A stretch of 64,000 nt of DNA from Deltaproteobacteria bacterium TL4 (lineage in GTDB: Bacteria > SAR324 > NAC60-12). Positions 1 through 64,000 of the stretch are shown here, one piece after another (position 1 is the stretch's first letter; each line of letters starts with the position of its first letter). The notes under the pieces were generated by a model, which saw only the letters and a list, made by a program, of their open reading frames with translations, was not told the DNA's origin and ran no database searches. Location of the stretch: positions 1 to 64,000 of the forward strand of contig JBBCAX010000025.1 of the NCBI GenBank assembly GCA_051382335.1. Reading direction: 5' to 3'. A program made the translations under genes and the position numbers.

Positions 1-8
1 CGGCTTTC

Positions 9-47
9 TGGTGCGCTCGCTTCGCTTAAGCGGCACCCTACCTTAAG
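9..47 (-). repeat. REP-like palindromic repeat, copy 1 (39 nt unit)
   Basis: tggtgcgctcgcttcgcttaagcggcaccctaccttaag. The minus strand reads GTAG followed by an imperfect GGTGC..GCACC hairpin. Near-identical copies at 945-983 and 984-1014. Confidence 0.85.
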
Positions 48-57
48 TTTCTCCTCG

Positions 58-79
58 TTCCCAAGCTCCAGTTTGGGAA
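58..79. repeat. Short palindromic element (ttcccaagct-cc-agtttgggaa)
   Basis: 10 bp inverted repeat with one G-U type mismatch, directly next to REP copy 1. Confidence 0.5.
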
Positions 80-218
80 GGCTTTGCTCTTTGTTTCGTA
101 ACCTTTCCTCTGTGGTTCCAGCCGCGTCCGCTTTGAAATTCCGCTTGCTCTTCGTCCAGTTTCTTGTCAGAATGGCATAAAACACCTGCTTAAAAAAACG
201 CTTGTCTGAAAAGGGCTT

Positions 219-899
219 ATGACCGATCAAGAACTCAAAGAACTGGTTGCCAGCTTGGCAATCGCCCAAAAAGAAACCGACCAACAACTCAAAGAAACCG
301 ACCGTCAACTCAAGGAAACCGACCGTCAACTCAAGGAAACCAGCCGTGAGATGAAAGAAAAAACAGCGGAAACTGACCGACAGCTCAATGAAAAATTTGC
401 GGAAACCGACCGACAGCTCAATGAAAAATTTGCGGAAACGAGCCGTATCGTCAAAGAATTGTCAAAAAATATCGGAGGCTTGAATAACAAGTTTGGTTCC
501 TTCACCGAAGGGATGGCGTTTCCCTCCATCTCGAAAATCATGACAGAACGCTTTGGGATGGATACCTTTCTGACCCGTCTCCGCAAAAGGAAAGAGGGAA
601 AGAATATGGAAGTGGACGCGGTGGCCTATACGAATGGGACGGTGAATGAGTTGTATGTGATTGAAGTCAAAAGTCGTCTGGAACAACGGGATCTGGACCA
701 AACGCTGGAGATTCTGAAAAACTTCCGGCTGTTTTTTCCGGAGTTTTCCGACAAAACCATCCGGGGAATGCTCGTCTATGTGGATACCGAGTCTTCCGTG
801 AGAGAGGACGTCCTGCGATCGGGGCTGTATCTGGCAGCCATCCATGATGAAGTCTTTTCCCTTGAAACTCCCGCCAACTTTACGCCCAAAACCTTCTGA
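219..899 (+). CDS. Coiled-coil repeat protein with C-terminal PD-(D/E)XK nuclease-like domain (DUF3782-like)
   Basis: KETDRQL and AETDRQLNEKF tandem repeats, then KFGSFTEG and the EVD...IEVK nuclease-fold motif. Confidence 0.8.
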   Translation: MTDQELKELVASLAIAQKETDQQLKETDRQLKETDRQLKETSREMKEKTAETDRQLNEKFAETDRQLNEKFAETSRIVKELSKNIGGLNNKFGSFTEGMAFPSISKIMTERFGMDTFLTRLRKRKEGKNMEVDAVAYTNGTVNELYVIEVKSRLEQRDLDQTLEILKNFRLFFPEFSDKTIRGMLVYVDTESSVREDVLRSGLYLAAIHDEVFSLETPANFTPKTF

Positions 900-944
900 G
901 GGGTCTGTCCTGGTCGCGAGACTTTCTACCGTGTTTTCTCTTTG

Positions 945-1014
945 TGGCGCGCTCGCTTCGCTTAAGCGGCACCCTACCTTAAGTGGCGCGCTCGCTTCGC
1001 TTAAGCGGCACCCT
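945..1014 (-). repeat. REP-like repeat, tandem copies 2 (945-983) and 3 (984-1014, partial)
   Basis: Direct repeats of the 9-47 unit, differing at one position (t/c). Confidence 0.85.
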
Positions 1015-1290
1015 TTCTACAAACCCGCTAAAATCCAGCGTTTATTTAGGAAAGATGTCTATTCGTTTGTCATTTCCCGGGTCAAGAAGGGGCCAATGAA
1101 TAGTTGAGCTCCTTTAAAATCATGAATAACTCCGCTGACGGTTAGGAGATTCGCTTGTTATTTGAAAATTCCACTGAATCGCTGGTAAATTTTATTGTGA
1201 CCGTGTAAGGTGGCGTCATCAAGAACGTGGGGGTTGAATCAGCTCTCAGGAAAAAACAGTAAGACCGACAGAAGAGGAAAAACCTTAATT

Positions 1291-3069
1291 ATGACTATTC
1301 TCATCAGCAGCCAATCCGTATCCAAGTCTTATGGAAGTAACGCTTTATTTTCTAATATTTCTTTAGGATTTTTTGAAAATGAACGTTTGGGATTAATCGG
1401 CCCCAACGGTTCAGGTAAGACCACCTTGCTTAAAATATTCGCAGAACAGGAAACCTCTGACTCTGGAACCATCGTGCGGAAACGAGGAACCCATTTGGTT
1501 TATCTGCCTCAAAATGACCAACTGGCTCCGCTCAAATCCGTTGGAGAAACGTTATTGGAGGCGCTGCCAGAAAGTATGGAAGAAGAACAACGCCATCAAC
1601 AGGTTAATGAAATTTTCAGGGAAATGCATTTCAAGGACAAGAGCCAAAAAGTGGGTTCCCTTTCAGGAGGTTGGCGTAAACGGGTTGCCATCGCTCAATC
1701 GCTCATTCAAAGTCCGGACTTATTACTGATGGATGAACCCACCAATCATCTCGACCTTGAAGGCATACTCTGGTTAGAAGAGCTGCTGAAGAACGCGCCT
1801 TTCGCCTTTGTTCTGGTCAGTCACGACCGGTATTTTTTAGAAAACACGACCAACCGGATTGTAGAACTCAATAAACAATACCCTGACGGCTTTTTGAAGG
1901 TCGAAGGCAGCTATAGTGATTTTATCCAGAAACGAGAAGAGTTTCTTCATGAACAGTCACAACAGGAACAAGTTCTTTCCAATAAAGTCCGCCGTGAATT
2001 AGAGTGGTTGAGAAGAGGGCCCAAAGCCCGAGGCACCAAAGCACAGTTTCGAATTGATAATGCGGAGCAGCTTCAAAATCAGCTCAGTGAGGTTAAAAGT
2101 CGTAATGCACAAAACCAAAAGGCACAGCTCGATTTTGAAGCAACCCACAGAAAAACCAAAAAACTGATTGAAACCAAAGATCTGACCATAACCCGAGGAG
2201 GGCAGCAAATACTCAAGAAGGTGAATGTCACCCTTTCTCCCAAAACGTGCCTGGGATTAATGGGATCCAACGGAAGTGGAAAAAGCACCTTATTAAAACT
2301 GCTCACTGGTGAATTATCTCAAGACTCGGGTTCAATCACCAAAGCGAATGGCGTTCAAATCGTAACCTTCGATCAAACACGGGAGCAATTGAACCCCAAT
2401 CAAACCCTGAAACAAGCCCTTGCGCCTGCGGGAGACAGTGTGATTTATCGAGGACGCTCCCTTCATGTTGCCGCCTGGGCCAGCCGATTTCTTTTTCCAA
2501 GAGCGCAATTGAATTTACCGGTGGCACAACTTTCCGGAGGAGAACACGCTCGGGTTCTGATCGCCAATCTAATGCTCAAACCCGCAGATGTTTTACTGTT
2601 AGACGAACCTACCAACGATTTGGATATTCCAACGCTTGAAGTCCTGGAGGAAAGTCTTCAAGATTTTCCCGGAGCGATCGTACTGGTAACCCATGATCGT
2701 TTCTTACTGGATCGCCTCAGTGATAAGATTCTCTATCTGGATGGTCAGGGAAATGCGGAATATTTTGCGGATTATGACCAATGGTATCAAAAACACAAAG
2801 TGCGCTCATCACAACCAACGACTTCTTCGGAGAAAAGAAAAGCCTTAAGCAAAATGAGTTACGAAGATCAAAAGGAATTAAACCGGATGAATAAAAAAAT
2901 TGAAAAAGCCGAAGAGATGGTGACCACCCTGCAACAACAGCTTCAAAACCTTGAAGTTACGAGTAATGCGGCCCGCCTGACAAAACTGTGCGCGCAACTG
3001 AAAGAAGCGGAAATAAACGTTGACCGCCTCTATCGACGGTGGGAGGAGTTAGAAGCTTTGAAGGAATAG
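1291..3069 (+). CDS. ABC-F family ATP-binding protein (Uup-like)
   Basis: Two NBDs (GPNGSGKT/LSGGW/DEPTN and GSNGSGKS/LSGGE/DEPTN), linker WLRRGPKARGTK, C-terminal coiled coil ending RWEELE, no TM segments. ATG at 1291 preferred over GTG at 1210. Confidence 0.9.
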   Translation: MTILISSQSVSKSYGSNALFSNISLGFFENERLGLIGPNGSGKTTLLKIFAEQETSDSGTIVRKRGTHLVYLPQNDQLAPLKSVGETLLEALPESMEEEQRHQQVNEIFREMHFKDKSQKVGSLSGGWRKRVAIAQSLIQSPDLLLMDEPTNHLDLEGILWLEELLKNAPFAFVLVSHDRYFLENTTNRIVELNKQYPDGFLKVEGSYSDFIQKREEFLHEQSQQEQVLSNKVRRELEWLRRGPKARGTKAQFRIDNAEQLQNQLSEVKSRNAQNQKAQLDFEATHRKTKKLIETKDLTITRGGQQILKKVNVTLSPKTCLGLMGSNGSGKSTLLKLLTGELSQDSGSITKANGVQIVTFDQTREQLNPNQTLKQALAPAGDSVIYRGRSLHVAAWASRFLFPRAQLNLPVAQLSGGEHARVLIANLMLKPADVLLLDEPTNDLDIPTLEVLEESLQDFPGAIVLVTHDRFLLDRLSDKILYLDGQGNAEYFADYDQWYQKHKVRSSQPTTSSEKRKALSKMSYEDQKELNRMNKKIEKAEEMVTTLQQQLQNLEVTSNAARLTKLCAQLKEAEINVDRLYRRWEELEALKE

Positions 3070-3082
3070 AGGTAAGCTTATT

Positions 3083-4867
3083 TTAGGTTTTTCTTTTCAA
3101 GGGAAATGAAATGTCAATCGTGGTTCCCTGAGCAGGTTCGATCGTGATGGTTCCCCGAAGCTGTGCGGTCAAGCCATTCACAATCCTCAGCCCCAAGGTT
3201 TTGGGTTTTTTGGTATCAATATTTTCCGGAAAACCCTTACCATTGTCATGCACCTGTAAGGAACAATGCGTTTCATCAACGCTTTTCAAGTGCACTTGAA
3301 TCACCCCCTTGTTGTTGGGTTCGAAGGCGTGTTTCAACGCATTGGTCACGAGCTCGTTGACAATCAAACCGCAGGGAATTGCCTGATCCAGGTCAATCCA
3401 GCCTTCACAACATCGTGATTCAACTTCAATTCGGTGGTAGCCGGTTGAATATTCCGAAAGTAGGCGCTCCGTCAGTGTTTCTAAAAAATCCTGCAAATTA
3501 ATCTTGGATAAATTTTCAGAGTGATACAGTTTGTCATAAATCAAGGCCATCGTATAGACACGATCTTGTGCTTGATTAAAAAGTTCCAAAACCTCTTTGT
3601 TGTTAGTCATTGAGGCCTGTAACCCTAAAAAGCCTGAAACAATAGCCAGATTATTTTTGACACGATGATGAATTTCCTGCAGGAGGGTTTCTTTTTCTTT
3701 CAATGCGGTAATGGTCGCCTCTTCTGCCCGTTTTCTCTCCGTAATATCACTGATGATCGCATCATAAGAAATCAACTGCCCGGAATCATCTCTTTCTAAA
3801 ACAGGGGTATTCCGAACCCAACGGAGGCTTCCATCCTTATGCGTGATGCGATGCTCCAACGCCACGGCATCGTTCCCTTGCAATAACTTTGATTCATGAG
3901 ACCGAAGCCGTTTTCTATCTTCCTTGTAAACGATCTGAGACCATAACTTAGGCTTTTTTTCAAAAGCCTCTTTCGGGTACCCCGTGACGGCGAAGCAGCC
4001 TGTACGATGGGAGACTGAGACGATTTCCCCGTTGTTAACATGCACCGTGTAAACATAATCCGTCACTGTTTCCAAAAGCACCCGGTAACGGTGTTGACTT
4101 TTACGAAGTTTAGCTTCGGATTGTTTCAACTGGGTAATATCAGTGAACACCAAGGTTACCGCAATGACCTGATTTTCCTGACTGACAGCGCTCACCCGAC
4201 ATAAATACCAAAAATCCTTTTTTTTAAAATGGCTTTCCCGCAATTCCATTTCATGACGCTGAGAGGTTTCGAAAACATGCGCCATGACCCCTCTCAGCAA
4301 TTCATTGTTTTCCTGGAGTAAATACTCATAGATGCATGTTCCCAGCACTCGTTCTTCTTCCAAATCAGCCAGAACAAGAGGTTGATTAATGAACAAAATC
4401 AGACACTCTTTATCAACGATGACGATCAAATCCGGAGAGTGGGTAATCAATGAATCCCATTTTTCGTCTAAATCCTGTGAAGCCTTTTGGACCATACCTC
4501 TTTCTGTGACATCTTGCCAACAGGCAATGTAATGAGTGATCTTTCCTCTTTTTTCTGTAATCGGACTTATGGTCGTTTGAACACAAAACAATTCGCCTTG
4601 TTTGTTTCGGTTAATCAATGCGCCACTGTAGGTTTTTCCTCTCTCCAGGGTCTCCCAAAGATCCTGATAAAAGGCCTGGGGGTGTTCTCCTGATTTTAGA
4701 ATTCTTGAATTTTTACCAAGCAATTCCTCACGTGAGTAGCCCGATATCCTCTCAAAAGCGCAATTAACAAACCCGATGACACCTTCATGATCCGTAATCA
4801 TGACCGCATCCGCTGTTTTATCAACAACATCTTTCAAGATTTGTAATTCTTTTTTAATCTTGTTCAT
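3083..4867 (-). CDS. Soluble sensor histidine kinase, 3 PAS/PAC domains plus HisKA_2/HATPase
   Basis: H-box EIHHRVKNNL, N-box NELVTNALKHAF, G-box DNGKG, three PAS-PAC repeats, no TM helix. Confidence 0.9.
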   Translation of the reverse strand: MNKIKKELQILKDVVDKTADAVMITDHEGVIGFVNCAFERISGYSREELLGKNSRILKSGEHPQAFYQDLWETLERGKTYSGALINRNKQGELFCVQTTISPITEKRGKITHYIACWQDVTERGMVQKASQDLDEKWDSLITHSPDLIVIVDKECLILFINQPLVLADLEEERVLGTCIYEYLLQENNELLRGVMAHVFETSQRHEMELRESHFKKKDFWYLCRVSAVSQENQVIAVTLVFTDITQLKQSEAKLRKSQHRYRVLLETVTDYVYTVHVNNGEIVSVSHRTGCFAVTGYPKEAFEKKPKLWSQIVYKEDRKRLRSHESKLLQGNDAVALEHRITHKDGSLRWVRNTPVLERDDSGQLISYDAIISDITERKRAEEATITALKEKETLLQEIHHRVKNNLAIVSGFLGLQASMTNNKEVLELFNQAQDRVYTMALIYDKLYHSENLSKINLQDFLETLTERLLSEYSTGYHRIEVESRCCEGWIDLDQAIPCGLIVNELVTNALKHAFEPNNKGVIQVHLKSVDETHCSLQVHDNGKGFPENIDTKKPKTLGLRIVNGLTAQLRGTITIEPAQGTTIDISFPLKRKT

Positions 4868-5019
4868 CAACCACCTACCCTACCGGGAAATCAGTTTTCA
4901 CACTCCTGACAGAAAGCCCCTCTTGCGCTACCTCTGTCTTCAAGTTTTCCGGCCGAAAACAGGATCACTCCCAGCGTCCTAAAATCATAGTTTTACCCCT
5001 CAAAACCAGCCAATTTTTA

Positions 5020-5044
5020 CACTATAAGGACTATAGTGAGTCCT
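5020..5044. promoter_or_regulatory. Overlapping inverted repeats in the divergent intergenic region, candidate operator
   Basis: cactata-aggac-tatagtg (5020-5038) overlaps aggact-N6-agtcct (5027-5044). Confidence 0.3.
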
Positions 5045-5215
5045 AAAAACGGTCAATTAGTAAAACTACCTAATAATAAAAAAAACCCTTGTTATTTTTA
5101 ATTTAGCGAGTATCCAGTTCAGGCATTGGACTGTTATGGCAAGATCGTATTGGATCAAATAGTTTAAGTTATTTTTATTGTCATTTATATGGTTAACTCT
5201 ACTTGGAAGTGAGAC

Positions 5216-7105
5216 ATGAAAGACAACAAGCCTCGTGAAGAAGGCGTTTCTTCAACAAAACTGAAACGCATACAAGCTGAAGAACAGATTGTGGAAATCA
5301 TCAGTGATTCCGGAGAAGGTGCCCAAACCGCAGGTCAGATTTTTGGTACCATCAACGCAAAAATGGGATATGGTGTTTGGACCGTTGAAATCATCCCGGC
5401 AGAAATTGAACCTCCGGCGAGATCACGCCAGGGGGCCAGTGGAAACCGTATTCGTTTTGGGACAAAGGCCATGACCAATGCGGGAGATACTGCGGATTTG
5501 GTTGTTGCGTTTAACGAGCAGGCTTTATACAGCCGTATTGATCAAAAGGGACTCAGAAAAGGGACTAAGGTCTTCATCGATCGTAAATGGGCGGACTCAA
5601 CCCAACCCGAGATTCGTGAAGACTATCGTGAAGCCTTGGAAGACTTTCGCAAACGAGGATACGAGATCTATGAAACCCCCATCGAAGAGGAGTGCTTGAA
5701 GCACATTACGGATCCAAGGCGAGGGAAAAATATGTGGGTGGTTGGAATGTTATGCGGTATTTACAGCCGGGATTTTGACTTGGTGAAGAAAGAAATCGAA
5801 GGTCGGTTCAAAAAAAAGGGAGACAAAGTCGTTGCGGTCAATTTGGCGTTGTTTCAATCAGGATACGAGTGGAGTCGGAAGAGTGTTGATTTCGAAGTGG
5901 AAGTCCCTGCCCGTGAAGACAAGACGGTCAAAGTTGTGATGAATGGAAACCAAGCCATCGCCTTGGGATGTATGGCCGCGGGAATTGAAGTTTGCTCCAT
6001 GTACCCGATTACTCCGGCAACCTCCGCCTCTCACCACTTGGCGACCTATTTTCACAATGTTGGTGGCTTTGTGCATCAAGCTGAAGATGAAATTGCGGCC
6101 ATCGGTTTCGCGATAGGAGTCTCTTACGCTGGAAAGACACCGGTGACGATTACTTCTGGCCCTGGCATGGCTTTAAAAACAGAATTCATAGCACTGGCCT
6201 CAATGGCTGAGATCCCCTTGGTCGTCGTGGATGTCCAGCGAGGAGGTCCCTCCACGGGGTTACCCACTAAAGTGGAACAGGCAGACCTGTTATCCACACT
6301 GTATGGAACACACGGAGATGCTCCAAAAATTATTATCGCCCCCTCAACCATTGAAGAATGTTTTCACTTCATCATCATGGCCCGCAAACTGGCAGAGTCC
6401 TTCAGAATACCGGTATTTGTTCTGACAGACGCCAATTTGGCAACAGGAGTTCAACCTTTTCCACGACCGGAATTGAGTGAAGACTGGTTATCGCTACCCG
6501 TGGACCAAAGCCCTTGGAATCCTGAAATCAAACCCTATCAATGGGATCCTGAAACCGGAATTTCACAACGCCCCATTCCTGGGCAGCGAGACGGAATGTA
6601 TGTTCTGACAGGGTTGGCACACAATGAAAAGAGTCACATTGCGTATGACTCTGAAGCCAATCAACATGGGATGACCATGCGCAGCAAAAAACTGCATACC
6701 TTACAAAAGACCTTAAAAGCTCCCGTCGTCCATGGAGACGATAAAGGCGATCTGTTGGTAGTGGGCTGGGGTTCCACCAGAGGAAGTATTGAAGAAGCGG
6801 TAGACCGCCTTCGTGCTACAGGCAAGAAGGTCTCTTCACTCCACCTCCGATTCCTTTCCCCAATGGAAAAAGACTTGGGGGATATATTTAAAAAATTCAA
6901 AAAGGTCATGACGGTGGAAATCAATTACAGTGACCCGGCAAATGATCCGGGTTGGAGTTCCGAACAGCGAACCTATGCCCAGTTGGCAATGATGCTTCGA
7001 GCCAGAACTCTCGTTGATATCGACTGTTGGTCCAGAGTTCCAGGTTATCCATTACAACCCTCTGAAGTTAAAGATGCCATTGCTAACGTTTTAGAACAAA
7101 TATAA
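5216..7105 (+). CDS. 2-oxoacid:ferredoxin oxidoreductase alpha subunit (gamma-alpha fusion, KorA-like)
   Basis: DSGEGAQTAG N-domain, intact YPITP, QAEDEIAA, TSGPG, QRGGPSTGLPT and GWGST motifs. Confidence 0.92.
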   Translation: MKDNKPREEGVSSTKLKRIQAEEQIVEIISDSGEGAQTAGQIFGTINAKMGYGVWTVEIIPAEIEPPARSRQGASGNRIRFGTKAMTNAGDTADLVVAFNEQALYSRIDQKGLRKGTKVFIDRKWADSTQPEIREDYREALEDFRKRGYEIYETPIEEECLKHITDPRRGKNMWVVGMLCGIYSRDFDLVKKEIEGRFKKKGDKVVAVNLALFQSGYEWSRKSVDFEVEVPAREDKTVKVVMNGNQAIALGCMAAGIEVCSMYPITPATSASHHLATYFHNVGGFVHQAEDEIAAIGFAIGVSYAGKTPVTITSGPGMALKTEFIALASMAEIPLVVVDVQRGGPSTGLPTKVEQADLLSTLYGTHGDAPKIIIAPSTIEECFHFIIMARKLAESFRIPVFVLTDANLATGVQPFPRPELSEDWLSLPVDQSPWNPEIKPYQWDPETGISQRPIPGQRDGMYVLTGLAHNEKSHIAYDSEANQHGMTMRSKKLHTLQKTLKAPVVHGDDKGDLLVVGWGSTRGSIEEAVDRLRATGKKVSSLHLRFLSPMEKDLGDIFKKFKKVMTVEINYSDPANDPGWSSEQRTYAQLAMMLRARTLVDIDCWSRVPGYPLQPSEVKDAIANVLEQI

Positions 7106-7115
7106 GGAGTCCCCC

Positions 7116-8069
7116 ATGTTAGGTATGAAAGCAGATTGGTTATATGAACCCCGTCCGAGACATTTTGTATTGAATGACTATGAGGGCGCGGAGGCAAGAT
7201 GGTGTTCCGGATGCGGCGATCACGCTGTTTTGAATGCGGTTCAACGTCTTGCGAGAGATGAGCAAATTGCGCCTGAAAAAATGGTCAATGTTTCTGGAAT
7301 TGGATGTTCCGGACGTTTTTCACACTATATGAAAACCTACGGCTTTCACGGACTGCACGGAAGAGCCTTGCCTGTCGCCTGCGGAGTCAAAAGCCGACGC
7401 CCTGATTTGAAAGTATTCGTCTCCACCGGAGATGGAGACTGCTGTTCAATTGGAACCGGACATTGGATTCATGCGATCCGTTACAACATGGATATGGTGA
7501 TTATGCTGTTTGATAACCATATCTACGGTTTGACCAAGGAGCAAACCTCTCCAACAACGAACAAAGGCGCGACTTCCAAAACACACCCCAGGGGAGCGTT
7601 TTTAGGTGCGATGAACCCCATCAGTGTCACATTAGGAATCACCAACGCGTCCTTCGTCGCGCAAACTGTGGATTGGAATCCGCCTCACCTTTATGAAACC
7701 ATAAAGGCAGGATACCGACATAAAGGTACGGCCTTTATTCGTATTTTTCAAAGATGTCCTCATTTTACCTCCAGCGTCTTTGACGCTTATCAAAAAGATC
7801 CTTCCTTGATACAACTGATGACGCACAAAGAGGGGATTCCTTTGGATGATGCGGTATTGAAAATGTTTAAAAATCGAGTGGAGCATGACCCTTCCAATCT
7901 TGTGGAAGCGCATGATCTTGCGAATAACAACGAACAGTTGCCTATTGGTTTGTTTTACAGAAACGCTGATGCCGATCGGTATGATGAGTATTCCGCACAA
8001 GGTATGGGTAAAACCAACGCTGAAAAACTGGAAGCCCTTGAAAAAGAGCTGGACCGGTTTAGTGTTTGA
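7116..8069 (+). CDS. 2-oxoacid:ferredoxin oxidoreductase beta subunit (TPP-binding, KorB-like)
   Basis: WCSGCGD, SGIGCS, HGRALP, TPP motif GDGD...DNHIYGLTK and QRCP. AGGAG RBS. Confidence 0.92.
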   Translation: MLGMKADWLYEPRPRHFVLNDYEGAEARWCSGCGDHAVLNAVQRLARDEQIAPEKMVNVSGIGCSGRFSHYMKTYGFHGLHGRALPVACGVKSRRPDLKVFVSTGDGDCCSIGTGHWIHAIRYNMDMVIMLFDNHIYGLTKEQTSPTTNKGATSKTHPRGAFLGAMNPISVTLGITNASFVAQTVDWNPPHLYETIKAGYRHKGTAFIRIFQRCPHFTSSVFDAYQKDPSLIQLMTHKEGIPLDDAVLKMFKNRVEHDPSNLVEAHDLANNNEQLPIGLFYRNADADRYDEYSAQGMGKTNAEKLEALEKELDRFSV

Positions 8070-8101
8070 TTGATTCCTGACCTTATTTTATTCACTTAAA
8101 C

Positions 8102-8155
8102 GCGGACGCCTTTCTCCTAAGATTGTACCTAAAATTGAGGAAAAAAGGGGTCTGC
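8102..8155. other. Intra-operon stem-loop after the beta subunit
   Basis: gcggacgcctttctcct pairs imperfectly with aggaaaaaaggggtctgc. No U-tract. Confidence 0.45.
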
Positions 8156-8177
8156 CTTAACTCGTTATTGAAACGCT

Positions 8178-10550
8178 ATGACAGCCCCTATCACAAACAA
8201 TGATCAAAATGCCTTTGAGCCGCTTGTAAAATTTCACCTCAAAGGAAGCTCTCGTGCTCCGCAGAGTACATCCAACAAGATGTTTGCTCCCGCAGTGCTT
8301 CACGCGCTTCAAAATCCGCGAAATTTTTATCAGCATTACCCCTTGATTTTCATTCCGGCACTCAATAAGGAAACGAAGATGACCGTAAGGCCTTTGAGTG
8401 GATACATTGAAGAAATGTTTTCAGCTCAAAATGACCTTTCCATTTTATCCAAGAATGTGTTGTTCTTTGTGCAAACCCTTGCGCAAAACCTGAGTGCGGC
8501 AACAACCTCCGTCCCTCTGTCCCAAGTTCTCAAAACTGTGATTCCAGCGTTCCTTAAGGGCATGGACTTATCAGGAGCAGGGCAAAAGGATTTGCAGCAG
8601 GAGTGTGATCGATTTGCGGCTAGAGTTGATGTCAAAGCCTTGGTTTTGGGATTAAATCAGCAGACGTTATTAACACTATACACCCATCTTCTTGGAGAAG
8701 AACGTCGATCTCGTCAAACCCGATTTGCGGCGGAAGTCAAAAAACTGGCATCAGAACTTGAGAATCTGATTCGTGTCGATCACAACCTTTCAAAAGAGGG
8801 TGCGTCTTCACAAGCCATTTCTGGGGCTTTGGGAAATTATTCCAGTGCCTTCCTTGAATCAGGAGCTTTAGCTCAGTCACTCCCAGGAAAAAAAGGCTCC
8901 CTCAGACTATCTTCAGAACGCAAAGAAAGGATAGAGTCTTCGTTGGCTCTGCTTGAAACCTTTTTGTCACAGCCTGAGGAGAAAAGTTATTTGGTACACT
9001 CCGCGTCCCTTGGTGTTAATGCGGAACTTCCCCTACAGCCCCTTGTCGAAAAAGCGGATTGTTTGGCAAAATCGTTACAAACGTTTGAAGCCCTGATTGA
9101 TGAACGGATTAAGGTTTTCAAAGCGGTTCGCCTTGCACGGTTAGAAGTTTCCAATCAATACGAAGCCCATCAGCATCATGATCTTTTTGAGTCCTTCCAG
9201 TGGGAAGATTGTTCTGCGGAAGAGCTCAACCTTCTGCCGGATGTGCTTGTGGTGGAAACAGCCTCTCAAATTCAGAAGAACTTTATCCATTCCTTTTTTC
9301 AGGTTCTGTCCTCCAAGTACCCTGTTCGCCTGCTGATTCTGGATCCTCCTCAAGAAAACCTGCTCCAAGCGAAAATAGACTTGGGGGATCTTGCGATGAC
9401 TCAACGGGATGTGTTAGTTATTCGAAGCTCATTGGCTCGACCTCAACACCTGGTGGAAGGGCTGATCCGAACCTTCAGTGAAAAACAGAGCACCGTCATG
9501 GTGGTGAGTTCTCCCTCATGGAAAGACTTGTCTCAGGACTGGCTTTATATGGAAACCGCCTTGCAAAGCAGGGCAACATCGGTCTATCGCTATGATCCTA
9601 TGGAAGGACACACTTGGGCTTCTCGCTTCAGTTTAGCAGGAAACCCTCAAGTTGAAGCACCGTGGCCTCTGCAAACCGTCTCCTTTATGAACGCAAAAGC
9701 TGCGGAAGAGACCGTGGTGATTCCCTTCAGTTATGCGGATTTTATCGCGTTGCAGCCGGAATTTCAGCACCATTTTCAGGTCATGGAGGCTTCACTGAGA
9801 ATCCCTGAGTTGATTCCGATCACAGAATACCTTCAACTTTCCGAATCCGAACAGCGGAACAAGCTCCCTTTTATTTGGATGCTTGATGAAAATCGGCAAC
9901 TCCGACAAGCCCTTCTGACGTATGATATCGCCAGGATCGCCCAAACGCAGCACCACAAATGGTTGATGATTCAAGAGCAGGGAGGCATTCATAACGAGTA
10001 CGCCCGTCAGGCTGCGGAATCCGCAAAATTAAAGGTAGAAGCAGGAGCAAACGCAGCCCTTGAAGCTCTGAAGACAGAGCACGAGAAGGCCTTACTGCAA
10101 GCACAAAAAGAGGCAGGCAAAACGACCATGGAACGTTTGGCCCGTGTTCTGATGAACCTCGAAGAGGGCGCTGTCGCGGCACCAAGATCACAGTCCACCG
10201 TTTCGCCAGTGCAGCCTTCATCAACACCAGAGACCGCCCGTGCTCCGAAAGAAGAATCCAAAGTTCAAGACGTCCCTGTTGTAGAAAAAGACGAAGCTTT
10301 GGTGGCTGAGGCGTATATTGATTCCATGTTGTGCACGAGTTGCAATGACTGTTTCAAAATCAACCCCCAACTTTTCAAGTATGATTCCAACAATCAGGCC
10401 TATATTGAAGATGCAACCATGGGAACCTTTGCGGATCTGGTTAAGGCGGCGGCAGCCTGCCCTGCCCGTTGTATCCACCCTGGAAGTCCAAGAAGTGATG
10501 ATAAAACGGTGACTAATGAGCTTTTAGAAAAAGCGGCACAATTTAACTAG
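8178..10550 (+). CDS. Uncharacterised protein: degenerate PFOR C-terminal-like region, coiled coil, flexible linker and C-terminal ferredoxin
   Basis: C-terminal CTSCNDC...CPARCIHPG. The middle region aligns by eye with the C-half of 11408-15688. Confidence 0.7.
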   Translation: MTAPITNNDQNAFEPLVKFHLKGSSRAPQSTSNKMFAPAVLHALQNPRNFYQHYPLIFIPALNKETKMTVRPLSGYIEEMFSAQNDLSILSKNVLFFVQTLAQNLSAATTSVPLSQVLKTVIPAFLKGMDLSGAGQKDLQQECDRFAARVDVKALVLGLNQQTLLTLYTHLLGEERRSRQTRFAAEVKKLASELENLIRVDHNLSKEGASSQAISGALGNYSSAFLESGALAQSLPGKKGSLRLSSERKERIESSLALLETFLSQPEEKSYLVHSASLGVNAELPLQPLVEKADCLAKSLQTFEALIDERIKVFKAVRLARLEVSNQYEAHQHHDLFESFQWEDCSAEELNLLPDVLVVETASQIQKNFIHSFFQVLSSKYPVRLLILDPPQENLLQAKIDLGDLAMTQRDVLVIRSSLARPQHLVEGLIRTFSEKQSTVMVVSSPSWKDLSQDWLYMETALQSRATSVYRYDPMEGHTWASRFSLAGNPQVEAPWPLQTVSFMNAKAAEETVVIPFSYADFIALQPEFQHHFQVMEASLRIPELIPITEYLQLSESEQRNKLPFIWMLDENRQLRQALLTYDIARIAQTQHHKWLMIQEQGGIHNEYARQAAESAKLKVEAGANAALEALKTEHEKALLQAQKEAGKTTMERLARVLMNLEEGAVAAPRSQSTVSPVQPSSTPETARAPKEESKVQDVPVVEKDEALVAEAYIDSMLCTSCNDCFKINPQLFKYDSNNQAYIEDATMGTFADLVKAAAACPARCIHPGSPRSDDKTVTNELLEKAAQFN

Positions 10551-10564
10551 GGACAAGAGGACGC

Positions 10565-11374
10565 ATGGCTCAGATGGTACTCACCGCCGTCATCATTATG
10601 TCGGGGTTAGCCTGTATTTTTGGAATCATTCTCGCGATAGCTTACCGCTTTCTCCGTGTGGAAGAAGACCCTCGCATAGAGATTGTCGAATCAATGCTTC
10701 CTGGAAATAACTGTGGTGCTTGTGGAGAACCTGGATGTCGCGCTTTTGCGACCAAACTGGTATCCTTGCAGGTAATGCCGGCGAAGTGTACAGTCAGCAG
10801 TGCCGGTGGCATTAAAGCAATTGCCGAGTTTTTAAATGTTGACGCCGGTTCCGTAGAAAAACGTGTGGCACGAATTCACTGTGCGGGAGGCAAAGGGTTG
10901 GTCAAAGAACTCGCTCAATATACGGGAAAAGAATCCTGTGCCGCCGAGTACTTGGTCAATGGAGGAAACCGTGCTTGTGCCTGGGGTTGTCTGGGCCTTG
11001 GCGACTGTGAAGATTCCTGTACTTTTAATGCCATACACATGAACGCAATAAGACTCCCTGTGGTCGACGTTGACCGTTGTACCGCCTGTGGGGATTGCGT
11101 GGATGCCTGTCCCATCAACCTCTTCAGGATTGAGCCTCTTTCCCAGAAACTGATCGTTCAATGCAATTCACCCCTGGAAGGGGAAGCTGCGCGAAGTGTT
11201 TGTGCCGTGGCATGTGATGCCTGTGGACGGTGTGTTTCGGACTCCGGTCTTGGCGTTCTTGCAATGCAGGGAGGACTGCCCCGAATTCTAAAACCTGAAG
11301 CAACTTCAGCCTCCGCAACCCTTCGTTGTCCGACAGGTGCGATACAATGGGTTGAAGATGAGCAATTTAAATAA
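10565..11374 (+). CDS. rnfB: Rnf complex subunit B
   Basis: N-terminal TM anchor, VEEDPR, LPGNNCGACGEPGC, CAWGCLGLGDC, CTACGDCVDACP. Confidence 0.92.
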   Translation: MAQMVLTAVIIMSGLACIFGIILAIAYRFLRVEEDPRIEIVESMLPGNNCGACGEPGCRAFATKLVSLQVMPAKCTVSSAGGIKAIAEFLNVDAGSVEKRVARIHCAGGKGLVKELAQYTGKESCAAEYLVNGGNRACAWGCLGLGDCEDSCTFNAIHMNAIRLPVVDVDRCTACGDCVDACPINLFRIEPLSQKLIVQCNSPLEGEAARSVCAVACDACGRCVSDSGLGVLAMQGGLPRILKPEATSASATLRCPTGAIQWVEDEQFK

Positions 11375-11407
11375 CCTAAGAGCCAACTTTTTTTTACAGG
11401 AGAAATT

Positions 11408-14400
11408 ATGCCCAGTCCTAGTCTTTTTTTGGATTTGACTCCATTAAAGGATGATCACACCCTTGCAACAGGAGGATCCGCGTTATGGTCCATTGAATCC
11501 AAAATATGTGATCATATTTGCCTGGAAAAAGCATTAGCTCCTTCGCCTTTAGTGCCCTCTCCCCCCATGCCTGAGTCAAATCTTTTCAATCGCCCCTTTC
11601 GTGTTTCTAAATTTTCAGATGCGGAAAATGGGTTTGGCCTGGCCATGGGTTTAGGCGTTACAGGAAAACGGGTAGCGCTATGGCTCACAGGGTCGCAGTT
11701 GGCAAAACTTCAAATCATGTTGACAGAAACCGTCAATCGTCATATTCCTTTGGTTTGCCATGTCATTAATGGTTCCATCAACCGTCGTTTGAGTTCGACA
11801 GGCGGAGGACACCAAGGCTATCATGCGCTTTCTGAAACGGGGGCATTTCAGTTGTATGCCCGGAATGTGCAACATGCTGTCGATTTAGCGATTGTCCTGC
11901 GAAAAGTTGCGGAACAAGCCCTGATCCCCGGAGTTTTGGCGACAGATGCCTCAGAAACAGCCTTTGCACTAGAAACGCTTTCGCTGCCGGGTTCTGGATT
12001 CCTCAAAGATTTTATTCATTCGCCTAAACAATCCATCCCCAGCCAAACACCAAGTCAGCGGTTCTTATTTCATGAGAAACGTCGGCAAATTCCACAATGG
12101 CTTCATTGGGATACTCCTTGCGCACAGGGTTGGCCCATGGAAGGGTTGGATTACGCAACCTCTCGTGCGGGACATCATATTTTCCATGAAGATCCTTTGA
12201 TGATGATGGCACAGACGGTCATGACAGAGTTGTCCGCAATCACAGGAAGGCCGTTAGCCTTCATAACACGATATCAGCTTGGCGATGCTGAGCACATCAT
12301 CGTCGCCCAGGGCCACGCCGTAGAAACCGCAGAAACCGCGGCCAATTATTTGCGAAGTACCAAAGGTTGGAAAGTCGGTGTTCTTGGGATTGTATGTCTT
12401 CGTCCATTTCCTGCGGATTTGATTAGAAAGGCGATTCCGAACGCCAAAAATATTACCATTTTGGAACGCACCGAACCTCAAGCTCCGGCACAACTCCCTC
12501 TGAGAAGAGAGATTGCTTCCTTGTTTACGGGGACGAATGTTCGCCTTCTTTCCGGGGTTTACGGACTGGGAGGACAACCCTTCGCTCTTTCCCAAATGCT
12601 TGCGGTTTATGAAAATATGAATCAGGGGTCAGGCGCTCAGGAAACTGTGGTGTTAGGAATATCCACAGCAAATAAGGTTTCTGAGTATCCTAAGCGGCAA
12701 ATGTTGCTTCAATCGCTTCACAACGATTACCCAAAACTGGACAAGCAGGTTCTGCCTGAAGGAAAACGGTTTAATACCAACGGCGAAACCACTCGAAGTG
12801 TTTCCCTCTACACCCATCATCATGATCTTGCTCCAGACACGTTACAGTTGCTGGCACAAGCCCTGGCAAAACAAAACGGACCCCACGTCAAGAGTAGTAT
12901 CATCCTTGCGGAACGGGGATTTTGGTGTGGACGGGTTATGGCAAATCCAAACCCTATTCAAAGTCAGGGGAATGAGTATCCCACCGACATCACCCTTGTG
13001 ACGCGACTGGACGTACCTTCCTCAATCAGTCCTTTCCATTTAGCCCATATTGGAAAAGTGATCATTGCCTCAACGCTTGAGGACAGTACCTTGGCGACAC
13101 TCGTTTTACGGACTTTACATAAAGACGCACACTTGGGGCAGGGGAAATTTTATCGATTCAAAGGAACCGGTTCTGAGCTCATCAAGACCTTTGCGCAAGC
13201 ACCTCAAGCTCTTCAGAATCAAATTACGGAGCTTGTATTAGCGACAGCACAAGCTTCCCCTTCAGAGGTAGAGCCGCCTGCCTTTTTGAAGGCGAACATC
13301 CAGACGAGTCAGACCTATGACAGTCTCCCTAAATATTGGGGAGAATTTCTTCAGCCTCGCATTGAAGGAGAGATGCAGCACCCAATTCCTTCACCACGCG
13401 TCACCCTGGGCACACTCCCGTCGAGTACTGCGGCGTTTATGGATAAAACACCCATGCGTCAACAGACACCCAGTTTGAATAAATCCGTCTGTACGGGATG
13501 TGGAAACTGCTGGACTTCCTGTCCTGACTCCGCCTTTGGAACTGTGACGTTTGTAACCGAAAAATTACTCAGTGCTGTTGCCGAATCAGTTCATGGGACA
13601 CAAGTAACCAGTGATAGTATTGAAGGAAAACTCAAACGGGCCTATCGCAACCTGGCAACACGAATCAATCGCAACCTTGACCAAAGAGCAGGGCAAACGT
13701 TGACAGAAGAATTAATCCAGGAGGCCTTTGTGGGGTTACTTGAAAAACTCAATGTTTCAGAGGGGGAACGGCCTCAATACCAAAACAGTTTTAACGCGAT
13801 TTCCAAGAAACTGCTGGAACTTCCGCTTGTGGTTTCTCAATCGTTGTTTTACGACCAGGAGCACGCAAATAAGGGCACTGGAGAAATTTTGTTCCTTGCC
13901 ATTAACCCCAACACCTGTCAAGGTTGTGGTGTTTGTCAGGAAGTTTGTCCTGAGCAAGCGATCACGATGCCGCTTCAAACCACTTCGATGATCCAGGAAA
14001 TGCGGCAAAATTGGAAAATCTGCGAAGACTTGCCTGATACGGACAAAGCCTCGATTGAAACGTTGAAAAACTCATCCTTAGGAGTTTTGGCCTCCCTCTT
14101 CTTATCAAGACACTGTGCCCAAAGCCTTTCAGGTGGAACAGACGTCGAGGCAGGCTCAGGCGCACAACTTGCGCTAAGATTAGTCACAGGGATCACCGAA
14201 TATACGATGCAACATCAAATAGGTGCGTATGTTCAAACGCTGAAGCAGCTAAAAACACAAATCAAAAAGAAAATCAAAGAATTGATTGCGGACTCTGTCC
14301 CTATGGGTAATTTAGGCTTACTGGATGAAGCCTTGGCGGAACTCACAGGAAACAAAACACCCTTGTCCGAAGTTGTCGATAAGATCAAAACGACGGGTGA

Positions 14401-15688
14401 GACCTCAGTCGTTGACTTGTCTCAACTCAAGCATTTTACCCATTATTTCCATCAAGTAGAACACATTGAAAATCAAATTCTGAGCGGGAAAAGTGGTTTC
14501 GGCCGGGCAAGATATAGTTTGATCCTTGCGTCACAATTGTTATACGAACAAACGTATTACCCGCTGAACCCTTATCAAGTCCCGGTTTTGCTGGATTTAT
14601 CCACCAAAGGGGTCAGTCTTGCGTTAGGTGCGGTTGAAGGCTTGATTCAAGCTTATGTTGAAGAAGTCCGACAGGTACGAGTCATCAGCCAAGCCCTGCA
14701 ATCTTCTCCCAAAATCGCGGAACAAGATCCTTCAATTAACAAGCTTTCATGGCAGAATCTCAGTCCGGAAGAGAAACAGGCATGTCCGCCCATTTTGTTA
14801 GTTTTGGATGATGAAACTCTCAGCAACCAACCCCTGAGAGGATTATCCGAATTACAATCTTCGGGATATCCAATAAAAATTATTATTTTGGATGAAAAGG
14901 AAAATTTTCTGGATCAAACAGACCCGACCCTCATCGCCATAGCGAATCGAAAGGCGATGGTCCTTTCCAGCTCCTTGGCACACGCGCGACACCTTGGACA
15001 GGGTCTATTGAAAGCGATGAGTTCCTCTCAACCTTCGTTCGTTCACCTCTATACACCGAGCCCCAGTCGGCATGGGTTTGTTCCTAAGAACATGATCCAA
15101 CAGGCAAAAATGGCTGTTGCGTGCGGAGTTCATCCTTTACTGAGTTATGATCCGCAACAAGAGGGGGTCTTGGGGCTTAGAATTGAGCTGGCGATGGATG
15201 ACGCTGTGCGTATTTCAGGATCTGAGGCTTTTAAGTCAACCGTGTTGAACCTGGTTCACTGGGCCTTTACGGAATCCCGTTTTTCAAAAAGTTTTAACGC
15301 CCTCAAAGAGGGGAATTCGCTTTCAAACGGTCTCGATATTGAAGTATGGATTCAACTGTCTCCAGACCAAAGGAAGAGTAAGGAACCAACCTTGTCCTTG
15401 CTTGACGGTCGAGTCTTCCAGGTTTCCAGAGAGCTTGCTGAGGCAGCCGTTATCCGACAGGAAATGAACTTGACGCTGCAGGAACTTGCGGGAATCGCTT
15501 CACCCTTTACAGCCAGAATACGAGGTGAGTTGGAAGAAGAGTTAAAACAAAAAGCCTCAAAAGAAACTGTGATTCTTAAAAGCCAGCATGAGAGTGAAAT
15601 ACAGCAGGTCCGATTAGCTCAACAGCAGGAACAAGTGAAGTTGCTGTCACAACGGTTACTGGATCTATCCCAGTTGGAAGTCAATTGA
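11408..15688 (+). CDS. Single-chain PFOR (NifJ)-like protein with degenerate catalytic motifs and two intact [4Fe-4S] motifs
   Basis: PFOR-type segments (ARNVQHAVDL, KVGVL..LRPFP, GVYGLGGQ, LYTPSP) and CTGCGNCWTSCP / CQGCGVCQEVCP. No YPITP and no GDG TPP motif. Confidence 0.8.
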   Translation: MPSPSLFLDLTPLKDDHTLATGGSALWSIESKICDHICLEKALAPSPLVPSPPMPESNLFNRPFRVSKFSDAENGFGLAMGLGVTGKRVALWLTGSQLAKLQIMLTETVNRHIPLVCHVINGSINRRLSSTGGGHQGYHALSETGAFQLYARNVQHAVDLAIVLRKVAEQALIPGVLATDASETAFALETLSLPGSGFLKDFIHSPKQSIPSQTPSQRFLFHEKRRQIPQWLHWDTPCAQGWPMEGLDYATSRAGHHIFHEDPLMMMAQTVMTELSAITGRPLAFITRYQLGDAEHIIVAQGHAVETAETAANYLRSTKGWKVGVLGIVCLRPFPADLIRKAIPNAKNITILERTEPQAPAQLPLRREIASLFTGTNVRLLSGVYGLGGQPFALSQMLAVYENMNQGSGAQETVVLGISTANKVSEYPKRQMLLQSLHNDYPKLDKQVLPEGKRFNTNGETTRSVSLYTHHHDLAPDTLQLLAQALAKQNGPHVKSSIILAERGFWCGRVMANPNPIQSQGNEYPTDITLVTRLDVPSSISPFHLAHIGKVIIASTLEDSTLATLVLRTLHKDAHLGQGKFYRFKGTGSELIKTFAQAPQALQNQITELVLATAQASPSEVEPPAFLKANIQTSQTYDSLPKYWGEFLQPRIEGEMQHPIPSPRVTLGTLPSSTAAFMDKTPMRQQTPSLNKSVCTGCGNCWTSCPDSAFGTVTFVTEKLLSAVAESVHGTQVTSDSIEGKLKRAYRNLATRINRNLDQRAGQTLTEELIQEAFVGLLEKLNVSEGERPQYQNSFNAISKKLLELPLVVSQSLFYDQEHANKGTGEILFLAINPNTCQGCGVCQEVCPEQAITMPLQTTSMIQEMRQNWKICEDLPDTDKASIETLKNSSLGVLASLFLSRHCAQSLSGGTDVEAGSGAQLALRLVTGITEYTMQHQIGAYVQTLKQLKTQIKKKIKELIADSVPMGNLGLLDEALAELTGNKTPLSEVVDKIKTTGETSVVDLSQLKHFTHYFHQVEHIENQILSGKSGFGRARYSLILASQLLYEQTYYPLNPYQVPVLLDLSTKGVSLALGAVEGLIQAYVEEVRQVRVISQALQSSPKIAEQDPSINKLSWQNLSPEEKQACPPILLVLDDETLSNQPLRGLSELQSSGYPIKIIILDEKENFLDQTDPTLIAIANRKAMVLSSSLAHARHLGQGLLKAMSSSQPSFVHLYTPSPSRHGFVPKNMIQQAKMAVACGVHPLLSYDPQQEGVLGLRIELAMDDAVRISGSEAFKSTVLNLVHWAFTESRFSKSFNALKEGNSLSNGLDIEVWIQLSPDQRKSKEPTLSLLDGRVFQVSRELAEAAVIRQEMNLTLQELAGIASPFTARIRGELEEELKQKASKETVILKSQHESEIQQVRLAQQQEQVKLLSQRLLDLSQLEVN

Positions 15689-15714
15689 TGCTTAGTGAAT
15701 TTTAGCGTCTAAGT

Positions 15715-15861
15715 GTTAAATTAGCTGGCCACAATCAGCGTTTCGTCAAAAGGCAGTAATCTTTGAAATCCGGCTTCGGCGCCGCTCAGCCTGCGAGGCG
15801 GTTCCCTGAGCGAAGTCGAAGAGGACTTGGCGAAATGAGGAGAATGGCCAATTAACTCAAC
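15715..15861. mobile_element. MITE-like element with imperfect terminal inverted repeats and an internal palindrome
   Basis: gttaaattagctggcca (15715-15731) versus tggccaattaactcaac (15845-15861), 13/17 complementary. Inner cttcggcgccgctcag / ctgagcgaagtcgaag hairpin (15774-15821). Confidence 0.45.
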
Positions 15862-15888
15862 TATTCAAACAATAACGATTAAGGATTC

Positions 15889-17232
15889 ATGGGATTTCGG
15901 TTTTCATTTCAAAAAGCATCAACGTTCAGGCATGGTGTCCATCCTGAAGAGTATAAGGAAGATACAGAACATCTGCCTATTGAACGGATGCCCTTCGTCG
16001 ATGAATTCATTTTACCGCTTTCTCAGCATACGGGAAGCCCCGCGAAACCGGTGGTACGTCCTGGAGATAAAGTGACCCGAGGGCAACTCATTGCTCAACC
16101 CGATGGTTTTATCTCCACAGCGATTCATGCACCGGTCACAGGAACGGTGACAAAAATTGAACTGCGGCCTCACTCCAATGGACAATTAGCCTTGTCGATC
16201 ATCATTGCGGCAGATCCTTTTTCCAGCCAGCGATTTCAGGCAAATCCACCGCCACCTGTTGAAAACAGTTCGCCCAAAGAGCTTGTAGGGAGAATCCAGA
16301 ACGCGGGCATTGTCGGATTAGGAGGCGCCGCTTTTCCAAGCCACGTCAAATATAGCATTCCTGAAGGGAAAAAAGTTCGTTTTGTGATTCTGAACGGATG
16401 TGAATGTGAACCGTACCTGACCTGTGATCACCGTTTGATGGTTGAACGAGCCTCCGCTGTGATCAAAGGCCTTATATTTTCCATCCGGCTTCTCAATGCG
16501 GAAAGAGGTTACATTGGTGTGGAACTCAACAAGCCCGATGCCCTAGCGGCCTTAAAAAAAGAAGCGGCGCCTTATCCCAACATTGAAATTGTCCCGCTCA
16601 ATGTGAAATACCCTCAAGGCGCGGAAAAAATGCTGATTGATGCGGTTTTGAAACAAGAGGTGCCTCCTGGGAAACTGCCTTTAGATCTGGAAATCGTGGT
16701 CAATAGTGTCGCAACCGCGGCAGCCATGATTGATTTTTTCGAAACAGGGTTGCCCTTAATTGAACGGGTTGTTACCGTTAAAGGCCCTGCGGTACCCAAC
16801 CCCAAAAATATAATTGTGCCTTTGGGTACTCCAATTTCTAAAGTTTTGGAACATTGTGGTGTTGATTTGGAGTCCCTCGGAACAGTCATCCTGGGAGGCC
16901 CCATGATGGGTAAAGCGCAAAAAAATCTGGAAGCCTCTGTGATTAAAGGGACGTCTGGAATTTTAGCTTTTTACGAATTACCCACGCCCCCACTAGAAGA
17001 ACAACCGTGTATCCGGTGTGGACGCTGTTTAAACGCATGTGCCATGTTTCTCAATCCCTCCTTGCTTGTGCCGATAGTCAGAGCCGGGCTAGTGGAGGGG
17101 TTGAAAGAGCATCACCTCTTGAGCTGTTTTGAATGTGGTTCCTGCTCTTTTGTTTGTCCATCAAATATCCCGCTAACTCAATATATGGTGTTAGGCAAAG
17201 CCTTGTTAAAAAAGAAAGGGAGGAAAGCGTGA
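15889..17232 (+). CDS. rnfC: Rnf complex subunit C
   Basis: HGVHP, LSQHTG, AGIVGLGGAAFPSHVK, NGCECEPYLTCD, YPQGAEK, GGPMMG, CIRCGRC and CFECGSCSFVCP. Confidence 0.95.
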   Translation: MGFRFSFQKASTFRHGVHPEEYKEDTEHLPIERMPFVDEFILPLSQHTGSPAKPVVRPGDKVTRGQLIAQPDGFISTAIHAPVTGTVTKIELRPHSNGQLALSIIIAADPFSSQRFQANPPPPVENSSPKELVGRIQNAGIVGLGGAAFPSHVKYSIPEGKKVRFVILNGCECEPYLTCDHRLMVERASAVIKGLIFSIRLLNAERGYIGVELNKPDALAALKKEAAPYPNIEIVPLNVKYPQGAEKMLIDAVLKQEVPPGKLPLDLEIVVNSVATAAAMIDFFETGLPLIERVVTVKGPAVPNPKNIIVPLGTPISKVLEHCGVDLESLGTVILGGPMMGKAQKNLEASVIKGTSGILAFYELPTPPLEEQPCIRCGRCLNACAMFLNPSLLVPIVRAGLVEGLKEHHLLSCFECGSCSFVCPSNIPLTQYMVLGKALLKKKGRKA

Positions 17233-18224
17233 AAAAACCATCAGCCTTGACCATTGCGACGGGGCCTTTTTTAAACAAAGGTTTAAGCACCACCGCCCTC
17301 ATGTGGGAAGTAGTGATGTCCTTGCTTCCCATCGTACTGGTATCCATCTATTTTTTTGGCATCTCCGCAATCCTGGTTATTGGAACCACCGTTATGGCGG
17401 CAGCGTTAACCGAATGGTATTTTAGCCCTCAACGTTCCTTTCCGGGTACTCTCAAAGATGGCAGCGCTGTTCTGACAGGCGTATTGCTGGGCTTGACGCT
17501 TCCTCCCGCCATTCCGCTTTGGATGGCTCTCATCGGTGGGATGATGGCCATCACGATGGGAAAACTGATATGGGGAGGCTTGGGCTTCAATCGTTTCAAC
17601 CCCGCACTCTTGGGACGTGCCTTTTTGCAAGCAGCTTTTCCGGGAGCCATGACCACCTGGACCGCCCCTCGTTCAGGGTTTTTTACTCTAGATCCTCAAA
17701 CCTTCGCCTTACCTTTGATGCATGTTCCGGTTGACGGTTTTTCATCAGCGACACCACTTGGTCAAGCTAAATTTGAAGGAATCCTGACCAATCACTGGTC
17801 CTTATTATGGGGGAATACGGGAGGAACCTTGGGAGAGACCTGTGCCGTGTTGATTATTTTAGCAGGGCTTTGGCTGGCGTTCCGCAGGGTTTTTGATTGG
17901 CGATTGCCTCTTGCGACACTGTTATCGGCTGTCATTTTCAGTGGTCTGCTTTATCTGATTTCTCCTGATAAGTACCCTGACCCCCTTTTCATGTTTTTAT
18001 CGGGAGGACTCCTCTTTGGTACCGTGTTCATGGTGACTGATCCGGTAACCACCCCTGTCACGGCAAGTGGAATGTGGATCTTTGGAATCGGGGTTGGCTT
18101 CTTAGTCATCTTGATTCGTCTTTTTGGAGGTTTACCTGAAGGGATGATGTTTTCCATTCTTCTGATGAATAGCATCACTCCGCTCATTGACCGTTACACC
18201 CAACCACGACCGTTTGGAGGATGA
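17229..18224 (+). CDS. rnfD: Rnf complex subunit D
   Basis: Polytopic, GGLGFNRFNPAL, covalent FMN site SSATPL, GGTLGET, TDPVT. GTG start overlaps the rnfC stop (GTGA). Confidence 0.93.
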   Translation: MKKPSALTIATGPFLNKGLSTTALMWEVVMSLLPIVLVSIYFFGISAILVIGTTVMAAALTEWYFSPQRSFPGTLKDGSAVLTGVLLGLTLPPAIPLWMALIGGMMAITMGKLIWGGLGFNRFNPALLGRAFLQAAFPGAMTTWTAPRSGFFTLDPQTFALPLMHVPVDGFSSATPLGQAKFEGILTNHWSLLWGNTGGTLGETCAVLIILAGLWLAFRRVFDWRLPLATLLSAVIFSGLLYLISPDKYPDPLFMFLSGGLLFGTVFMVTDPVTTPVTASGMWIFGIGVGFLVILIRLFGGLPEGMMFSILLMNSITPLIDRYTQPRPFGG

Positions 18225-18853
18225 TCATGGAACAACGTTCTCCACAATCGTATCAACTGATACTGTCACTCACTATTGCCGGATTCATCACAGGGATTGC
18301 CCTCTCTGTCATCTTTAAAGTCACTCAACCGATGATTCAATTCCATCGCATGGAAGCCATCAAAAAAGCGATTTTTCGAGTTTTACCAGGAACCATGACT
18401 TACAAAACCTTGTTAGTAACCCCCAGTGGTCTTGAAACCTTGCCCGATTCCAGGAAAAATGACCAGGAGGCGGAACGGATTTATCTGGGAATGAACGAAG
18501 CCGGTGAAACCGTGGGATTTGCGGTCCCTGCCCAAGGTTCAGGATTTATGGATACTATTTCGTTGATGTACGGATATCAATCCACCTCTCATAAAATTGT
18601 GGGATTAGAAGTTCTGGAACATCGGGAAACCCCGGGACTTGGTGATAAAATCGGGAAGGATCTCGATTTTGCGCGTAATTTCAAAAATCTCCTTGTTGAT
18701 CCCAAGATTATGTTGGTAAAAAAAGGGAAAAAAACCCAGGAAAATCAAGCAGACGCCATTAGCGGCGCCACGATTTCCTCGGATGCTGTGATTAAAATAT
18801 TGAACAACGCTCAAATTCGTTACTCAAAACTCATTCATAACTATCAGGAGTAA
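18221..18853 (+). CDS. rnfG: Rnf complex subunit G
   Basis: N-terminal TM, ETPGLG, FMN-attachment DAISGATISS. Confidence 0.92.
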   Translation: MIMEQRSPQSYQLILSLTIAGFITGIALSVIFKVTQPMIQFHRMEAIKKAIFRVLPGTMTYKTLLVTPSGLETLPDSRKNDQEAERIYLGMNEAGETVGFAVPAQGSGFMDTISLMYGYQSTSHKIVGLEVLEHRETPGLGDKIGKDLDFARNFKNLLVDPKIMLVKKGKKTQENQADAISGATISSDAVIKILNNAQIRYSKLIHNYQE

Positions 18854-18855
18854 CT

Positions 18856-19533
18856 ATGGCCCTGGATGAAAAAAAATCGCACAAAGAAGAATTTATCAAA
18901 GGTATCTGGAAAGAGAATACGATCTTTGTCACTGTTTTGGGGCTGTGTCCTTCCCTTGCAGTGACCAACTCCCTCATCAACGGCATCGCCATGGGACTGG
19001 CGACACTGGCGGTCTTGATGGGAGCCAGTTTGTTAGTATCGGCACTGAGAAAGGTTATTCCTAAACCTGTACGGATTTCTCTTTATATCCTCATTATCGC
19101 AACCTTTGTGACGGTTGTTGATTTTTCACTTGCCGCGCTTTTTCCTCAAATTCACAAAGCTTTGGGAGCGTTTATTTCTCTGATTGTTGTCAACTGTCTC
19201 ATTCTTGGACGTCAAGAGGCGTTTGCCGCTAAAAATCCAGTCAGTCTCTCTCTGGCGGATGCGGCAGGGATGGGACTTGGTTTCACTATTGCCCTGGTCA
19301 TGATTGGCGGCATTCGTGAAATACTGGGAAGTGGTTCCTTATTGGGCTTTCCTCTGTTTGGAAGCAATTTTGAGCCTTGGGTCATTATGGTCTTACCTCC
19401 GGGAGGCTTTTTCACCATGGCGACCTTGCTACTGATTTTCGCAAAAATGAAACAAGCGTCTATCACACGAAAAGAACAGCAGGGTGGTACCGAAAAAGAA
19501 CCTGCCGTCACTCAAAAAGAATGGGGGGTCTAA
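18856..19533 (+). CDS. rnfE: Rnf complex subunit E
   Basis: LGLCPSLAV, LIVVNCLILGR, IREILG, LPPGGF. Confidence 0.93.
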   Translation: MALDEKKSHKEEFIKGIWKENTIFVTVLGLCPSLAVTNSLINGIAMGLATLAVLMGASLLVSALRKVIPKPVRISLYILIIATFVTVVDFSLAALFPQIHKALGAFISLIVVNCLILGRQEAFAAKNPVSLSLADAAGMGLGFTIALVMIGGIREILGSGSLLGFPLFGSNFEPWVIMVLPPGGFFTMATLLLIFAKMKQASITRKEQQGGTEKEPAVTQKEWGV

Positions 19534-20108
19534 TGGAAAAGTTAATTTGGATCTTTTTTTCCGCCAGCATTATCAATAATTTCACACTCACCTATTTCCT
19601 GGGTTTGTGTCCCTTCTTTGGAGTCAGTGGACGCCTTGATACCGCATTAAGAATGGGGCTGGCCAATATTTTTGTATTGGTCATCACTTCTATTTGCGCC
19701 TGGTTTCTCAACGCCTTTGTCCTGCCCTATGCCCCTTATCTGCAACTGATCAGTTTTATCTTTTCCATTGCTGGCATCGTTCAATTTACGGAAATGGTCA
19801 TCAAAAAACTCAGCCCTGCGCTCTTTGAGGCACTGGGAATTTTCCTCCCGCTGATCACTACAAACTGCTGTATTCTGGGCTTGGCTTTATTCCAGGTCAA
19901 CCGAGGATACAATTTTCTTGAAGGGATTGTCTTTGCTGTTGGTGCCGGTGTTGGACTCACGCTAGCCATGCTCATTATGGCCGGAATTCGCAAAGATGCC
20001 GAGTTAGCCAGAATTCCAGCCTTAGTCAAAGGTGCCGCCATGAATTTCTATATTGCGGGAATTCTGTCACTCGCCTTTATGGGGTTTGCGGGCTTATTCA
20101 GCAAGTAG
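19533..20108 (+). CDS. rnfA: Rnf complex subunit A
   Basis: NNFTLTYFLGLCPF, LGIFLPLITTNC, LAFMGF. ATG overlaps the rnfE stop (TAATG). Confidence 0.93.
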   Translation: MEKLIWIFFSASIINNFTLTYFLGLCPFFGVSGRLDTALRMGLANIFVLVITSICAWFLNAFVLPYAPYLQLISFIFSIAGIVQFTEMVIKKLSPALFEALGIFLPLITTNCCILGLALFQVNRGYNFLEGIVFAVGAGVGLTLAMLIMAGIRKDAELARIPALVKGAAMNFYIAGILSLAFMGFAGLFSK

Positions 20109-20142
20109 ATCTCAAGTTTGTAAGGAGCAGAGTCACAAAGAT

Positions 20143-20193
20143 CGCAGAGAAACGCAGAGAAATAAAAAATAATTTTCTCTGTGTTTCTCTGCG
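20143..20193. terminator. Strong hairpin after rnfA (terminator or interspersed palindromic repeat)
   Basis: cgcagagaaacgcagagaaa / tttctctgtgtttctctgcg, 19/20 complementary. Confidence 0.55.
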
Positions 20194-20657
20194 TTAAATG
20201 GATAAGTGTTTTTGTGCGGATTTCCGGTTCCTATCGCTGAGAAAAATTCACAAACCTACAACCTTCAAGAAATTCTTATCAAACCTTTCGACTTCGAAAA
20301 ACTCTTTCGAAGGACTCCCCTTTGACTCGAATAAAATACGACATCAGAATCTCTTCCCGTTTTTCCAATTTTCTCAGGTTTGTCATCAGGATCCATGGAA
20401 TCTTTGATTCCTTGGACAAGGCATAAATTTACTGCAGAAAATTATTCAGTATTGTATCAATTGATTTGAACATGCCACCACCTTAGTTTATGAAAGGGCG
20501 ATTGATACGATCCTTGAGGCACTCAGGTTTTCGAAATCCGGGTTAGATAACTGATGTTACGTGTATAGATTTTGCAAAAAGCTGTTTTTTGCTCGGAGAG
20601 TCCAGTTCTGCGACAAAGGGATTGGAGAATAGGGCATGGGTGTTGAATTTATTAAAG

Positions 20658-20775
20658 GCAGGGTAGGTTAGTTACGAGGAACGAGTAACGTAACCCACCG
20701 AAAAAAGCTTATACTATCAAGGCCTCGTTTTTTGGTGGGTTACGCTGTTCGTTCCTCACAGCTAACCCATCCTAC
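20658..20775. repeat. REP doublet (REPIN-like inverted pair)
   Basis: The right copy on the minus strand is GTAGGATGGGTTAGCTGTGAGGAACGAACAGCGTAACCCACC. The left copy 20658-20699 is its degenerate inverse. Confidence 0.75.
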
Positions 20776-20873
20776 AATTTTTGAATTTCGCGACAGCGAC
20801 TAACTAGGTAGTTATTTGATAGGACAGCTCTATAGATAGAAAGATTGATTTTCTATGATGAGTCAAACGAAAC

Positions 20874-23363
20874 ATGTCGGAGCATAAAATTATGAAACTG
20901 TATAACAAACGCGTGTTGCCTTTCTTTATTGTTGCGTTCTCTTTTTTTTTATTGACGTCAAAGGCACAAGGACAAACCTATGACTGTGTAGGAGAATGTC
21001 ATAAGAATGAAGTTATTCCCCCTATACATAAAGAGATTACATGTCAGGAATGCCATACGAATGTTGATGAAAAACATGAGGATGAAAATGTAACCGCGGA
21101 ACTGGTAACTTGCGCGTCGGAGTCCTGTCATAAAGATCGTATTGACGAGATGAACTATGGCATTCATCAACGCTTAAAGGGTCAAGTCACCGATGATTTG
21201 CCGACCTGTGTTACCTGTCACAACGATCACGCGATGACCGCTCCCTCAAAAAGCAAAAACAAAGTGGCCGATTATTGTGAAACCTGCCATGAGAATATTT
21301 TGCTCGTGAATTCGTTTCACTTTGAGAAGTTTATTCCCGCCAAAACCTGCATGGAAGATTGTCACGAATCAGACGAAATCCAGTATGAAAAAGAGTTGGC
21401 AACATCCACGCACAAAATGTTTACCTGCATGGATTGTCATCATTACGTCGCCACGCATCTGGAAGAACATGAGGGGGAGGATGTTCCCTTCACACAAACG
21501 GCAGATTGTTACTTATGTCATAAAAAAGAGGCCTTGGAGCATCGGGACAGCATCCATGGGATCTCTCTAAAGGAGGGAGTGAATGAAGCGGCACAATGTT
21601 GGAATTGTCATGGTTCTCATAATATTTTGCCTGTCAAAGACGAAAATAATAGCGTCTTTCGCACGAAATTAGCGGAGACCTGTGGCAAATGCCATGATAA
21701 TCCCGAATTTGTAGAAAAGTTTTCGATGAGCATTAAACAGCCTGGAAAAATGTATGCTCAATCCGTCCATGGAAAATTAATTGAAAAAGGGAAAATGAAA
21801 CTTTCCGTAGCGGAAGGGGAAGAGAAAGAGATTGCCACTTGTGTGCTGTGTCACGGAGTGCATGACATTAAAAACAGGGTTCAACCCAACTCGAAAATCT
21901 CAGTTTACAATGTCCCCCAAACCTGTGGAAAGTGTCACGAAAAAGTCACTGAAGAATATCAACGCTCCATACATTGGATTCGCGCAAAAAAAGGGGTACG
22001 CGAGGCCCCTGTCTGTAATGACTGTCACAGTGAGCATAGTGTTGAAGCGATCAATACGCTCGATAAAAAACTGGAGATGAAAAAAATTCAGGAAGAAACC
22101 TGCCTTCAATGCCATCAAAATCCCTTGCTCGCAAAGCGGTACAGTCTAAGCGGAGGCGAAGCCAATCAATATAAAGACAGTTATCACGGTTTAGCGGTAA
22201 TGCGCGGTGATAAAGATGCGGCCATGTGTATTGATTGCCATAATGTCCATGAAATACTTCCCCAAAAACATCCGAATTCTTCTGTGAATCCGAACAATGT
22301 GATGAAGACCTGCAACGGCTGCCATCCTCGGGCGACACCGTTGTTTTCTCAAAGCTATTCTCATCAAAGCGAATCGAAATCCGCGCAAAAAATAGAATAT
22401 TGGGTGGAAAAATCTTACATTTTATTAATCGTCACGATCATTGGCGGGATGTTCTTGCATAACTTGCTGATTTTTGTTTTTGAAGTGCAAAAACGCCGTA
22501 AGAAAGAAAAACATGTCATCCGCTTACGTCGCCTGACCAACAACGAACTGATACAGCACTTCTTCCTGTTGACCTCCTTCATCATGTTGGTGATAACAGG
22601 ATTCGCGTTAAAATTTCCAAATGCCTGGAAGTGGATCGGGATGACAGAAACCATTCGACAAAATCTGCATCGTAGCGCTGCGGTGGTCATGTTGACCCTT
22701 GGAGTCTATCATTTGTATTATTTGATCGCAACGCCCAGAGGACGGGAAATGTTTATGCACATGCTTCCCGGATTGAACGATTTGAAGGAAGCCGTCAATA
22801 ATATCCTGTACTACCTGAAGATTCGAAAAAACAAACCGAATTTCGATCAATTTGACTATACGGAAAAAGCCGAATATTGGGCGTTAATTTGGGGAACCGT
22901 GGTCATGGGGCTTACTGGATTTGTCCTGTGGTTTCCAACGCTTGTCGATCAGCGAATGCCGCTCTGGTTTATTAAAGTTTGTGAGATGGTTCATCTTTAT
23001 GAAGCAATTCTGGCGACGCTCGCCATCATCATCTGGCATTTCTTTTTTGTGATGTTTCATCCCAAAGAGTATCCTATGAGTTTTACATGGATTGATGGAA
23101 AAACGTCTCTGGAACACTTTAAGAGCCATCACAGACGTCAATTTGAAACGATAGTCTTAGAATGGCTGGAAATGAAGTCAGGGCTTCGAGAACACACGGA
23201 TCTCAGCCCCGCAGCGAAAATCTTTCTGTCAACGTTAGAAGAAAATGGATGCAAACCTGATGACATCCTTCAAGCCGAATTGGATTCAGATCCGGAATTA
23301 AAAAAATCGGTTGGAGATCACATCGAAAACAAACGCGCTGAGATCCGGAAAGGTTTAGTCTAA
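20874..23363 (+). CDS. Multiheme cytochrome c fused to a cytochrome b membrane domain (CbcL-like)
   Basis: Signal peptide; 13 CxxCH plus CVGECH, CASESCH and CMEDCH (manual count). C-terminal TM domain with QHFF..ITG, LHR, EKAEYWALIWG, VHLYEA, WHFF. Confidence 0.88.
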   Translation: MSEHKIMKLYNKRVLPFFIVAFSFFLLTSKAQGQTYDCVGECHKNEVIPPIHKEITCQECHTNVDEKHEDENVTAELVTCASESCHKDRIDEMNYGIHQRLKGQVTDDLPTCVTCHNDHAMTAPSKSKNKVADYCETCHENILLVNSFHFEKFIPAKTCMEDCHESDEIQYEKELATSTHKMFTCMDCHHYVATHLEEHEGEDVPFTQTADCYLCHKKEALEHRDSIHGISLKEGVNEAAQCWNCHGSHNILPVKDENNSVFRTKLAETCGKCHDNPEFVEKFSMSIKQPGKMYAQSVHGKLIEKGKMKLSVAEGEEKEIATCVLCHGVHDIKNRVQPNSKISVYNVPQTCGKCHEKVTEEYQRSIHWIRAKKGVREAPVCNDCHSEHSVEAINTLDKKLEMKKIQEETCLQCHQNPLLAKRYSLSGGEANQYKDSYHGLAVMRGDKDAAMCIDCHNVHEILPQKHPNSSVNPNNVMKTCNGCHPRATPLFSQSYSHQSESKSAQKIEYWVEKSYILLIVTIIGGMFLHNLLIFVFEVQKRRKKEKHVIRLRRLTNNELIQHFFLLTSFIMLVITGFALKFPNAWKWIGMTETIRQNLHRSAAVVMLTLGVYHLYYLIATPRGREMFMHMLPGLNDLKEAVNNILYYLKIRKNKPNFDQFDYTEKAEYWALIWGTVVMGLTGFVLWFPTLVDQRMPLWFIKVCEMVHLYEAILATLAIIIWHFFFVMFHPKEYPMSFTWIDGKTSLEHFKSHHRRQFETIVLEWLEMKSGLREHTDLSPAAKIFLSTLEENGCKPDDILQAELDSDPELKKSVGDHIENKRAEIRKGLV

Positions 23364-23397
23364 AGCCTTCAGGACACCTTTCAAGTATTTATAAAAG

Positions 23398-23427
23398 CTT
23401 TTCATGGGCTGATTCCCTATGAAAAAG
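23398..23427. terminator. Hairpin between the two cytochrome genes
   Basis: cttttcatggg-ctgatt-ccctatgaaaaag inverted repeat. Confidence 0.35.
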
Positions 23428-23491
23428 GTGGGATCGTTATTATTTTGAGATATTACCAAGTCCTTATTTCATTAATATTAAAGGAGTGTTT

Positions 23492-26311
23492 ATGAAAGGT
23501 TTTAGGTTTATTTTAAGTATGACTGTTCTTTTGATGCTGTCATCAGCGGTGTGGGCGTTGGAGAATCAAGTCTGCCTTGACTGCCATGAAGGCGATGAAG
23601 ACGGTGTTGTTCTTATGCCCTTTGAAAAACCCGTTGCTAAAATCAAAAAAGATGAAACAGAAGAAAAAGAAGCACCGGGAATTATCCTCCCGAAATTCAC
23701 TGAATCGGTTCATGGCAAGAAACTATGTACGGATTGTCATAAAGACGCAACCGAAGATCATGCGGACAATGAGGAACCTCTAAAAAAGGTAGACTGTTGG
23801 GCATGTCATGAAAAAGAATTGAAGATATTCAAAGAGAGTGTTCATGGTGAGGCATCCTTCAAGCGCAAAGACCGATTCGCTCCGACATGTTACTCATGCC
23901 ACGGAAATCATTATACGCTTCCCAGCACCTCTCCAAAATCATCGACTTATGTTATGAACATTCCCGCGACTTGTGGAAACTGTCACAAGGAAGGTACCGA
24001 AATGACCGAAAGCCATGAGTTCGAACAAGTTGATGTGCTCAAAAATTACTCACTGTCGCTTCATGGAGCGGGGTTGTTTAAACGTGGATTGACGGTTACG
24101 GCGGTTTGTACGAATTGTCATGGTTCCCATGATATTATGGATTACAGGGATCCCAGGTCGAAAATCAGTAAAGAGAACATCGTCGCTACCTGTCTGCAAT
24201 GTCACGCACAGATCGAAAATGTTCATGATAAGGTCATTAAAGGACAACTGTGGGAGCATGAACCTGGAAAAATTCCAGTCTGTGTGGAATGCCATTCCCC
24301 CCACAAAGTTCGGAAGGTCATCTATGAAGACCCTATCAACGATAAGACCTGTCTGTCATGTCACTCAAATCCTGACCTTGAAGTCGTTAAAAATGGCCGT
24401 AACGTTTCACTGTACACGGATATCGCGCAATTGAAGGGATCCGTTCATGCTGAGCAGTCGTGTGTGAAGTGCCATTTTGATGTTAATCCTGCTCGTGACC
24501 CCGTTTGCAAAAACCTGAAATCGGTTGATTGTTCTGTTTGTCACGCCGAACCTGTGAAAGAGTATTCTGAGGGAATTCACGGCAAGCTTTTGGCGGAGAA
24601 GGATGTGGATGCCCCCTATTGTACTGACTGCCATGGTTCTCATGGAACGCTCTCAAAGCATAACCATAATTCACCCACATTTCCCGAGAAGGTTCCGGAA
24701 TTATGCGGTAAATGTCATAAGTTGGGAGAAAAAGCCTCCAATAGGAAGCACTCCACTCAGGTGAATATTCTAGGAAACTACACGGCAAGTATTCACGGGA
24801 AGGGGTTGTTCGAAAGCGGACTGCTTGTAACCGCAACGTGCCAGAGTTGCCATACTTCTCACAAAGAACTTCCAGCGAGCGATCCACAGTCAACAGTTAA
24901 CGTAAATAATTTGGCAGTGACTTGTGCGAAGTGCCATCACAAAATCAATGAACGACTCCAGGCCAGTGTGCATAGCCCCAGTGTCACGAAGACCGATAAA
25001 AAGCTTCCTACCTGCAATAACTGTCACTCTTCCCATACCATCAAACGTGCGAGTCTTGATGATTTCAGACTTGGGATCTTCCGTGAATGTGGGCAGTGTC
25101 ACGAAGCACTGACCCAAAGTTATTTGGAATCTTATCATGGAAAGGTCTCAAAACTTGGAGTAGGAAGAGCCGCTAAGTGTCATGATTGTCACGGTTCTCA
25201 TAACATGTATCCAAAATCAGATCCGCGGTCAACGCTGAATACGGACAATATTGTGGAAACTTGTAAAAAGTGTCATCCACACGCAAACAAAAACTTTGTA
25301 AATTACATGCCTCATGCCACACACACTGATAAGGAAAACCATCCGGAGCTTTATTATTCCTACTGGTTTATGACGATTCTGCTGGGTGGAACGATGCTGT
25401 TTTTTGGTCTCCATACCTTGCTTTGGGGAATTCGATCAGTGATATCGCATCGAACTTTGAAGCGAAGAGAAACTGATCATGATCCCAAAACGAAAGGAAA
25501 ATACGTTCGCAGATTCAAGCCAATCCAAATGGTACTCCATTTGTTAATCATCATCAGTTTTCTGAGTCTCGCGGTAACAGGCATGACGTTAAAATTCTAT
25601 GACGTCTCATTTTTCGCAAGTGTATCGCACTTGTTGGGCGGGCCAATCGCTACGGGTATCATTCACCGATTCGCGGCCTTCATTACCCTTATTTACGCGG
25701 GGACTCATCTGTATATGATTATCAGAAGTTTCATTCGACGTGAATTTACGGTGAAAGGTCTTTTGAAAGAGGAATATACGATGGTTCCGTTAATGCGTGA
25801 TTTGCGAGAGATGAAAGAAAACATGCTCTGGTTCATTGGTCTGGGCAAAAAGCCGGACTTTGGACATTGGACCTATTGGGAGAAATTTGATTATCTGGCT
25901 GTATTCTGGGGGATAGCGGTGATTGGTTCGACTGGTTTGGTCTTATGGTTCCCCGAAACTGCGACGCTCTTCCTGCCTGGTTGGGTGATCAATGTTTCGA
26001 CCATCATTCACAGTGATGAAGCGTTACTCGCGAGCGCATTCATCTTCACCATTCATTTCTTTAATTCACATTTCCGTCCAGGAAAATTCCCAATGGATCC
26101 TGTGATTTTTACGGGAGTTGTGCCTCTGGATGAGTTTATAGAGGAGCGTCCACGGGAATACCAACAAATGGTTGAAAAGGGTGAACTGGAGAAACACCTT
26201 ACCGGCTCATTACCAAGATGGTATTTAAAAGCGGCTCATATTGTTGGGCTGACCTTCCTGACCATAGGTGTTGTAACAGTTATAGCTATTATCTATTCTT
26301 TGTTACATTAA
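23492..26311 (+). CDS. Multiheme cytochrome c (19 CxxCH) fused to a cytochrome b membrane domain (CbcL-like)
   Basis: AAGGAG RBS, signal peptide (AVWA-LE), 19 CxxCH (manual count). TM domain with LHLL..VTG, IHR, WEKFDYLAVFWG, IHSDEALLA, IHFF. Confidence 0.9.
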   Translation: MKGFRFILSMTVLLMLSSAVWALENQVCLDCHEGDEDGVVLMPFEKPVAKIKKDETEEKEAPGIILPKFTESVHGKKLCTDCHKDATEDHADNEEPLKKVDCWACHEKELKIFKESVHGEASFKRKDRFAPTCYSCHGNHYTLPSTSPKSSTYVMNIPATCGNCHKEGTEMTESHEFEQVDVLKNYSLSLHGAGLFKRGLTVTAVCTNCHGSHDIMDYRDPRSKISKENIVATCLQCHAQIENVHDKVIKGQLWEHEPGKIPVCVECHSPHKVRKVIYEDPINDKTCLSCHSNPDLEVVKNGRNVSLYTDIAQLKGSVHAEQSCVKCHFDVNPARDPVCKNLKSVDCSVCHAEPVKEYSEGIHGKLLAEKDVDAPYCTDCHGSHGTLSKHNHNSPTFPEKVPELCGKCHKLGEKASNRKHSTQVNILGNYTASIHGKGLFESGLLVTATCQSCHTSHKELPASDPQSTVNVNNLAVTCAKCHHKINERLQASVHSPSVTKTDKKLPTCNNCHSSHTIKRASLDDFRLGIFRECGQCHEALTQSYLESYHGKVSKLGVGRAAKCHDCHGSHNMYPKSDPRSTLNTDNIVETCKKCHPHANKNFVNYMPHATHTDKENHPELYYSYWFMTILLGGTMLFFGLHTLLWGIRSVISHRTLKRRETDHDPKTKGKYVRRFKPIQMVLHLLIIISFLSLAVTGMTLKFYDVSFFASVSHLLGGPIATGIIHRFAAFITLIYAGTHLYMIIRSFIRREFTVKGLLKEEYTMVPLMRDLREMKENMLWFIGLGKKPDFGHWTYWEKFDYLAVFWGIAVIGSTGLVLWFPETATLFLPGWVINVSTIIHSDEALLASAFIFTIHFFNSHFRPGKFPMDPVIFTGVVPLDEFIEERPREYQQMVEKGELEKHLTGSLPRWYLKAAHIVGLTFLTIGVVTVIAIIYSLLH

Positions 26312-26326
26312 GTTTATGATTAAAAG

Positions 26327-26347
26327 CTTCCCGGCTCTGCCGGGAGG
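26327..26347 (+). terminator. GC-rich hairpin after the cytochrome gene (terminator or IS200/605-end-like palindrome)
   Basis: cttcccggc-tct-gccgggagg. Confidence 0.45.
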
Positions 26348-26420
26348 TTCAAAGAGGGTTACGTTTTATCAGTAGCCCCAAACCACACCAGTCTACTCAT
26401 CAGTGATGTTTTTAAATGGC

Positions 26421-26470
26421 GCACGGATTTACACGGATAAAAAAAAGTTTTAAATGCGTATAATCCGTGC
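26421..26470. repeat. Palindromic interspersed element
   Basis: gcacggatt ... aatccgtgc arms with an internal cacggat direct repeat. Confidence 0.4.
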
Positions 26471-26541
26471 CTCCTGATGAATGAAACTCCATCACTGCAA
26501 CCACCCAGAAACTAATACCAGCAACTGATAATATTTGAAGC

Positions 26542-27039
26542 ATGAATCAAATTTTTTTAGGTTTAGGAAGTAATTTAGGAGATCGGTTACAACACTTACA
26601 CCAAGCGAAAGAAGCCCTTCAGAGGATGCCCTTGTTTGAAATGAAGTGTTCCTCAGTTTATGAAAGTCTTCCTTATCAAGGCATGAAACAACCGCTCTAT
26701 TGTAATCAGGTGATTTATGGCGTAACCCCCTTTCCCCCCGGGGCATTACTTGAGAATTGCTTGAAAATTGAACGAGCGATGGGACGAATACGAACCGCAC
26801 GTTGGGCTCCTCGTACCATTGACATTGATATTCTGTTTTATGAAAATCAAATCATTGAGACGGAAAGTCTATCCATTCCCCATAAAGATTTCGCCAATAG
26901 AAGTTTTGTTCTCTTCCCCTTGGTAGAACTTGATCCAAACTGGATCGACCCCCGCAGCCGGAAAAGTCTCAGCAACTTATTGAAACAACTGAAAAAAAAA
27001 GTGCATGAGGAACTTCCACAAATCATTGCGCCTCCGTGA
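26542..27039 (+). CDS. folK: 2-amino-4-hydroxy-6-hydroxymethyldihydropteridine pyrophosphokinase
   Basis: LGLGSNLGDR, RWAPRTIDIDIL, IPH...RSFVL.PL. Confidence 0.95.
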   Translation: MNQIFLGLGSNLGDRLQHLHQAKEALQRMPLFEMKCSSVYESLPYQGMKQPLYCNQVIYGVTPFPPGALLENCLKIERAMGRIRTARWAPRTIDIDILFYENQIIETESLSIPHKDFANRSFVLFPLVELDPNWIDPRSRKSLSNLLKQLKKKVHEELPQIIAPP

Positions 27040-28090
27040 TTTGCCCCAACGCAATAGCTTCATTAACAAAATGCTGAACATTTTCAAAGGGTGTCTGTGA
27101 AAGCAATCCATGATTTAAATTCATGATGTGGTTCCGCTTTTGAGTCTGCGCATAGCAGGCTTTGATTGCGCTTGTGATGTTTTCCTTGGTTCCATTACAG
27201 ACAATTTGATTATCTACGTTGCCTTGAAAAATCAGGGGTTCCCTGGATGCGTCAAGAGTTTCTTTCAAATTGACACAACTCCCTACACTGTAAATGGAGG
27301 CACCACTTTGAATCATTAAGTCCATAAACGAACACTCCTTTGCAAACAAAATTTTGGGTGTGTTCTTGGGCAATGCGCTGAAGATCGCTTCATGAGTCGG
27401 CTGCACAAAACGTTCATAAAAGGCTCGGGGAATGACCTCTGCAAACGATTCAAATAATTGAACCGCATGAGCCCCTGACTCAATCTGATAATTCAAGTAA
27501 TCAATGGTCAACGTAGTGAGACGTTTTAACAAAGCCGTGGTGAATTCTTCATGAGAGGCCATGAACTCCAGAATGCTGTACTGATCTTTTCCCGGGCTTT
27601 TTCCCGCAATCATAAAAAAAGCCAAGGTCACAGGAGCCCCTGCAAACCCCAAAATTGGTAATTCGCCTTGTAACTCATCACTAATCCCTTTTAAAATGTG
27701 CCCCACCACGGTTAATGATTTTTCAGGCTTAACTTCCTTTAACGCAAGAACTTGATCCAGATGTTGAATGGGGCTGGGAATCACAGGGCCAGGAGCGAAC
27801 TTGAAATGAGTCCCCATTGGAGTCAAAGGAGTCAAAATGTCTTGGAACATAATGATCGCATCCACGCCCAGTCTTTTAGGAAGCAAGGAAGCTTGGATCG
27901 ACACTTCTGGATCCAGGAAGACTTCTTCAAGAGGACGACCGTCTTCTTCACGTAACTGTCTATAGAGGGGATCGGTTCTTCCGGCTTGGCGCATCATCCA
28001 GACAGGGACCCTTGGAACAGGCAGCTGATGAGCAACGCGTAAAAGAAGATCATTTTTAAGTGGAGGAAGATAAGGTGTTGCAACTGTCAT
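27023..28090 (-). CDS. hemE: Uroporphyrinogen decarboxylase
   Basis: PVWMMRQAGR, DAIIMFQDIL, GFAGAP, QGNVD, NLNHG. Confidence 0.92.
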   Translation of the reverse strand: MTVATPYLPPLKNDLLLRVAHQLPVPRVPVWMMRQAGRTDPLYRQLREEDGRPLEEVFLDPEVSIQASLLPKRLGVDAIIMFQDILTPLTPMGTHFKFAPGPVIPSPIQHLDQVLALKEVKPEKSLTVVGHILKGISDELQGELPILGFAGAPVTLAFFMIAGKSPGKDQYSILEFMASHEEFTTALLKRLTTLTIDYLNYQIESGAHAVQLFESFAEVIPRAFYERFVQPTHEAIFSALPKNTPKILFAKECSFMDLMIQSGASIYSVGSCVNLKETLDASREPLIFQGNVDNQIVCNGTKENITSAIKACYAQTQKRNHIMNLNHGLLSQTPFENVQHFVNEAIALGQITEAQ

Positions 28091-28188
28091 AAAAGTCCTC
28101 TATGTCATAGTTTTGAATTACACCATTCGTATTTAATACGCGGTAAAAATAATCCTACAATTTCTAGTCAATTATCAAAGAAAAAACA

Positions 28189-29067
28189 ATGTCTAAATCA
28201 TCTTCATCGGCATGTTTACGTTGTAATGAAACCCATATCTTGATCGAGGCCCCCTCAAATTCATGGTATTCCGAAGCTAGTATTTGTGAATGTTTCGTGA
28301 TGCCGTGCATCTCCTGTCACGGTGCGAGGTTTGTCCTGGAACGCGACGCTTTAAACCGGGAAGTCGCCATTCCGTGTCCTCGATGTGAAACACTGAAACG
28401 ACACATCCTGCTGTATAACGCGGCTCGTATCCCCAAACGATACGTAGAAAGTCGCTTGGCTCCGGGGGACATGGATGCTGACAATCGTAATGTTTACCTT
28501 TTGATGAAAGCCATTTTAAGAGACCTGAGTCCCGCTCGTGAAACCACAACAGATCATGAAGATTTGGAGGAGTTGAAAGGGATGATGCTGATGGGCGGCG
28601 CTGGCACGGGAAAGACGCATCTAATGACCGGTTTTGCCTATCAATGCACCATCAACCTTGGAATTAACTGTGTATTTCAAGGGTTTTCGGAATTGTTATC
28701 TGAACTAAAAAAAGGCTATACTGACGGGAAGTCGGATATTGAAATCATTGACCCCCACCTTAAAGCGGATGTGCTCATTATCGATGATTTGGGCAAAGGG
28801 CGTAACTCACCTTGGGAACTCCAAATATTGGATACCCTGATTTGTGAACGTTACAACCGTAATAAAATCATTATGGCCACGACCAACTATACAGAGGACG
28901 AAGAAACGACGCTCAAAGAACGAATTTTAACGAAAGACACAACCGACATCGAACGTTTTCAAGACGATACCATTCGCAAACGTGTTGGAGAGCGCATCTA
29001 CTCAAGATTACGCCAAATGTGCTATTTCGAGTACCTGGGAGGAAAAGATCGCAGACAAGTGGAGTAA
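28189..29067 (+). CDS. DnaC/IstB-like AAA+ ATPase with N-terminal Cys (Zn-binding) motifs
   Basis: CLRC, CEC, CISC, CPRC; ARIPKRY; Walker A GGAGTGKTH; Walker B IIDDLG; TTN; RIYSRL. Confidence 0.85.
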   Translation: MSKSSSSACLRCNETHILIEAPSNSWYSEASICECFVMPCISCHGARFVLERDALNREVAIPCPRCETLKRHILLYNAARIPKRYVESRLAPGDMDADNRNVYLLMKAILRDLSPARETTTDHEDLEELKGMMLMGGAGTGKTHLMTGFAYQCTINLGINCVFQGFSELLSELKKGYTDGKSDIEIIDPHLKADVLIIDDLGKGRNSPWELQILDTLICERYNRNKIIMATTNYTEDEETTLKERILTKDTTDIERFQDDTIRKRVGERIYSRLRQMCYFEYLGGKDRRQVE

Positions 29068-29073
29068 CCGACT

Positions 29074-30102
29074 TTACGTCAAAGCCAGATCTTCGTCAAA
29101 GCCCAGCATTAAATTCATATTTTGAATGGCTTGACCTGAGGCCCCTTTGACCAAATTGTCGATGGCGGTGATGATGATCCACTGCTTTTGAGACTCACTG
29201 CTTTCTGCTCCAATACGGCAGAAATTGGTATTTTGTACCATTTGAAGATCGGGAAGTTGTCCTTTGGGAAGGTACTCCACAAAGGGATTCTGAGCCAAAC
29301 GATTGAAGCACTGATCCACTTGTGCTCTTGAAACCGGTTTGTTGAAATTCAAATAAATGGTCGACAAAATTCCTCGATCCAGAGGGAGCAAATGCGGAGT
29401 AAAGATCATCTCACCCAGTTGACGTTTGTCATAAGGGGTCAAGACTTCAAGATAAGCTTGAATTTCCGGTTGATGCTGATGCGCAAATACTTTATAGGCT
29501 TTAAAGTTCTCATTGACCCCCACGTAACTCATCTCATCACTTTCAACCCTGCCCCCCGCACCTGAAACTCCAGACTTCGCGTCAATGATGGGAACTGAAG
29601 CTAAATCTCCCAATAATTCGCCAAAGGGCAGTAAACCCAGTAATGCCCCTGTCGGATAACACCCTGGATTTGCAATCAACTGTGCCGACTGGATGGAGTC
29701 TTTGAAAAATTCAGGTAAACCAAATACCGCCTTTTTCAATAATTCCGGAGAGGTGTGTTCCAGCTTGTAAAAACGCTTGAATGATTCAATATCTTGCAGG
29801 CGATACACCCCTGAAAGATCAACCACTTTGATCCCTTTTTCAATCAAAGCGGGAACCATATCAAGACTGGCTTGATTCGGAACCGCCAAGAACACCAGGT
29901 CACAAGACTCAATTCTGGAGGTATTATGGGCTTCAAAAACAAGATCCAGGCCTGTCAACTTGGGAAAAGCCTTTTTTAATTTTTGTCCTTCGTATTTACT
30001 CGAAGTGATCACATTTATTGTGATATGAGGGTGTTTTCGCAACCAATGCATCAACTCTAAGCCCGATAACCCTGCTGCTCCAATAATACCAATATTTTTC
30101 AT
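29074..30102 (-). CDS. argC: N-acetyl-gamma-glutamyl-phosphate reductase
   Basis: IANPGCYPT, AKSGVSGAG, HQHQPEI, IDNLVKGASGQAIQNMN. Confidence 0.95.
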   Translation of the reverse strand: MKNIGIIGAAGLSGLELMHWLRKHPHITINVITSSKYEGQKLKKAFPKLTGLDLVFEAHNTSRIESCDLVFLAVPNQASLDMVPALIEKGIKVVDLSGVYRLQDIESFKRFYKLEHTSPELLKKAVFGLPEFFKDSIQSAQLIANPGCYPTGALLGLLPFGELLGDLASVPIIDAKSGVSGAGGRVESDEMSYVGVNENFKAYKVFAHQHQPEIQAYLEVLTPYDKRQLGEMIFTPHLLPLDRGILSTIYLNFNKPVSRAQVDQCFNRLAQNPFVEYLPKGQLPDLQMVQNTNFCRIGAESSESQKQWIIITAIDNLVKGASGQAIQNMNLMLGFDEDLALT

Positions 30103-30124
30103 TGAATCACTCTACTCACGAACT

Positions 30125-30307
30125 CTATAATAAGTTTGTTAGAAACGATCCCAACAGATGCTGATCCCTTTCAGCATTGAACCCTACAAAATACGCATCT
30201 TGATTTGCCTCGAGCAACTCTCGAGTTGGCACAGGAAATTTATCCAACACAAAAATAGGCACCTGAAACACTCCTAATTTTTTTTGGAACAGGGGATCAA
30301 AAGACAC
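30125..30307 (-). CDS. Possible small hypothetical protein (60 aa)
   Basis: Fills the gap between the RapZ-C gene and argC on the same strand. GTG directly follows the upstream stop in frame. No recognisable motif. Confidence 0.3.
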   Translation of the reverse strand: MSFDPLFQKKLGVFQVPIFVLDKFPVPTRELLEANQDAYFVGFNAERDQHLLGSFLTNLL

Positions 30308-30727
30308 TTAACACGATCCACAATTTTCGGGCCAACGTTTCTGTTCGGTATGAGTCAGAGAAACAATCAACCCCTCTCTTGAAATCAGCTTGTGAGATAA
30401 ACGTTCCGATAAATAAACCGAACGGTGTTGTCCTCCTGTACATCCATAGGATACCATTAAATGGCCAAAACCACGATCTTCATAAGACGCGATGCACTGT
30501 TCCACCAGCGATTCACAGGTTTGAGCAAATCGACTCACTTCTTCATATTGTTCCAACCACTTCTGCACCGGAAGGTCCCGACCTGTCAATGACCGATAAC
30601 CCTCAGACTTCGCAGGGTTAGGAAGGCAACGACAGTCGAAAACGAAACCACCGCCATCACCATACTCATTCTTGGGAATCCCAGAAACCTGAAAGCCAAA
30701 ACTGTAAATTGAAACTGTTAAGGCCAT
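30308..30727 (-). CDS. Stand-alone RapZ C-terminal domain protein
   Basis: YSFGF, FVFDCRCLPNP, GCTGGQHRSV. No N-terminal P-loop. Confidence 0.85.
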   Translation of the reverse strand: MALTVSIYSFGFQVSGIPKNEYGDGGGFVFDCRCLPNPAKSEGYRSLTGRDLPVQKWLEQYEEVSRFAQTCESLVEQCIASYEDRGFGHLMVSYGCTGGQHRSVYLSERLSHKLISREGLIVSLTHTEQKRWPENCGSC

Positions 30728-30736
30728 AACCGCATC

Positions 30737-32113
30737 TCACTCAACGATTCGTCCTACTAAATCATAGGGGTGTGCCTCCATCACCTCAACTTGTTGAAAG
30801 CTTCCAGGTTTGCCTTCACCTTCATTTAAATAAATCACTCCATCTTCTTCAGGCCCCTGAAATTCACATCGTCCTTCAAGCAACAAATCACTTTCCTGAG
30901 ATACACCACCAACGAGGACTTTTAAAGTTTTCCCGATGTAGGCTTGGTTTTTCTGTAAACTGATTTCCTGTTGTAACGTCATCAACCGCTGCTTCCGTTC
31001 CCGTTTCAAGGCATTGGGAACCGGATCGCCCCATTTCGCGGATCGAATGTTATCCTCATGGGAATAGGTAAAAACACCCACATGATGAAAATGACCTTCT
31101 TTAACAAAATCAAATAATTCTTCAAAATTTTCTTCAGTTTCAGTGGGAAAACCAACGATAAAAGTCGTTCTCCAGGCAACATTCGGAAGATAGACTTCAA
31201 CAAGTTCCATTTTCTTACGAATCTGTTGCGTTGTGATTTTTCGATTCATCGATTTCAGAACCTTACCGCTAATATGCTGAAAAGGCATGTCTAAATAGCG
31301 ACAAAAACGCTGATCATCGGCCATGACTTTTAAGGCCTCTTCCGAAAAGGAATTGGGATAACAGTAAAACAAACGTACCCAGAAATCCCCCTGAACCAAA
31401 GAAATATTTTTCAAAAGAGAAGTTAAATTAACATCCTCTCCCAAATCTTGTCCATAAGAAGAAGTATCCTGAGAAATGATATTTAACTCTTTGACTCCTT
31501 TCTGGACCAGTTCCTCAACTTCTGAAACTACAGAAGTAATACTTCGACTGCTAAACATTCCTCTCAGATAAGGAATATTACAGAAAGAACACATATGGGA
31601 ACACCCCTCCGCAACTTTCAGGTAGGCAAAATGCTGGGCAGTGGTTTGAATTCTTGCTTGTTTTTCAAACTGTTGATAATGCGGTTTGCGGTTAATGAAA
31701 GAGGCAGGTGAACCCTCAAAAGCATAGAGGTGATCTAACAAAAAAACGATCTTCTCAAAATCACTGGATCCCAGTAAACCATCAATTTCTGGAATTTCTT
31801 GCAGTAAAGAGTCCTGGTATCGTTGACTCAAACATCCTGTTGCAACCATTTTTTCACAACACCCCTTCGTTTTATAGTCACTTAACTCCAAAATTCTTGC
31901 GATCGACTCTTCACTGGCTTCAGTCAAAAAGGCGCATGTATTGATAATAATCACTTCTGCCTGCTCCGGATCCAGTGTCAGGTGATACCCACCTGAATGT
32001 AATGAAGCCAACATGACCTCGGAATCAACGCGGTTTTTTGCACAACCCAAGGTTTCAATATATACTTTTTTTTGAGCAGATCCTTGAGATCGAGATGGAT
32101 TATTATTGCTCAT
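30737..32113 (-). CDS. rimO: Ribosomal protein S12 methylthiotransferase
   Basis: TLGCAKNRVDSE, NTCAF, GCLSQRY, radical SAM CSHMCSFC, C-terminal TRAM with GPEEDG. Confidence 0.9.
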   Translation of the reverse strand: MSNNNPSRSQGSAQKKVYIETLGCAKNRVDSEVMLASLHSGGYHLTLDPEQAEVIIINTCAFLTEASEESIARILELSDYKTKGCCEKMVATGCLSQRYQDSLLQEIPEIDGLLGSSDFEKIVFLLDHLYAFEGSPASFINRKPHYQQFEKQARIQTTAQHFAYLKVAEGCSHMCSFCNIPYLRGMFSSRSITSVVSEVEELVQKGVKELNIISQDTSSYGQDLGEDVNLTSLLKNISLVQGDFWVRLFYCYPNSFSEEALKVMADDQRFCRYLDMPFQHISGKVLKSMNRKITTQQIRKKMELVEVYLPNVAWRTTFIVGFPTETEENFEELFDFVKEGHFHHVGVFTYSHEDNIRSAKWGDPVPNALKRERKQRLMTLQQEISLQKNQAYIGKTLKVLVGGVSQESDLLLEGRCEFQGPEEDGVIYLNEGEGKPGSFQQVEVMEAHPYDLVGRIVE

Positions 32114-32245
32114 GAGGGGAAGATACTGGAAAGGCTATTTTATTGGACAAACACTATCTAAAACAAGGCAAAGCATCTCAAAAAAGAGATACTTTCGCCT
32201 GTTAATTAAACTATGCGTGAATTTTCTGTTATATCAGAAACAAGC

Positions 32246-32815
32246 TCAGCTTTCTTTAGAAGAAAGCTCAGCCTCAGCGGATACTACCTGATTCTCAACG
32301 GTTTCAACCCCAGAGGCAGACACTTCATGCGATGGAACGTCTGGCTTTATTTCCTGAGTCATCTCCTGGCTTACTTCTTTCAACACAGAAGCCTTTTCAA
32401 GAGTATCAACCCTTTTGCGAGTCTTAGGTTTTTTGATAGCTGAGAGCACATCCTTCGGACTATCAACGAGCTGTATGATCGCCATTTCTGCACCATCACC
32501 CAGTCTACGCTTCCCAATTTTAATGATCCTGGAATACCCGCCATTACGATCCTTGTAACGTTCAGCCATTTCATCAAAAAGTACAGCTACCACATCTTTG
32601 GATTTAATATAACTCAGAGCTTGTCGACGAGCATGCAAATCCCCCCGCTTTGCCAAAGTAATCATCTTATCCAGAGGAGTGCGTAATTCCTTTGCCCTCA
32701 TCAATGTACAATAAATTTCCTGGTGTTCTATTAGGGAAGTTACGAGGTTCCTCATCATTGCTCTTCGATGAGACGTCGTAACACCAAGTCGCCTTCCCGC
32801 TTTCAAATGTCTCAT
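32246..32815 (-). CDS. rplQ: 50S ribosomal protein L17 with C-terminal extension
   Basis: [25 protein letters not shown]. Confidence 0.97.
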
Positions 32816-32839
32816 AATCTACCTTGAAGACTCATATAG

Positions 32840-33880
32840 TTAGTAGCCCAGCTTTTTCTTTTTTTCAGTCGGTGAGTTTTTGGGATCAAAATTTTCAAGC
32901 TTCATTCCCAGTGACAGTGACATAGATGCTAAAATCGTCTTGATCTCATTGAGAGATTTCCGACCAAAGTTTTTGGTCTTCAACATCTCTGCTTCTGTTT
33001 TTTGAACCAAATCTCCAATGGTTTCAATCTTCGCATTCTGTAAACAGTTGATAGAACGCACTGAAAGTTCAAGCTCGCTCACACTACGATAGAGATTTTC
33101 ATTGTATTGAGGAACTTCCTCCACCTCTTCAGGCTCAGGCTCAACAATTTGTTCATCAAAGTTGATCAGAACTTCTGTATGCTCCTTGATAATCTTCGCA
33201 GCATAAGCCAATGCATCCTCTGGAGCACAGGAACCATTGGTCCATAGTTCAAAAATCAAACGATCATAATCCGTTTTCTGCATATAACGAGCATTTTCAA
33301 CCTCATAATTGATCCGTGTAATTGAAGAGTGATTTGAATCAATGTAGATTGTATCATGAGGAAGCTCAAACTTTTGATTTTCTTCCGATGTGACATACCC
33401 CTTGTTTTGACGTACATACATCGTCATACTTAATGTTGCTTGATCTTCCAGGCGTGCAATCGGCAAATCAGGATTAAGAATTTCAACCTTATTGAAAGTA
33501 GATATATCACGCGCAGTTAAAGTACACGGTCCTTGACCAATCAACTCAATTTCTATCTCTCCCGGGACTAATTGCTTGATCTGAAGTTCTTTAATGTTTA
33601 GAATAATCTCAATAACATCTTCCACAACACCTGGAATATGCGTAAATTCGTGACTCACCCCTTCGATATTTACAGCAAACACAGCACTGCCCCAAATCGA
33701 AGACAACAAGACCCTACGCAAAGCATGCCCCATGGTTACGCCATAACCCGGTTCCAAGGGTTCCAAAATAAACTTCCCATAAGAAGGCGATAAGCTACTG
33801 GAGTCGACTTGCACACGCTTCGGTTTTGCAATAGACATCCAGTTGTTGACAAACATGTTTTCTGTTTCTTCATTTGACAT
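32840..33880 (-). CDS. rpoA: RNA polymerase alpha subunit
   Basis: EPLEPGYGVTMGHALRRVLLSS, LSVRSINCL, NFGRKSLNEI. Start uncertain (ATG 33880 chosen). Confidence 0.97.
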   Translation of the reverse strand: MSNEETENMFVNNWMSIAKPKRVQVDSSSLSPSYGKFILEPLEPGYGVTMGHALRRVLLSSIWGSAVFAVNIEGVSHEFTHIPGVVEDVIEIILNIKELQIKQLVPGEIEIELIGQGPCTLTARDISTFNKVEILNPDLPIARLEDQATLSMTMYVRQNKGYVTSEENQKFELPHDTIYIDSNHSSITRINYEVENARYMQKTDYDRLIFELWTNGSCAPEDALAYAAKIIKEHTEVLINFDEQIVEPEPEEVEEVPQYNENLYRSVSELELSVRSINCLQNAKIETIGDLVQKTEAEMLKTKNFGRKSLNEIKTILASMSLSLGMKLENFDPKNSPTEKKKKLGY

Positions 33881-33948
33881 GATTTCCCCAGAAATATAAT
33901 GGAGGTTAACTTTGTATTTTGAACCTGACAATCCTCAAGGAAGAACCT

Positions 33949-34338
33949 TCAAATACGTCTTTGCTTAGGAGGGCGACAACCATTGTGAGGAACAGGAGTG
34001 ACATCGCGAATACTGGTCACCTTAATACCTTCCGCAGCAATCGCTCGCAAAGCAGACTCCCTTCCAGCACCTGGACCTTTTATTCGAACTTGCACTTCTT
34101 TCATGCCGACTTCCCTAGCTTTCTGAGTCGCATCTTCGGCCGCAATTTTTGCGGCATAGGGAGTACTCTTTCTTGAGCCTTTAAATCCGTGGAGACCCGT
34201 ACTAGACCAAGCAATCATATTCCCCCGAACATCGGTCACAGTAACAATGGTATTGTTAAAAGAGGCCTGAATATGAACAATTCCTTGCTCCACAACCCTC
34301 TTTTCTTTCTTTTTCGTAGGACGTTTACCTGCTGCCAT
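33949..34338 (-). CDS. rpsK: 30S ribosomal protein S11
   Basis: [26 protein letters not shown]. Confidence 0.97.
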
Positions 34339-34362
34339 AAAATTCGTTCTCACAATGGAAGA

Positions 34363-34731
34363 TTATTTCTTTTTGCCAACTGCAACTCGCCTAGGCCCTT
34401 TTACCGTACGAGCATTGGTTTTAGTTCGCTGCCCTCTCACTGGTAATCCTCGACGATGCCGTAAGCCTCTGTAATTTCCAAGATCCATAAGGCGCTTGAT
34501 GTTTAAATTCACTTCTCTACGCAATTCACCTTCAACGCGTAAATCCTTTTCAATAATTTCACGTATTTTTGAAACCTGCTCATCGGTCAACCCCTCGACC
34601 TTCGTATCTTTGTTAATTCCAGACTGATCCAGAATCTTATTAGCTGTAGGACGACCGATGCCATAAATATAGGTCAATGCGATCTCAATACGTTTATTTT
34701 TTGGTAATTCAACACCTGATATCCTAGCCAC
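34363..34731 (-). CDS. rpsM: 30S ribosomal protein S13
   Basis: [31 protein letters not shown] start after GGAG. Confidence 0.97.
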
Positions 34732-34744
34732 ATTGACTCCTGCT

Positions 34745-34858
34745 TTATCCTTGACGTTGCTTATGTTTAGGGTTTTCACAGATCACGCGCAAAACGCCAT
34801 GACGCTTGATCACCTTACATTTATCACAAATTTTTCGTACTGATGAACGTACTTTCAT
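34745..34858 (-). CDS. rpmJ: 50S ribosomal protein L36 (Zn-ribbon type); not in the ORF track
   Basis: Manual translation [37 protein letters not shown]. Confidence 0.97.
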
Positions 34859-34893
34859 ACAAACCTCTGTAGCTTGAGTAATTCAATAACTTG

Positions 34894-36228
34894 TTAGAAA
34901 CGCATGACTCGAGTACTTGCTCTTCGTCGCCGTTTACTTTTACTCATAAAACCATCGTAGTTCTTATTCAGCAAAAAGGACTCTACCTGCTTCACCGTAT
35001 CCAAACCAACCCCTACCACAATCAATAAAGCGGTTCCCCCAAAACTAAAGGGAATATTAAAAAGAACGAAAAGAATACTTGGCAAGATACAAACAGCCCC
35101 CAAATATAACGCGCCTCCAAAGGTCAAACGTGTTAAAACGGCATTCACATATTCCGCAGTTTTCTTTCCAGGACGAATCCCTGGAATATACCCACCATAT
35201 CGCTTCATTTCATCTGCAATTTTAACTGGATTGAACTGAATCGCTGTGTAAAAGAAACAGAAGAAAAAGATCATAATCAGGAACAACACCGAGTATAAAA
35301 AATTTCCAGGAGCCAATTGTCTACTGATTGCCTGAACCCAAGGTATTGCAATAAATCCTGTTATCGTAGCGGGAAATGCCAAAATCGAGGAAGCAAAAAT
35401 GGGAGGAATCACACCTGACGAGTTAATTTTTAATGGAAGGTGAGAGACCTGTCCACCCGACATTCGATTCCCTTGCATCCGTTTTGCGTATTGGACCGGA
35501 ATTTTCCGATAAGCAGTTTCCATGTAAATTACGGCAAAAACAACCCCGACCATCAGCACAGAAGTGAATACCAAAACCAATACCGACAGCTGTTCGGATT
35601 GTACCAACCGAACCGAATTGATGATCGCGCCTGGAATATCAACGACGATCCCCGCAAAAATAAGCAGTGATATACCGTTTCCAATTCCGCGCTCACTGAT
35701 TTGCTCTCCCATCCACATCAAAAATGCTGTACCTGCAGTTAAAGTCAACACAGTCAAAGAGCGAAACCCCCAAGAACTCATCGTCGAAATGACAACAGGC
35801 GCACCATCCGGGGCAGCCATACTCTGCAGACCCACTGCAATTCCAAAACCTTGGACGATACTCAAAACGATTGTACCATAACGAGTATAAGCGGTAATTT
35901 TTTTCCGTCCCGTATCTCCTTCTTTGGAAAGACGTTCGAGATACGGAAAAACAACCGTCAACAACTGGATGATAATCGACGCACTGATGTAAGGCATAAC
36001 TCCAAGCGCAAACACGGTCAGTCGAGCTAACGCTCCACCAGTAAACATATCAAAGAACCGCAATATGGTCCCTTTTTGCGCTTCGAAAAAAGCAGCTAAC
36101 GCAGTGCCATCAATCCCAGGTGTGGGAATATGAGCACCAATACGGAAGACTACCAGCATTAACAGTGTAAAAACAATGCGATCTCGAAGTTCTTCTATTC
36201 TGAAGATATTTTGAATTGTTGCCCACAT
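34894..36228 (-). CDS. secY: Preprotein translocase SecY
   Basis: LGVMPYISASII, GIGNGISL, IPGIRPG, GGTALLIVV. Confidence 0.97.
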   Translation of the reverse strand: MWATIQNIFRIEELRDRIVFTLLMLVVFRIGAHIPTPGIDGTALAAFFEAQKGTILRFFDMFTGGALARLTVFALGVMPYISASIIIQLLTVVFPYLERLSKEGDTGRKKITAYTRYGTIVLSIVQGFGIAVGLQSMAAPDGAPVVISTMSSWGFRSLTVLTLTAGTAFLMWMGEQISERGIGNGISLLIFAGIVVDIPGAIINSVRLVQSEQLSVLVLVFTSVLMVGVVFAVIYMETAYRKIPVQYAKRMQGNRMSGGQVSHLPLKINSSGVIPPIFASSILAFPATITGFIAIPWVQAISRQLAPGNFLYSVLFLIMIFFFCFFYTAIQFNPVKIADEMKRYGGYIPGIRPGKKTAEYVNAVLTRLTFGGALYLGAVCILPSILFVLFNIPFSFGGTALLIVVGVGLDTVKQVESFLLNKNYDGFMSKSKRRRRASTRVMRF

Positions 36229-36238
36229 AAGACGCTAA

Positions 36239-36694
36239 CTACTGATTAAGAATGATCACTTCACCACCTGCTGCCTTGACTTTCTCAACAGCAGCACCAC
36301 TCGCCCGATCTACTTCTATGATTAAGGGCTTCGAAAGTTCTCCCTGTGCCAGCAGCTTAACAGGGCGATTCAAATTGCGAATCACGCCTTTAGACCGAAG
36401 CACCTCCTTGGTAAGAACCACTGAAGCATCAACATCTTCTCTTGAATCTAAGGTTGACAGATTCACAATAGTGTATTCTGTTCGAAACACATTAGTAAAC
36501 CCAAACTTAGGCAATCGGCGATGCAAAGGGGTTTGCCCCCCCTCAAATCCTCTCCTTATACTACAACCTGAACGAGCCTTTTGTCCTCTTTGTCCTCGTC
36601 CAGCAGTCTTTCCTGTCCCACTCCCTGGCCCACGCCCAACACGCTTCCGTTGTTTCGTCGAACCTTGTGGTTTCTCTAATTGATGAAGTAACAT
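36239..36694 (-). CDS. rplO: 50S ribosomal protein L15
   Basis: RVGRGPGSGTGKTAGRG, FEGGQTPLHRRLPKFGF. Confidence 0.96.
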   Translation of the reverse strand: MLLHQLEKPQGSTKQRKRVGRGPGSGTGKTAGRGQRGQKARSGCSIRRGFEGGQTPLHRRLPKFGFTNVFRTEYTIVNLSTLDSREDVDASVVLTKEVLRSKGVIRNLNRPVKLLAQGELSKPLIIEVDRASGAAVEKVKAAGGEVIILNQ

Positions 36695-36718
36695 GGTCAC
36701 TCTCACTTGAGAAAATGA

Positions 36719-36904
36719 TTAATTAACCGTATCTATTTCGATAAGGTGCTTTACTTTGTCCAACATCCCCCGAACACACGCACTGTTTTCTAATACTCGC
36801 TGTTGGTTGACGTTTCTAAGACCTAACCCCACCAACGTTGCAAGTTGTCGTTCGTTACACCCTATTTTACTTTTTACTAACTTTACTCTTATTTTCTGTG
36901 CCAT
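36719..36904 (-). CDS. rpmD: 50S ribosomal protein L30
   Basis: KLVKSKIG, LGLR, RGMLDKVKHL; position in the spc operon. Confidence 0.93.
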   Translation of the reverse strand: MAQKIRVKLVKSKIGCNERQLATLVGLGLRNVNQQRVLENSACVRGMLDKVKHLIEIDTVN

Positions 36905-36924
36905 AACTGACCTTTAACTGATCG

Positions 36925-37431
36925 TTAAATGGTAGCTTTGAGAAACTCAACGTCTTTTCCTCGACGCTTAGCTACTTCGTCAAAACTTTTAAGCTGAAGC
37001 AAACCATTAAATGTCGCACGGACCACGTTGTGAGGATTGCGAGTTCCCAAACACTTAGCAGTGATATCATTAATTCCAGCGGCTTCCATCATCGCACGTA
37101 TAGGTCCCGCAGCAATGATACCATGCCCTCTAGGAGCAGGCCTCAGTAATACGCTTCCTGCACCATAATGCCCTTTGACAACATGAGAAATGGTATGTTC
37201 ATCAGGAACAACAGTCTTCATGGTCTTTGACGCATTGCTAATCCCTTTACGAATCGCTTCAGTTACTTCATTAGCCTTGCCCAAGCCGAATCCGACTTTA
37301 CCCTTTCCATCGCCTACGACAACCAAGGCACTAAAGCTGAAACGCCGCCCTCCTTTTACCACTTTTGCAACACGATTGACTCGAATGATTCTCTCAACCA
37401 GTTCACTTTTTTCTGATGTTTTTTCCGTCAA
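36925..37431 (-). CDS. rpsE: 30S ribosomal protein S5
   Basis: [26 protein letters not shown] start. Confidence 0.97.
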
Positions 37432-37463
37432 TGGTCCTCTTTACTCCTTAGGGGTTGAATGGC

Positions 37464-37829
37464 CTAAAACTTTAATCCTGCTCCACGTGCCGCATCCGCC
37501 AATGATTGCACACGGCCATGGTATAAAAAACCACCTCGATCAAAAACGACTTCTGAAACCGATTTTTCCAATAATCGCTCTGCGATTACTTTTCCAATCA
37601 AAGAGGCGGCTTCTTTATTTCCGGTATATCCACTAACTTGAGATTTGAGCTCGACCGTCGACGCCGAAGCTAGTGTACATCCCTGCTCATCATCAATTGC
37701 TTGCGCATAGATATGCGTCGCAGACCTAAACACCGACAACCGCGGACGTTGTGCTGTCCCTGTTATTTTATTACGAACTCTCTGATGACGCTTCTTCCTT
37801 GACAAATAACGTTTAGACGTATTTCCCAT
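37464..37829 (-). CDS. rplR: 50S ribosomal protein L18
   Basis: [21 protein letters not shown]. Confidence 0.96.
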
Positions 37830-37850
37830 ACTTTTCCTAAACTCAATCAA

Positions 37851-38393
37851 TTACTTTTTACCCGATTTACCAACTTTTCTTCGGAGTTTTTCTCCACTAA
37901 AAAGAACACCTTTACCTTTATAAGGCTCAGGCGGACGAAAGTGACGAATTTCAGCGGCCGTTTGCCCTAAAAGTTGCTTATCACAACTTTCGAGATAAAT
38001 TTGGGTGTTGGCCGTCACTGTAGCACTAACGCCTTCGGGTAACTTGAATATAATGGGATGAGAAAATCCCAGGTTTAATTCCAATTCACTACCTTTAACA
38101 GAAGCCCGATATCCAACACCGACGAGGTTTAATTGCTTCTTAAAACCATCAGTGACCCCAATTATCATATTGGTAATCGTTGCTTGAGTTGTCCCCATCA
38201 GTGTTTTCGCCTCAGTATTATTTTCATAATCAGCTAACACCTTAAGGATCTTATCCTGAATTTCCAGTTCCACAGTTCCTGAAACCGAAAAGGCCAGCGT
38301 TCCTCTAGGTCCCTTGACTTCAAGCTCTCGGTTTTCATAAGAAAGTTTAACCTTTTCAGGAATGGTAATTGGACGCCTTCCTACTCTAGACAT
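37851..38393 (-). CDS. rplF: 50S ribosomal protein L6
   Basis: MSRVGRRPI, GVGYRA, RPPEPYKGKG. Confidence 0.97.
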   Translation of the reverse strand: MSRVGRRPITIPEKVKLSYENRELEVKGPRGTLAFSVSGTVELEIQDKILKVLADYENNTEAKTLMGTTQATITNMIIGVTDGFKKQLNLVGVGYRASVKGSELELNLGFSHPIIFKLPEGVSATVTANTQIYLESCDKQLLGQTAAEIRHFRPPEPYKGKGVLFSGEKLRRKVGKSGKK

Positions 38394-38465
38394 GTATCAA
38401 ATCTCCACTCAAAAACTTTTGAATCTTGGAATTATGAGTCAGAATCCATAAAGAAGGGATGAGTT

Positions 38466-38864
38466 CTACCAAACCTGACATAGTAATTCACCACCTACTT
38501 TTTGTCGTCTGCACTGCTTATCAGACAACACACCGCTCGACGTCGTAACAATCCCAATTCCCTGACCATTCAATACAGGTTTGATATCACGGGAACTCTT
38601 ATATACCCGCAATCCAGGACGACTAACACGTTTAATCGAACGAATAACACTGTCACCCGTATGATCATATTTCAGCCTCACTGTCAAAGAAGGAAAATTT
38701 CCATCCTGTATGAGCTCCCAGCCTTCAATAAACCCTTCATTTTGCAAAACTTCCACAATACCTTCTTTTAATTTAGAATGAGGTATTATCACCGTCGAAC
38801 CTTGTCTCATGTAGGCATTACGAATCCGTGTACACAGATCCGCAATCGGATCAGACATTGACAT
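38466..38864 (-). CDS. rpsH: 30S ribosomal protein S8
   Basis: DPIADLCTRIRNA, SRPGLRVY, GGELLCQVW. Confidence 0.97.
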   Translation of the reverse strand: MSMSDPIADLCTRIRNAYMRQGSTVIIPHSKLKEGIVEVLQNEGFIEGWELIQDGNFPSLTVRLKYDHTGDSVIRSIKRVSRPGLRVYKSSRDIKPVLNGQGIGIVTTSSGVLSDKQCRRQKVGGELLCQVW

Positions 38865-38896
38865 AGAATGACTCCTTTTATTAAAACTCTTTTAAT

Positions 38897-39082
38897 TTAC
38901 CAACTCGATTTTGTTACCCCGGGGAGCAATCCATATCCGGATTTAAGTCGGAAACAAATCCGGCACATACCAAATTTTCTTAAATAGCCTCTCGGACGCC
39001 CGCAATATTCACAACGATTGTATTCACGGACCTTGAATTTACTTTTACGAGCTGCTTTTGCAATTAAAGACTTCTTCGCCAT
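38897..39082 (-). CDS. rpsN: 30S ribosomal protein S14 (short Zn-binding type)
   Basis: RCEYCGRPR...[14 protein letters not shown]. Confidence 0.96.
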
Positions 39083-39092
39083 ATGTCCTTTA

Positions 39093-39641
39093 CTATTTTC
39101 GGAATGGAAATCCCAATGCTTTCAATAATTCAAATGCTTCATCATTCGATGAAGTAGTCGTAACAATGGAAATGTTTAACCCACGAACATTATCAATTTG
39201 ATCAAAATCAATTTCAGGAAAAACCAATTGTTCCTTGATTCCCAAGGTATAATTTCCACCACCATCGAAGGCTTTGGGTGAAATTCCACGAAAGTCACGA
39301 ATACGTGGCAAAGAAAGATTAATGAGACGTTCCAAAAACTCCCACATTCTCGCCTGTCTCAGAGAAACCATACAGCCTATACGCATGCCTTCCCGCAGCT
39401 TAAAACTCGCAATAGACTTCTTCGCCCGAGTGATCACTGCTTTTTGACCAGCAATCCGACATAGTTGCTCTGCGGCTGCATCGACAACCTTAGGATTTTG
39501 CACAGCCTCTCCTAATCCCATACTCAAAACAACTTTCTGAATATTAGGAACTTGATGGATATTCACATACTTTTGACTCTCCATCAAAGACGGTACAATT
39601 TCCTCTTTATATGTTGTATATAATTTTGATGGTGTTGACAT
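39093..39641 (-). CDS. rplE: 50S ribosomal protein L5
   Basis: [29 protein letters not shown]. Confidence 0.97.
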
Positions 39642-39643
39642 GA

Positions 39644-39997
39644 TTACTCGATAATGTTAGAAGTTTTCACACAAATACGCTTTTTAATACCGCCTTCTTG
39701 ACGATCTATTCGTATGCGGACTCCTCGTTTAAGTTCTGAGTTATAGAGCAATACATTCGAATAATGGACCGGAGCTTCATTATCAAAAATCCCACCCTGC
39801 TGATTTTGTGCATTGGGTTTGACATGCCGTTTGACAACATTCACTCCCTTCACTAGAACACGCTCACGCTTCCAGTCAACATCCAGAACTTCACCGACGG
39901 TTCCCCGATCTTTACCTGAAATCACTTGAACTGTATCTCCAATCCGAATCTGAGGATTTTTTTTCTTATTTCGTTTTTTGGTGCGTACTTTTGTCAT
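39644..39997 (-). CDS. rplX: 50S ribosomal protein L24
   Basis: [31 protein letters not shown]. Confidence 0.96.
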
Positions 39998-40024
39998 CTT
40001 AGTATTTTGCTGTAAACAGGTTGA

Positions 40025-40393
40025 TTAAAGAACTTCGGGAGCAAGAGACAGAATCTTCATAAATTTCCGCGCCCTCAACTCTCTTGCGACAGGACCAAAT
40101 ATACGAGTCCCTACAGGCTCTCGTTTGTTGTCAACAAGGACCGCAGCATCTTTATCAAACCGGATATACGTGCCATCACCTCGGCGAATTTCCTTTTTGG
40201 TCCTTACAATTACTGCTTTAACGACATCTCCAGACTTCACCCGGGAACCGGGAGCTGATGCTTTTACTGAAGCCACTATTATGTCGCCTATGCTAGCGTA
40301 ACGGCGTTTAGACCCACCCAGTACTTTAATACACATTAATTTCTTCGCCCCTGAGTTATCTGCGACTTCAAGGGTTGTCTGCATTTGTATCAT
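40025..40393 (-). CDS. rplN: 50S ribosomal protein L14
   Basis: [27 protein letters not shown]. Confidence 0.98.
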
Positions 40394-40423
40394 GGTCTTC
40401 TCCGCTAATCATCAGACTATGGC

Positions 40424-40675
40424 CTAAGAGGCTTCCACAACTTCCAATAAGCGCCAGCGTTTTTTACGACTGATCGGCTTACATTCAATTATCCTAACCA
40501 CATCCCCCACTTTACAGGTATTATCCTCATCATGGGCTACATATTTTTTGGATCGCGTAATGGTACGTTTATAAAGCGGATGCTCCACACGAGTTTCCAC
40601 TTTGACCACCACTGATTTTTCCATGCGATCGCTTACAACGATTCCAGATCTTACTTTTTTATTTTTCCGATTCAT
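40424..40675 (-). CDS. rpsQ: 30S ribosomal protein S17
   Basis: GIVVSDRMEKS, HPLY, ECKPISRKKRW. Confidence 0.96.
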   Translation of the reverse strand: MNRKNKKVRSGIVVSDRMEKSVVVKVETRVEHPLYKRTITRSKKYVAHDEDNTCKVGDVVRIIECKPISRKKRWRLLEVVEAS

Positions 40676-40718
40676 GGAGTCTCAAACACTGAGGTTGTCG
40701 GCAAAATATTCACGAAAT

Positions 40719-40922
40719 TCATGCGCTTTGCTGCTGCCGATTTTTTTCGTTAATAATGGTTTTAACACGGGCAATATCACGTCGCCCCTCTGTTATCAGA
40801 CTTGTATTATCCAGCTGTTGAATCACTTTATTACAGCGTCTTCGAAGCTGCTCTTCTTCTAACTCATCCAGCTTAACTTCCAATTCCTCAACAGGCATCT
40901 GCCGTAATTCATTGGCTTTCAT
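40719..40922 (-). CDS. rpmC: 50S ribosomal protein L29
   Basis: [17 protein letters not shown]; overlaps the rplP stop. Confidence 0.93.
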
Positions 40923-41335
40923 AAAACCCTCTCTCTTTTAACGATTTGGGTTTTGATTGGGAGCTTATCTCCAGCTAAGCGCAAAGCTTCTTCTGCGACA
41001 GCCAAATCAACTCCATCAATCTCATACAACACACGCCCTGGAAGAACGACGGCAACCCAATGATCCACGGATCCTTTACCTTTACCCATTCTCGTTTCTG
41101 CAGGACGTTTCGTGATAGGCTTATCAGGAAACACTCTAATCCAGAGTTTTCCTCCACGTTTAACCGTACGCGTGATCACACGCCGAGCCGCCTCAATCTG
41201 ACGCGAGCTGAGATATCCACGATCAGTGGATTGCAATCCTATGCTTCCAAAGCTAATCTTACTGCCCTGCTCACTACTTCCACACATTCGGCCGCGTTGC
41301 TGTTTCCGAAATTTTGTTTTTTTAGGCATCAACAT
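40919..41335 (-). CDS. rplP: 50S ribosomal protein L16
   Basis: [22 protein letters not shown]. Confidence 0.97.
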
Positions 41336-41338
41336 GGC

Positions 41339-42001
41339 TTACTTCTCCTTTTTCTTGGGCCGTTGCTTATTACGAGCTTCAAAACTTTCACCTCTGCAAA
41401 CCCAAACTTTAACACCAATGAGGCCATAGGTCGTCAGAGCTTCTGTAACCCCGTAATCAATATCCGCCCTTAAAGTATGCAAGCGAACCCGTCCCTCACG
41501 TATCCACTCCGTACGAGCCATCTCAGCTCCATTCAGTCTTCCGGCAACCATTATCTTGCAGCCTTCAACGTTCATTCGCATCGCTGAAGTCATGCTCCGT
41601 TTAATCGCACGCCTGAAAGCGATACGACGTTCCAATTGACTTGCAATATTTTCAGCAATCAACTGTGCATCTACTTCCGGACGTTTAATTTCCTTGATGT
41701 TAACGACAATTTCTTGAGTCGTCAGCTTGGCAACAGACTTTTTCAACTTTTCCACCTCGTCACCCTTACGCCCAATAATAATCCCCGGACGTGCAGAGAA
41801 GATGTTGATTTTGATTTTGCGTGTTGTTCGCTCAATCTCAATTTTTGAAATAGCCGCGTGCTTCAGACGTTTCTTGATAAATTGCTGAATGTCAAGATCC
41901 TCTTTGAGCTGAGTTGCGTAATCTTTCTCTGTGAACCACTTTGAATTCCAAGTCCGTGTTATTCCCAGCCGAAAACCGACGGGATTCACCTTTTGTCCCA
42001 C
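41339..42001 (-). CDS. rpsC: 30S ribosomal protein S3
   Basis: [32 protein letters not shown]. Confidence 0.97.
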
Positions 42002-42047
42002 AAAAACCTCTGTTTTAAAGTTAGCAAATCAGGTTGAAATGCCAGGA

Positions 42048-42380
42048 TTAACTCTCTCCTACCACCACAGTAATATGACTGGTACGTTTGTTAATCCGAG
42101 CACCACGTCCCATAGCCCTCGCACGAAACCGCTTCAAGATTGTGCCTTGATTTGCATAAGCCTCACGGATCACTAGTGAATCAACATCCACCCCATACAA
42201 ATCATCCGCATTTGCGACAGCAGATTTCAAAAGTTCTCTAATCACGGGAACCGCACTACGGTGAGTATTGTCTAAATACCCCAACGCTGTCGATACTTCC
42301 TGATTGCGAATTAAATCTAGAACCAACCGTACTTTTCTAGGAGAAATACGTACATTCTTAATTGTAGCCCTTGCTTCCAT
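42048..42380 (-). CDS. rplV: 50S ribosomal protein L22
   Basis: RISPRKVRLV, KSAVANA, KRTSHITV. Confidence 0.97.
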   Translation of the reverse strand: MEARATIKNVRISPRKVRLVLDLIRNQEVSTALGYLDNTHRSAVPVIRELLKSAVANADDLYGVDVDSLVIREAYANQGTILKRFRARAMGRGARINKRTSHITVVVGES

Positions 42381-42391
42381 GGCCCTTTACT

Positions 42392-42673
42392 CTATTTACG
42401 TGTTCGTTTATCGGTTTTAGTCACATGTCCACGATAGGTACGCGTAGGAGCAAACTCCCCGAGTTTATATCCCACCATATCTTCGGTAACAAAAATAGGA
42501 ATGAACTTATTCCCGTTATGGACAGCGATATTAATCCCTACAAACTCTGGTAAAATAACAGACCGTCTCGACCAGGTTTTGATCAGTTTGCGGTCCTGGT
42601 TTTCTCTAGCGGCTGTAACCTTTTTGAACAAATGATCATCTACAAAGGGGCCTTTTTTTATTGACCGTGGCAC
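42392..42673 (-). CDS. rpsS: 30S ribosomal protein S19
   Basis: [23 protein letters not shown]. Confidence 0.97.
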
Positions 42674-42685
42674 ACTGACCTCCTG

Positions 42686-43498
42686 TTATCGTGTAATGTA
42701 TTTATCGGTTGCCTTATTACTGCGTGTCTTGAACCCTTTAGTTTGAACGCCCCACGGCGAACAAGGATGCCTTCCCGCTGATGTTTTGCCTTCCCCTCCA
42801 CCATGTGGATGGTCAACAGGGTTCATCACAACACCTCGAACCGTAGGTCGGACTCCTAACCACCGTTTGCGGCCTGCCTTCCCCAGATTCAGGTTCATGT
42901 GCTCTGCGTTGCCGACCACTCCGATGGTGGCTACACACTCAAGACGTACACGCCGCATTTGACCGGAGCGCAACTTTAAGATAGCATAGCCCTCATCTTT
43001 CCCCATCAACTGAGCTGAGGTCCCCGCACTTCGAGCTAATTGAGCGCCCTTAAGCGGTTTCAACTCAATGCAGTGAACAAACGTCCCAACAGGAACATTT
43101 TTCAGAGGTAATGAATTTCCAATCTGGATATCCACCTGCTTACCTGAAATTACGCTATCGCCAACACTGATCCCTTCCGGAGCCAAGATATAACGTTTCT
43201 CACCATCAACATATTGCAACAGAGAGATCCTCGCACTTCGGTTTGGGTCATACTCAATCGTCATGACTTTGGCGGGTATATCAAACTTATCGCGTCTAAA
43301 ATCAATAATGCGATAACGTCTCTTGTGACCGCCTCCCTGATGACGAACCGTTATTCGTCCATTGTTATTACGACCCCCGTGCCTCTTTATAGGGGCAAGT
43401 AGACGTCTCTCGGGTTTTGAACTGGTTATTTCCTCAAACCCAAACCCGCTCATACCTCGGCGGCCAGGGGATGTAGGTTTATATTTTCGAATCGACAT
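42686..43498 (-). CDS. rplB: 50S ribosomal protein L2
   Basis: [30 protein letters not shown]. Confidence 0.98.
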
Positions 43499-43518
43499 AG
43501 ATTCCCTTAATGTTAAGG

Positions 43519-43806
43519 TCAAGCACCTTCAAAATATTCAATGGATTGACCTTCTTTTAAAGTCACCATGGCCTTCTTCCAATCTGGCCTTTTTCCAACA
43601 TGACGACCCAGCCGTTTTTGCTTTCCACTAACATTGATGGTCCTCACTTTGTCAACAGAAACCTTAAAAGCCTTCTCAACAGCATCCTTGATCTGGACTT
43701 TATTCGCTTTCTTGTCAACAATAAATACCACTTGGTTGGCCTCATCAACCTGAATACTTGTCTTTTCTGTTAGATGAGGAACTCTTAATACATTGAATGG
43801 ACTCAT
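43519..43806 (-). CDS. rplW: 50S ribosomal protein L23
   Basis: [25 protein letters not shown]. Confidence 0.96.
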
Positions 43807-44426
43807 GACAGCAATCTCTTTTCAAGGGCCGCCAGTGCCTCTTTAGCAATAATGACTTTCTCATAACGCAGTAACTGATAAACATTTAAACTACGGTGAG
43901 TAATCACTTGCACCCCGGGTATATTACGAGATGCTAACACTAAATTTTTCGACATATCATCCACTACCACTAATGCGGCAGAACACCCCAACTGGTCCAA
44001 AGACTGTTTAAAGGTTTTGGTTTTATGACTTTCCAGTTGTAGATCATCCAATATGAGGATTTGCTGGTTGCGCATTTTTTCCGCAAATGCGGATTGTAAA
44101 GCTTTTTTACGAACTTTTTTATTGATCTTTATGGAATAATCTCGGGGATGAGGCCCAAAAACCGTCCCACCATGACGCCATAGAGGAGATCTAGTACACC
44201 CCGCCCGCGCCCTTCCAGTCCCTTTTTGCCTCCAAGGTTTGACATTACTTCCAGCAACATCGCCTCTATCCTTTGTCGCGTGAGTTCCTTGTCGTATCCC
44301 TGCTCGAAATTCTACGACCGCATCTTTGATGATGTAAGGGTGATACAGAGTCTCAGCGATCGAATCACTAAATTCCATTTCACCTGCGGACGTATTATCC
44401 AAATGCAATACTTGCAACTTGGCCAT
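43803..44426 (-). CDS. rplD: 50S ribosomal protein L4
   Basis: RQGTHATK, KPWRQKGTGRARAG, FGPHPR. AGGAGA RBS. Confidence 0.97.
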   Translation of the reverse strand: MAKLQVLHLDNTSAGEMEFSDSIAETLYHPYIIKDAVVEFRAGIRQGTHATKDRGDVAGSNVKPWRQKGTGRARAGCTRSPLWRHGGTVFGPHPRDYSIKINKKVRKKALQSAFAEKMRNQQILILDDLQLESHKTKTFKQSLDQLGCSAALVVVDDMSKNLVLASRNIPGVQVITHRSLNVYQLLRYEKVIIAKEALAALEKRLLS

Positions 44427-44461
44427 TGGTTCTCCTGTAGCCCTACTTTGCTCAAGATGAG

Positions 44462-44770
44462 CTATCCTTGTTTGATCGCAATATCAACACCGGCAGATAT
44501 ATCAAGACGCATCAAAGCATCCATCGTCTGGGGTGTCGTTTCAAGAATGTACAGCAAACGTTTATGCGTTCTCATTTCAAATTGCTCACGAGATTTTTTA
44601 TCCACATGAGGTGATCGCAAAACGGTATATTTATTGATTCGTGTCGGCAACGGAATCGGACCTACAATCTTTGCGCCTGTACGTTTGACCGTATGCACAA
44701 TTTCACTCACTGTCTGGTCCAACAACTTATCGTCGTAGGCCTTAAAACGAACCTTAATTTTTTGTTCCAT
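44462..44770 (-). CDS. rpsJ: 30S ribosomal protein S10
   Basis: [28 protein letters not shown]. Confidence 0.98.
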
Positions 44771-44791
44771 GCGTCCTTATTAAGCTTGGAA

Positions 44792-45991
44792 TCATTTAAT
44801 GATTTCAGTAACAACACCTGATCCGATGGTCCGTCCACCTTCGCGCATTGCAAAGCGAACTTCTCTTTCCATGGCAATCGGGGTGATTAACTCAACGTTC
44901 ACTTCAACGTTATCACCAGGCATTACCATTTCAACATCTTCAGGTAAAGTTACCATACCAGTAACATCCGTCGTTCTAAAATAGAACTGGGGACGATACT
45001 TAGTAAAGAAAGGAGTATGACGTCCACCTTCTTCTTTGGTCAACACATAAACCTGAGCTTTAAAGGTCGTATGAGGGGTAATCGAACCTGGTTTACATAA
45101 AACCTGTCCACGCTCAAGATCTTCCCGCTTTGTTCCTCGAAGCAAAAGCCCCACATTGTCTCCTGCACGACCCTCGTCAAGAGTTTTACGGAACATTTCA
45201 ACCCCAGTAACCGTTGTGGCCTGAGTGGGTCTTATCCCGGTAATTTCAATAGTTTCACCTACTTTTACAATCCCACGTTCAATACGCCCAGTGGCAACAG
45301 TTCCTCGGCCAGAAATCGTAAAGACATCTTCAACTGACATGAGGAAAGGTTTATCCAAGTCTCGTTGAGGCTCAGGAATAAATTCATCAACATTTTTCAT
45401 TAAATTCCAGATGCACTTATACTCTTCAGCAGTGGGATCTGTTGACTCCGACTCCATAACTTTCAATGCGGAACCAGGAATAATAGGGGTGATATCCCCT
45501 GGGAAACCGTAAGTATCCAACAACTCCCGAATTTCCATCTCAACAAGTTCCAACAATTCAGGATCATCGACCTGATCTATTTTGTTCAAGAAGACGACCA
45601 AATAGGGGACGTTCACCTGGCGAGCCAGCAAGATGTGCTCACGAGTTTGAGGCATTGGACCATCAGCTGCAGAAACCACTATAATAGCACCATCCATTTG
45701 AGCCGCACCAGTAATCATGTTTTTCACATAATCGGCGTGCCCTGGACAGTCAACGTGCGCATAGTGTCGATTTTCAGTCGAGTATTCCAGATGAGCGGTG
45801 GCGATCGTGATTCCGCGTTCACGCTCTTCCGGAGCACTATCAATAGAATCAAACGTTCGCGCTTTAGCCATTCCTTTGAGTCCCAACACTTTAGTAATCG
45901 CAGCACTCAACGTAGTTTTCCCATGATCTACGTGTCCAATGGTACCAATATTGACATGAGGTTTATTTCGTTCGAATTTTTCTTTTGACAT
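44792..45991 (-). CDS. tuf: Elongation factor Tu
   Basis: [28 protein letters not shown]. Confidence 0.99.
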
Positions 45992-46061
45992 TTGTTTCTC
46001 CTCAAAGAGTTAGTATCCTCACCTACTTCAAAAGTAACGTCAGGCGATTGCTCACTTGTTG

Positions 46062-48146
46062 TTAAGACATTCCAGTAATGGAATTTAATACATCTTGTGA
46101 TACAGGCTCATAGTGACTAAACTGCATGGTATAAATCGCCCGTCCCTGGGTTAAGGACCGTAAGGCAGTTGAATACCCAAACATTTTTGCTAATGGGGCC
46201 TCTGCTGTTATCACCTGCATCCCCGACTGTTCTGTCATACCTCGTACCCGTCCATGACGAGCATTCAAGTCTCCAATCACGTCACCCATAAAATCCATAG
46301 GCACGATGACCTCTATTTGCATCACCGGCTCCAAAACCACCGGTTTTGCCTGGCGTATCCCCTCTTGAAGTGCTGTAACTCCAGCGACCTTGAAAGCCAT
46401 TTCCGTTGAAAGCCCTTGTTGAAAGCTTCCATCAACCAGCGTGACTTTCAAATCAATCATGGGATAACCAGCTATCACCCCACTTTCTGTGGCCTCTCGA
46501 ACCCCTTGTTCGATAGCTCCGACAAAAGGAAGGGGAAGCGTTTTTTCACCCACTTGGTTTTCAAACTTGTACCCTTCACCATGCTTTAAAGGAGTCAGCT
46601 TTAACACACAATGAGCGAACTGCTCTTTTCCTCCCAGTGGCTTATTGAAAACCCTTTCAACCAAGGATTCCGAACTGACAGTCTCTCTATAGGACACCCT
46701 TGGCTGCCCCGCACTACATACCACTTTAAATTCCCGTTTAAGCCGATCGACTATCACATCAAGGTGTAACTCTCCCATCCCCGAAAGAATGGTCTGTCCC
46801 GTTTCAGGATCGACCTTTACATGAAAGGAAGGATCTTCCTTAACCAGACGTTCCAATGATTGGTTAAGTTTGTCCTGATCCTGTTTCGTCTTAGGCTCAA
46901 CCGCAATATCAATAACCGGGTTCGGAAAACGCGTTTGTTCCAATGCTATCGGCGCGGATTTCGTACACAAGGTATGTCCCGTAGTCGTTCGAATGAATCC
47001 AATCGCTGCCCCGATATCTCCGGCACCCAGTTTCGAAACTTCCTCACGTTTATTCGCATGCATCTTCACCAAGGAAGATATACGTTCCATTTTATCAACG
47101 GCAGGGTTATAGACAGCTTTCCCTGATTCGATAATCCCGGAGTAAACGCGAATAAACGTCAACTGTCCCGCAAAAGCGTCGGTTGCAACCTTGAAGGCAA
47201 TGGCACAAAAGGCCTCCCCATCGCTGGCCTCTCGCCGAACCACCTTCCCATTATGGGGGTTCACCCCTTCGACTGGCGGAATATCCAGCGGAGAAGGTAA
47301 GTACTTCACAACGCCATCCAACAATGGCTGAATCCCTTTATTTTTAAAGGCACTTCCACAAAAGACCGGAGTAATCTGATTTATCAGTGTACCTGTTCTA
47401 ATCGCTTTCTCAATCTCTTCCGGAGAAACACTCTCGTTATCAAGAACCGTCTCCATCAAGACGTCATCAAACTCAGAGGCAGCATCAAGGAGCTTCTCAT
47501 GATATTCAGACGCCTGTAAAATGTAGGCTTCAGGAATTTCATCTTCCCTAAGGATCCCGCCCAACGACTCTTCGTCAAAGTAGATGGCTTTCATCCGAAG
47601 CAAATCAATAACCCCTTCAAAACCACTTTCAGATCCCAAGGGGAGTTGAAGGGCAACAGGTTTGGTTCTTAGCCTTTCCTTCATCATCTTGAGGACATTA
47701 AAGTAATCAGCCCCGACACGATCCATTTTGTTAACAAAAGCGATTCGTGGCACCTTATACTTTTCCGCCTGCCACCAAACAGTCTCCGACTGCGGCTGAA
47801 CACCTGCGACACCGCAAAACACTGCGATTGCACCATCCAAAACTCTTAACGATCGTTCTACCTCAACTGTAAAATCAACATGCCCGGGAGTGTCAATAAT
47901 ATTAAAACTGTACTCCTGGTTATTTACGTTCCATGAACATGTTGTCGCTGCTGAAGTAATGGTGATACCGCGTTCCTGCTCCTGCTCCATCCAGTCCATG
48001 GTTGCAGCACCATCGTGAACTTCACCGATTTTATGGATCCGACCAGAGTAATAAAGAATACGTTCCGTCGTCGTTGTCTTCCCAGCATCGATATGCGCCA
48101 TGATACCGACATTTCGCCTTTGCTCCAGCCGGGTTCCTTTTTCCAC
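46062..48146 (-). CDS. fusA: Elongation factor G family GTPase (divergent domain IV)
   Basis: [30 protein letters not shown]; str operon position. Confidence 0.93.
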
Positions 48147-48167
48147 AACCTCACCTCGTATGTGGTT

Positions 48168-48641
48168 TTACCAACGATAGTGGGCAAACGCCTTATTAGC
48201 TTCGGCCATTTTATGAGTATCCTCACGTTTCTTTACTGAAGAACCCCGTCCATGGTAAGCTTCTAACAACTCATCTGCCAATTTATTGACCATGGATTTG
48301 CCATTTCTAGCATTTGCATAGTTAATCAACCAACGAATCGCCAAAGACTGACTCCGTGCAGAACGAACTTCTACAGGCACCTGATAGGTTGACCCTCCAA
48401 CTCTTCGTGACTTAACCTCCACCGCAGGTCTAACCTTATTAACGGCTTGCCTAAAAACCTCCAGCGGATTGCTTTCAGGCTCACGCTGCCCGAGCAAATC
48501 CATAGCGCCATACAATATCTTTTCTGACACACCCTTCTTACCGCTTTCCATTAAGCAGTTTACGAACTTACTTACTAATAGGTCTTTATATTTTGGATCC
48601 ACCAAAGGATCTCTTCTGGAAGCTGCCCGTCTTCTTGCCAT
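48168..48641 (-). CDS. rpsG: 30S ribosomal protein S7
   Basis: RRVGGSTYQVP, MAEANKAFAHYRW. Confidence 0.98.
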   Translation of the reverse strand: MARRRAASRRDPLVDPKYKDLLVSKFVNCLMESGKKGVSEKILYGAMDLLGQREPESNPLEVFRQAVNKVRPAVEVKSRRVGGSTYQVPVEVRSARSQSLAIRWLINYANARNGKSMVNKLADELLEAYHGRGSSVKKREDTHKMAEANKAFAHYRW

Positions 48642-48662
48642 AATTAACTATCTATATTTATG

Positions 48663-49031
48663 TTAAGAGTTCTTCGCACCGTACTTCGAACGCGCCTTTT
48701 TACGATTTTTTACACCCACGGTATCGAGAGCACCGCGAACCACTTTGTACCGAACACCCGGCAAATCTTTTACGCGTCCACCGCGAAGTAAAACGACGGA
48801 GTGTTCCTGTAAATTGTGACCAACTCCTGGGATATAACTTGTAACCTCAATACCATTACTCAAACGAACCCTCGCTACTTTACGTAACGCTGAATTTGGT
48901 TTTTTAGGTGTGGATGTATAAACTCTAACACACACGCCTCGCTTCTGAGGACAACCTCCCAATGCTGGTGTTTTATTCTTTGTTATTTTCTGTTGACGCC
49001 CTTTACGCACCAATTGACTTAGAGTCGGCAT
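48663..49031 (-). CDS. rpsL: 30S ribosomal protein S12
   Basis: [22 protein letters not shown]. Confidence 0.98.
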
Positions 49032-49219
49032 AGTTATACCTTCTATTACCTGAAAAACTTTGAATGTGAATTTTCTAATCAATGAAATTTTTCTACGCTT
49101 TCCTATTCTTATTGTTTCTCGGGTCGAGAATCTTAAGACGGGGTTGTATGAACAGGAGTGAATTCAACCGAAAGCGCAATAGTTTATGGTGTGACTATCT
49201 TCATTTGATGAAGACAGAG

Positions 49220-49247
49220 GTTATACCAAATCTATTTCATAACTCAA
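49220..49247 (-). promoter_or_regulatory. Candidate sigma70 promoter of the str superoperon
   Basis: Minus strand TTGAGT-16 nt-TATAAC with extended TG and an AT-rich upstream tract. Confidence 0.45.
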
Positions 49248-49384
49248 CATAAAAATTCATTTTTTTTACTTTTTTAATTTTCACCATTTTTGAGAAATTC
49301 GATCTATTCATCTCAAAAATTATCCCTTAAAATGGGAACCGTGATGAATAGACTCATTTAGCTCAAGTGTCCAGTAAAAAATGA

Positions 49385-51868
49385 TCACACCACAATATTT
49401 ACCAATTTATTTTGTACAACAATGACTCGTTTAACCACGCTATCCATCAGATATTCTTTAATTTTTTGAGTTTCTAAGACTCTTTTTTCAATTTCTGTTT
49501 TTGTTAAAGAAACGGGGATTTCCAAACGGTCTCTAACTTTGCCGTTGATCTGGACCACTAGAGTCATAACCTCTTCAGTGGCGAGTTCCTCGTTATATTG
49601 AGGCCAAGATTGACAATGAATACTTTTTGCTCCGTGATGAAACCGCATCCAAAGCTCTTCGCAAAGATGCGGAGCGATAGGCGCCAGCATTAAGATCAAA
49701 GTGTCAAAACACTCACTCAGTAGATCACACTGTCCCACCTGATTGACGTTCTCTTTCAAAACATTCCGAAAAGACATCAATGCGGCAATTGCGGTATTGA
49801 ATTTAAATTGTTCGTAATCCAGCGTTACCTTTTTCAAGGTTTGATGCAGAGTTTTCTTTAGAGTTTGTGACACTTCTGGATCAGGCCCCTCTGGCAAGAC
49901 GGGATAGGATTGAGTGCATAACATCCACAAACCTCTTAGAAATCGACTTGCTCCCTCGATGCCTTTTGGATTCCATGGAGCTCCTGCTTCCCAAGGCCCC
50001 AAAAACATCAAATAGGTTCGAACCACATCCGTTCCATGGCTTTTCACTAGGTCGTCAGGGTTAACCACATTGCCACGACTTTTTGACATTTTTTCGTGAT
50101 CCTCTCCCAAGATCATCCCTTGATTAAACAAACGTTTTGCTGGTTCCCGAAAATCGATCAGCCCTATATCCGCCATAACTTTGGTAAAAAAACGAAAGTA
50201 CAACAGATGCATAGTTGCGTGTTCAACCCCTCCGGTATACTGATCTACCGGCATCCATTTTTTGATCACATCCGCGTCAAAGGGAAGGGACTCACGACTT
50301 AATGGCTGACCTTGACGCCAATAAGGAGACAGATAGGCGTACTGATACCAAGACGAACAAATAAAGGTATCCATGGTATCCGTTTCACGTTCAGCAGGTT
50401 TGCCGCATTGAGGGCAAGTGGTCTTTAAGAAGCCCAAGTGATATTTCAAAGGACTTTCACCGGTCGGTTTAAAATCCGCATCATCGGGAAGTACCACAGG
50501 CAAGTTTTCAAAAGGAACAGGAACAGCACCACATTGATCACAGTGAATCATGGGAATCGGAGTTCCCCACATACGCTGGCGACTGATCAGCCAGTCATGC
50601 AAGCGATAATTGATTTGGCGTTCTCCAATGCCTTTTTCCCGCATCCAGTCTGCCATTTTGTTGAAACTTTCAGGCCATTCCAAGCCCGAGAACGCTCCAC
50701 TATTCACCATGACGGTATCTTCTTTGAGCACCATAGCCTCTGACAAGACTTGATTTTTCTGGTCTTCCTCGCCCTTTCTACAAATCACAATCGGGATGGC
50801 CAGATTATATTTCTTAGCAAAAGCAAAATCCCTCGTATCATGAGCGGGTACAGCCATGATTGCGCCGGTTCCGTAAGAACTGAGGACATAGTCTGCAATC
50901 CAAATCGGTATTTTCTGCTGATTCACAGGATTTATCGCATAAGCCCCGGTAAACACGCCATCTTTTTCCTTATCTTCTGCAGTACGTTCAATTTCACTCT
51001 TTTGTGTAGCCTTTTCCTGATATTGCGTCACGACTTCGCGCTGTCTGTCCGAGGTAATCTTCGTCACTAGATCGTGTTCCGGAGAAAGAACACAAAAAGT
51101 CATCCCAAACACGGTATCTGGACGTGTGGTGTAGACTCTAAAACTCAAGCTTTCATGTCCATCGACATTTAAAGCAAATTCAACGCCCTGACTTTTGCCA
51201 ATCCAGTTAGTCTGCATCGTGATCACACGATCAGGCCACGTTAAATCATCAAACTTTAAAAGTTCATCAGCATACTTTGTGATTCTCAACTTCCACTGAT
51301 TCAAAGCCTTTTTAATGACAGGAGTATCGCATCGCTCGCAGATTTGATTTTCGCCAACCACTTGCTCGCGAGCCAAGGTTGTATTACATTTCGTACAAAA
51401 ATCAACAGGGGCATACTCCCGATAGACCAGACCTTTTTCATGAAATTTGAGAAATAACCATTGACTCCATTTATAATAGTCAGACTCACACGTGACGATT
51501 TCATGGGACCAATCAAACATGGTTCCCATGTTACGTAACTGTCCACGCATCCTTTCGATATTTTTCTTGGTCCATTCTTTAGGATGAATATTGTGTTTAA
51601 TTGCCGCATTTTCCGCAGGCAATCCGAAAGAGTCAAAACCAATGGGGAAAAAAACATTGTTCCCTTGCATCCGTTTGTATCGAGACAAGGCATCGGAGGG
51701 GGCAATAGCATACCAGTGTCCGATATGTAAATCCCCAGAAGGATAGGGAAACATGGTCAACATGTAAAATTTGTTTTTTTCAGAATCCATATCAATGTCA
51801 TAGATTCCGTCTTCTTTCCATTGTTTTTGCCATTTTGATGCGATTTCGACTGGATTATATTCACTCAT
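49385..51868 (-). CDS. leuS: Leucyl-tRNA synthetase
   Basis: MFPYPSGDLHIGH, TTRPDT, GTGAIMAVPAHD, KMSKS. Confidence 0.97.
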   Translation of the reverse strand: MSEYNPVEIASKWQKQWKEDGIYDIDMDSEKNKFYMLTMFPYPSGDLHIGHWYAIAPSDALSRYKRMQGNNVFFPIGFDSFGLPAENAAIKHNIHPKEWTKKNIERMRGQLRNMGTMFDWSHEIVTCESDYYKWSQWLFLKFHEKGLVYREYAPVDFCTKCNTTLAREQVVGENQICERCDTPVIKKALNQWKLRITKYADELLKFDDLTWPDRVITMQTNWIGKSQGVEFALNVDGHESLSFRVYTTRPDTVFGMTFCVLSPEHDLVTKITSDRQREVVTQYQEKATQKSEIERTAEDKEKDGVFTGAYAINPVNQQKIPIWIADYVLSSYGTGAIMAVPAHDTRDFAFAKKYNLAIPIVICRKGEEDQKNQVLSEAMVLKEDTVMVNSGAFSGLEWPESFNKMADWMREKGIGERQINYRLHDWLISRQRMWGTPIPMIHCDQCGAVPVPFENLPVVLPDDADFKPTGESPLKYHLGFLKTTCPQCGKPAERETDTMDTFICSSWYQYAYLSPYWRQGQPLSRESLPFDADVIKKWMPVDQYTGGVEHATMHLLYFRFFTKVMADIGLIDFREPAKRLFNQGMILGEDHEKMSKSRGNVVNPDDLVKSHGTDVVRTYLMFLGPWEAGAPWNPKGIEGASRFLRGLWMLCTQSYPVLPEGPDPEVSQTLKKTLHQTLKKVTLDYEQFKFNTAIAALMSFRNVLKENVNQVGQCDLLSECFDTLILMLAPIAPHLCEELWMRFHHGAKSIHCQSWPQYNEELATEEVMTLVVQINGKVRDRLEIPVSLTKTEIEKRVLETQKIKEYLMDSVVKRVIVVQNKLVNIVV

Positions 51869-52017
51869 AGAAGTTACTTTTGTTTGAAGTTGTTATTTAG
51901 AGGGTGTTAGCTATACTTCCAAGCTTTGGAAACATTTAATCATCAAAAGACCGTCTCATTCATTATCACATTCACAATCAGTCCCTGAATCAGTACTCAC
52001 TTTGAAGTAAAGGTCCC

Positions 52018-53127
52018 ATGTTCAAAATATTAGACAGAAATCAACTATTTATCAAACCTTTAGCGACTCGGCAATCCAAATCGGATACAAGTAAAATGAT
52101 CCGCCTGGAAACACCGCTTCCTCCCTTATCTACCGAACTCCATCAACGAATTCAATTAATTGCTGAAACCATCCAAAAAGCGCGTCAACGCAACGCTCCG
52201 GTAATGATGGCGTACGGTGCCCACCTGTTCAAAAATGGGCTGGCACCTGTAGTGATTCAACTTTTGGAAAAAGGATACCTCCAACACCTTGCGACCAATG
52301 GAGCAGGAAGTATTCATGATTGGGAAATGGCATTTCAAGGAAAAACGGAAGAAAATGTAAGTCATTATATCCACGAGGGGCAATTCGGTATTTGGGAAGA
52401 AACCGGCGCTTACTTAAACCTTGCGATCCTAATGGGATCGATACAAGGCCTGGGCTATGGAGCCTCCGTTGGAAAAATGATTCATGACGATAAACTCGAT
52501 ATTCCAACAGCTGAAGCTCTCAGACAAGATATCCTGCAAAGCCTTGGAAACTCAAAGCTCACGCCTCTTTTTTCTCAGCAAAGCAATGTACTTGAAGCCT
52601 TAGAGACCTTCAAACTGAAACCCGGGGAGATGAAAATTCCTCACCCTTTCAAGCAATATAGCATTCAGCATACAGCCTATCAACTCAATATTCCCTTTAG
52701 TGTGTGCCCTGGCATTGGAGCGGATATCATCTACACTCACCCTTTGAATAACGGTGCCGCGATTGGACATTGCGCACTCCAGGACTTTCTGACCTTTGCT
52801 CAAACAGTTTCTCAGTTGGAAGGTGGGGTATTTCTTTCCGTCGGCTCTGCGGTGATGGCCCCCATGATTTTTGAAAAAGCGATTTCCATGGCACGAAACC
52901 TCGCATTACAGCAAAACCGGACTTTAGAAAATTATCACCTTATTGTCAACGATATCCAACCCGGTACATGGAATTGGCACGAGGGAGAACCTCCTAAAGA
53001 TCATCCCGCTTATTATTTACGATTCTGTAAATCATTTTCCAGAATGGGCGGAAAGTTTGAGTACCTCAAACTCGATAATATTGCGTTTCTCAGGCACTTA
53101 CATCACCTCTTATTGAATCCTTCATGA
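52018..53127 (+). CDS. Uncharacterised protein, probable deoxyhypusine-synthase-like (DHS-like NAD-binding) fold
   Basis: GAHLFKNG, ATNGAGSIHD, GQFGIWEETG, GSAVMAPMIFEKA. Confidence 0.55.
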   Translation: MFKILDRNQLFIKPLATRQSKSDTSKMIRLETPLPPLSTELHQRIQLIAETIQKARQRNAPVMMAYGAHLFKNGLAPVVIQLLEKGYLQHLATNGAGSIHDWEMAFQGKTEENVSHYIHEGQFGIWEETGAYLNLAILMGSIQGLGYGASVGKMIHDDKLDIPTAEALRQDILQSLGNSKLTPLFSQQSNVLEALETFKLKPGEMKIPHPFKQYSIQHTAYQLNIPFSVCPGIGADIIYTHPLNNGAAIGHCALQDFLTFAQTVSQLEGGVFLSVGSAVMAPMIFEKAISMARNLALQQNRTLENYHLIVNDIQPGTWNWHEGEPPKDHPAYYLRFCKSFSRMGGKFEYLKLDNIAFLRHLHHLLLNPS

Positions 53128-53138
53128 GCGAATAACAA

Positions 53139-54290
53139 ATGACAGTGATAAAAAGATGTTTTCTTATAATCTGTTGCTTATGCGGCCACTTCGGATTGAC
53201 GAGTGCACGGGAAAACCTTAAAGTCAGTGACGAATTATTTGAGCGTTTCTACAGAACAAACGTTATGGAGGGAACAATAACTCCTGGACATTTCGGCATT
53301 GGTCTTAATTCCGGCGATGACTTTTTTTTTACAGGTTTTATCGCAGAAATGCCACTGTTGGAGGGGAAATGGGTGGTCGCGCCCAGTTTAGGAATGCTAT
53401 GGTATGACTATGCTCTTGAGGGAGACGGAGGACCTGTTTCAGAAACAAGCCGAAGCTTAGGAATCAATTATTACCTGATGCCGCTCAAACTTGAGCTCTT
53501 TACAGGATATAACCTCCGCCAGGGAAAAGACATCCCGGCCGGATCCAAATTAGCACCAGGAATTTCAGCAGACGATTATGAGACAAAAGCAGAAGGAAAT
53601 TATTACCTCTATTTTCGTAATATGCTCTTCCAACTAGAAACACTCCTTGATTTGAACTTTGCCCCCAATGCCAGGGATTTAGCCAAGACCTACCTACAAT
53701 CCTTATTCAAAACGAGCACTTCCGTGAAAGTGGGCCTTGTCTATAATCACGTTCTCTCAAATTTGGATTATATGAGCGTAACGTCTGAGACGTCAGGAGT
53801 TCCGCATAAAAAAACGGAGACGCGCACTCAGGAACACTATGAAACGTCAATCTTGATCCGAAAAGACTTCACCTTAGTCTCAGGGGTAGGAAAAAGAAGA
53901 ATAAACAAAACAAAGTCCAACTATGGAGGGTATTGGTTTGTTAAGTATGGGAAAGCCTTTGAGGTCGCCCCGCAAACAGAGGAAACCTATCACAGTCAGT
54001 TCAACGCAGGAGGCCATACCTTTTTCCTGGCAGAAGCCTCCTCGTGGTATCTATTGGGAATCAGCCAAAGTGAGGAAAACGGACTGGGATACCGTTTGGG
54101 AATCAACTATGCGATTTCAGGAACCAGTAAAGCGGTTCTTCGTACGGGACTACCCAAATTTGGAAGAGAGTGGTCTACCGTGAAAAACTTCTGGGTAACC
54201 ATGACTTACCAAAGAAACTATATCATGGAAACCCTCCTTGGACCAGACACAAAGCTTTCTTCCTGGTTAATCAGTCTGAATTATAAGTGA
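53139..54290 (+). CDS. Exported hypothetical protein, possible outer-membrane beta-barrel
   Basis: Signal-like N-terminus, Tyr/Gly-rich alternating strands, C-terminus WLISLNYK. Confidence 0.45.
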   Translation: MTVIKRCFLIICCLCGHFGLTSARENLKVSDELFERFYRTNVMEGTITPGHFGIGLNSGDDFFFTGFIAEMPLLEGKWVVAPSLGMLWYDYALEGDGGPVSETSRSLGINYYLMPLKLELFTGYNLRQGKDIPAGSKLAPGISADDYETKAEGNYYLYFRNMLFQLETLLDLNFAPNARDLAKTYLQSLFKTSTSVKVGLVYNHVLSNLDYMSVTSETSGVPHKKTETRTQEHYETSILIRKDFTLVSGVGKRRINKTKSNYGGYWFVKYGKAFEVAPQTEETYHSQFNAGGHTFFLAEASSWYLLGISQSEENGLGYRLGINYAISGTSKAVLRTGLPKFGREWSTVKNFWVTMTYQRNYIMETLLGPDTKLSSWLISLNYK

Positions 54291-54365
54291 GGTCTTCCAT
54301 CGGCCCCAATCCAGGGCGAAACAGTGTTGGCAAGATATTTTTTTCAATACTTCGTACTTGTCATT

Positions 54366-54929
54366 TCAATCCATAAAAAGTTCAGGCTCATCCTCTCCCC
54401 CTCGATATAGGGTATGGCACCCCCGACAGCCCTCCGAATCAAAGTTTCTTAATTGGGCATTTACGGCTCTACGGTTTCCTGTTTTAGCAATTTGAGCCAG
54501 TTTCCGAGCCTCCACTTTCATATTTTCCGCCTGTTTGATAAAGCCTGGAACCAGATTCCCCTCTTTGTCCCAAATGGAAGGAAGCGTTCGAGATTTGTCA
54601 CTCAAACTGCCTTTGGGGAATAGCAATAAAATATCTTCTGCCATTTTACTCAAGGTTTCAGCATGTGTGATAATTTGCTCACTCAGTCCAATATTTTGGG
54701 TGACAAGCAGTTTAAGCGCCTGATGGTGATAGCCTTTGATATCCATAAAAATTTTACGATATTTTGCCATTTGCTTCACATTGATCTTTTCTTGAGCAAA
54801 GGCAGAGCTTGCGTTCGTAGTGAGCAGACACATCAGACAGCCGCACAAAACGACGAGTTGAGCCCACGAAGAGGGGCTGAATGGTCTCCTTCTGAACAAC
54901 ACTTTAAGTGCTTGTAATGTTTGTGGCAT
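54366..54929 (-). CDS. Class II cytochrome c (cytochrome c-prime family)
   Basis: Signal ending AFA-QE, LFPKGS, PSIW, single C-terminal CRGCHTLYR. Start uncertain (54929-54971). Confidence 0.8.
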   Translation of the reverse strand: MPQTLQALKVLFRRRPFSPSSWAQLVVLCGCLMCLLTTNASSAFAQEKINVKQMAKYRKIFMDIKGYHHQALKLLVTQNIGLSEQIITHAETLSKMAEDILLLFPKGSLSDKSRTLPSIWDKEGNLVPGFIKQAENMKVEARKLAQIAKTGNRRAVNAQLRNFDSEGCRGCHTLYRGGEDEPELFMD

Positions 54930-54994
54930 CCGATCCTCGAAAAAATAGTCACGACTTACTATGCGCATCATGAGTGAGTTTTCCGTTTAAGGGC

Positions 54995-55765
54995 TCACAG
55001 ATGAGACGGCGTTGCATATTCGGCCAATTCCAACAACAGCTTTTCGTGGAAAGACTCAAAGTTTTCCTTATGAAAGAAATGTCCTCCTGGAAAAACATAA
55101 AAATTGACTTTCTTGGTACTGTGCTCTTGCCATGCTTCAATTTCTGCAGGCCGGACCCGAGCATCCTCCTTTCCAGCAAAAGCCGAAATTCTGCAATCAA
55201 GGATCGGTTCATTCATGTAACGGTATCGTTCACACACTTGAAAATCGGAACGTATCGTTGGTGTGATCATTTGCATAAGTTCCGCATTAGCCAGTACTTC
55301 CTTTGGGGTTCCTCCCAATAACCGAAGTTCTTCCCATAATTGTTTTTCAGAAAGGTTGTGCAAAGGAGGAAACCCTCTGGGAAGATGGGGTGCACGATGT
55401 GCGGCAACCAACAACTGAAGGGGAAGAACGTGATTGCGTCGACGTAAGTATCGTGTTAGTTCAAAACTGATTAACGCGCCCATACTATGCCCAAAGAAGA
55501 GAAAGGGACGATCACATAAAGGAATGATGACTTCGCCCAAATCATCAATCAAGTTCGAAAGATGGAGGTAAGGAGGCTCTGAAAACCGATTTTCTCTGCC
55601 AGGTAACTGCGCCACAAAAATGTCAAAATGAGAAGGAAGCGCATTCACCATTGAAAAAAAAGAGACGGCGCCTAGCCCCGCCGAGTTAAAAAGAAACATT
55701 CGAATCGGTGCTTTGGGCTTAGGCTTGGGATTTTGAAACCAGGAGGTACTTTTCTGTTCATTCAT
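54995..55765 (-). CDS. Type II thioesterase (GrsT-like alpha/beta hydrolase)
   Basis: QLPGRENR, FGHSMG, GKEDA, FPGGHFF. Confidence 0.9.
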   Translation of the reverse strand: MNEQKSTSWFQNPKPKPKAPIRMFLFNSAGLGAVSFFSMVNALPSHFDIFVAQLPGRENRFSEPPYLHLSNLIDDLGEVIIPLCDRPFLFFGHSMGALISFELTRYLRRRNHVLPLQLLVAAHRAPHLPRGFPPLHNLSEKQLWEELRLLGGTPKEVLANAELMQMITPTIRSDFQVCERYRYMNEPILDCRISAFAGKEDARVRPAEIEAWQEHSTKKVNFYVFPGGHFFHKENFESFHEKLLLELAEYATPSHL

Positions 55766-55945
55766 AAGCGAATTGATGATTGATGTTGAATGGTCGTGCT
55801 GAACAAATCAAGAGACATTTTAAGTCGTTACTTTTCAAATGTCGATTGTTCTTTTGATTTTTTTTAAAATCATGTTACACATTAGCCAGCATTGAGAATT
55901 ATAAAATTCTATTTCCACCTCATCTTAGTCAACCCAAAGAAAGCC

Positions 55946-56899
55946 ATGAAGACAAGTAACACACCCCAATACTTACTAACCCTTGAAGAAATGGCTCAAC
56001 TGCTGAATTGCAGCAGTACCAAACTGAGTAAAAAGCTTAAAATCAAACTTTCCTCAGAATCTTCTTCAAACAAAATCACTCTAACGCCTCAAGTGGTAAA
56101 GCAGCACTTGCAGCAATGCGGATATCCCTATGCCTTTAGAATAATAGCAAACATCAATCTTCGAGGGGGCATCGGTAAAACAACCTGTACGATCACAACA
56201 GCAAGCCGTGCAGCTCAATATGGTTTTAAAACCTGTATCTTGGATCTTGACGCACAAGGCTCAACATCACATGCTTTTGATCAAACCCCTGACGAAGAAG
56301 AACCTATCTTTTATGATATCTGGCAAAAACCTGCGGAACAGGTGATGGGCGCCGTCAAACAAGTGGATGAATTTCTTTACATTCTCCCCTCTTCCTTGCA
56401 AAACGCGTTGCTGGATATGAGTCTCTCCAGTCCTGCTGCCCAGAAAAACGCAGTTCGGCAAGTGTGTGAGGAACTTCGAAAAAATCATTTTGATCTGATC
56501 CTCATCGACTGCCCTCCTTCTCTCGGCGCCGCCGTTATTTCTTCGATATGCGCAGCCACAATGATTGTGATCCCTGTCTGGGGGGATCCTTTTTCTTTTA
56601 AAGGGGCGGATCTGACTTTACAGGAATTGAATTCGATTTGTGAAACTTTTGGCTTACCTATTCCAAAAATTAAATTATTATTCTCTCGCTATGACAAACG
56701 TGAAAAAATTGCGGCAGAAACACTCGAAAGGCTTCAAACTATATACAAAGATTACTTTATTCCAACGATTATTAGAACCAGCACCGAGTTCAGTAAAGCC
56801 TTACAGCGTCAAGAAACGATCTTTGCGTCTAATTTAAAAAACGTAGCAAAAGACGACTACGATGCGTTTGTTCGCGAGTTATTAGGTCTTAAGTTTTAG
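55946..56899 (+). CDS. ParA/Soj family ATPase with N-terminal HTH-like extension
   Basis: NLRGGIGKTT, LDLDAQG, LIDCPPSLG; N-terminal LTLEEMAQLLNCS. Confidence 0.85.
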   Translation: MKTSNTPQYLLTLEEMAQLLNCSSTKLSKKLKIKLSSESSSNKITLTPQVVKQHLQQCGYPYAFRIIANINLRGGIGKTTCTITTASRAAQYGFKTCILDLDAQGSTSHAFDQTPDEEEPIFYDIWQKPAEQVMGAVKQVDEFLYILPSSLQNALLDMSLSSPAAQKNAVRQVCEELRKNHFDLILIDCPPSLGAAVISSICAATMIVIPVWGDPFSFKGADLTLQELNSICETFGLPIPKIKLLFSRYDKREKIAAETLERLQTIYKDYFIPTIIRTSTEFSKALQRQETIFASNLKNVAKDDYDAFVRELLGLKF

Positions 56900-57000
56900 A
56901 AAACCAGTCTGAGGTTTGTCATTACGATAAGCTGAGTTTCAACGTCTTCAAAATGACAACATCACCTCAACGTTACTATCATTTTCTTTGGAGTTCATTT

Positions 57001-58194
57001 ATGAAAAAATGGTTATTGATACTTAATTTGTTTCTTGTCTTATTATTTGCGGTGGAAATCCACGCTAGTGAAGATGATCTCTTCAGTTCAAAACCCACAA
57101 AAATGGAACAAAAACGAAGAATTGGGTATTATCAAGGAGGCTCTTACACCGATTATCTGGCAGTGTTCAAGGCTGTGATTAAAGCCTTAATGGAAATGTC
57201 ATGGATTGAGTCCAAAGAACTTCCAGACATACAAGATGCTAATAATATCAAAGACTTATGGTTGTGGTTGGCCAAAGAAGTTTCCAGTGATTCTATTGAA
57301 TTTGTTGAAGATGCGTTCTATGATTCGAATTGGGATAATGTCACGCGGGAAAAAATTAAAACGGATGCCATCGCACGTTTAAAAAGTCATGAACTGGACC
57401 TCATGCTTGCGTTTGGAACTTGGGCAGGACAAGATTTATCGAACAATGAACACTCTGTGCCTACCATGGTGTTGTCTACAAGTGATCCTGTTTCAGCAAA
57501 GATCATCAAAAGCATTGAGGACTCCGGATATGATCACATCCATGCGCGTGTGGATCCTAACCGTTACGCAAGACAATTACAAATTTTCTATAACCTTTTT
57601 AGTTTTAAAAGACTGGGTCTAGTCTATGAAGACACCGTAGAAGGACGAAGCTATGCGGCGGTCAATATTGTTGAGATATTAGCCAAAGGCAATGGCTTCA
57701 AAGTGATTCCTTGTCATGCACAGTTTTCCAAAATCACTGAAGCCGAGGCTCAAGAGAACATTTACAAGTGTCATCAAAAACTAGCTCCTGAAATTGATGC
57801 GTTATATATCACCACACACCGAGGCATTTCAAAAACCAACATCTCGGATCTCATCACCCCCCTTATGGCCTACAAAATACCTACTTTTTCACAAATAGGA
57901 ACAGAACATGTCAAAAGCGGAGTTTTATTGAGTATGGCTGAATATCAATTTTTGTATGTAGGACATTTCTACGCGGAAACGATTGCAAAGATACTGAATG
58001 GTGCAAAACCTCGAGCCCTGAGTCAAATTTTCAAAAGTCCGCCTCAAATCGCGATCAATTTGGAAACCGCAAAAATGATAGGTTATGAGCCGCCCATCGA
58101 CGTTCTTGGGGCGGCAGATGAAATCTATGAAGTGATCATTCCGTCATCACCACAATCGCCCCTCATTGAGATGATAAACGCATGGAAAGATTAA
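57001..58194 (+). CDS. Periplasmic ABC-type substrate-binding protein (ABC_sub_bind-like)
   Basis: Signal peptide, GTWAG, SDPV, KIPTFSQ..VKSGVLLS, KILNGAKP, INLETAKMIG. Confidence 0.75.
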   Translation: MKKWLLILNLFLVLLFAVEIHASEDDLFSSKPTKMEQKRRIGYYQGGSYTDYLAVFKAVIKALMEMSWIESKELPDIQDANNIKDLWLWLAKEVSSDSIEFVEDAFYDSNWDNVTREKIKTDAIARLKSHELDLMLAFGTWAGQDLSNNEHSVPTMVLSTSDPVSAKIIKSIEDSGYDHIHARVDPNRYARQLQIFYNLFSFKRLGLVYEDTVEGRSYAAVNIVEILAKGNGFKVIPCHAQFSKITEAEAQENIYKCHQKLAPEIDALYITTHRGISKTNISDLITPLMAYKIPTFSQIGTEHVKSGVLLSMAEYQFLYVGHFYAETIAKILNGAKPRALSQIFKSPPQIAINLETAKMIGYEPPIDVLGAADEIYEVIIPSSPQSPLIEMINAWKD

Positions 58195-58196
58195 CC

Positions 58197-58414
58197 AGTG
58201 TCTGAACGAAAACTCTTCGAAGTCAGATTTTACAAGGGATGAAGGATCATATCTCCAAATGAAGATTTTAAGGTTTTTGCCTTTAGGTATTAGGTGTTGG
58301 GGGAAAATCCTGAGAATACCTAATCGCTAACACCGAACAGCCCAATCTTCGATTGTGATGAATCGCTTCTAACTGTCACAAATGCTGGCATTAGACACTT
58401 TCCGTTCAAACACT
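58197..58414. mobile_element. MITE-like element, 218 bp, 18 bp terminal inverted repeats
   Basis: agtgtctgaacgaaaact (58197-58214) versus actttccgttcaaacact (58397-58414), 15/18 complementary. Non-coding, with an internal taggtatt/aataccta hairpin. Confidence 0.65.
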
Positions 58415-58618
58415 AACTAACCATTTACAGTTTGGACTTATAGCTCTCCTCAAACGTAACTTCGTGGACCCTTACCTCACCGCCACATGCGGAACAACAG
58501 GTTTCATACCAAGGGCAGGAATCCAGTCGATTTCCAGGAAGACAAAGGCAAAAGCTGAATAGTCTCCAACGTAAAATCAGGTGGATAGCCCAAAATCAAT
58601 CACAAAAAGAGTAAATCT

Positions 58619-60808
58619 ATGTCGAACGAAAAATCAGAACAAACTTATTACCGTAATTGTAACTTGTGTGAAGCAACTTGCGGTCTTGAAATTCAAGTTA
58701 AGGACAATCAGATTGTTTCGATTCGTGGAGATCAAAAAGATCCGTTAAGTCAAGGCTATCTTTGCCCCAAAGCAACAGCGTTGGAAGACCTTCAAAAGGA
58801 TCCTGACCGCTTGAAATATCCTGTCCGTCGAACTCAACAGGGCTGGGAACAAATGGAATGGGATGAAGCCTTTGAGGAGGTGAGTCATCAGCTTAAGGCG
58901 ATACAAGGTAAATACGGAAGACACGCGGTTGGAAGTTACTTGGGAAATCCGAATGTCCACAGCTTGGGTGCCTCATTATTTGCCCCTGCATTGGTGCAAA
59001 GCTTGAAGACAGCCAACCACTATTCTGCGTCAACGGTGGATCAGTTTCCTCATCAATTTGTTTCCTACCTTATGTTCGGACATCAACTTTGTATCCCTAT
59101 ACCCGACGTAGAACGAACCAATTTTTTTCTCATGTTGGGGGCAAATCCTTTAGCTTCGAATGGAAGTATGATGACGGCCCCGAATATTGCCAATCGACTC
59201 AAAGCGCTTCAGCAGCGAGGAGGGAAGTTGGTTGTTGTCGATCCCCGTCATACCCAAACAGCTGATTTGGCAGACCAACACTTTTATATACGCCCAGGAA
59301 CTGATGTCTATTTGATGTTAGCGCTTCTTCATACGGTTTTTGACGAAAAATTGAGCCAATTAGGCCATTTGGCTTCTATTGTCGATGGCGTGGAAACGGT
59401 TCAAGCATGGGTACTTCACTTTCCTCCTGAAAAAGTGGAAGCCATTACAGGCGTTTCTGCAAAAAACATCCGTCAACTCGCGCGTGATTTTGCTCGGGCC
59501 GCTTCTGCGGTATGCTATGGCAGGCTTGGCGTATCGGTTCAAGAATTTGGGAGCATTACGCAATGGCTGATTACTGTGTTCAACATCGTTACAGGGAATT
59601 TGGATCGGCCTGGAGGTGCCCTGTTTACGAAACCCGCAATAGATCTCTTAAAGCTGACCGCAATGATTGGGCAACAGGGACACTATGCGAGACGTTACAG
59701 CCGAGTTCGGAATTTGCCCGAATTTGCGGGGGAATTTCCAGTCGCGACAATGGCCGAGGAAATCCTGACCGAAGGCAAGGGGCAAATCAAAGCGCTGGTT
59801 ACGATTGCGGGAAATCCCGTGCTGTCAACACCTAATGGTCGTCAACTTGAAAAAGCCCTTGCATCTTTGGAATTTATGGTTGCCATTGATTTTTATATCA
59901 ATGAAACCACCAAACATGCCAACATCATCCTTCCTCCAACTTCGCCGTTGGAACGGATACATTATGACATCGTCTTTCATGCGTTGGCAGTACATAACAC
60001 AGCCAAATACTCTCCTGCCGCCTTGCAGGCTCCGCCGAATACAAAACATGATTGGGAGATATGCCTTGAGCTTCAAAGGCGCATGACGACCAAAGCGCCA
60101 TTGCATCAACTGACAAAACGTTTGAGTCAGAAAACGATGGAACATTTGTTTCCGGATCCTGTTCTGGATTTGCTTCTTCGTTTTGGTCCCTATGGAGATA
60201 AAGGGAATCCCCTGAGTCAGGGAATTAATCTTAAAAAACTCAAAAAAGAACCCCACGGAATCGATTTGGGTCCCTTGGAACCCTGCATGCCGGAACGACT
60301 CTTTCACAAAAACAAACGCATTCCGCTTGTTCCGCAGGTCATGCTCCAGGAACTGGAACGAGCCAAAGTCAGACTGGCACAATTTTCAACAAATACAGAA
60401 AACAAGAAGGAATGGGATCTGCTCCTCATTGGCAGAAGAAATCTTCGTACATGCAATTCCTGGATGCATAACAGCCAACGTCTAGTTAAGGGCAAAAATC
60501 GTTGCACCGCATTAATTCACCCCACTGATGCGGAGAAAAGAGGGATTCACCAGGGAGATGCCCTTCGTGTCAGCTCACGAGTCGGTTTTCTTGAAATTGA
60601 GGCTGAAATCGATCAGAACATTATGCCCGGAGTTATCAGCATTCCTCACGGGTGGGGGCATGACCGTGAAGGCATTCAACTGCGAGTGGCGCAGCAAAAC
60701 GCAGGCGTAAGTATCAACGATATTACGGATGACGCCATGATTGATCCCTTATGCGGAAACGCTGTCTTGAATGGCGTTCCAGTCAGGGTTGAAAAGAATA
60801 GTCATTGA
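58619..60808 (+). CDS. Cytoplasmic DMSO-reductase-superfamily molybdopterin oxidoreductase of unknown substrate
   Basis: N-terminal CNLCEATCG..C Fe-S motif, DRLKYP, GANPLASNGS, VVVDPR, INETT, RR..NSWMHN, PHGWGH. No Tat signal. Confidence 0.88.
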   Translation: MSNEKSEQTYYRNCNLCEATCGLEIQVKDNQIVSIRGDQKDPLSQGYLCPKATALEDLQKDPDRLKYPVRRTQQGWEQMEWDEAFEEVSHQLKAIQGKYGRHAVGSYLGNPNVHSLGASLFAPALVQSLKTANHYSASTVDQFPHQFVSYLMFGHQLCIPIPDVERTNFFLMLGANPLASNGSMMTAPNIANRLKALQQRGGKLVVVDPRHTQTADLADQHFYIRPGTDVYLMLALLHTVFDEKLSQLGHLASIVDGVETVQAWVLHFPPEKVEAITGVSAKNIRQLARDFARAASAVCYGRLGVSVQEFGSITQWLITVFNIVTGNLDRPGGALFTKPAIDLLKLTAMIGQQGHYARRYSRVRNLPEFAGEFPVATMAEEILTEGKGQIKALVTIAGNPVLSTPNGRQLEKALASLEFMVAIDFYINETTKHANIILPPTSPLERIHYDIVFHALAVHNTAKYSPAALQAPPNTKHDWEICLELQRRMTTKAPLHQLTKRLSQKTMEHLFPDPVLDLLLRFGPYGDKGNPLSQGINLKKLKKEPHGIDLGPLEPCMPERLFHKNKRIPLVPQVMLQELERAKVRLAQFSTNTENKKEWDLLLIGRRNLRTCNSWMHNSQRLVKGKNRCTALIHPTDAEKRGIHQGDALRVSSRVGFLEIEAEIDQNIMPGVISIPHGWGHDREGIQLRVAQQNAGVSINDITDDAMIDPLCGNAVLNGVPVRVEKNSH

Positions 60809-60893
60809 GATCAAAACATCCAACATCAACAATTTCCGTTGATTGCTGGAAAAAATCAATGCCCTGTGGGCCAGGATTAACACGGAAAAAATG

Positions 60894-60922
60894 TTTACAT
60901 CAAAGCTTAATCGGTTTATAAT
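60894..60922 (+). promoter_or_regulatory. Sigma70-type promoter
   Basis: TTTACA (60894-60899) - 17 nt - TATAAT (60917-60922), upstream of the ORF at 61033. Confidence 0.65.
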
Positions 60923-61032
60923 CAAATCAAAACGCCCGCTGTTGCGACCTTCAAAGGGGGTGCTAGCCCACCCTTCATTTTCCTGTTCTGCAACAGCGAC
61001 TCATTAGAATCATGGACCCAAGGAGACACATC

Positions 61033-64000
61033 ATGAGATCCCAGCGACTTCACCTGATCCTGAAAATAATTTTTATTGGAATCTTGTTAAGCTTTGTTAA
61101 TGCTTGTAATGAGTTGAAGCAAACGGAGCAAGCCTCACCTGTGGAGGATTCGCCAACAACCACCCTACAAAGCAATCAAAACCAGGAGGCGTTGGATGCT
61201 TCCGCTGATGCTTCCGTTATTGGAGTCTCAGCGGAGACTGTTTCGAACTCCGGAGGGGGTAACGAATCTCAGAACCTCAACCAGGACCCCAACCTTTACA
61301 ATCCTGAAGAAAACCAACCGGTGCCTCCTAAAATCAAGGAGGAAACGTCCCCAATGCCGATGCAACCAACCCCTGCTGTTGGTCAGTTTGAATTTCGATC
61401 GGCAGAAAATCGGAATGTTTCCTTAGAGGACACTCAAAATGAGGCCCTTGATCTGACAGGAGTGCCTAACGGAAGTGGGCTGGTGAATGCGGTCAGTAAT
61501 GACGTCAAGAGCAATACGGTTTCAGAGGGAGGGACTCTGCCCGCTGCAGGAGTGGCAGGAAATGACGCCGCAGGAAGTGCGGAAACCAAGACGGATAGCG
61601 TGGAAGAAGGCGATATTTATCGGGTTTCTCCGGACGGCTTGATTTTCAATCTGAATGCATACCGTGGCTTACAAATCATTGATTTCAAGAACCCCACGGA
61701 TCCTCAAATCGTAGGACGATTGCGCATAACGGGGTCTCCGGTTGAAATGTACCAGGTAGGAAACACCCTTCTGGTGCTATTGAATCATTGGAACCAGTAT
61801 CAAGGGATTATGGAAGACGGAACCAACCGCTTGGCGGCATTAAATTATTATGGAGGTGGCGTAATTTTAGTGGTAGACGTCAGTAAGCCATCCCAACCTA
61901 AACTCCTCCAGCAAGAAACGGTCGCCGGTATTATTTCCTCAAGCCGCTTAACCCGAAGTGACAACCAGTCCGCGTTATTTGTGGTCTCCAATAATGCGCA
62001 GGAGACCTTGGTTAAAAGCTATGCCTTCTCATCTTCAGGCCAATTGAAAGCCGCGAGTTCTCTCAATTTGGGAGGGTATGTCAGTGTCATTCAAGCGACG
62101 CCAGCCCGCTTACTCATTGCCCGTAATCGATGGGAAACCAATCGTTATTATTCGGAAGTCACCGTGATTGATATCTCGGATGCGGGAGGATCAATGAAAG
62201 AAAGTGGTTCTGCCCAAGTAGCGGGACTGGTCCAAAACAAACACAATCTGAATATTGAAGGGACGGTCCTCAGAGTCGTTTCCTCAGGGTGGACAGGAAA
62301 AGGCTTGGAAAACCATCTGCAAACTTTTGACGCGAGTCATCTGGAAAGCCTGAAGGCGTTGGATATGGCGTCTTTCGCTCCAGAGCAGAGTTTATTCGCT
62401 ACCCTTTTTATGGGAGAAAAAGCTTTTTTTGTGACCTATCTTCGTAAAGATCCCTTTCATACCTTTGAAGTGGATGCCCAGGGTAAAATCACAGAACATT
62501 CGGAATTCATTGTATCCGGGTGGAATGACTTTTTTCAACCGGCCTTCAACCAAACGCGTCTGCTAGGCATTGGAAAAAATGATGAAAAGGGTGTCAATCT
62601 TGCGGTCAGTTTATACGATGTGACCGATTTGAAGAATAAAACACCGCTTTTAGCCCGTGCCGAAATAGGCTTGCAGCAGAGTTGGTCTGAGGCCAACTGG
62701 GATGATCGTGCGTTTTCCGTGTTAGAAAACGCGACTCAGATCACGACGGACCAGGGCGTCCCCGAAACAGGTCTGATTCTCCTGCCCTTTTCAGGATGGA
62801 GTAAGGAGACGGGTTATCAATACACCTCAGGGGTGCAAATCTTCACCTTTTCCGCAACCACGTTGACCCGGCGTGGCGTGATGCTGCATGACAGCGCCGT
62901 CCGTCGGACTTTCCTGGCGGATTCTCAAGCTTCCACGACCGCTAATTTGTCTGAAAGTAAATTAAGCTTCTTTAATACCTCAAATCCTGACGATCCCAGT
63001 GCTTTAGGAGCAGTGGAACTGGCACCAGATTATTCTCAATTTTTTGTGATCGGAGACTACGGAATTCGGCGAAAACGCGCAACCTATGATTATTGGCTGG
63101 CTTATGACAGCATGATGGCATCTTCACAAGATCAACTCCAAGTCGTAAGTCTGACAGAAGATGCGGATTTGGCCATCCCGCAGGCGGTAGTCTCCATCCC
63201 CTCACTGGCACAAAGCTATCAAGTGGGAAACTTGTTAGTGACGGTTCAACAACAATGGAAAGAGGAAACCTGGCAGACCGCAATTGATGTCTGGGATTTT
63301 CAGCGACCGACGCAACCTGTCAAAACCGGCAATGTGACAACCACGGAATTAGTTCCTGGAGGAGCTTATGCTTACGCGAACAAGGAACTTTTTATGAACA
63401 CTCCGAGGGTTGACACGGTTGGTCCCACCATCAACACGACAGGCGCGGAACAGAAGGTTCGCTCCCTTAACACAAAACGTGAAACCAAAGCAGAACTCGC
63501 AACTGATGCTTCAGGAAGCGCTGCATCGGATGTGGCTCCAGGGTATTATCCGGGAAGCGTCTCGCAAACATTGATTCTCAATCAAGCCGTGGTTTTTGTC
63601 AACTCAGTGAATCATAGCGAACTGCAAGGGAAAATCCGAGTTCGCTCGATTTATCCCGTACCACAGAAATCACCTGTCATCAATTTAGAAATTTGTAACG
63701 GACAGGAACCGGCTGTGAATGGAGGAATGATGGACACTTCTACGGGTCCGGTTCTTCTGGATGGAACCATAAAAAATACGGCCTCTTCTGCGACCGATGC
63801 CACTTCCGGCACCCCATCCGGGACAACCACACCTTCCACTGAAATAAAACCGGGAACGCCCAACAGTTCGGGAACCAGCAGCAACCAATGTTCCTATACC
63901 TATTATGCCGGAGGAGTCTTTTGCCAACAGCTAATTTACCTGGATGGGACAGTGGAACCGGAGCAATGTACTGGAGCAATTCAGTGGTGTGCTTATAATT
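61033..64000 (+). CDS. Large beta-propeller-domain lipoprotein, partial (runs off the window; not in the ORF track)
   Basis: AGGAG RBS at 61021. MRSQRLHLILKIIFIGILLSFVNAC lipobox, VEEGDIYRV, NAYRGLQIID, PVEMY, FATLFMGEKAFFVTYLRKDPF, SGWNDFFQP. The frame appears open for about 989 codons. Confidence 0.82.
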   Translation, partial: MRSQRLHLILKIIFIGILLSFVNACNELKQTEQASPVEDSPTTTLQSNQNQEALDASADASVIGVSAETVSNSGGGNESQNLNQDPNLYNPEENQPVPPKIKEETSPMPMQPTPAVGQFEFRSAENRNVSLEDTQNEALDLTGVPNGSGLVNAVSNDVKSNTVSEGGTLPAAGVAGNDAAGSAETKTDSVEEGDIYRVSPDGLIFNLNAYRGLQIIDFKNPTDPQIVGRLRITGSPVEMYQVGNTLLVLLNHWNQYQGIMEDGTNRLAALNYYGGGVILVVDVSKPSQPKLLQQETVAGIISSSRLTRSDNQSALFVVSNNAQETLVKSYAFSSSGQLKAASSLNLGGYVSVIQATPARLLIARNRWETNRYYSEVTVIDISDAGGSMKESGSAQVAGLVQNKHNLNIEGTVLRVVSSGWTGKGLENHLQTFDASHLESLKALDMASFAPEQSLFATLFMGEKAFFVTYLRKDPFHTFEVDAQGKITEHSEFIVSGWNDFFQPAFNQTRLLGIGKNDEKGVNLAVSLYDVTDLKNKTPLLARAEIGLQQSWSEANWDDRAFSVLENATQITTDQGVPETGLILLPFSGWSKETGYQYTSGVQIFTFSATTLTRRGVMLHDSAVRRTFLADSQASTTANLSESKLSFFNTSNPDDPSALGAVELAPDYSQFFVIGDYGIRRKRATYDYWLAYDSMMASSQDQLQVVSLTEDADLAIPQAVVSIPSLAQSYQVGNLLVTVQQQWKEETWQTAIDVWDFQRPTQPVKTGNVTTTELVPGGAYAYANKELFMNTPRVDTVGPTINTTGAEQKVRSLNTKRETKAELATDASGSAASDVAPGYYPGSVSQTLILNQAVVFVNSVNHSELQGKIRVRSIYPVPQKSPVINLEICNGQEPAVNGGMMDTSTGPVLLDGTIKNTASSATDATSGTPSGTTTPSTEIKPGTPNSSGTSSNQCSYTYYAGGVFCQQLIYLDGTVEPEQCTGAIQWCAYN

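Follow-up and report, generated by a model that had tools for sequence, protein, structure and literature searches.

The Rnf complex (RnfABCDGE, ferredoxin:NAD+ oxidoreductase) is encoded in the order rnfBCDGEA in Bacteroidetes and Chlorobi (accessible part of PMC3534657), and RnfH is the sole extra subunit named in the available text of PMC12174285. Two-subunit 2-oxoglutarate:ferredoxin oxidoreductases (OGOR), KorAB, of Magnetococcus marinus (6N2N) and Sulfolobus (5B46/5B48) have a single cluster and require an outside ferredoxin. One-subunit pyruvate:ferredoxin oxidoreductases (PFORs) of the NifJ type are represented by 6CIN, 1B0P, and the family TIGR02176.

Genes of these types have been reported together in symbionts. 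The Solemya velum symbiont has PFOR genes between rnfB and rnfC in 'rnf2' (PMC4287430), and 'rTCA cycle cluster 2' of tubeworm symbionts contains korA, korB, a por-like gene, rnfB, por, sucC, and sucD; the Escarpia laminata symbiont transcribes this cluster (PMC6315080 Table S1; both papers available in part). The locus analyzed here, in a window of 64,000 nucleotides, has the same gene order, sucCD aside, and the first-pass label of a candidate undescribed system needs correcting as regards gene order and transcription. In the accessible parts of both papers, the gene named Y below is taken as an active PFOR, and neither the loss of catalysis nor the distribution across many phyla nor a role in wiring is mentioned. 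Literature searches turned up nothing on catalytically dead PFOR paralogues within rnf operons, on the dead state of Y, or on the wiring role, and no biochemistry on the system, the support for which consists of comparative genomics and two published transcript sets.

The features of the locus are as follows.
5216..7105, + strand: korA, alpha subunit of a two-subunit 2-oxoacid:ferredoxin oxidoreductase (OFOR) (TIGR03710, 539.5 bits, cut-off 482.75)
7116..8069, + strand: korB, beta subunit (TIGR02177, 234.9 bits, cut-off 261.9; PDB 5B48/5B46/6N2N)
8178..10550, + strand: X, 790 aa, truncated, apparently dead copy of a long PFOR (profile match to long PFORs, 1e-134 to 1e-139)
10155..10310, + strand: linker of X, Ala/Glu/Pro-rich, predicted flexible (pLDDT <50 over most of residues 663-706)
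10311..10547, + strand: tethered single-cluster ferredoxin of X (PF13370, residues 714-767; PDB ferredoxin I 1DAX, 6e-5)
10565..11374, + strand: rnfB, membrane-anchored polyferredoxin (TIGR01944, 68.9 bits, cut-off 68.7; PRK07118, 1e-53)
11408..15688, + strand: Y, 1426 aa, near full-length, apparently dead long-PFOR copy with no ferredoxin tail (TIGR02176, 123 bits, cut-off 911)
13490..13522, + strand: first retained Fe-S motif of Y, C695-C705 (Cys in 55, 52, 52, and 56 of 56 Y)
13916..13948, + strand: second retained Fe-S motif of Y, C837-C847 (Cys in 56, 54, 54, and 53 of 56 Y)
14147..14158, + strand: degenerate proximal-cluster motif of Y, ExxS replacing the CxxC of active enzymes
15770..15822, no strand: palindromic repeat in the Y-rnfC gap, genome-wide and outside the system
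15889..17232, + strand: rnfC (TIGR01945, 495.6 bits, cut-off 245.95)
17229..18224, + strand: rnfD, likely start GTG 17229 from its context (TIGR01946, 307.2 bits)
18221..18853, + strand: rnfG (TIGR01947, 102 bits, cut-off 102; SGAT motif at 181)
18856..19533, + strand: rnfE (TIGR01948, 220.9 bits)
19533..20108, + strand: rnfA, likely start ATG 19533 (TIGR01943, 216.4 bits, cut-off 229.3; PF02508, 7e-50)

The ten open reading frames (korA-korB-X-rnfB-Y-rnfCDGEA, 5216..20108) all lie on the + strand, and their positions and family matches bear out the co-oriented gene order read in the first-pass annotation, including an rnfB flanked by two large genes at 14 (X-rnfB) and 33 nt (rnfB-Y). The other gaps are 10 (korA-korB), 108 (korB-X), and 200 nt (Y-rnfC), followed by junctions of −4 (rnfC-rnfD), −4 (rnfD-rnfG), 2 (rnfG-rnfE), and −1 nt (rnfE-rnfA), assuming the rnfD and rnfA starts listed above. 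The 200-nt gap contains the palindromic repeat, a 16-mer of which occurs 46 times in the genome when up to 1 mismatch is allowed; an operon break at this gap was considered and rejected. Scans for promoters and terminators yielded no more than chance (19 vs 18.2; 17 vs 19.4). The block in the window is without sucCD.

KorA has intact catalytic motifs (YPITP 263, QAEDE 288, QRGGP 341), which are present in 58-60 of 60 homologues. KorB has the thiamine motif GDGD at 105 (66/66 homologues), the proximal-cluster Cys motifs, and HGR. The features that we take to define a two-subunit OFOR, checked on homologues (YPITP, Glu, and Arg in alpha; GDG..N and cluster Cys in beta), are all found in the pair. 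The block KorAB shares domain order, catalytic motifs, the single cluster, and the need for an outside ferredoxin with the known OGOR. Its substrate is likely 2-oxoglutarate, as suggested by the best PDB match of the alpha subunit (OGOR 6N2N, 1.6e-86) and by sucC and sucD inside 12 and 11 related GTDB blocks, respectively. Unlike in known KorAB, korB here directly precedes X (61/63 loci with room, among the best 80 of 579 GTDB loci), which would provide ferredoxin on a tether.

All six Rnf subunits were found: B, C, D, G, and E reach the cut-off, and A is below it with RnfA as its best family. RnfD contains SSAT and RnfG SGAT, presumably the FMN-accepting Thr motifs. The B-C-D-G-E-A order is that described for Bacteroidetes and Chlorobi, and the block differs from it in having a dead PFOR of 1,200-1,600 aa between B and C and korAB-X ahead of B. 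The first-pass annotation had stressed that rnfB stands apart from the other rnf genes; Y does separate B from C, but known Rnf clusters also place rnfB before rnfC (PMC3534657, accessible part), so its position was rejected as unusual in itself and Y is an insertion into rnfBCDGEA.

Y retains the domain order of one-subunit PFOR, its fold (residues 1-1200; Foldseek 6CIN, 3.5e-38), and the eight domain V Cys of two Fe-S clusters (52-56 of 56 Y per position). In contrast to that enzyme, it has lost the thiamine, substrate, CoA, and proximal-cluster motifs and gained three helical insertions and a long tail helix. The thiamine-activating Glu is found in 0/56 Y, the YPITP Thr in 1/56, the Asn in 3/56, and the GDG Asp in 17/56; the proximal-cluster Cys ligands remain in 0, 1, 0, and 2 of 56. 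The CoA loop of domain III is lost in 54/54 Y and deleted in 17, and this domain is 10% identical to long PFOR vs 44-54% for the cluster motifs. Judged from these residues, Y is catalytically dead. That Y is an active PFOR feeding Rnf, as published for symbionts and given by automatic annotations (two papers call it PFOR), or has some new activity, is thus very improbable. The overall fold, a substrate-site Arg in 32/56 Y, and the conserved ExxS (E in 46/56, S in 43/56; Cys at these positions in 0 and 1) would fit such a view, but no Y has the activating Glu, the proximal Cys, Asn, and CoA loop are lost also in tubeworm-symbiont loci (L065, L078, L084), and the host genome encodes a separate intact nifJ PFOR.

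X corresponds to the C-terminal half of one-subunit PFOR plus a ferredoxin. It consists of a Cys-less domain V remnant, helical insertions, a dead domain VI, a long tail helix, a linker (50-70 residues in 50/50 aligned X), and the ferredoxin. No PFOR family in Pfam or NCBIfam matched X, and its origin is visible by profile and fold (AlphaFold mean pLDDT 89.7; Foldseek top match PFOR 6CIO, 4e-7). Domains I-III are absent from the 790-aa form, GDG is replaced in the profile alignment, and the proximal-cluster Cys remain in 1, 1, 2, and 0 of 50 aligned X; by these signs X is catalytically dead as well. Its C-terminus has the CxxCxxC and remote CP of a predicted single-cluster ferredoxin, with ligands C719, C722, C725, and C761. 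The loss of catalytic residues and the retention of Fe-S motifs in both proteins agree with the first-pass description of two apparent PFOR-derived pseudo-enzymes. Its remark that a small soluble ferredoxin gene is missing stands for the gaps between the block genes, where no such ORF was found, but the C-terminus of X is a ferredoxin domain, and contig C266 carries a gene for a free ferredoxin of 85 aa.

The nearest relatives of X and Y in the tree are long PFORs (1,630-1,700 aa) with a tethered ferredoxin and all catalytic motifs intact (e.g., L012, L097, L106-L185). Intact long PFOR genes lie immediately ahead of rnfC in 48/50 loci. They share the insertions, the tail, and the place before rnfC with X/Y, and differ in retaining catalysis. 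The clades of X and Y group as sisters (FastTree 0.998) next to long PFOR, a pairing that may be long-branch attraction. By sequence, both proteins go back to a long PFOR whose own gene lies in rnf operons. The long form also occurs outside an Rnf setting, since a sister clade with the same tail (L098-L101) adjoins a GltD/Nfn-like reductase, not rnf, and no rnf was found within the 10-kb flanks of L127 and L134. It is missing from the subunit survey of a 2026 PFOR review (PMC13768988 section 3, available in part) and is uncharacterised as far as found.

Related GTDB loci were gathered with ferredoxin-motif patterns and the best 80 of 579 were used, which makes ferredoxin conservation in this set circular and the sample biased. 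Within it, the order korAB-X-rnfB-Y-rnfC was found in 33/40 loci with room, from about eight phyla; rnfB is next after X in 70/76 loci, and rnfB and Y both follow in 67/74. The neighbourhood survey proposed in the first-pass annotation therefore came out in favor of X/Y homologues accompanying korAB and rnf across phyla. Where X is separate from rnfB-Y, 7/7 such genomes have Y or a long PFOR elsewhere, adjoining rnfC in 6. No KorB-X or X-RnfB fusion was seen among 174 proteins.

X and Y diverge much more rapidly than the genes around them (mean identity 32-34% vs 57-64%; two rnfC pairs that matched an upstream paralogue were left out), and whole domains have been lost, as would be expected of decaying relics hitch-hiking in the operon. 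This explanation is hardly credible, as the frames are open across phyla, the gene order is fixed, the predicted folds are confident, and X/Y transcripts reach the korAB level in a symbiont (PMC6315080 Table S1, partial text). The dN/dS ratio is well below 1 in both, at 0.09-0.25 over 11 pairs of X and 0.08-0.31 over 12 pairs of Y, by which measure both are under purifying selection. The X-Y distance correlation of 0.86, the highest pair among 7 proteins in 35 loci, is explained equally by shared ancestry and rate and was not used as evidence.

X and Y are probably dedicated docking and electron-relay subunits between intact KorAB and the full Rnf, with Y as platform and wire on the Rnf side and X as an adaptor on the KorAB side that swings its ferredoxin. 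Y would keep the role of its active ancestor as a platform, and X would link KorAB to it. The tethered ferredoxin would accept electrons from the single cluster of KorB, since KorAB is without its own ferredoxin domain, and pass them to the two clusters of Y or directly to RnfB. The long-PFOR ancestry, the split into korAB-X and Y-Rnf modules, and a tethered ferredoxin in place of the missing soluble one go beyond the first-pass annotation.

One tethered ferredoxin is present somewhere in every complete system observed: on X where its partner is without one (all complete X-Y loci, and L189-L191 with an active tail-less PFOR), on long PFOR where X has none (L011, L109), or as a separate tail gene (L096). 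This observation, the four ferredoxin Cys of X being invariant in 80/80 protein-search rows, and the Fe-S motifs being the best-preserved parts of Y speak against a structural or protective role of X and Y (in assembly, in shielding from oxygen, in localisation to the membrane, or in KorAB regulation) with electrons moving via free ferredoxin. We regard that role as unlikely; it would account for the persistence of ferredoxin-less X and of Y with damaged cluster motifs (4/56: L040, L044, L076, L082), the latter making the Y wire dispensable in some lineages, and for the smallest X core being a helical insertion plus dead domain VI. The free ferredoxin gene, a second Rnf, and Wood-Ljungdahl genes in the host genome (100% complete) mean that other electron routes and reductive demand exist. 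A complex prediction of X 158-659 with Y 923-1420 (50-row alignment each; score 0.11, mark 0.32) counts for neither side.

For the relay by X and Y, the direction in the host was judged from the carriers. A haem-copper oxidase-family gene is present in 49/50 and sucA, the ordinary 2-oxoglutarate dehydrogenase, in 37/50, whereas the AclB domain of ATP-citrate lyase (PF16114) was matched in only 11/50, which makes oxidative energy conservation likelier. At low oxygen, the host would convert 2-oxoglutarate to succinyl-CoA, reduce NAD+ via ferredoxin, and pump ions, conserving energy that the separately encoded dehydrogenase would release unused. The same machinery may work in the reverse direction in autotrophs that oxidise sulfur. 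A somewhat unlikely alternative is the opposite direction in the host itself, with the ion gradient driving electrons through Rnf from NADH to the tethered ferredoxin and KorAB carboxylating succinyl-CoA for CO2 fixation or 2-oxoglutarate supply. The 11 AclB carriers would agree with it, as would gammaproteobacterial carriers with a TfrA-like fumarate reductase upstream (10 loci) and sucCD inside the block, and coexistence with sucA would fit labour divided by direction. However, AclB was unmatched in 39/50 carriers including the host genome, where RuBisCO was not found either, and many carriers are labelled Bacteroidota or Myxococcota, which are mostly heterotrophs. The accessible part of PMC6315080 files the cluster under rTCA, but KorA(3), KorB(3), and the adjacent 'PFOR-like ferredoxin' of the Riftia symbiont drop together (−2.62, −2.57, and −1.91, respectively) as the rTCA operon rises (PMC11636981). 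The block was rejected as an rTCA marker.

More tentatively, at somewhat less than even chances, KorAB-X-Y-Rnf may form a stable membrane supercomplex, an ion-pumping 2-oxoglutarate:NAD+ oxidoreductase that would be a new citric acid cycle coupling site in oxygen-respiring bacteria. It would have arisen when a duplicated Rnf-bound PFOR was hollowed out to give a platform for docking and an arm that swings a ferredoxin, and sulfur oxidisers could reverse it to fix CO2. If the proposed wiring is right, many microaerophiles would have a so far unrecognised means of conserving energy at this step, or of powering CO2 fixation, that needs no pool of free ferredoxin, and bacterial bioenergetics would gain a clear example of pseudoenzyme subunits at the megadalton scale, each step of whose origin is seen in living intermediates. 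Should the wiring prove wrong, the annotation would still change: in those symbiont loci that were checked, the 'PFOR' counted as CO2-fixing in this tubeworm-symbiont cluster is without catalytic residues, which affects metabolic models.

The number of X relatives depended on the search: 3 were obtained by the word-indexed protein search and 800, long PFORs included, at 1e-30 by the full search. The Atlas clusters matched were all labelled 'hypothetical protein'.

The ten ORFs of the block were re-read in the window and lie, all on the plus strand, where the first-pass annotation had placed them. The genes korA, korB, rnfB, C, D, G, E, and A are named by NCBIfam matches, and the two large genes between them are here called X and Y.

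5216..20108, plus strand: korA-korB-X-rnfB-Y-rnfCDGEA block
8178..10550, plus strand: X, 790 aa
11408..15688, plus strand: Y, 1426 aa

The intergenic gaps along the block are 10, 108, 14, 33, 200, −4, −4, 2, and −1 nt, and none contains a small ferredoxin gene, as had been noted earlier. The 200-nt gap before rnfC says little on transcription, since a genome-wide palindromic REP-like repeat sits there (15770-15822; its 16-mer has 46 genome matches, and the copies are often facing pairs). The genome (G000) is listed as 100% complete and 2.6% contaminated.

Judged by sequence, KorAB is intact. KorA (alpha) has the motifs YPITP, QAEDE, and QRGGP (counted in 60 homologues) and KorB (beta) has WCxGC, GIGCS, HGR, and GDGD..N (counted in 66). 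The closest solved relative of KorA is the Magnetococcus OGOR 6N2N, and sucC and sucD are found in the Y-rnfC interval of 12/80 and 11/80 related loci, respectively; on both grounds, the substrate is probably 2-oxoglutarate. According to a 2026 PFOR review (PMC13768988), two-subunit enzymes lack domain V and have one cluster each; an outside ferredoxin is therefore needed.

Both large proteins proved to be PFOR-derived, as had been proposed. Residues 1-1200 of Y match PFOR structures at 3.5e-38 (predicted fold, mean pLDDT 84). Fifty-six operon Y proteins (that of the window and all of at least 1,150 aa from the related loci; shorter ones were dropped) were aligned with two NifJ proteins (one-subunit PFOR) and three intact long PFORs. 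The thiamine Glu was kept in 0/56, the YPITP Thr in 1/56, the Asn in 3/56, the GDG Asp in 17/56, and the substrate Arg in 32/56; the proximal-cluster Cys were kept in 0, 1, 0, and 2 of 56, and the CoA loop was lost in 54/54. The eight domain V Cys were kept in 52-56 of 56. Erosion is greatest in domain III and least in the two cluster motifs, which are damaged in four of the 56. Y thus reads as a dead PFOR retaining two Fe-S clusters, and the pseudoenzyme status of X and Y is close to certain.

For X, Pfam detects only the C-terminal ferredoxin. A profile of 80 X proteins aligned to long PFORs over their C-terminal half (1e-134 or better), and PFORs rank first in Foldseek searches with the X model. 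The 790-aa form is probably a later truncation, since 56/149 top X relatives are at least 1,100 aa long and 10/16 of the longer ones scanned keep a match to PFOR domain II. In the predicted structure, the ferredoxin follows a long tail helix (607-658) and a linker modelled at low confidence (663-706); this linker is 50-70 residues long in 50/50 rows. In 11-12 close pairs, dN/dS was 0.09-0.25 for X and 0.08-0.31 for Y, compared with 0.02-0.10 for KorAB. Both genes are under purifying selection.

A GTDB scan confirmed at least 579 X relatives, of which the best 80 were taken; the scan patterns were ferredoxin motifs, so X carrying ferredoxin is favoured in this sample. These 80 are labelled Bacteroidota, Gammaproteobacteria (including tubeworm and clam symbionts), Planctomycetota, Acidobacteriota, Myxococcota, SAR324, Fibrobacteria, and Kiritimatiellae. 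The expected co-occurrence with korAB and rnf was recovered: among loci with room within these best 80, korB precedes X in 61/63, rnfB follows it in 70/76, both rnfB and Y follow in 67/74, and the full korAB-X-rnfB-Y-rnfC order is present in 33/40. Three of the full-order misses have rnfC beyond the flank or elsewhere because sucCD is inserted. Seven loci have X without rnfB-Y; all seven genomes carry Y or a long PFOR elsewhere, adjoining rnfC in six. In gammaproteobacterial blocks (L023-L027, L037, L042, L065, L078, L084, and L087), a TfrA-like flavoprotein, a 210-aa Fe-S protein, and a NuoF-like ORF lie upstream of korA and may form an NADH-linked fumarate reductase.

The long PFOR is intact, 1,630-1,700 aa in length, and has the same insertions as X and Y and a ferredoxin tail. 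Within the best 80 of 324 metagenome loci, it lies directly 5' of rnfC in 48/50 with room, and some rnf gene is near it in 71/80. A FastTree tree (domain VI onward, 61 rows, 510 columns, NifJ root; every third X, every third Y, and every fourth long PFOR) placed X and Y as sister clades (support 0.998), joined to the Rnf-linked long PFORs (0.989). The sister grouping may be long-branch attraction. Intermediate loci have long PFOR-Rnf alone (L097, L012); long PFOR-Rnf plus korAB and an X that lacks the ferredoxin (L011, L109); a tail-less but active PFOR with Rnf, korAB, and ferredoxin-bearing X (L189-L191); or Y-Rnf, with korAB-X behind it or at another place (L102, L104). The ancestral forms L011 and L012 come from Gemmatirosa kalamazoonensis and Persicobacter psychrovividus. 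At L096:335-1006, the long PFOR tail helix, linker, and ferredoxin form a separate 224-aa gene after rnfA. From these intermediates, X tracks korB, Y tracks rnf, and one tethered ferredoxin is shared per system, which is the main ground for supposing a common KorAB-X-Y-Rnf complex. The long PFOR is not Rnf-specific, since in a sister clade of intact forms (L098-L101; about 1,700 aa, ferredoxin tail) the next gene is a 930-980 aa GltD/Nfn-like reductase, not rnf. A ferredoxin-NADP reductase-like gene was observed within long PFOR-Rnf operons (L012:20680-21534; L096:5592-6533).

PFOR genes were reported between rnfB2 and rnfC2 of a Solemya symbiont, with pyruvate proposed as donor (PMC4287430), and Table S1 of PMC6315080 gives a transcribed cluster of korA, korB, por-like, rnfB, por, sucC, and sucD, its por being treated as an active enzyme. 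Tubeworm-symbiont loci L065, L078, and L084, kin of that genome and not the same, have the same block and a Y without catalytic residues. In PMC11636981, KorA(3) and KorB(3) drop together with a neighbouring 'PFOR-like ferredoxin', which by name and position is probably X. Long, Rnf-linked or dead PFOR forms were not found in the accessible portions of the 2026 PFOR review and a 2025 Rnf review. The system had been called undescribed: this fails for the gene order, published in PMC4287430 and PMC6315080, and holds for the dead state and wiring role of X and Y, of which no statement was found in the open-licence papers searched. The system is real, widespread, conserved, mis-annotated, and uncharacterised; it is a variant of known parts, Rnf plus dedicated pseudoenzyme partners.

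The sequences show that the KorAB and Rnf genes are intact, that X and Y are dead and carry Fe-S motifs, and that the linkage is fixed. Y would keep its ancestor's presumed docking place on Rnf, X would tie KorAB to Y, and the ferredoxin arm of X would swing from the KorB cluster to either Y or RnfB and back. With potentials of about −500 mV for the 2-oxoglutarate couple and about −320 mV for NAD, the difference is sufficient for ion pumping. The earlier adaptor proposal stands for linked genes and PFOR-derived, dead proteins with Fe-S motifs; the complex and the electron relay are what we infer. A dedicated KorAB-Rnf electron link is moderately likely, and a stable KorAB-X-Y-Rnf supercomplex is somewhat less likely than not.

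Carriers were sampled as 50 genomes (TL4 and 49 with complete X and Y). In this set, of ungraded completeness and including related, non-independent kin, a haem-copper oxidase-family gene was found in 49/50, full sucA in 37/50, and an AclB domain in 11/50. Besides sucA, the TL4 genome encodes a free ferredoxin, a second Rnf, and a cbb3-like oxidase cluster, and it has Wood-Ljungdahl genes; the separate canonical PFOR sought was found as nifJ. The reductive citric acid cycle marker ATP-citrate lyase, RuBisCO, and nifH had no match in this 100% complete genome. For the host, 2-oxoglutarate oxidation at low oxygen would rank first and reversal second.

In the second Rnf cluster (G000:C62:15737-22343), one gene of 760 aa is an RnfC-RnfD-like fusion and another, of 712 aa, is RnfB-like. 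The Wood-Ljungdahl-type cluster (G000:C96:14304-23020; a 1,184-aa ORF with an acetyl-CoA synthase domain and an ORF resembling CO dehydrogenase) co-occurs with the cbb3-like oxidase genes and may be contamination. An unusual OFOR cluster (G000:C157:15233-24670; L093:6234-15671) comprises KorA, a KorB-gamma fusion, a 485-aa polyferredoxin, a 756-aa gamma-alpha protein, and a 923-aa beta protein with a long N-terminal extension. In the window, two large multihaem c cytochromes (20874-26311; 829 and 941 aa), both carrying a fused cytochrome b-type membrane domain, begin 765 nt after rnfA; they are probably unrelated to the block, since none of the 80 related blocks had a homologue flagged nearby. 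An ordinary ribosomal protein superoperon (rpsL to rplQ, EF-G, EF-Tu, secY, and rpoA) occupies 32246-49082 on the minus strand.
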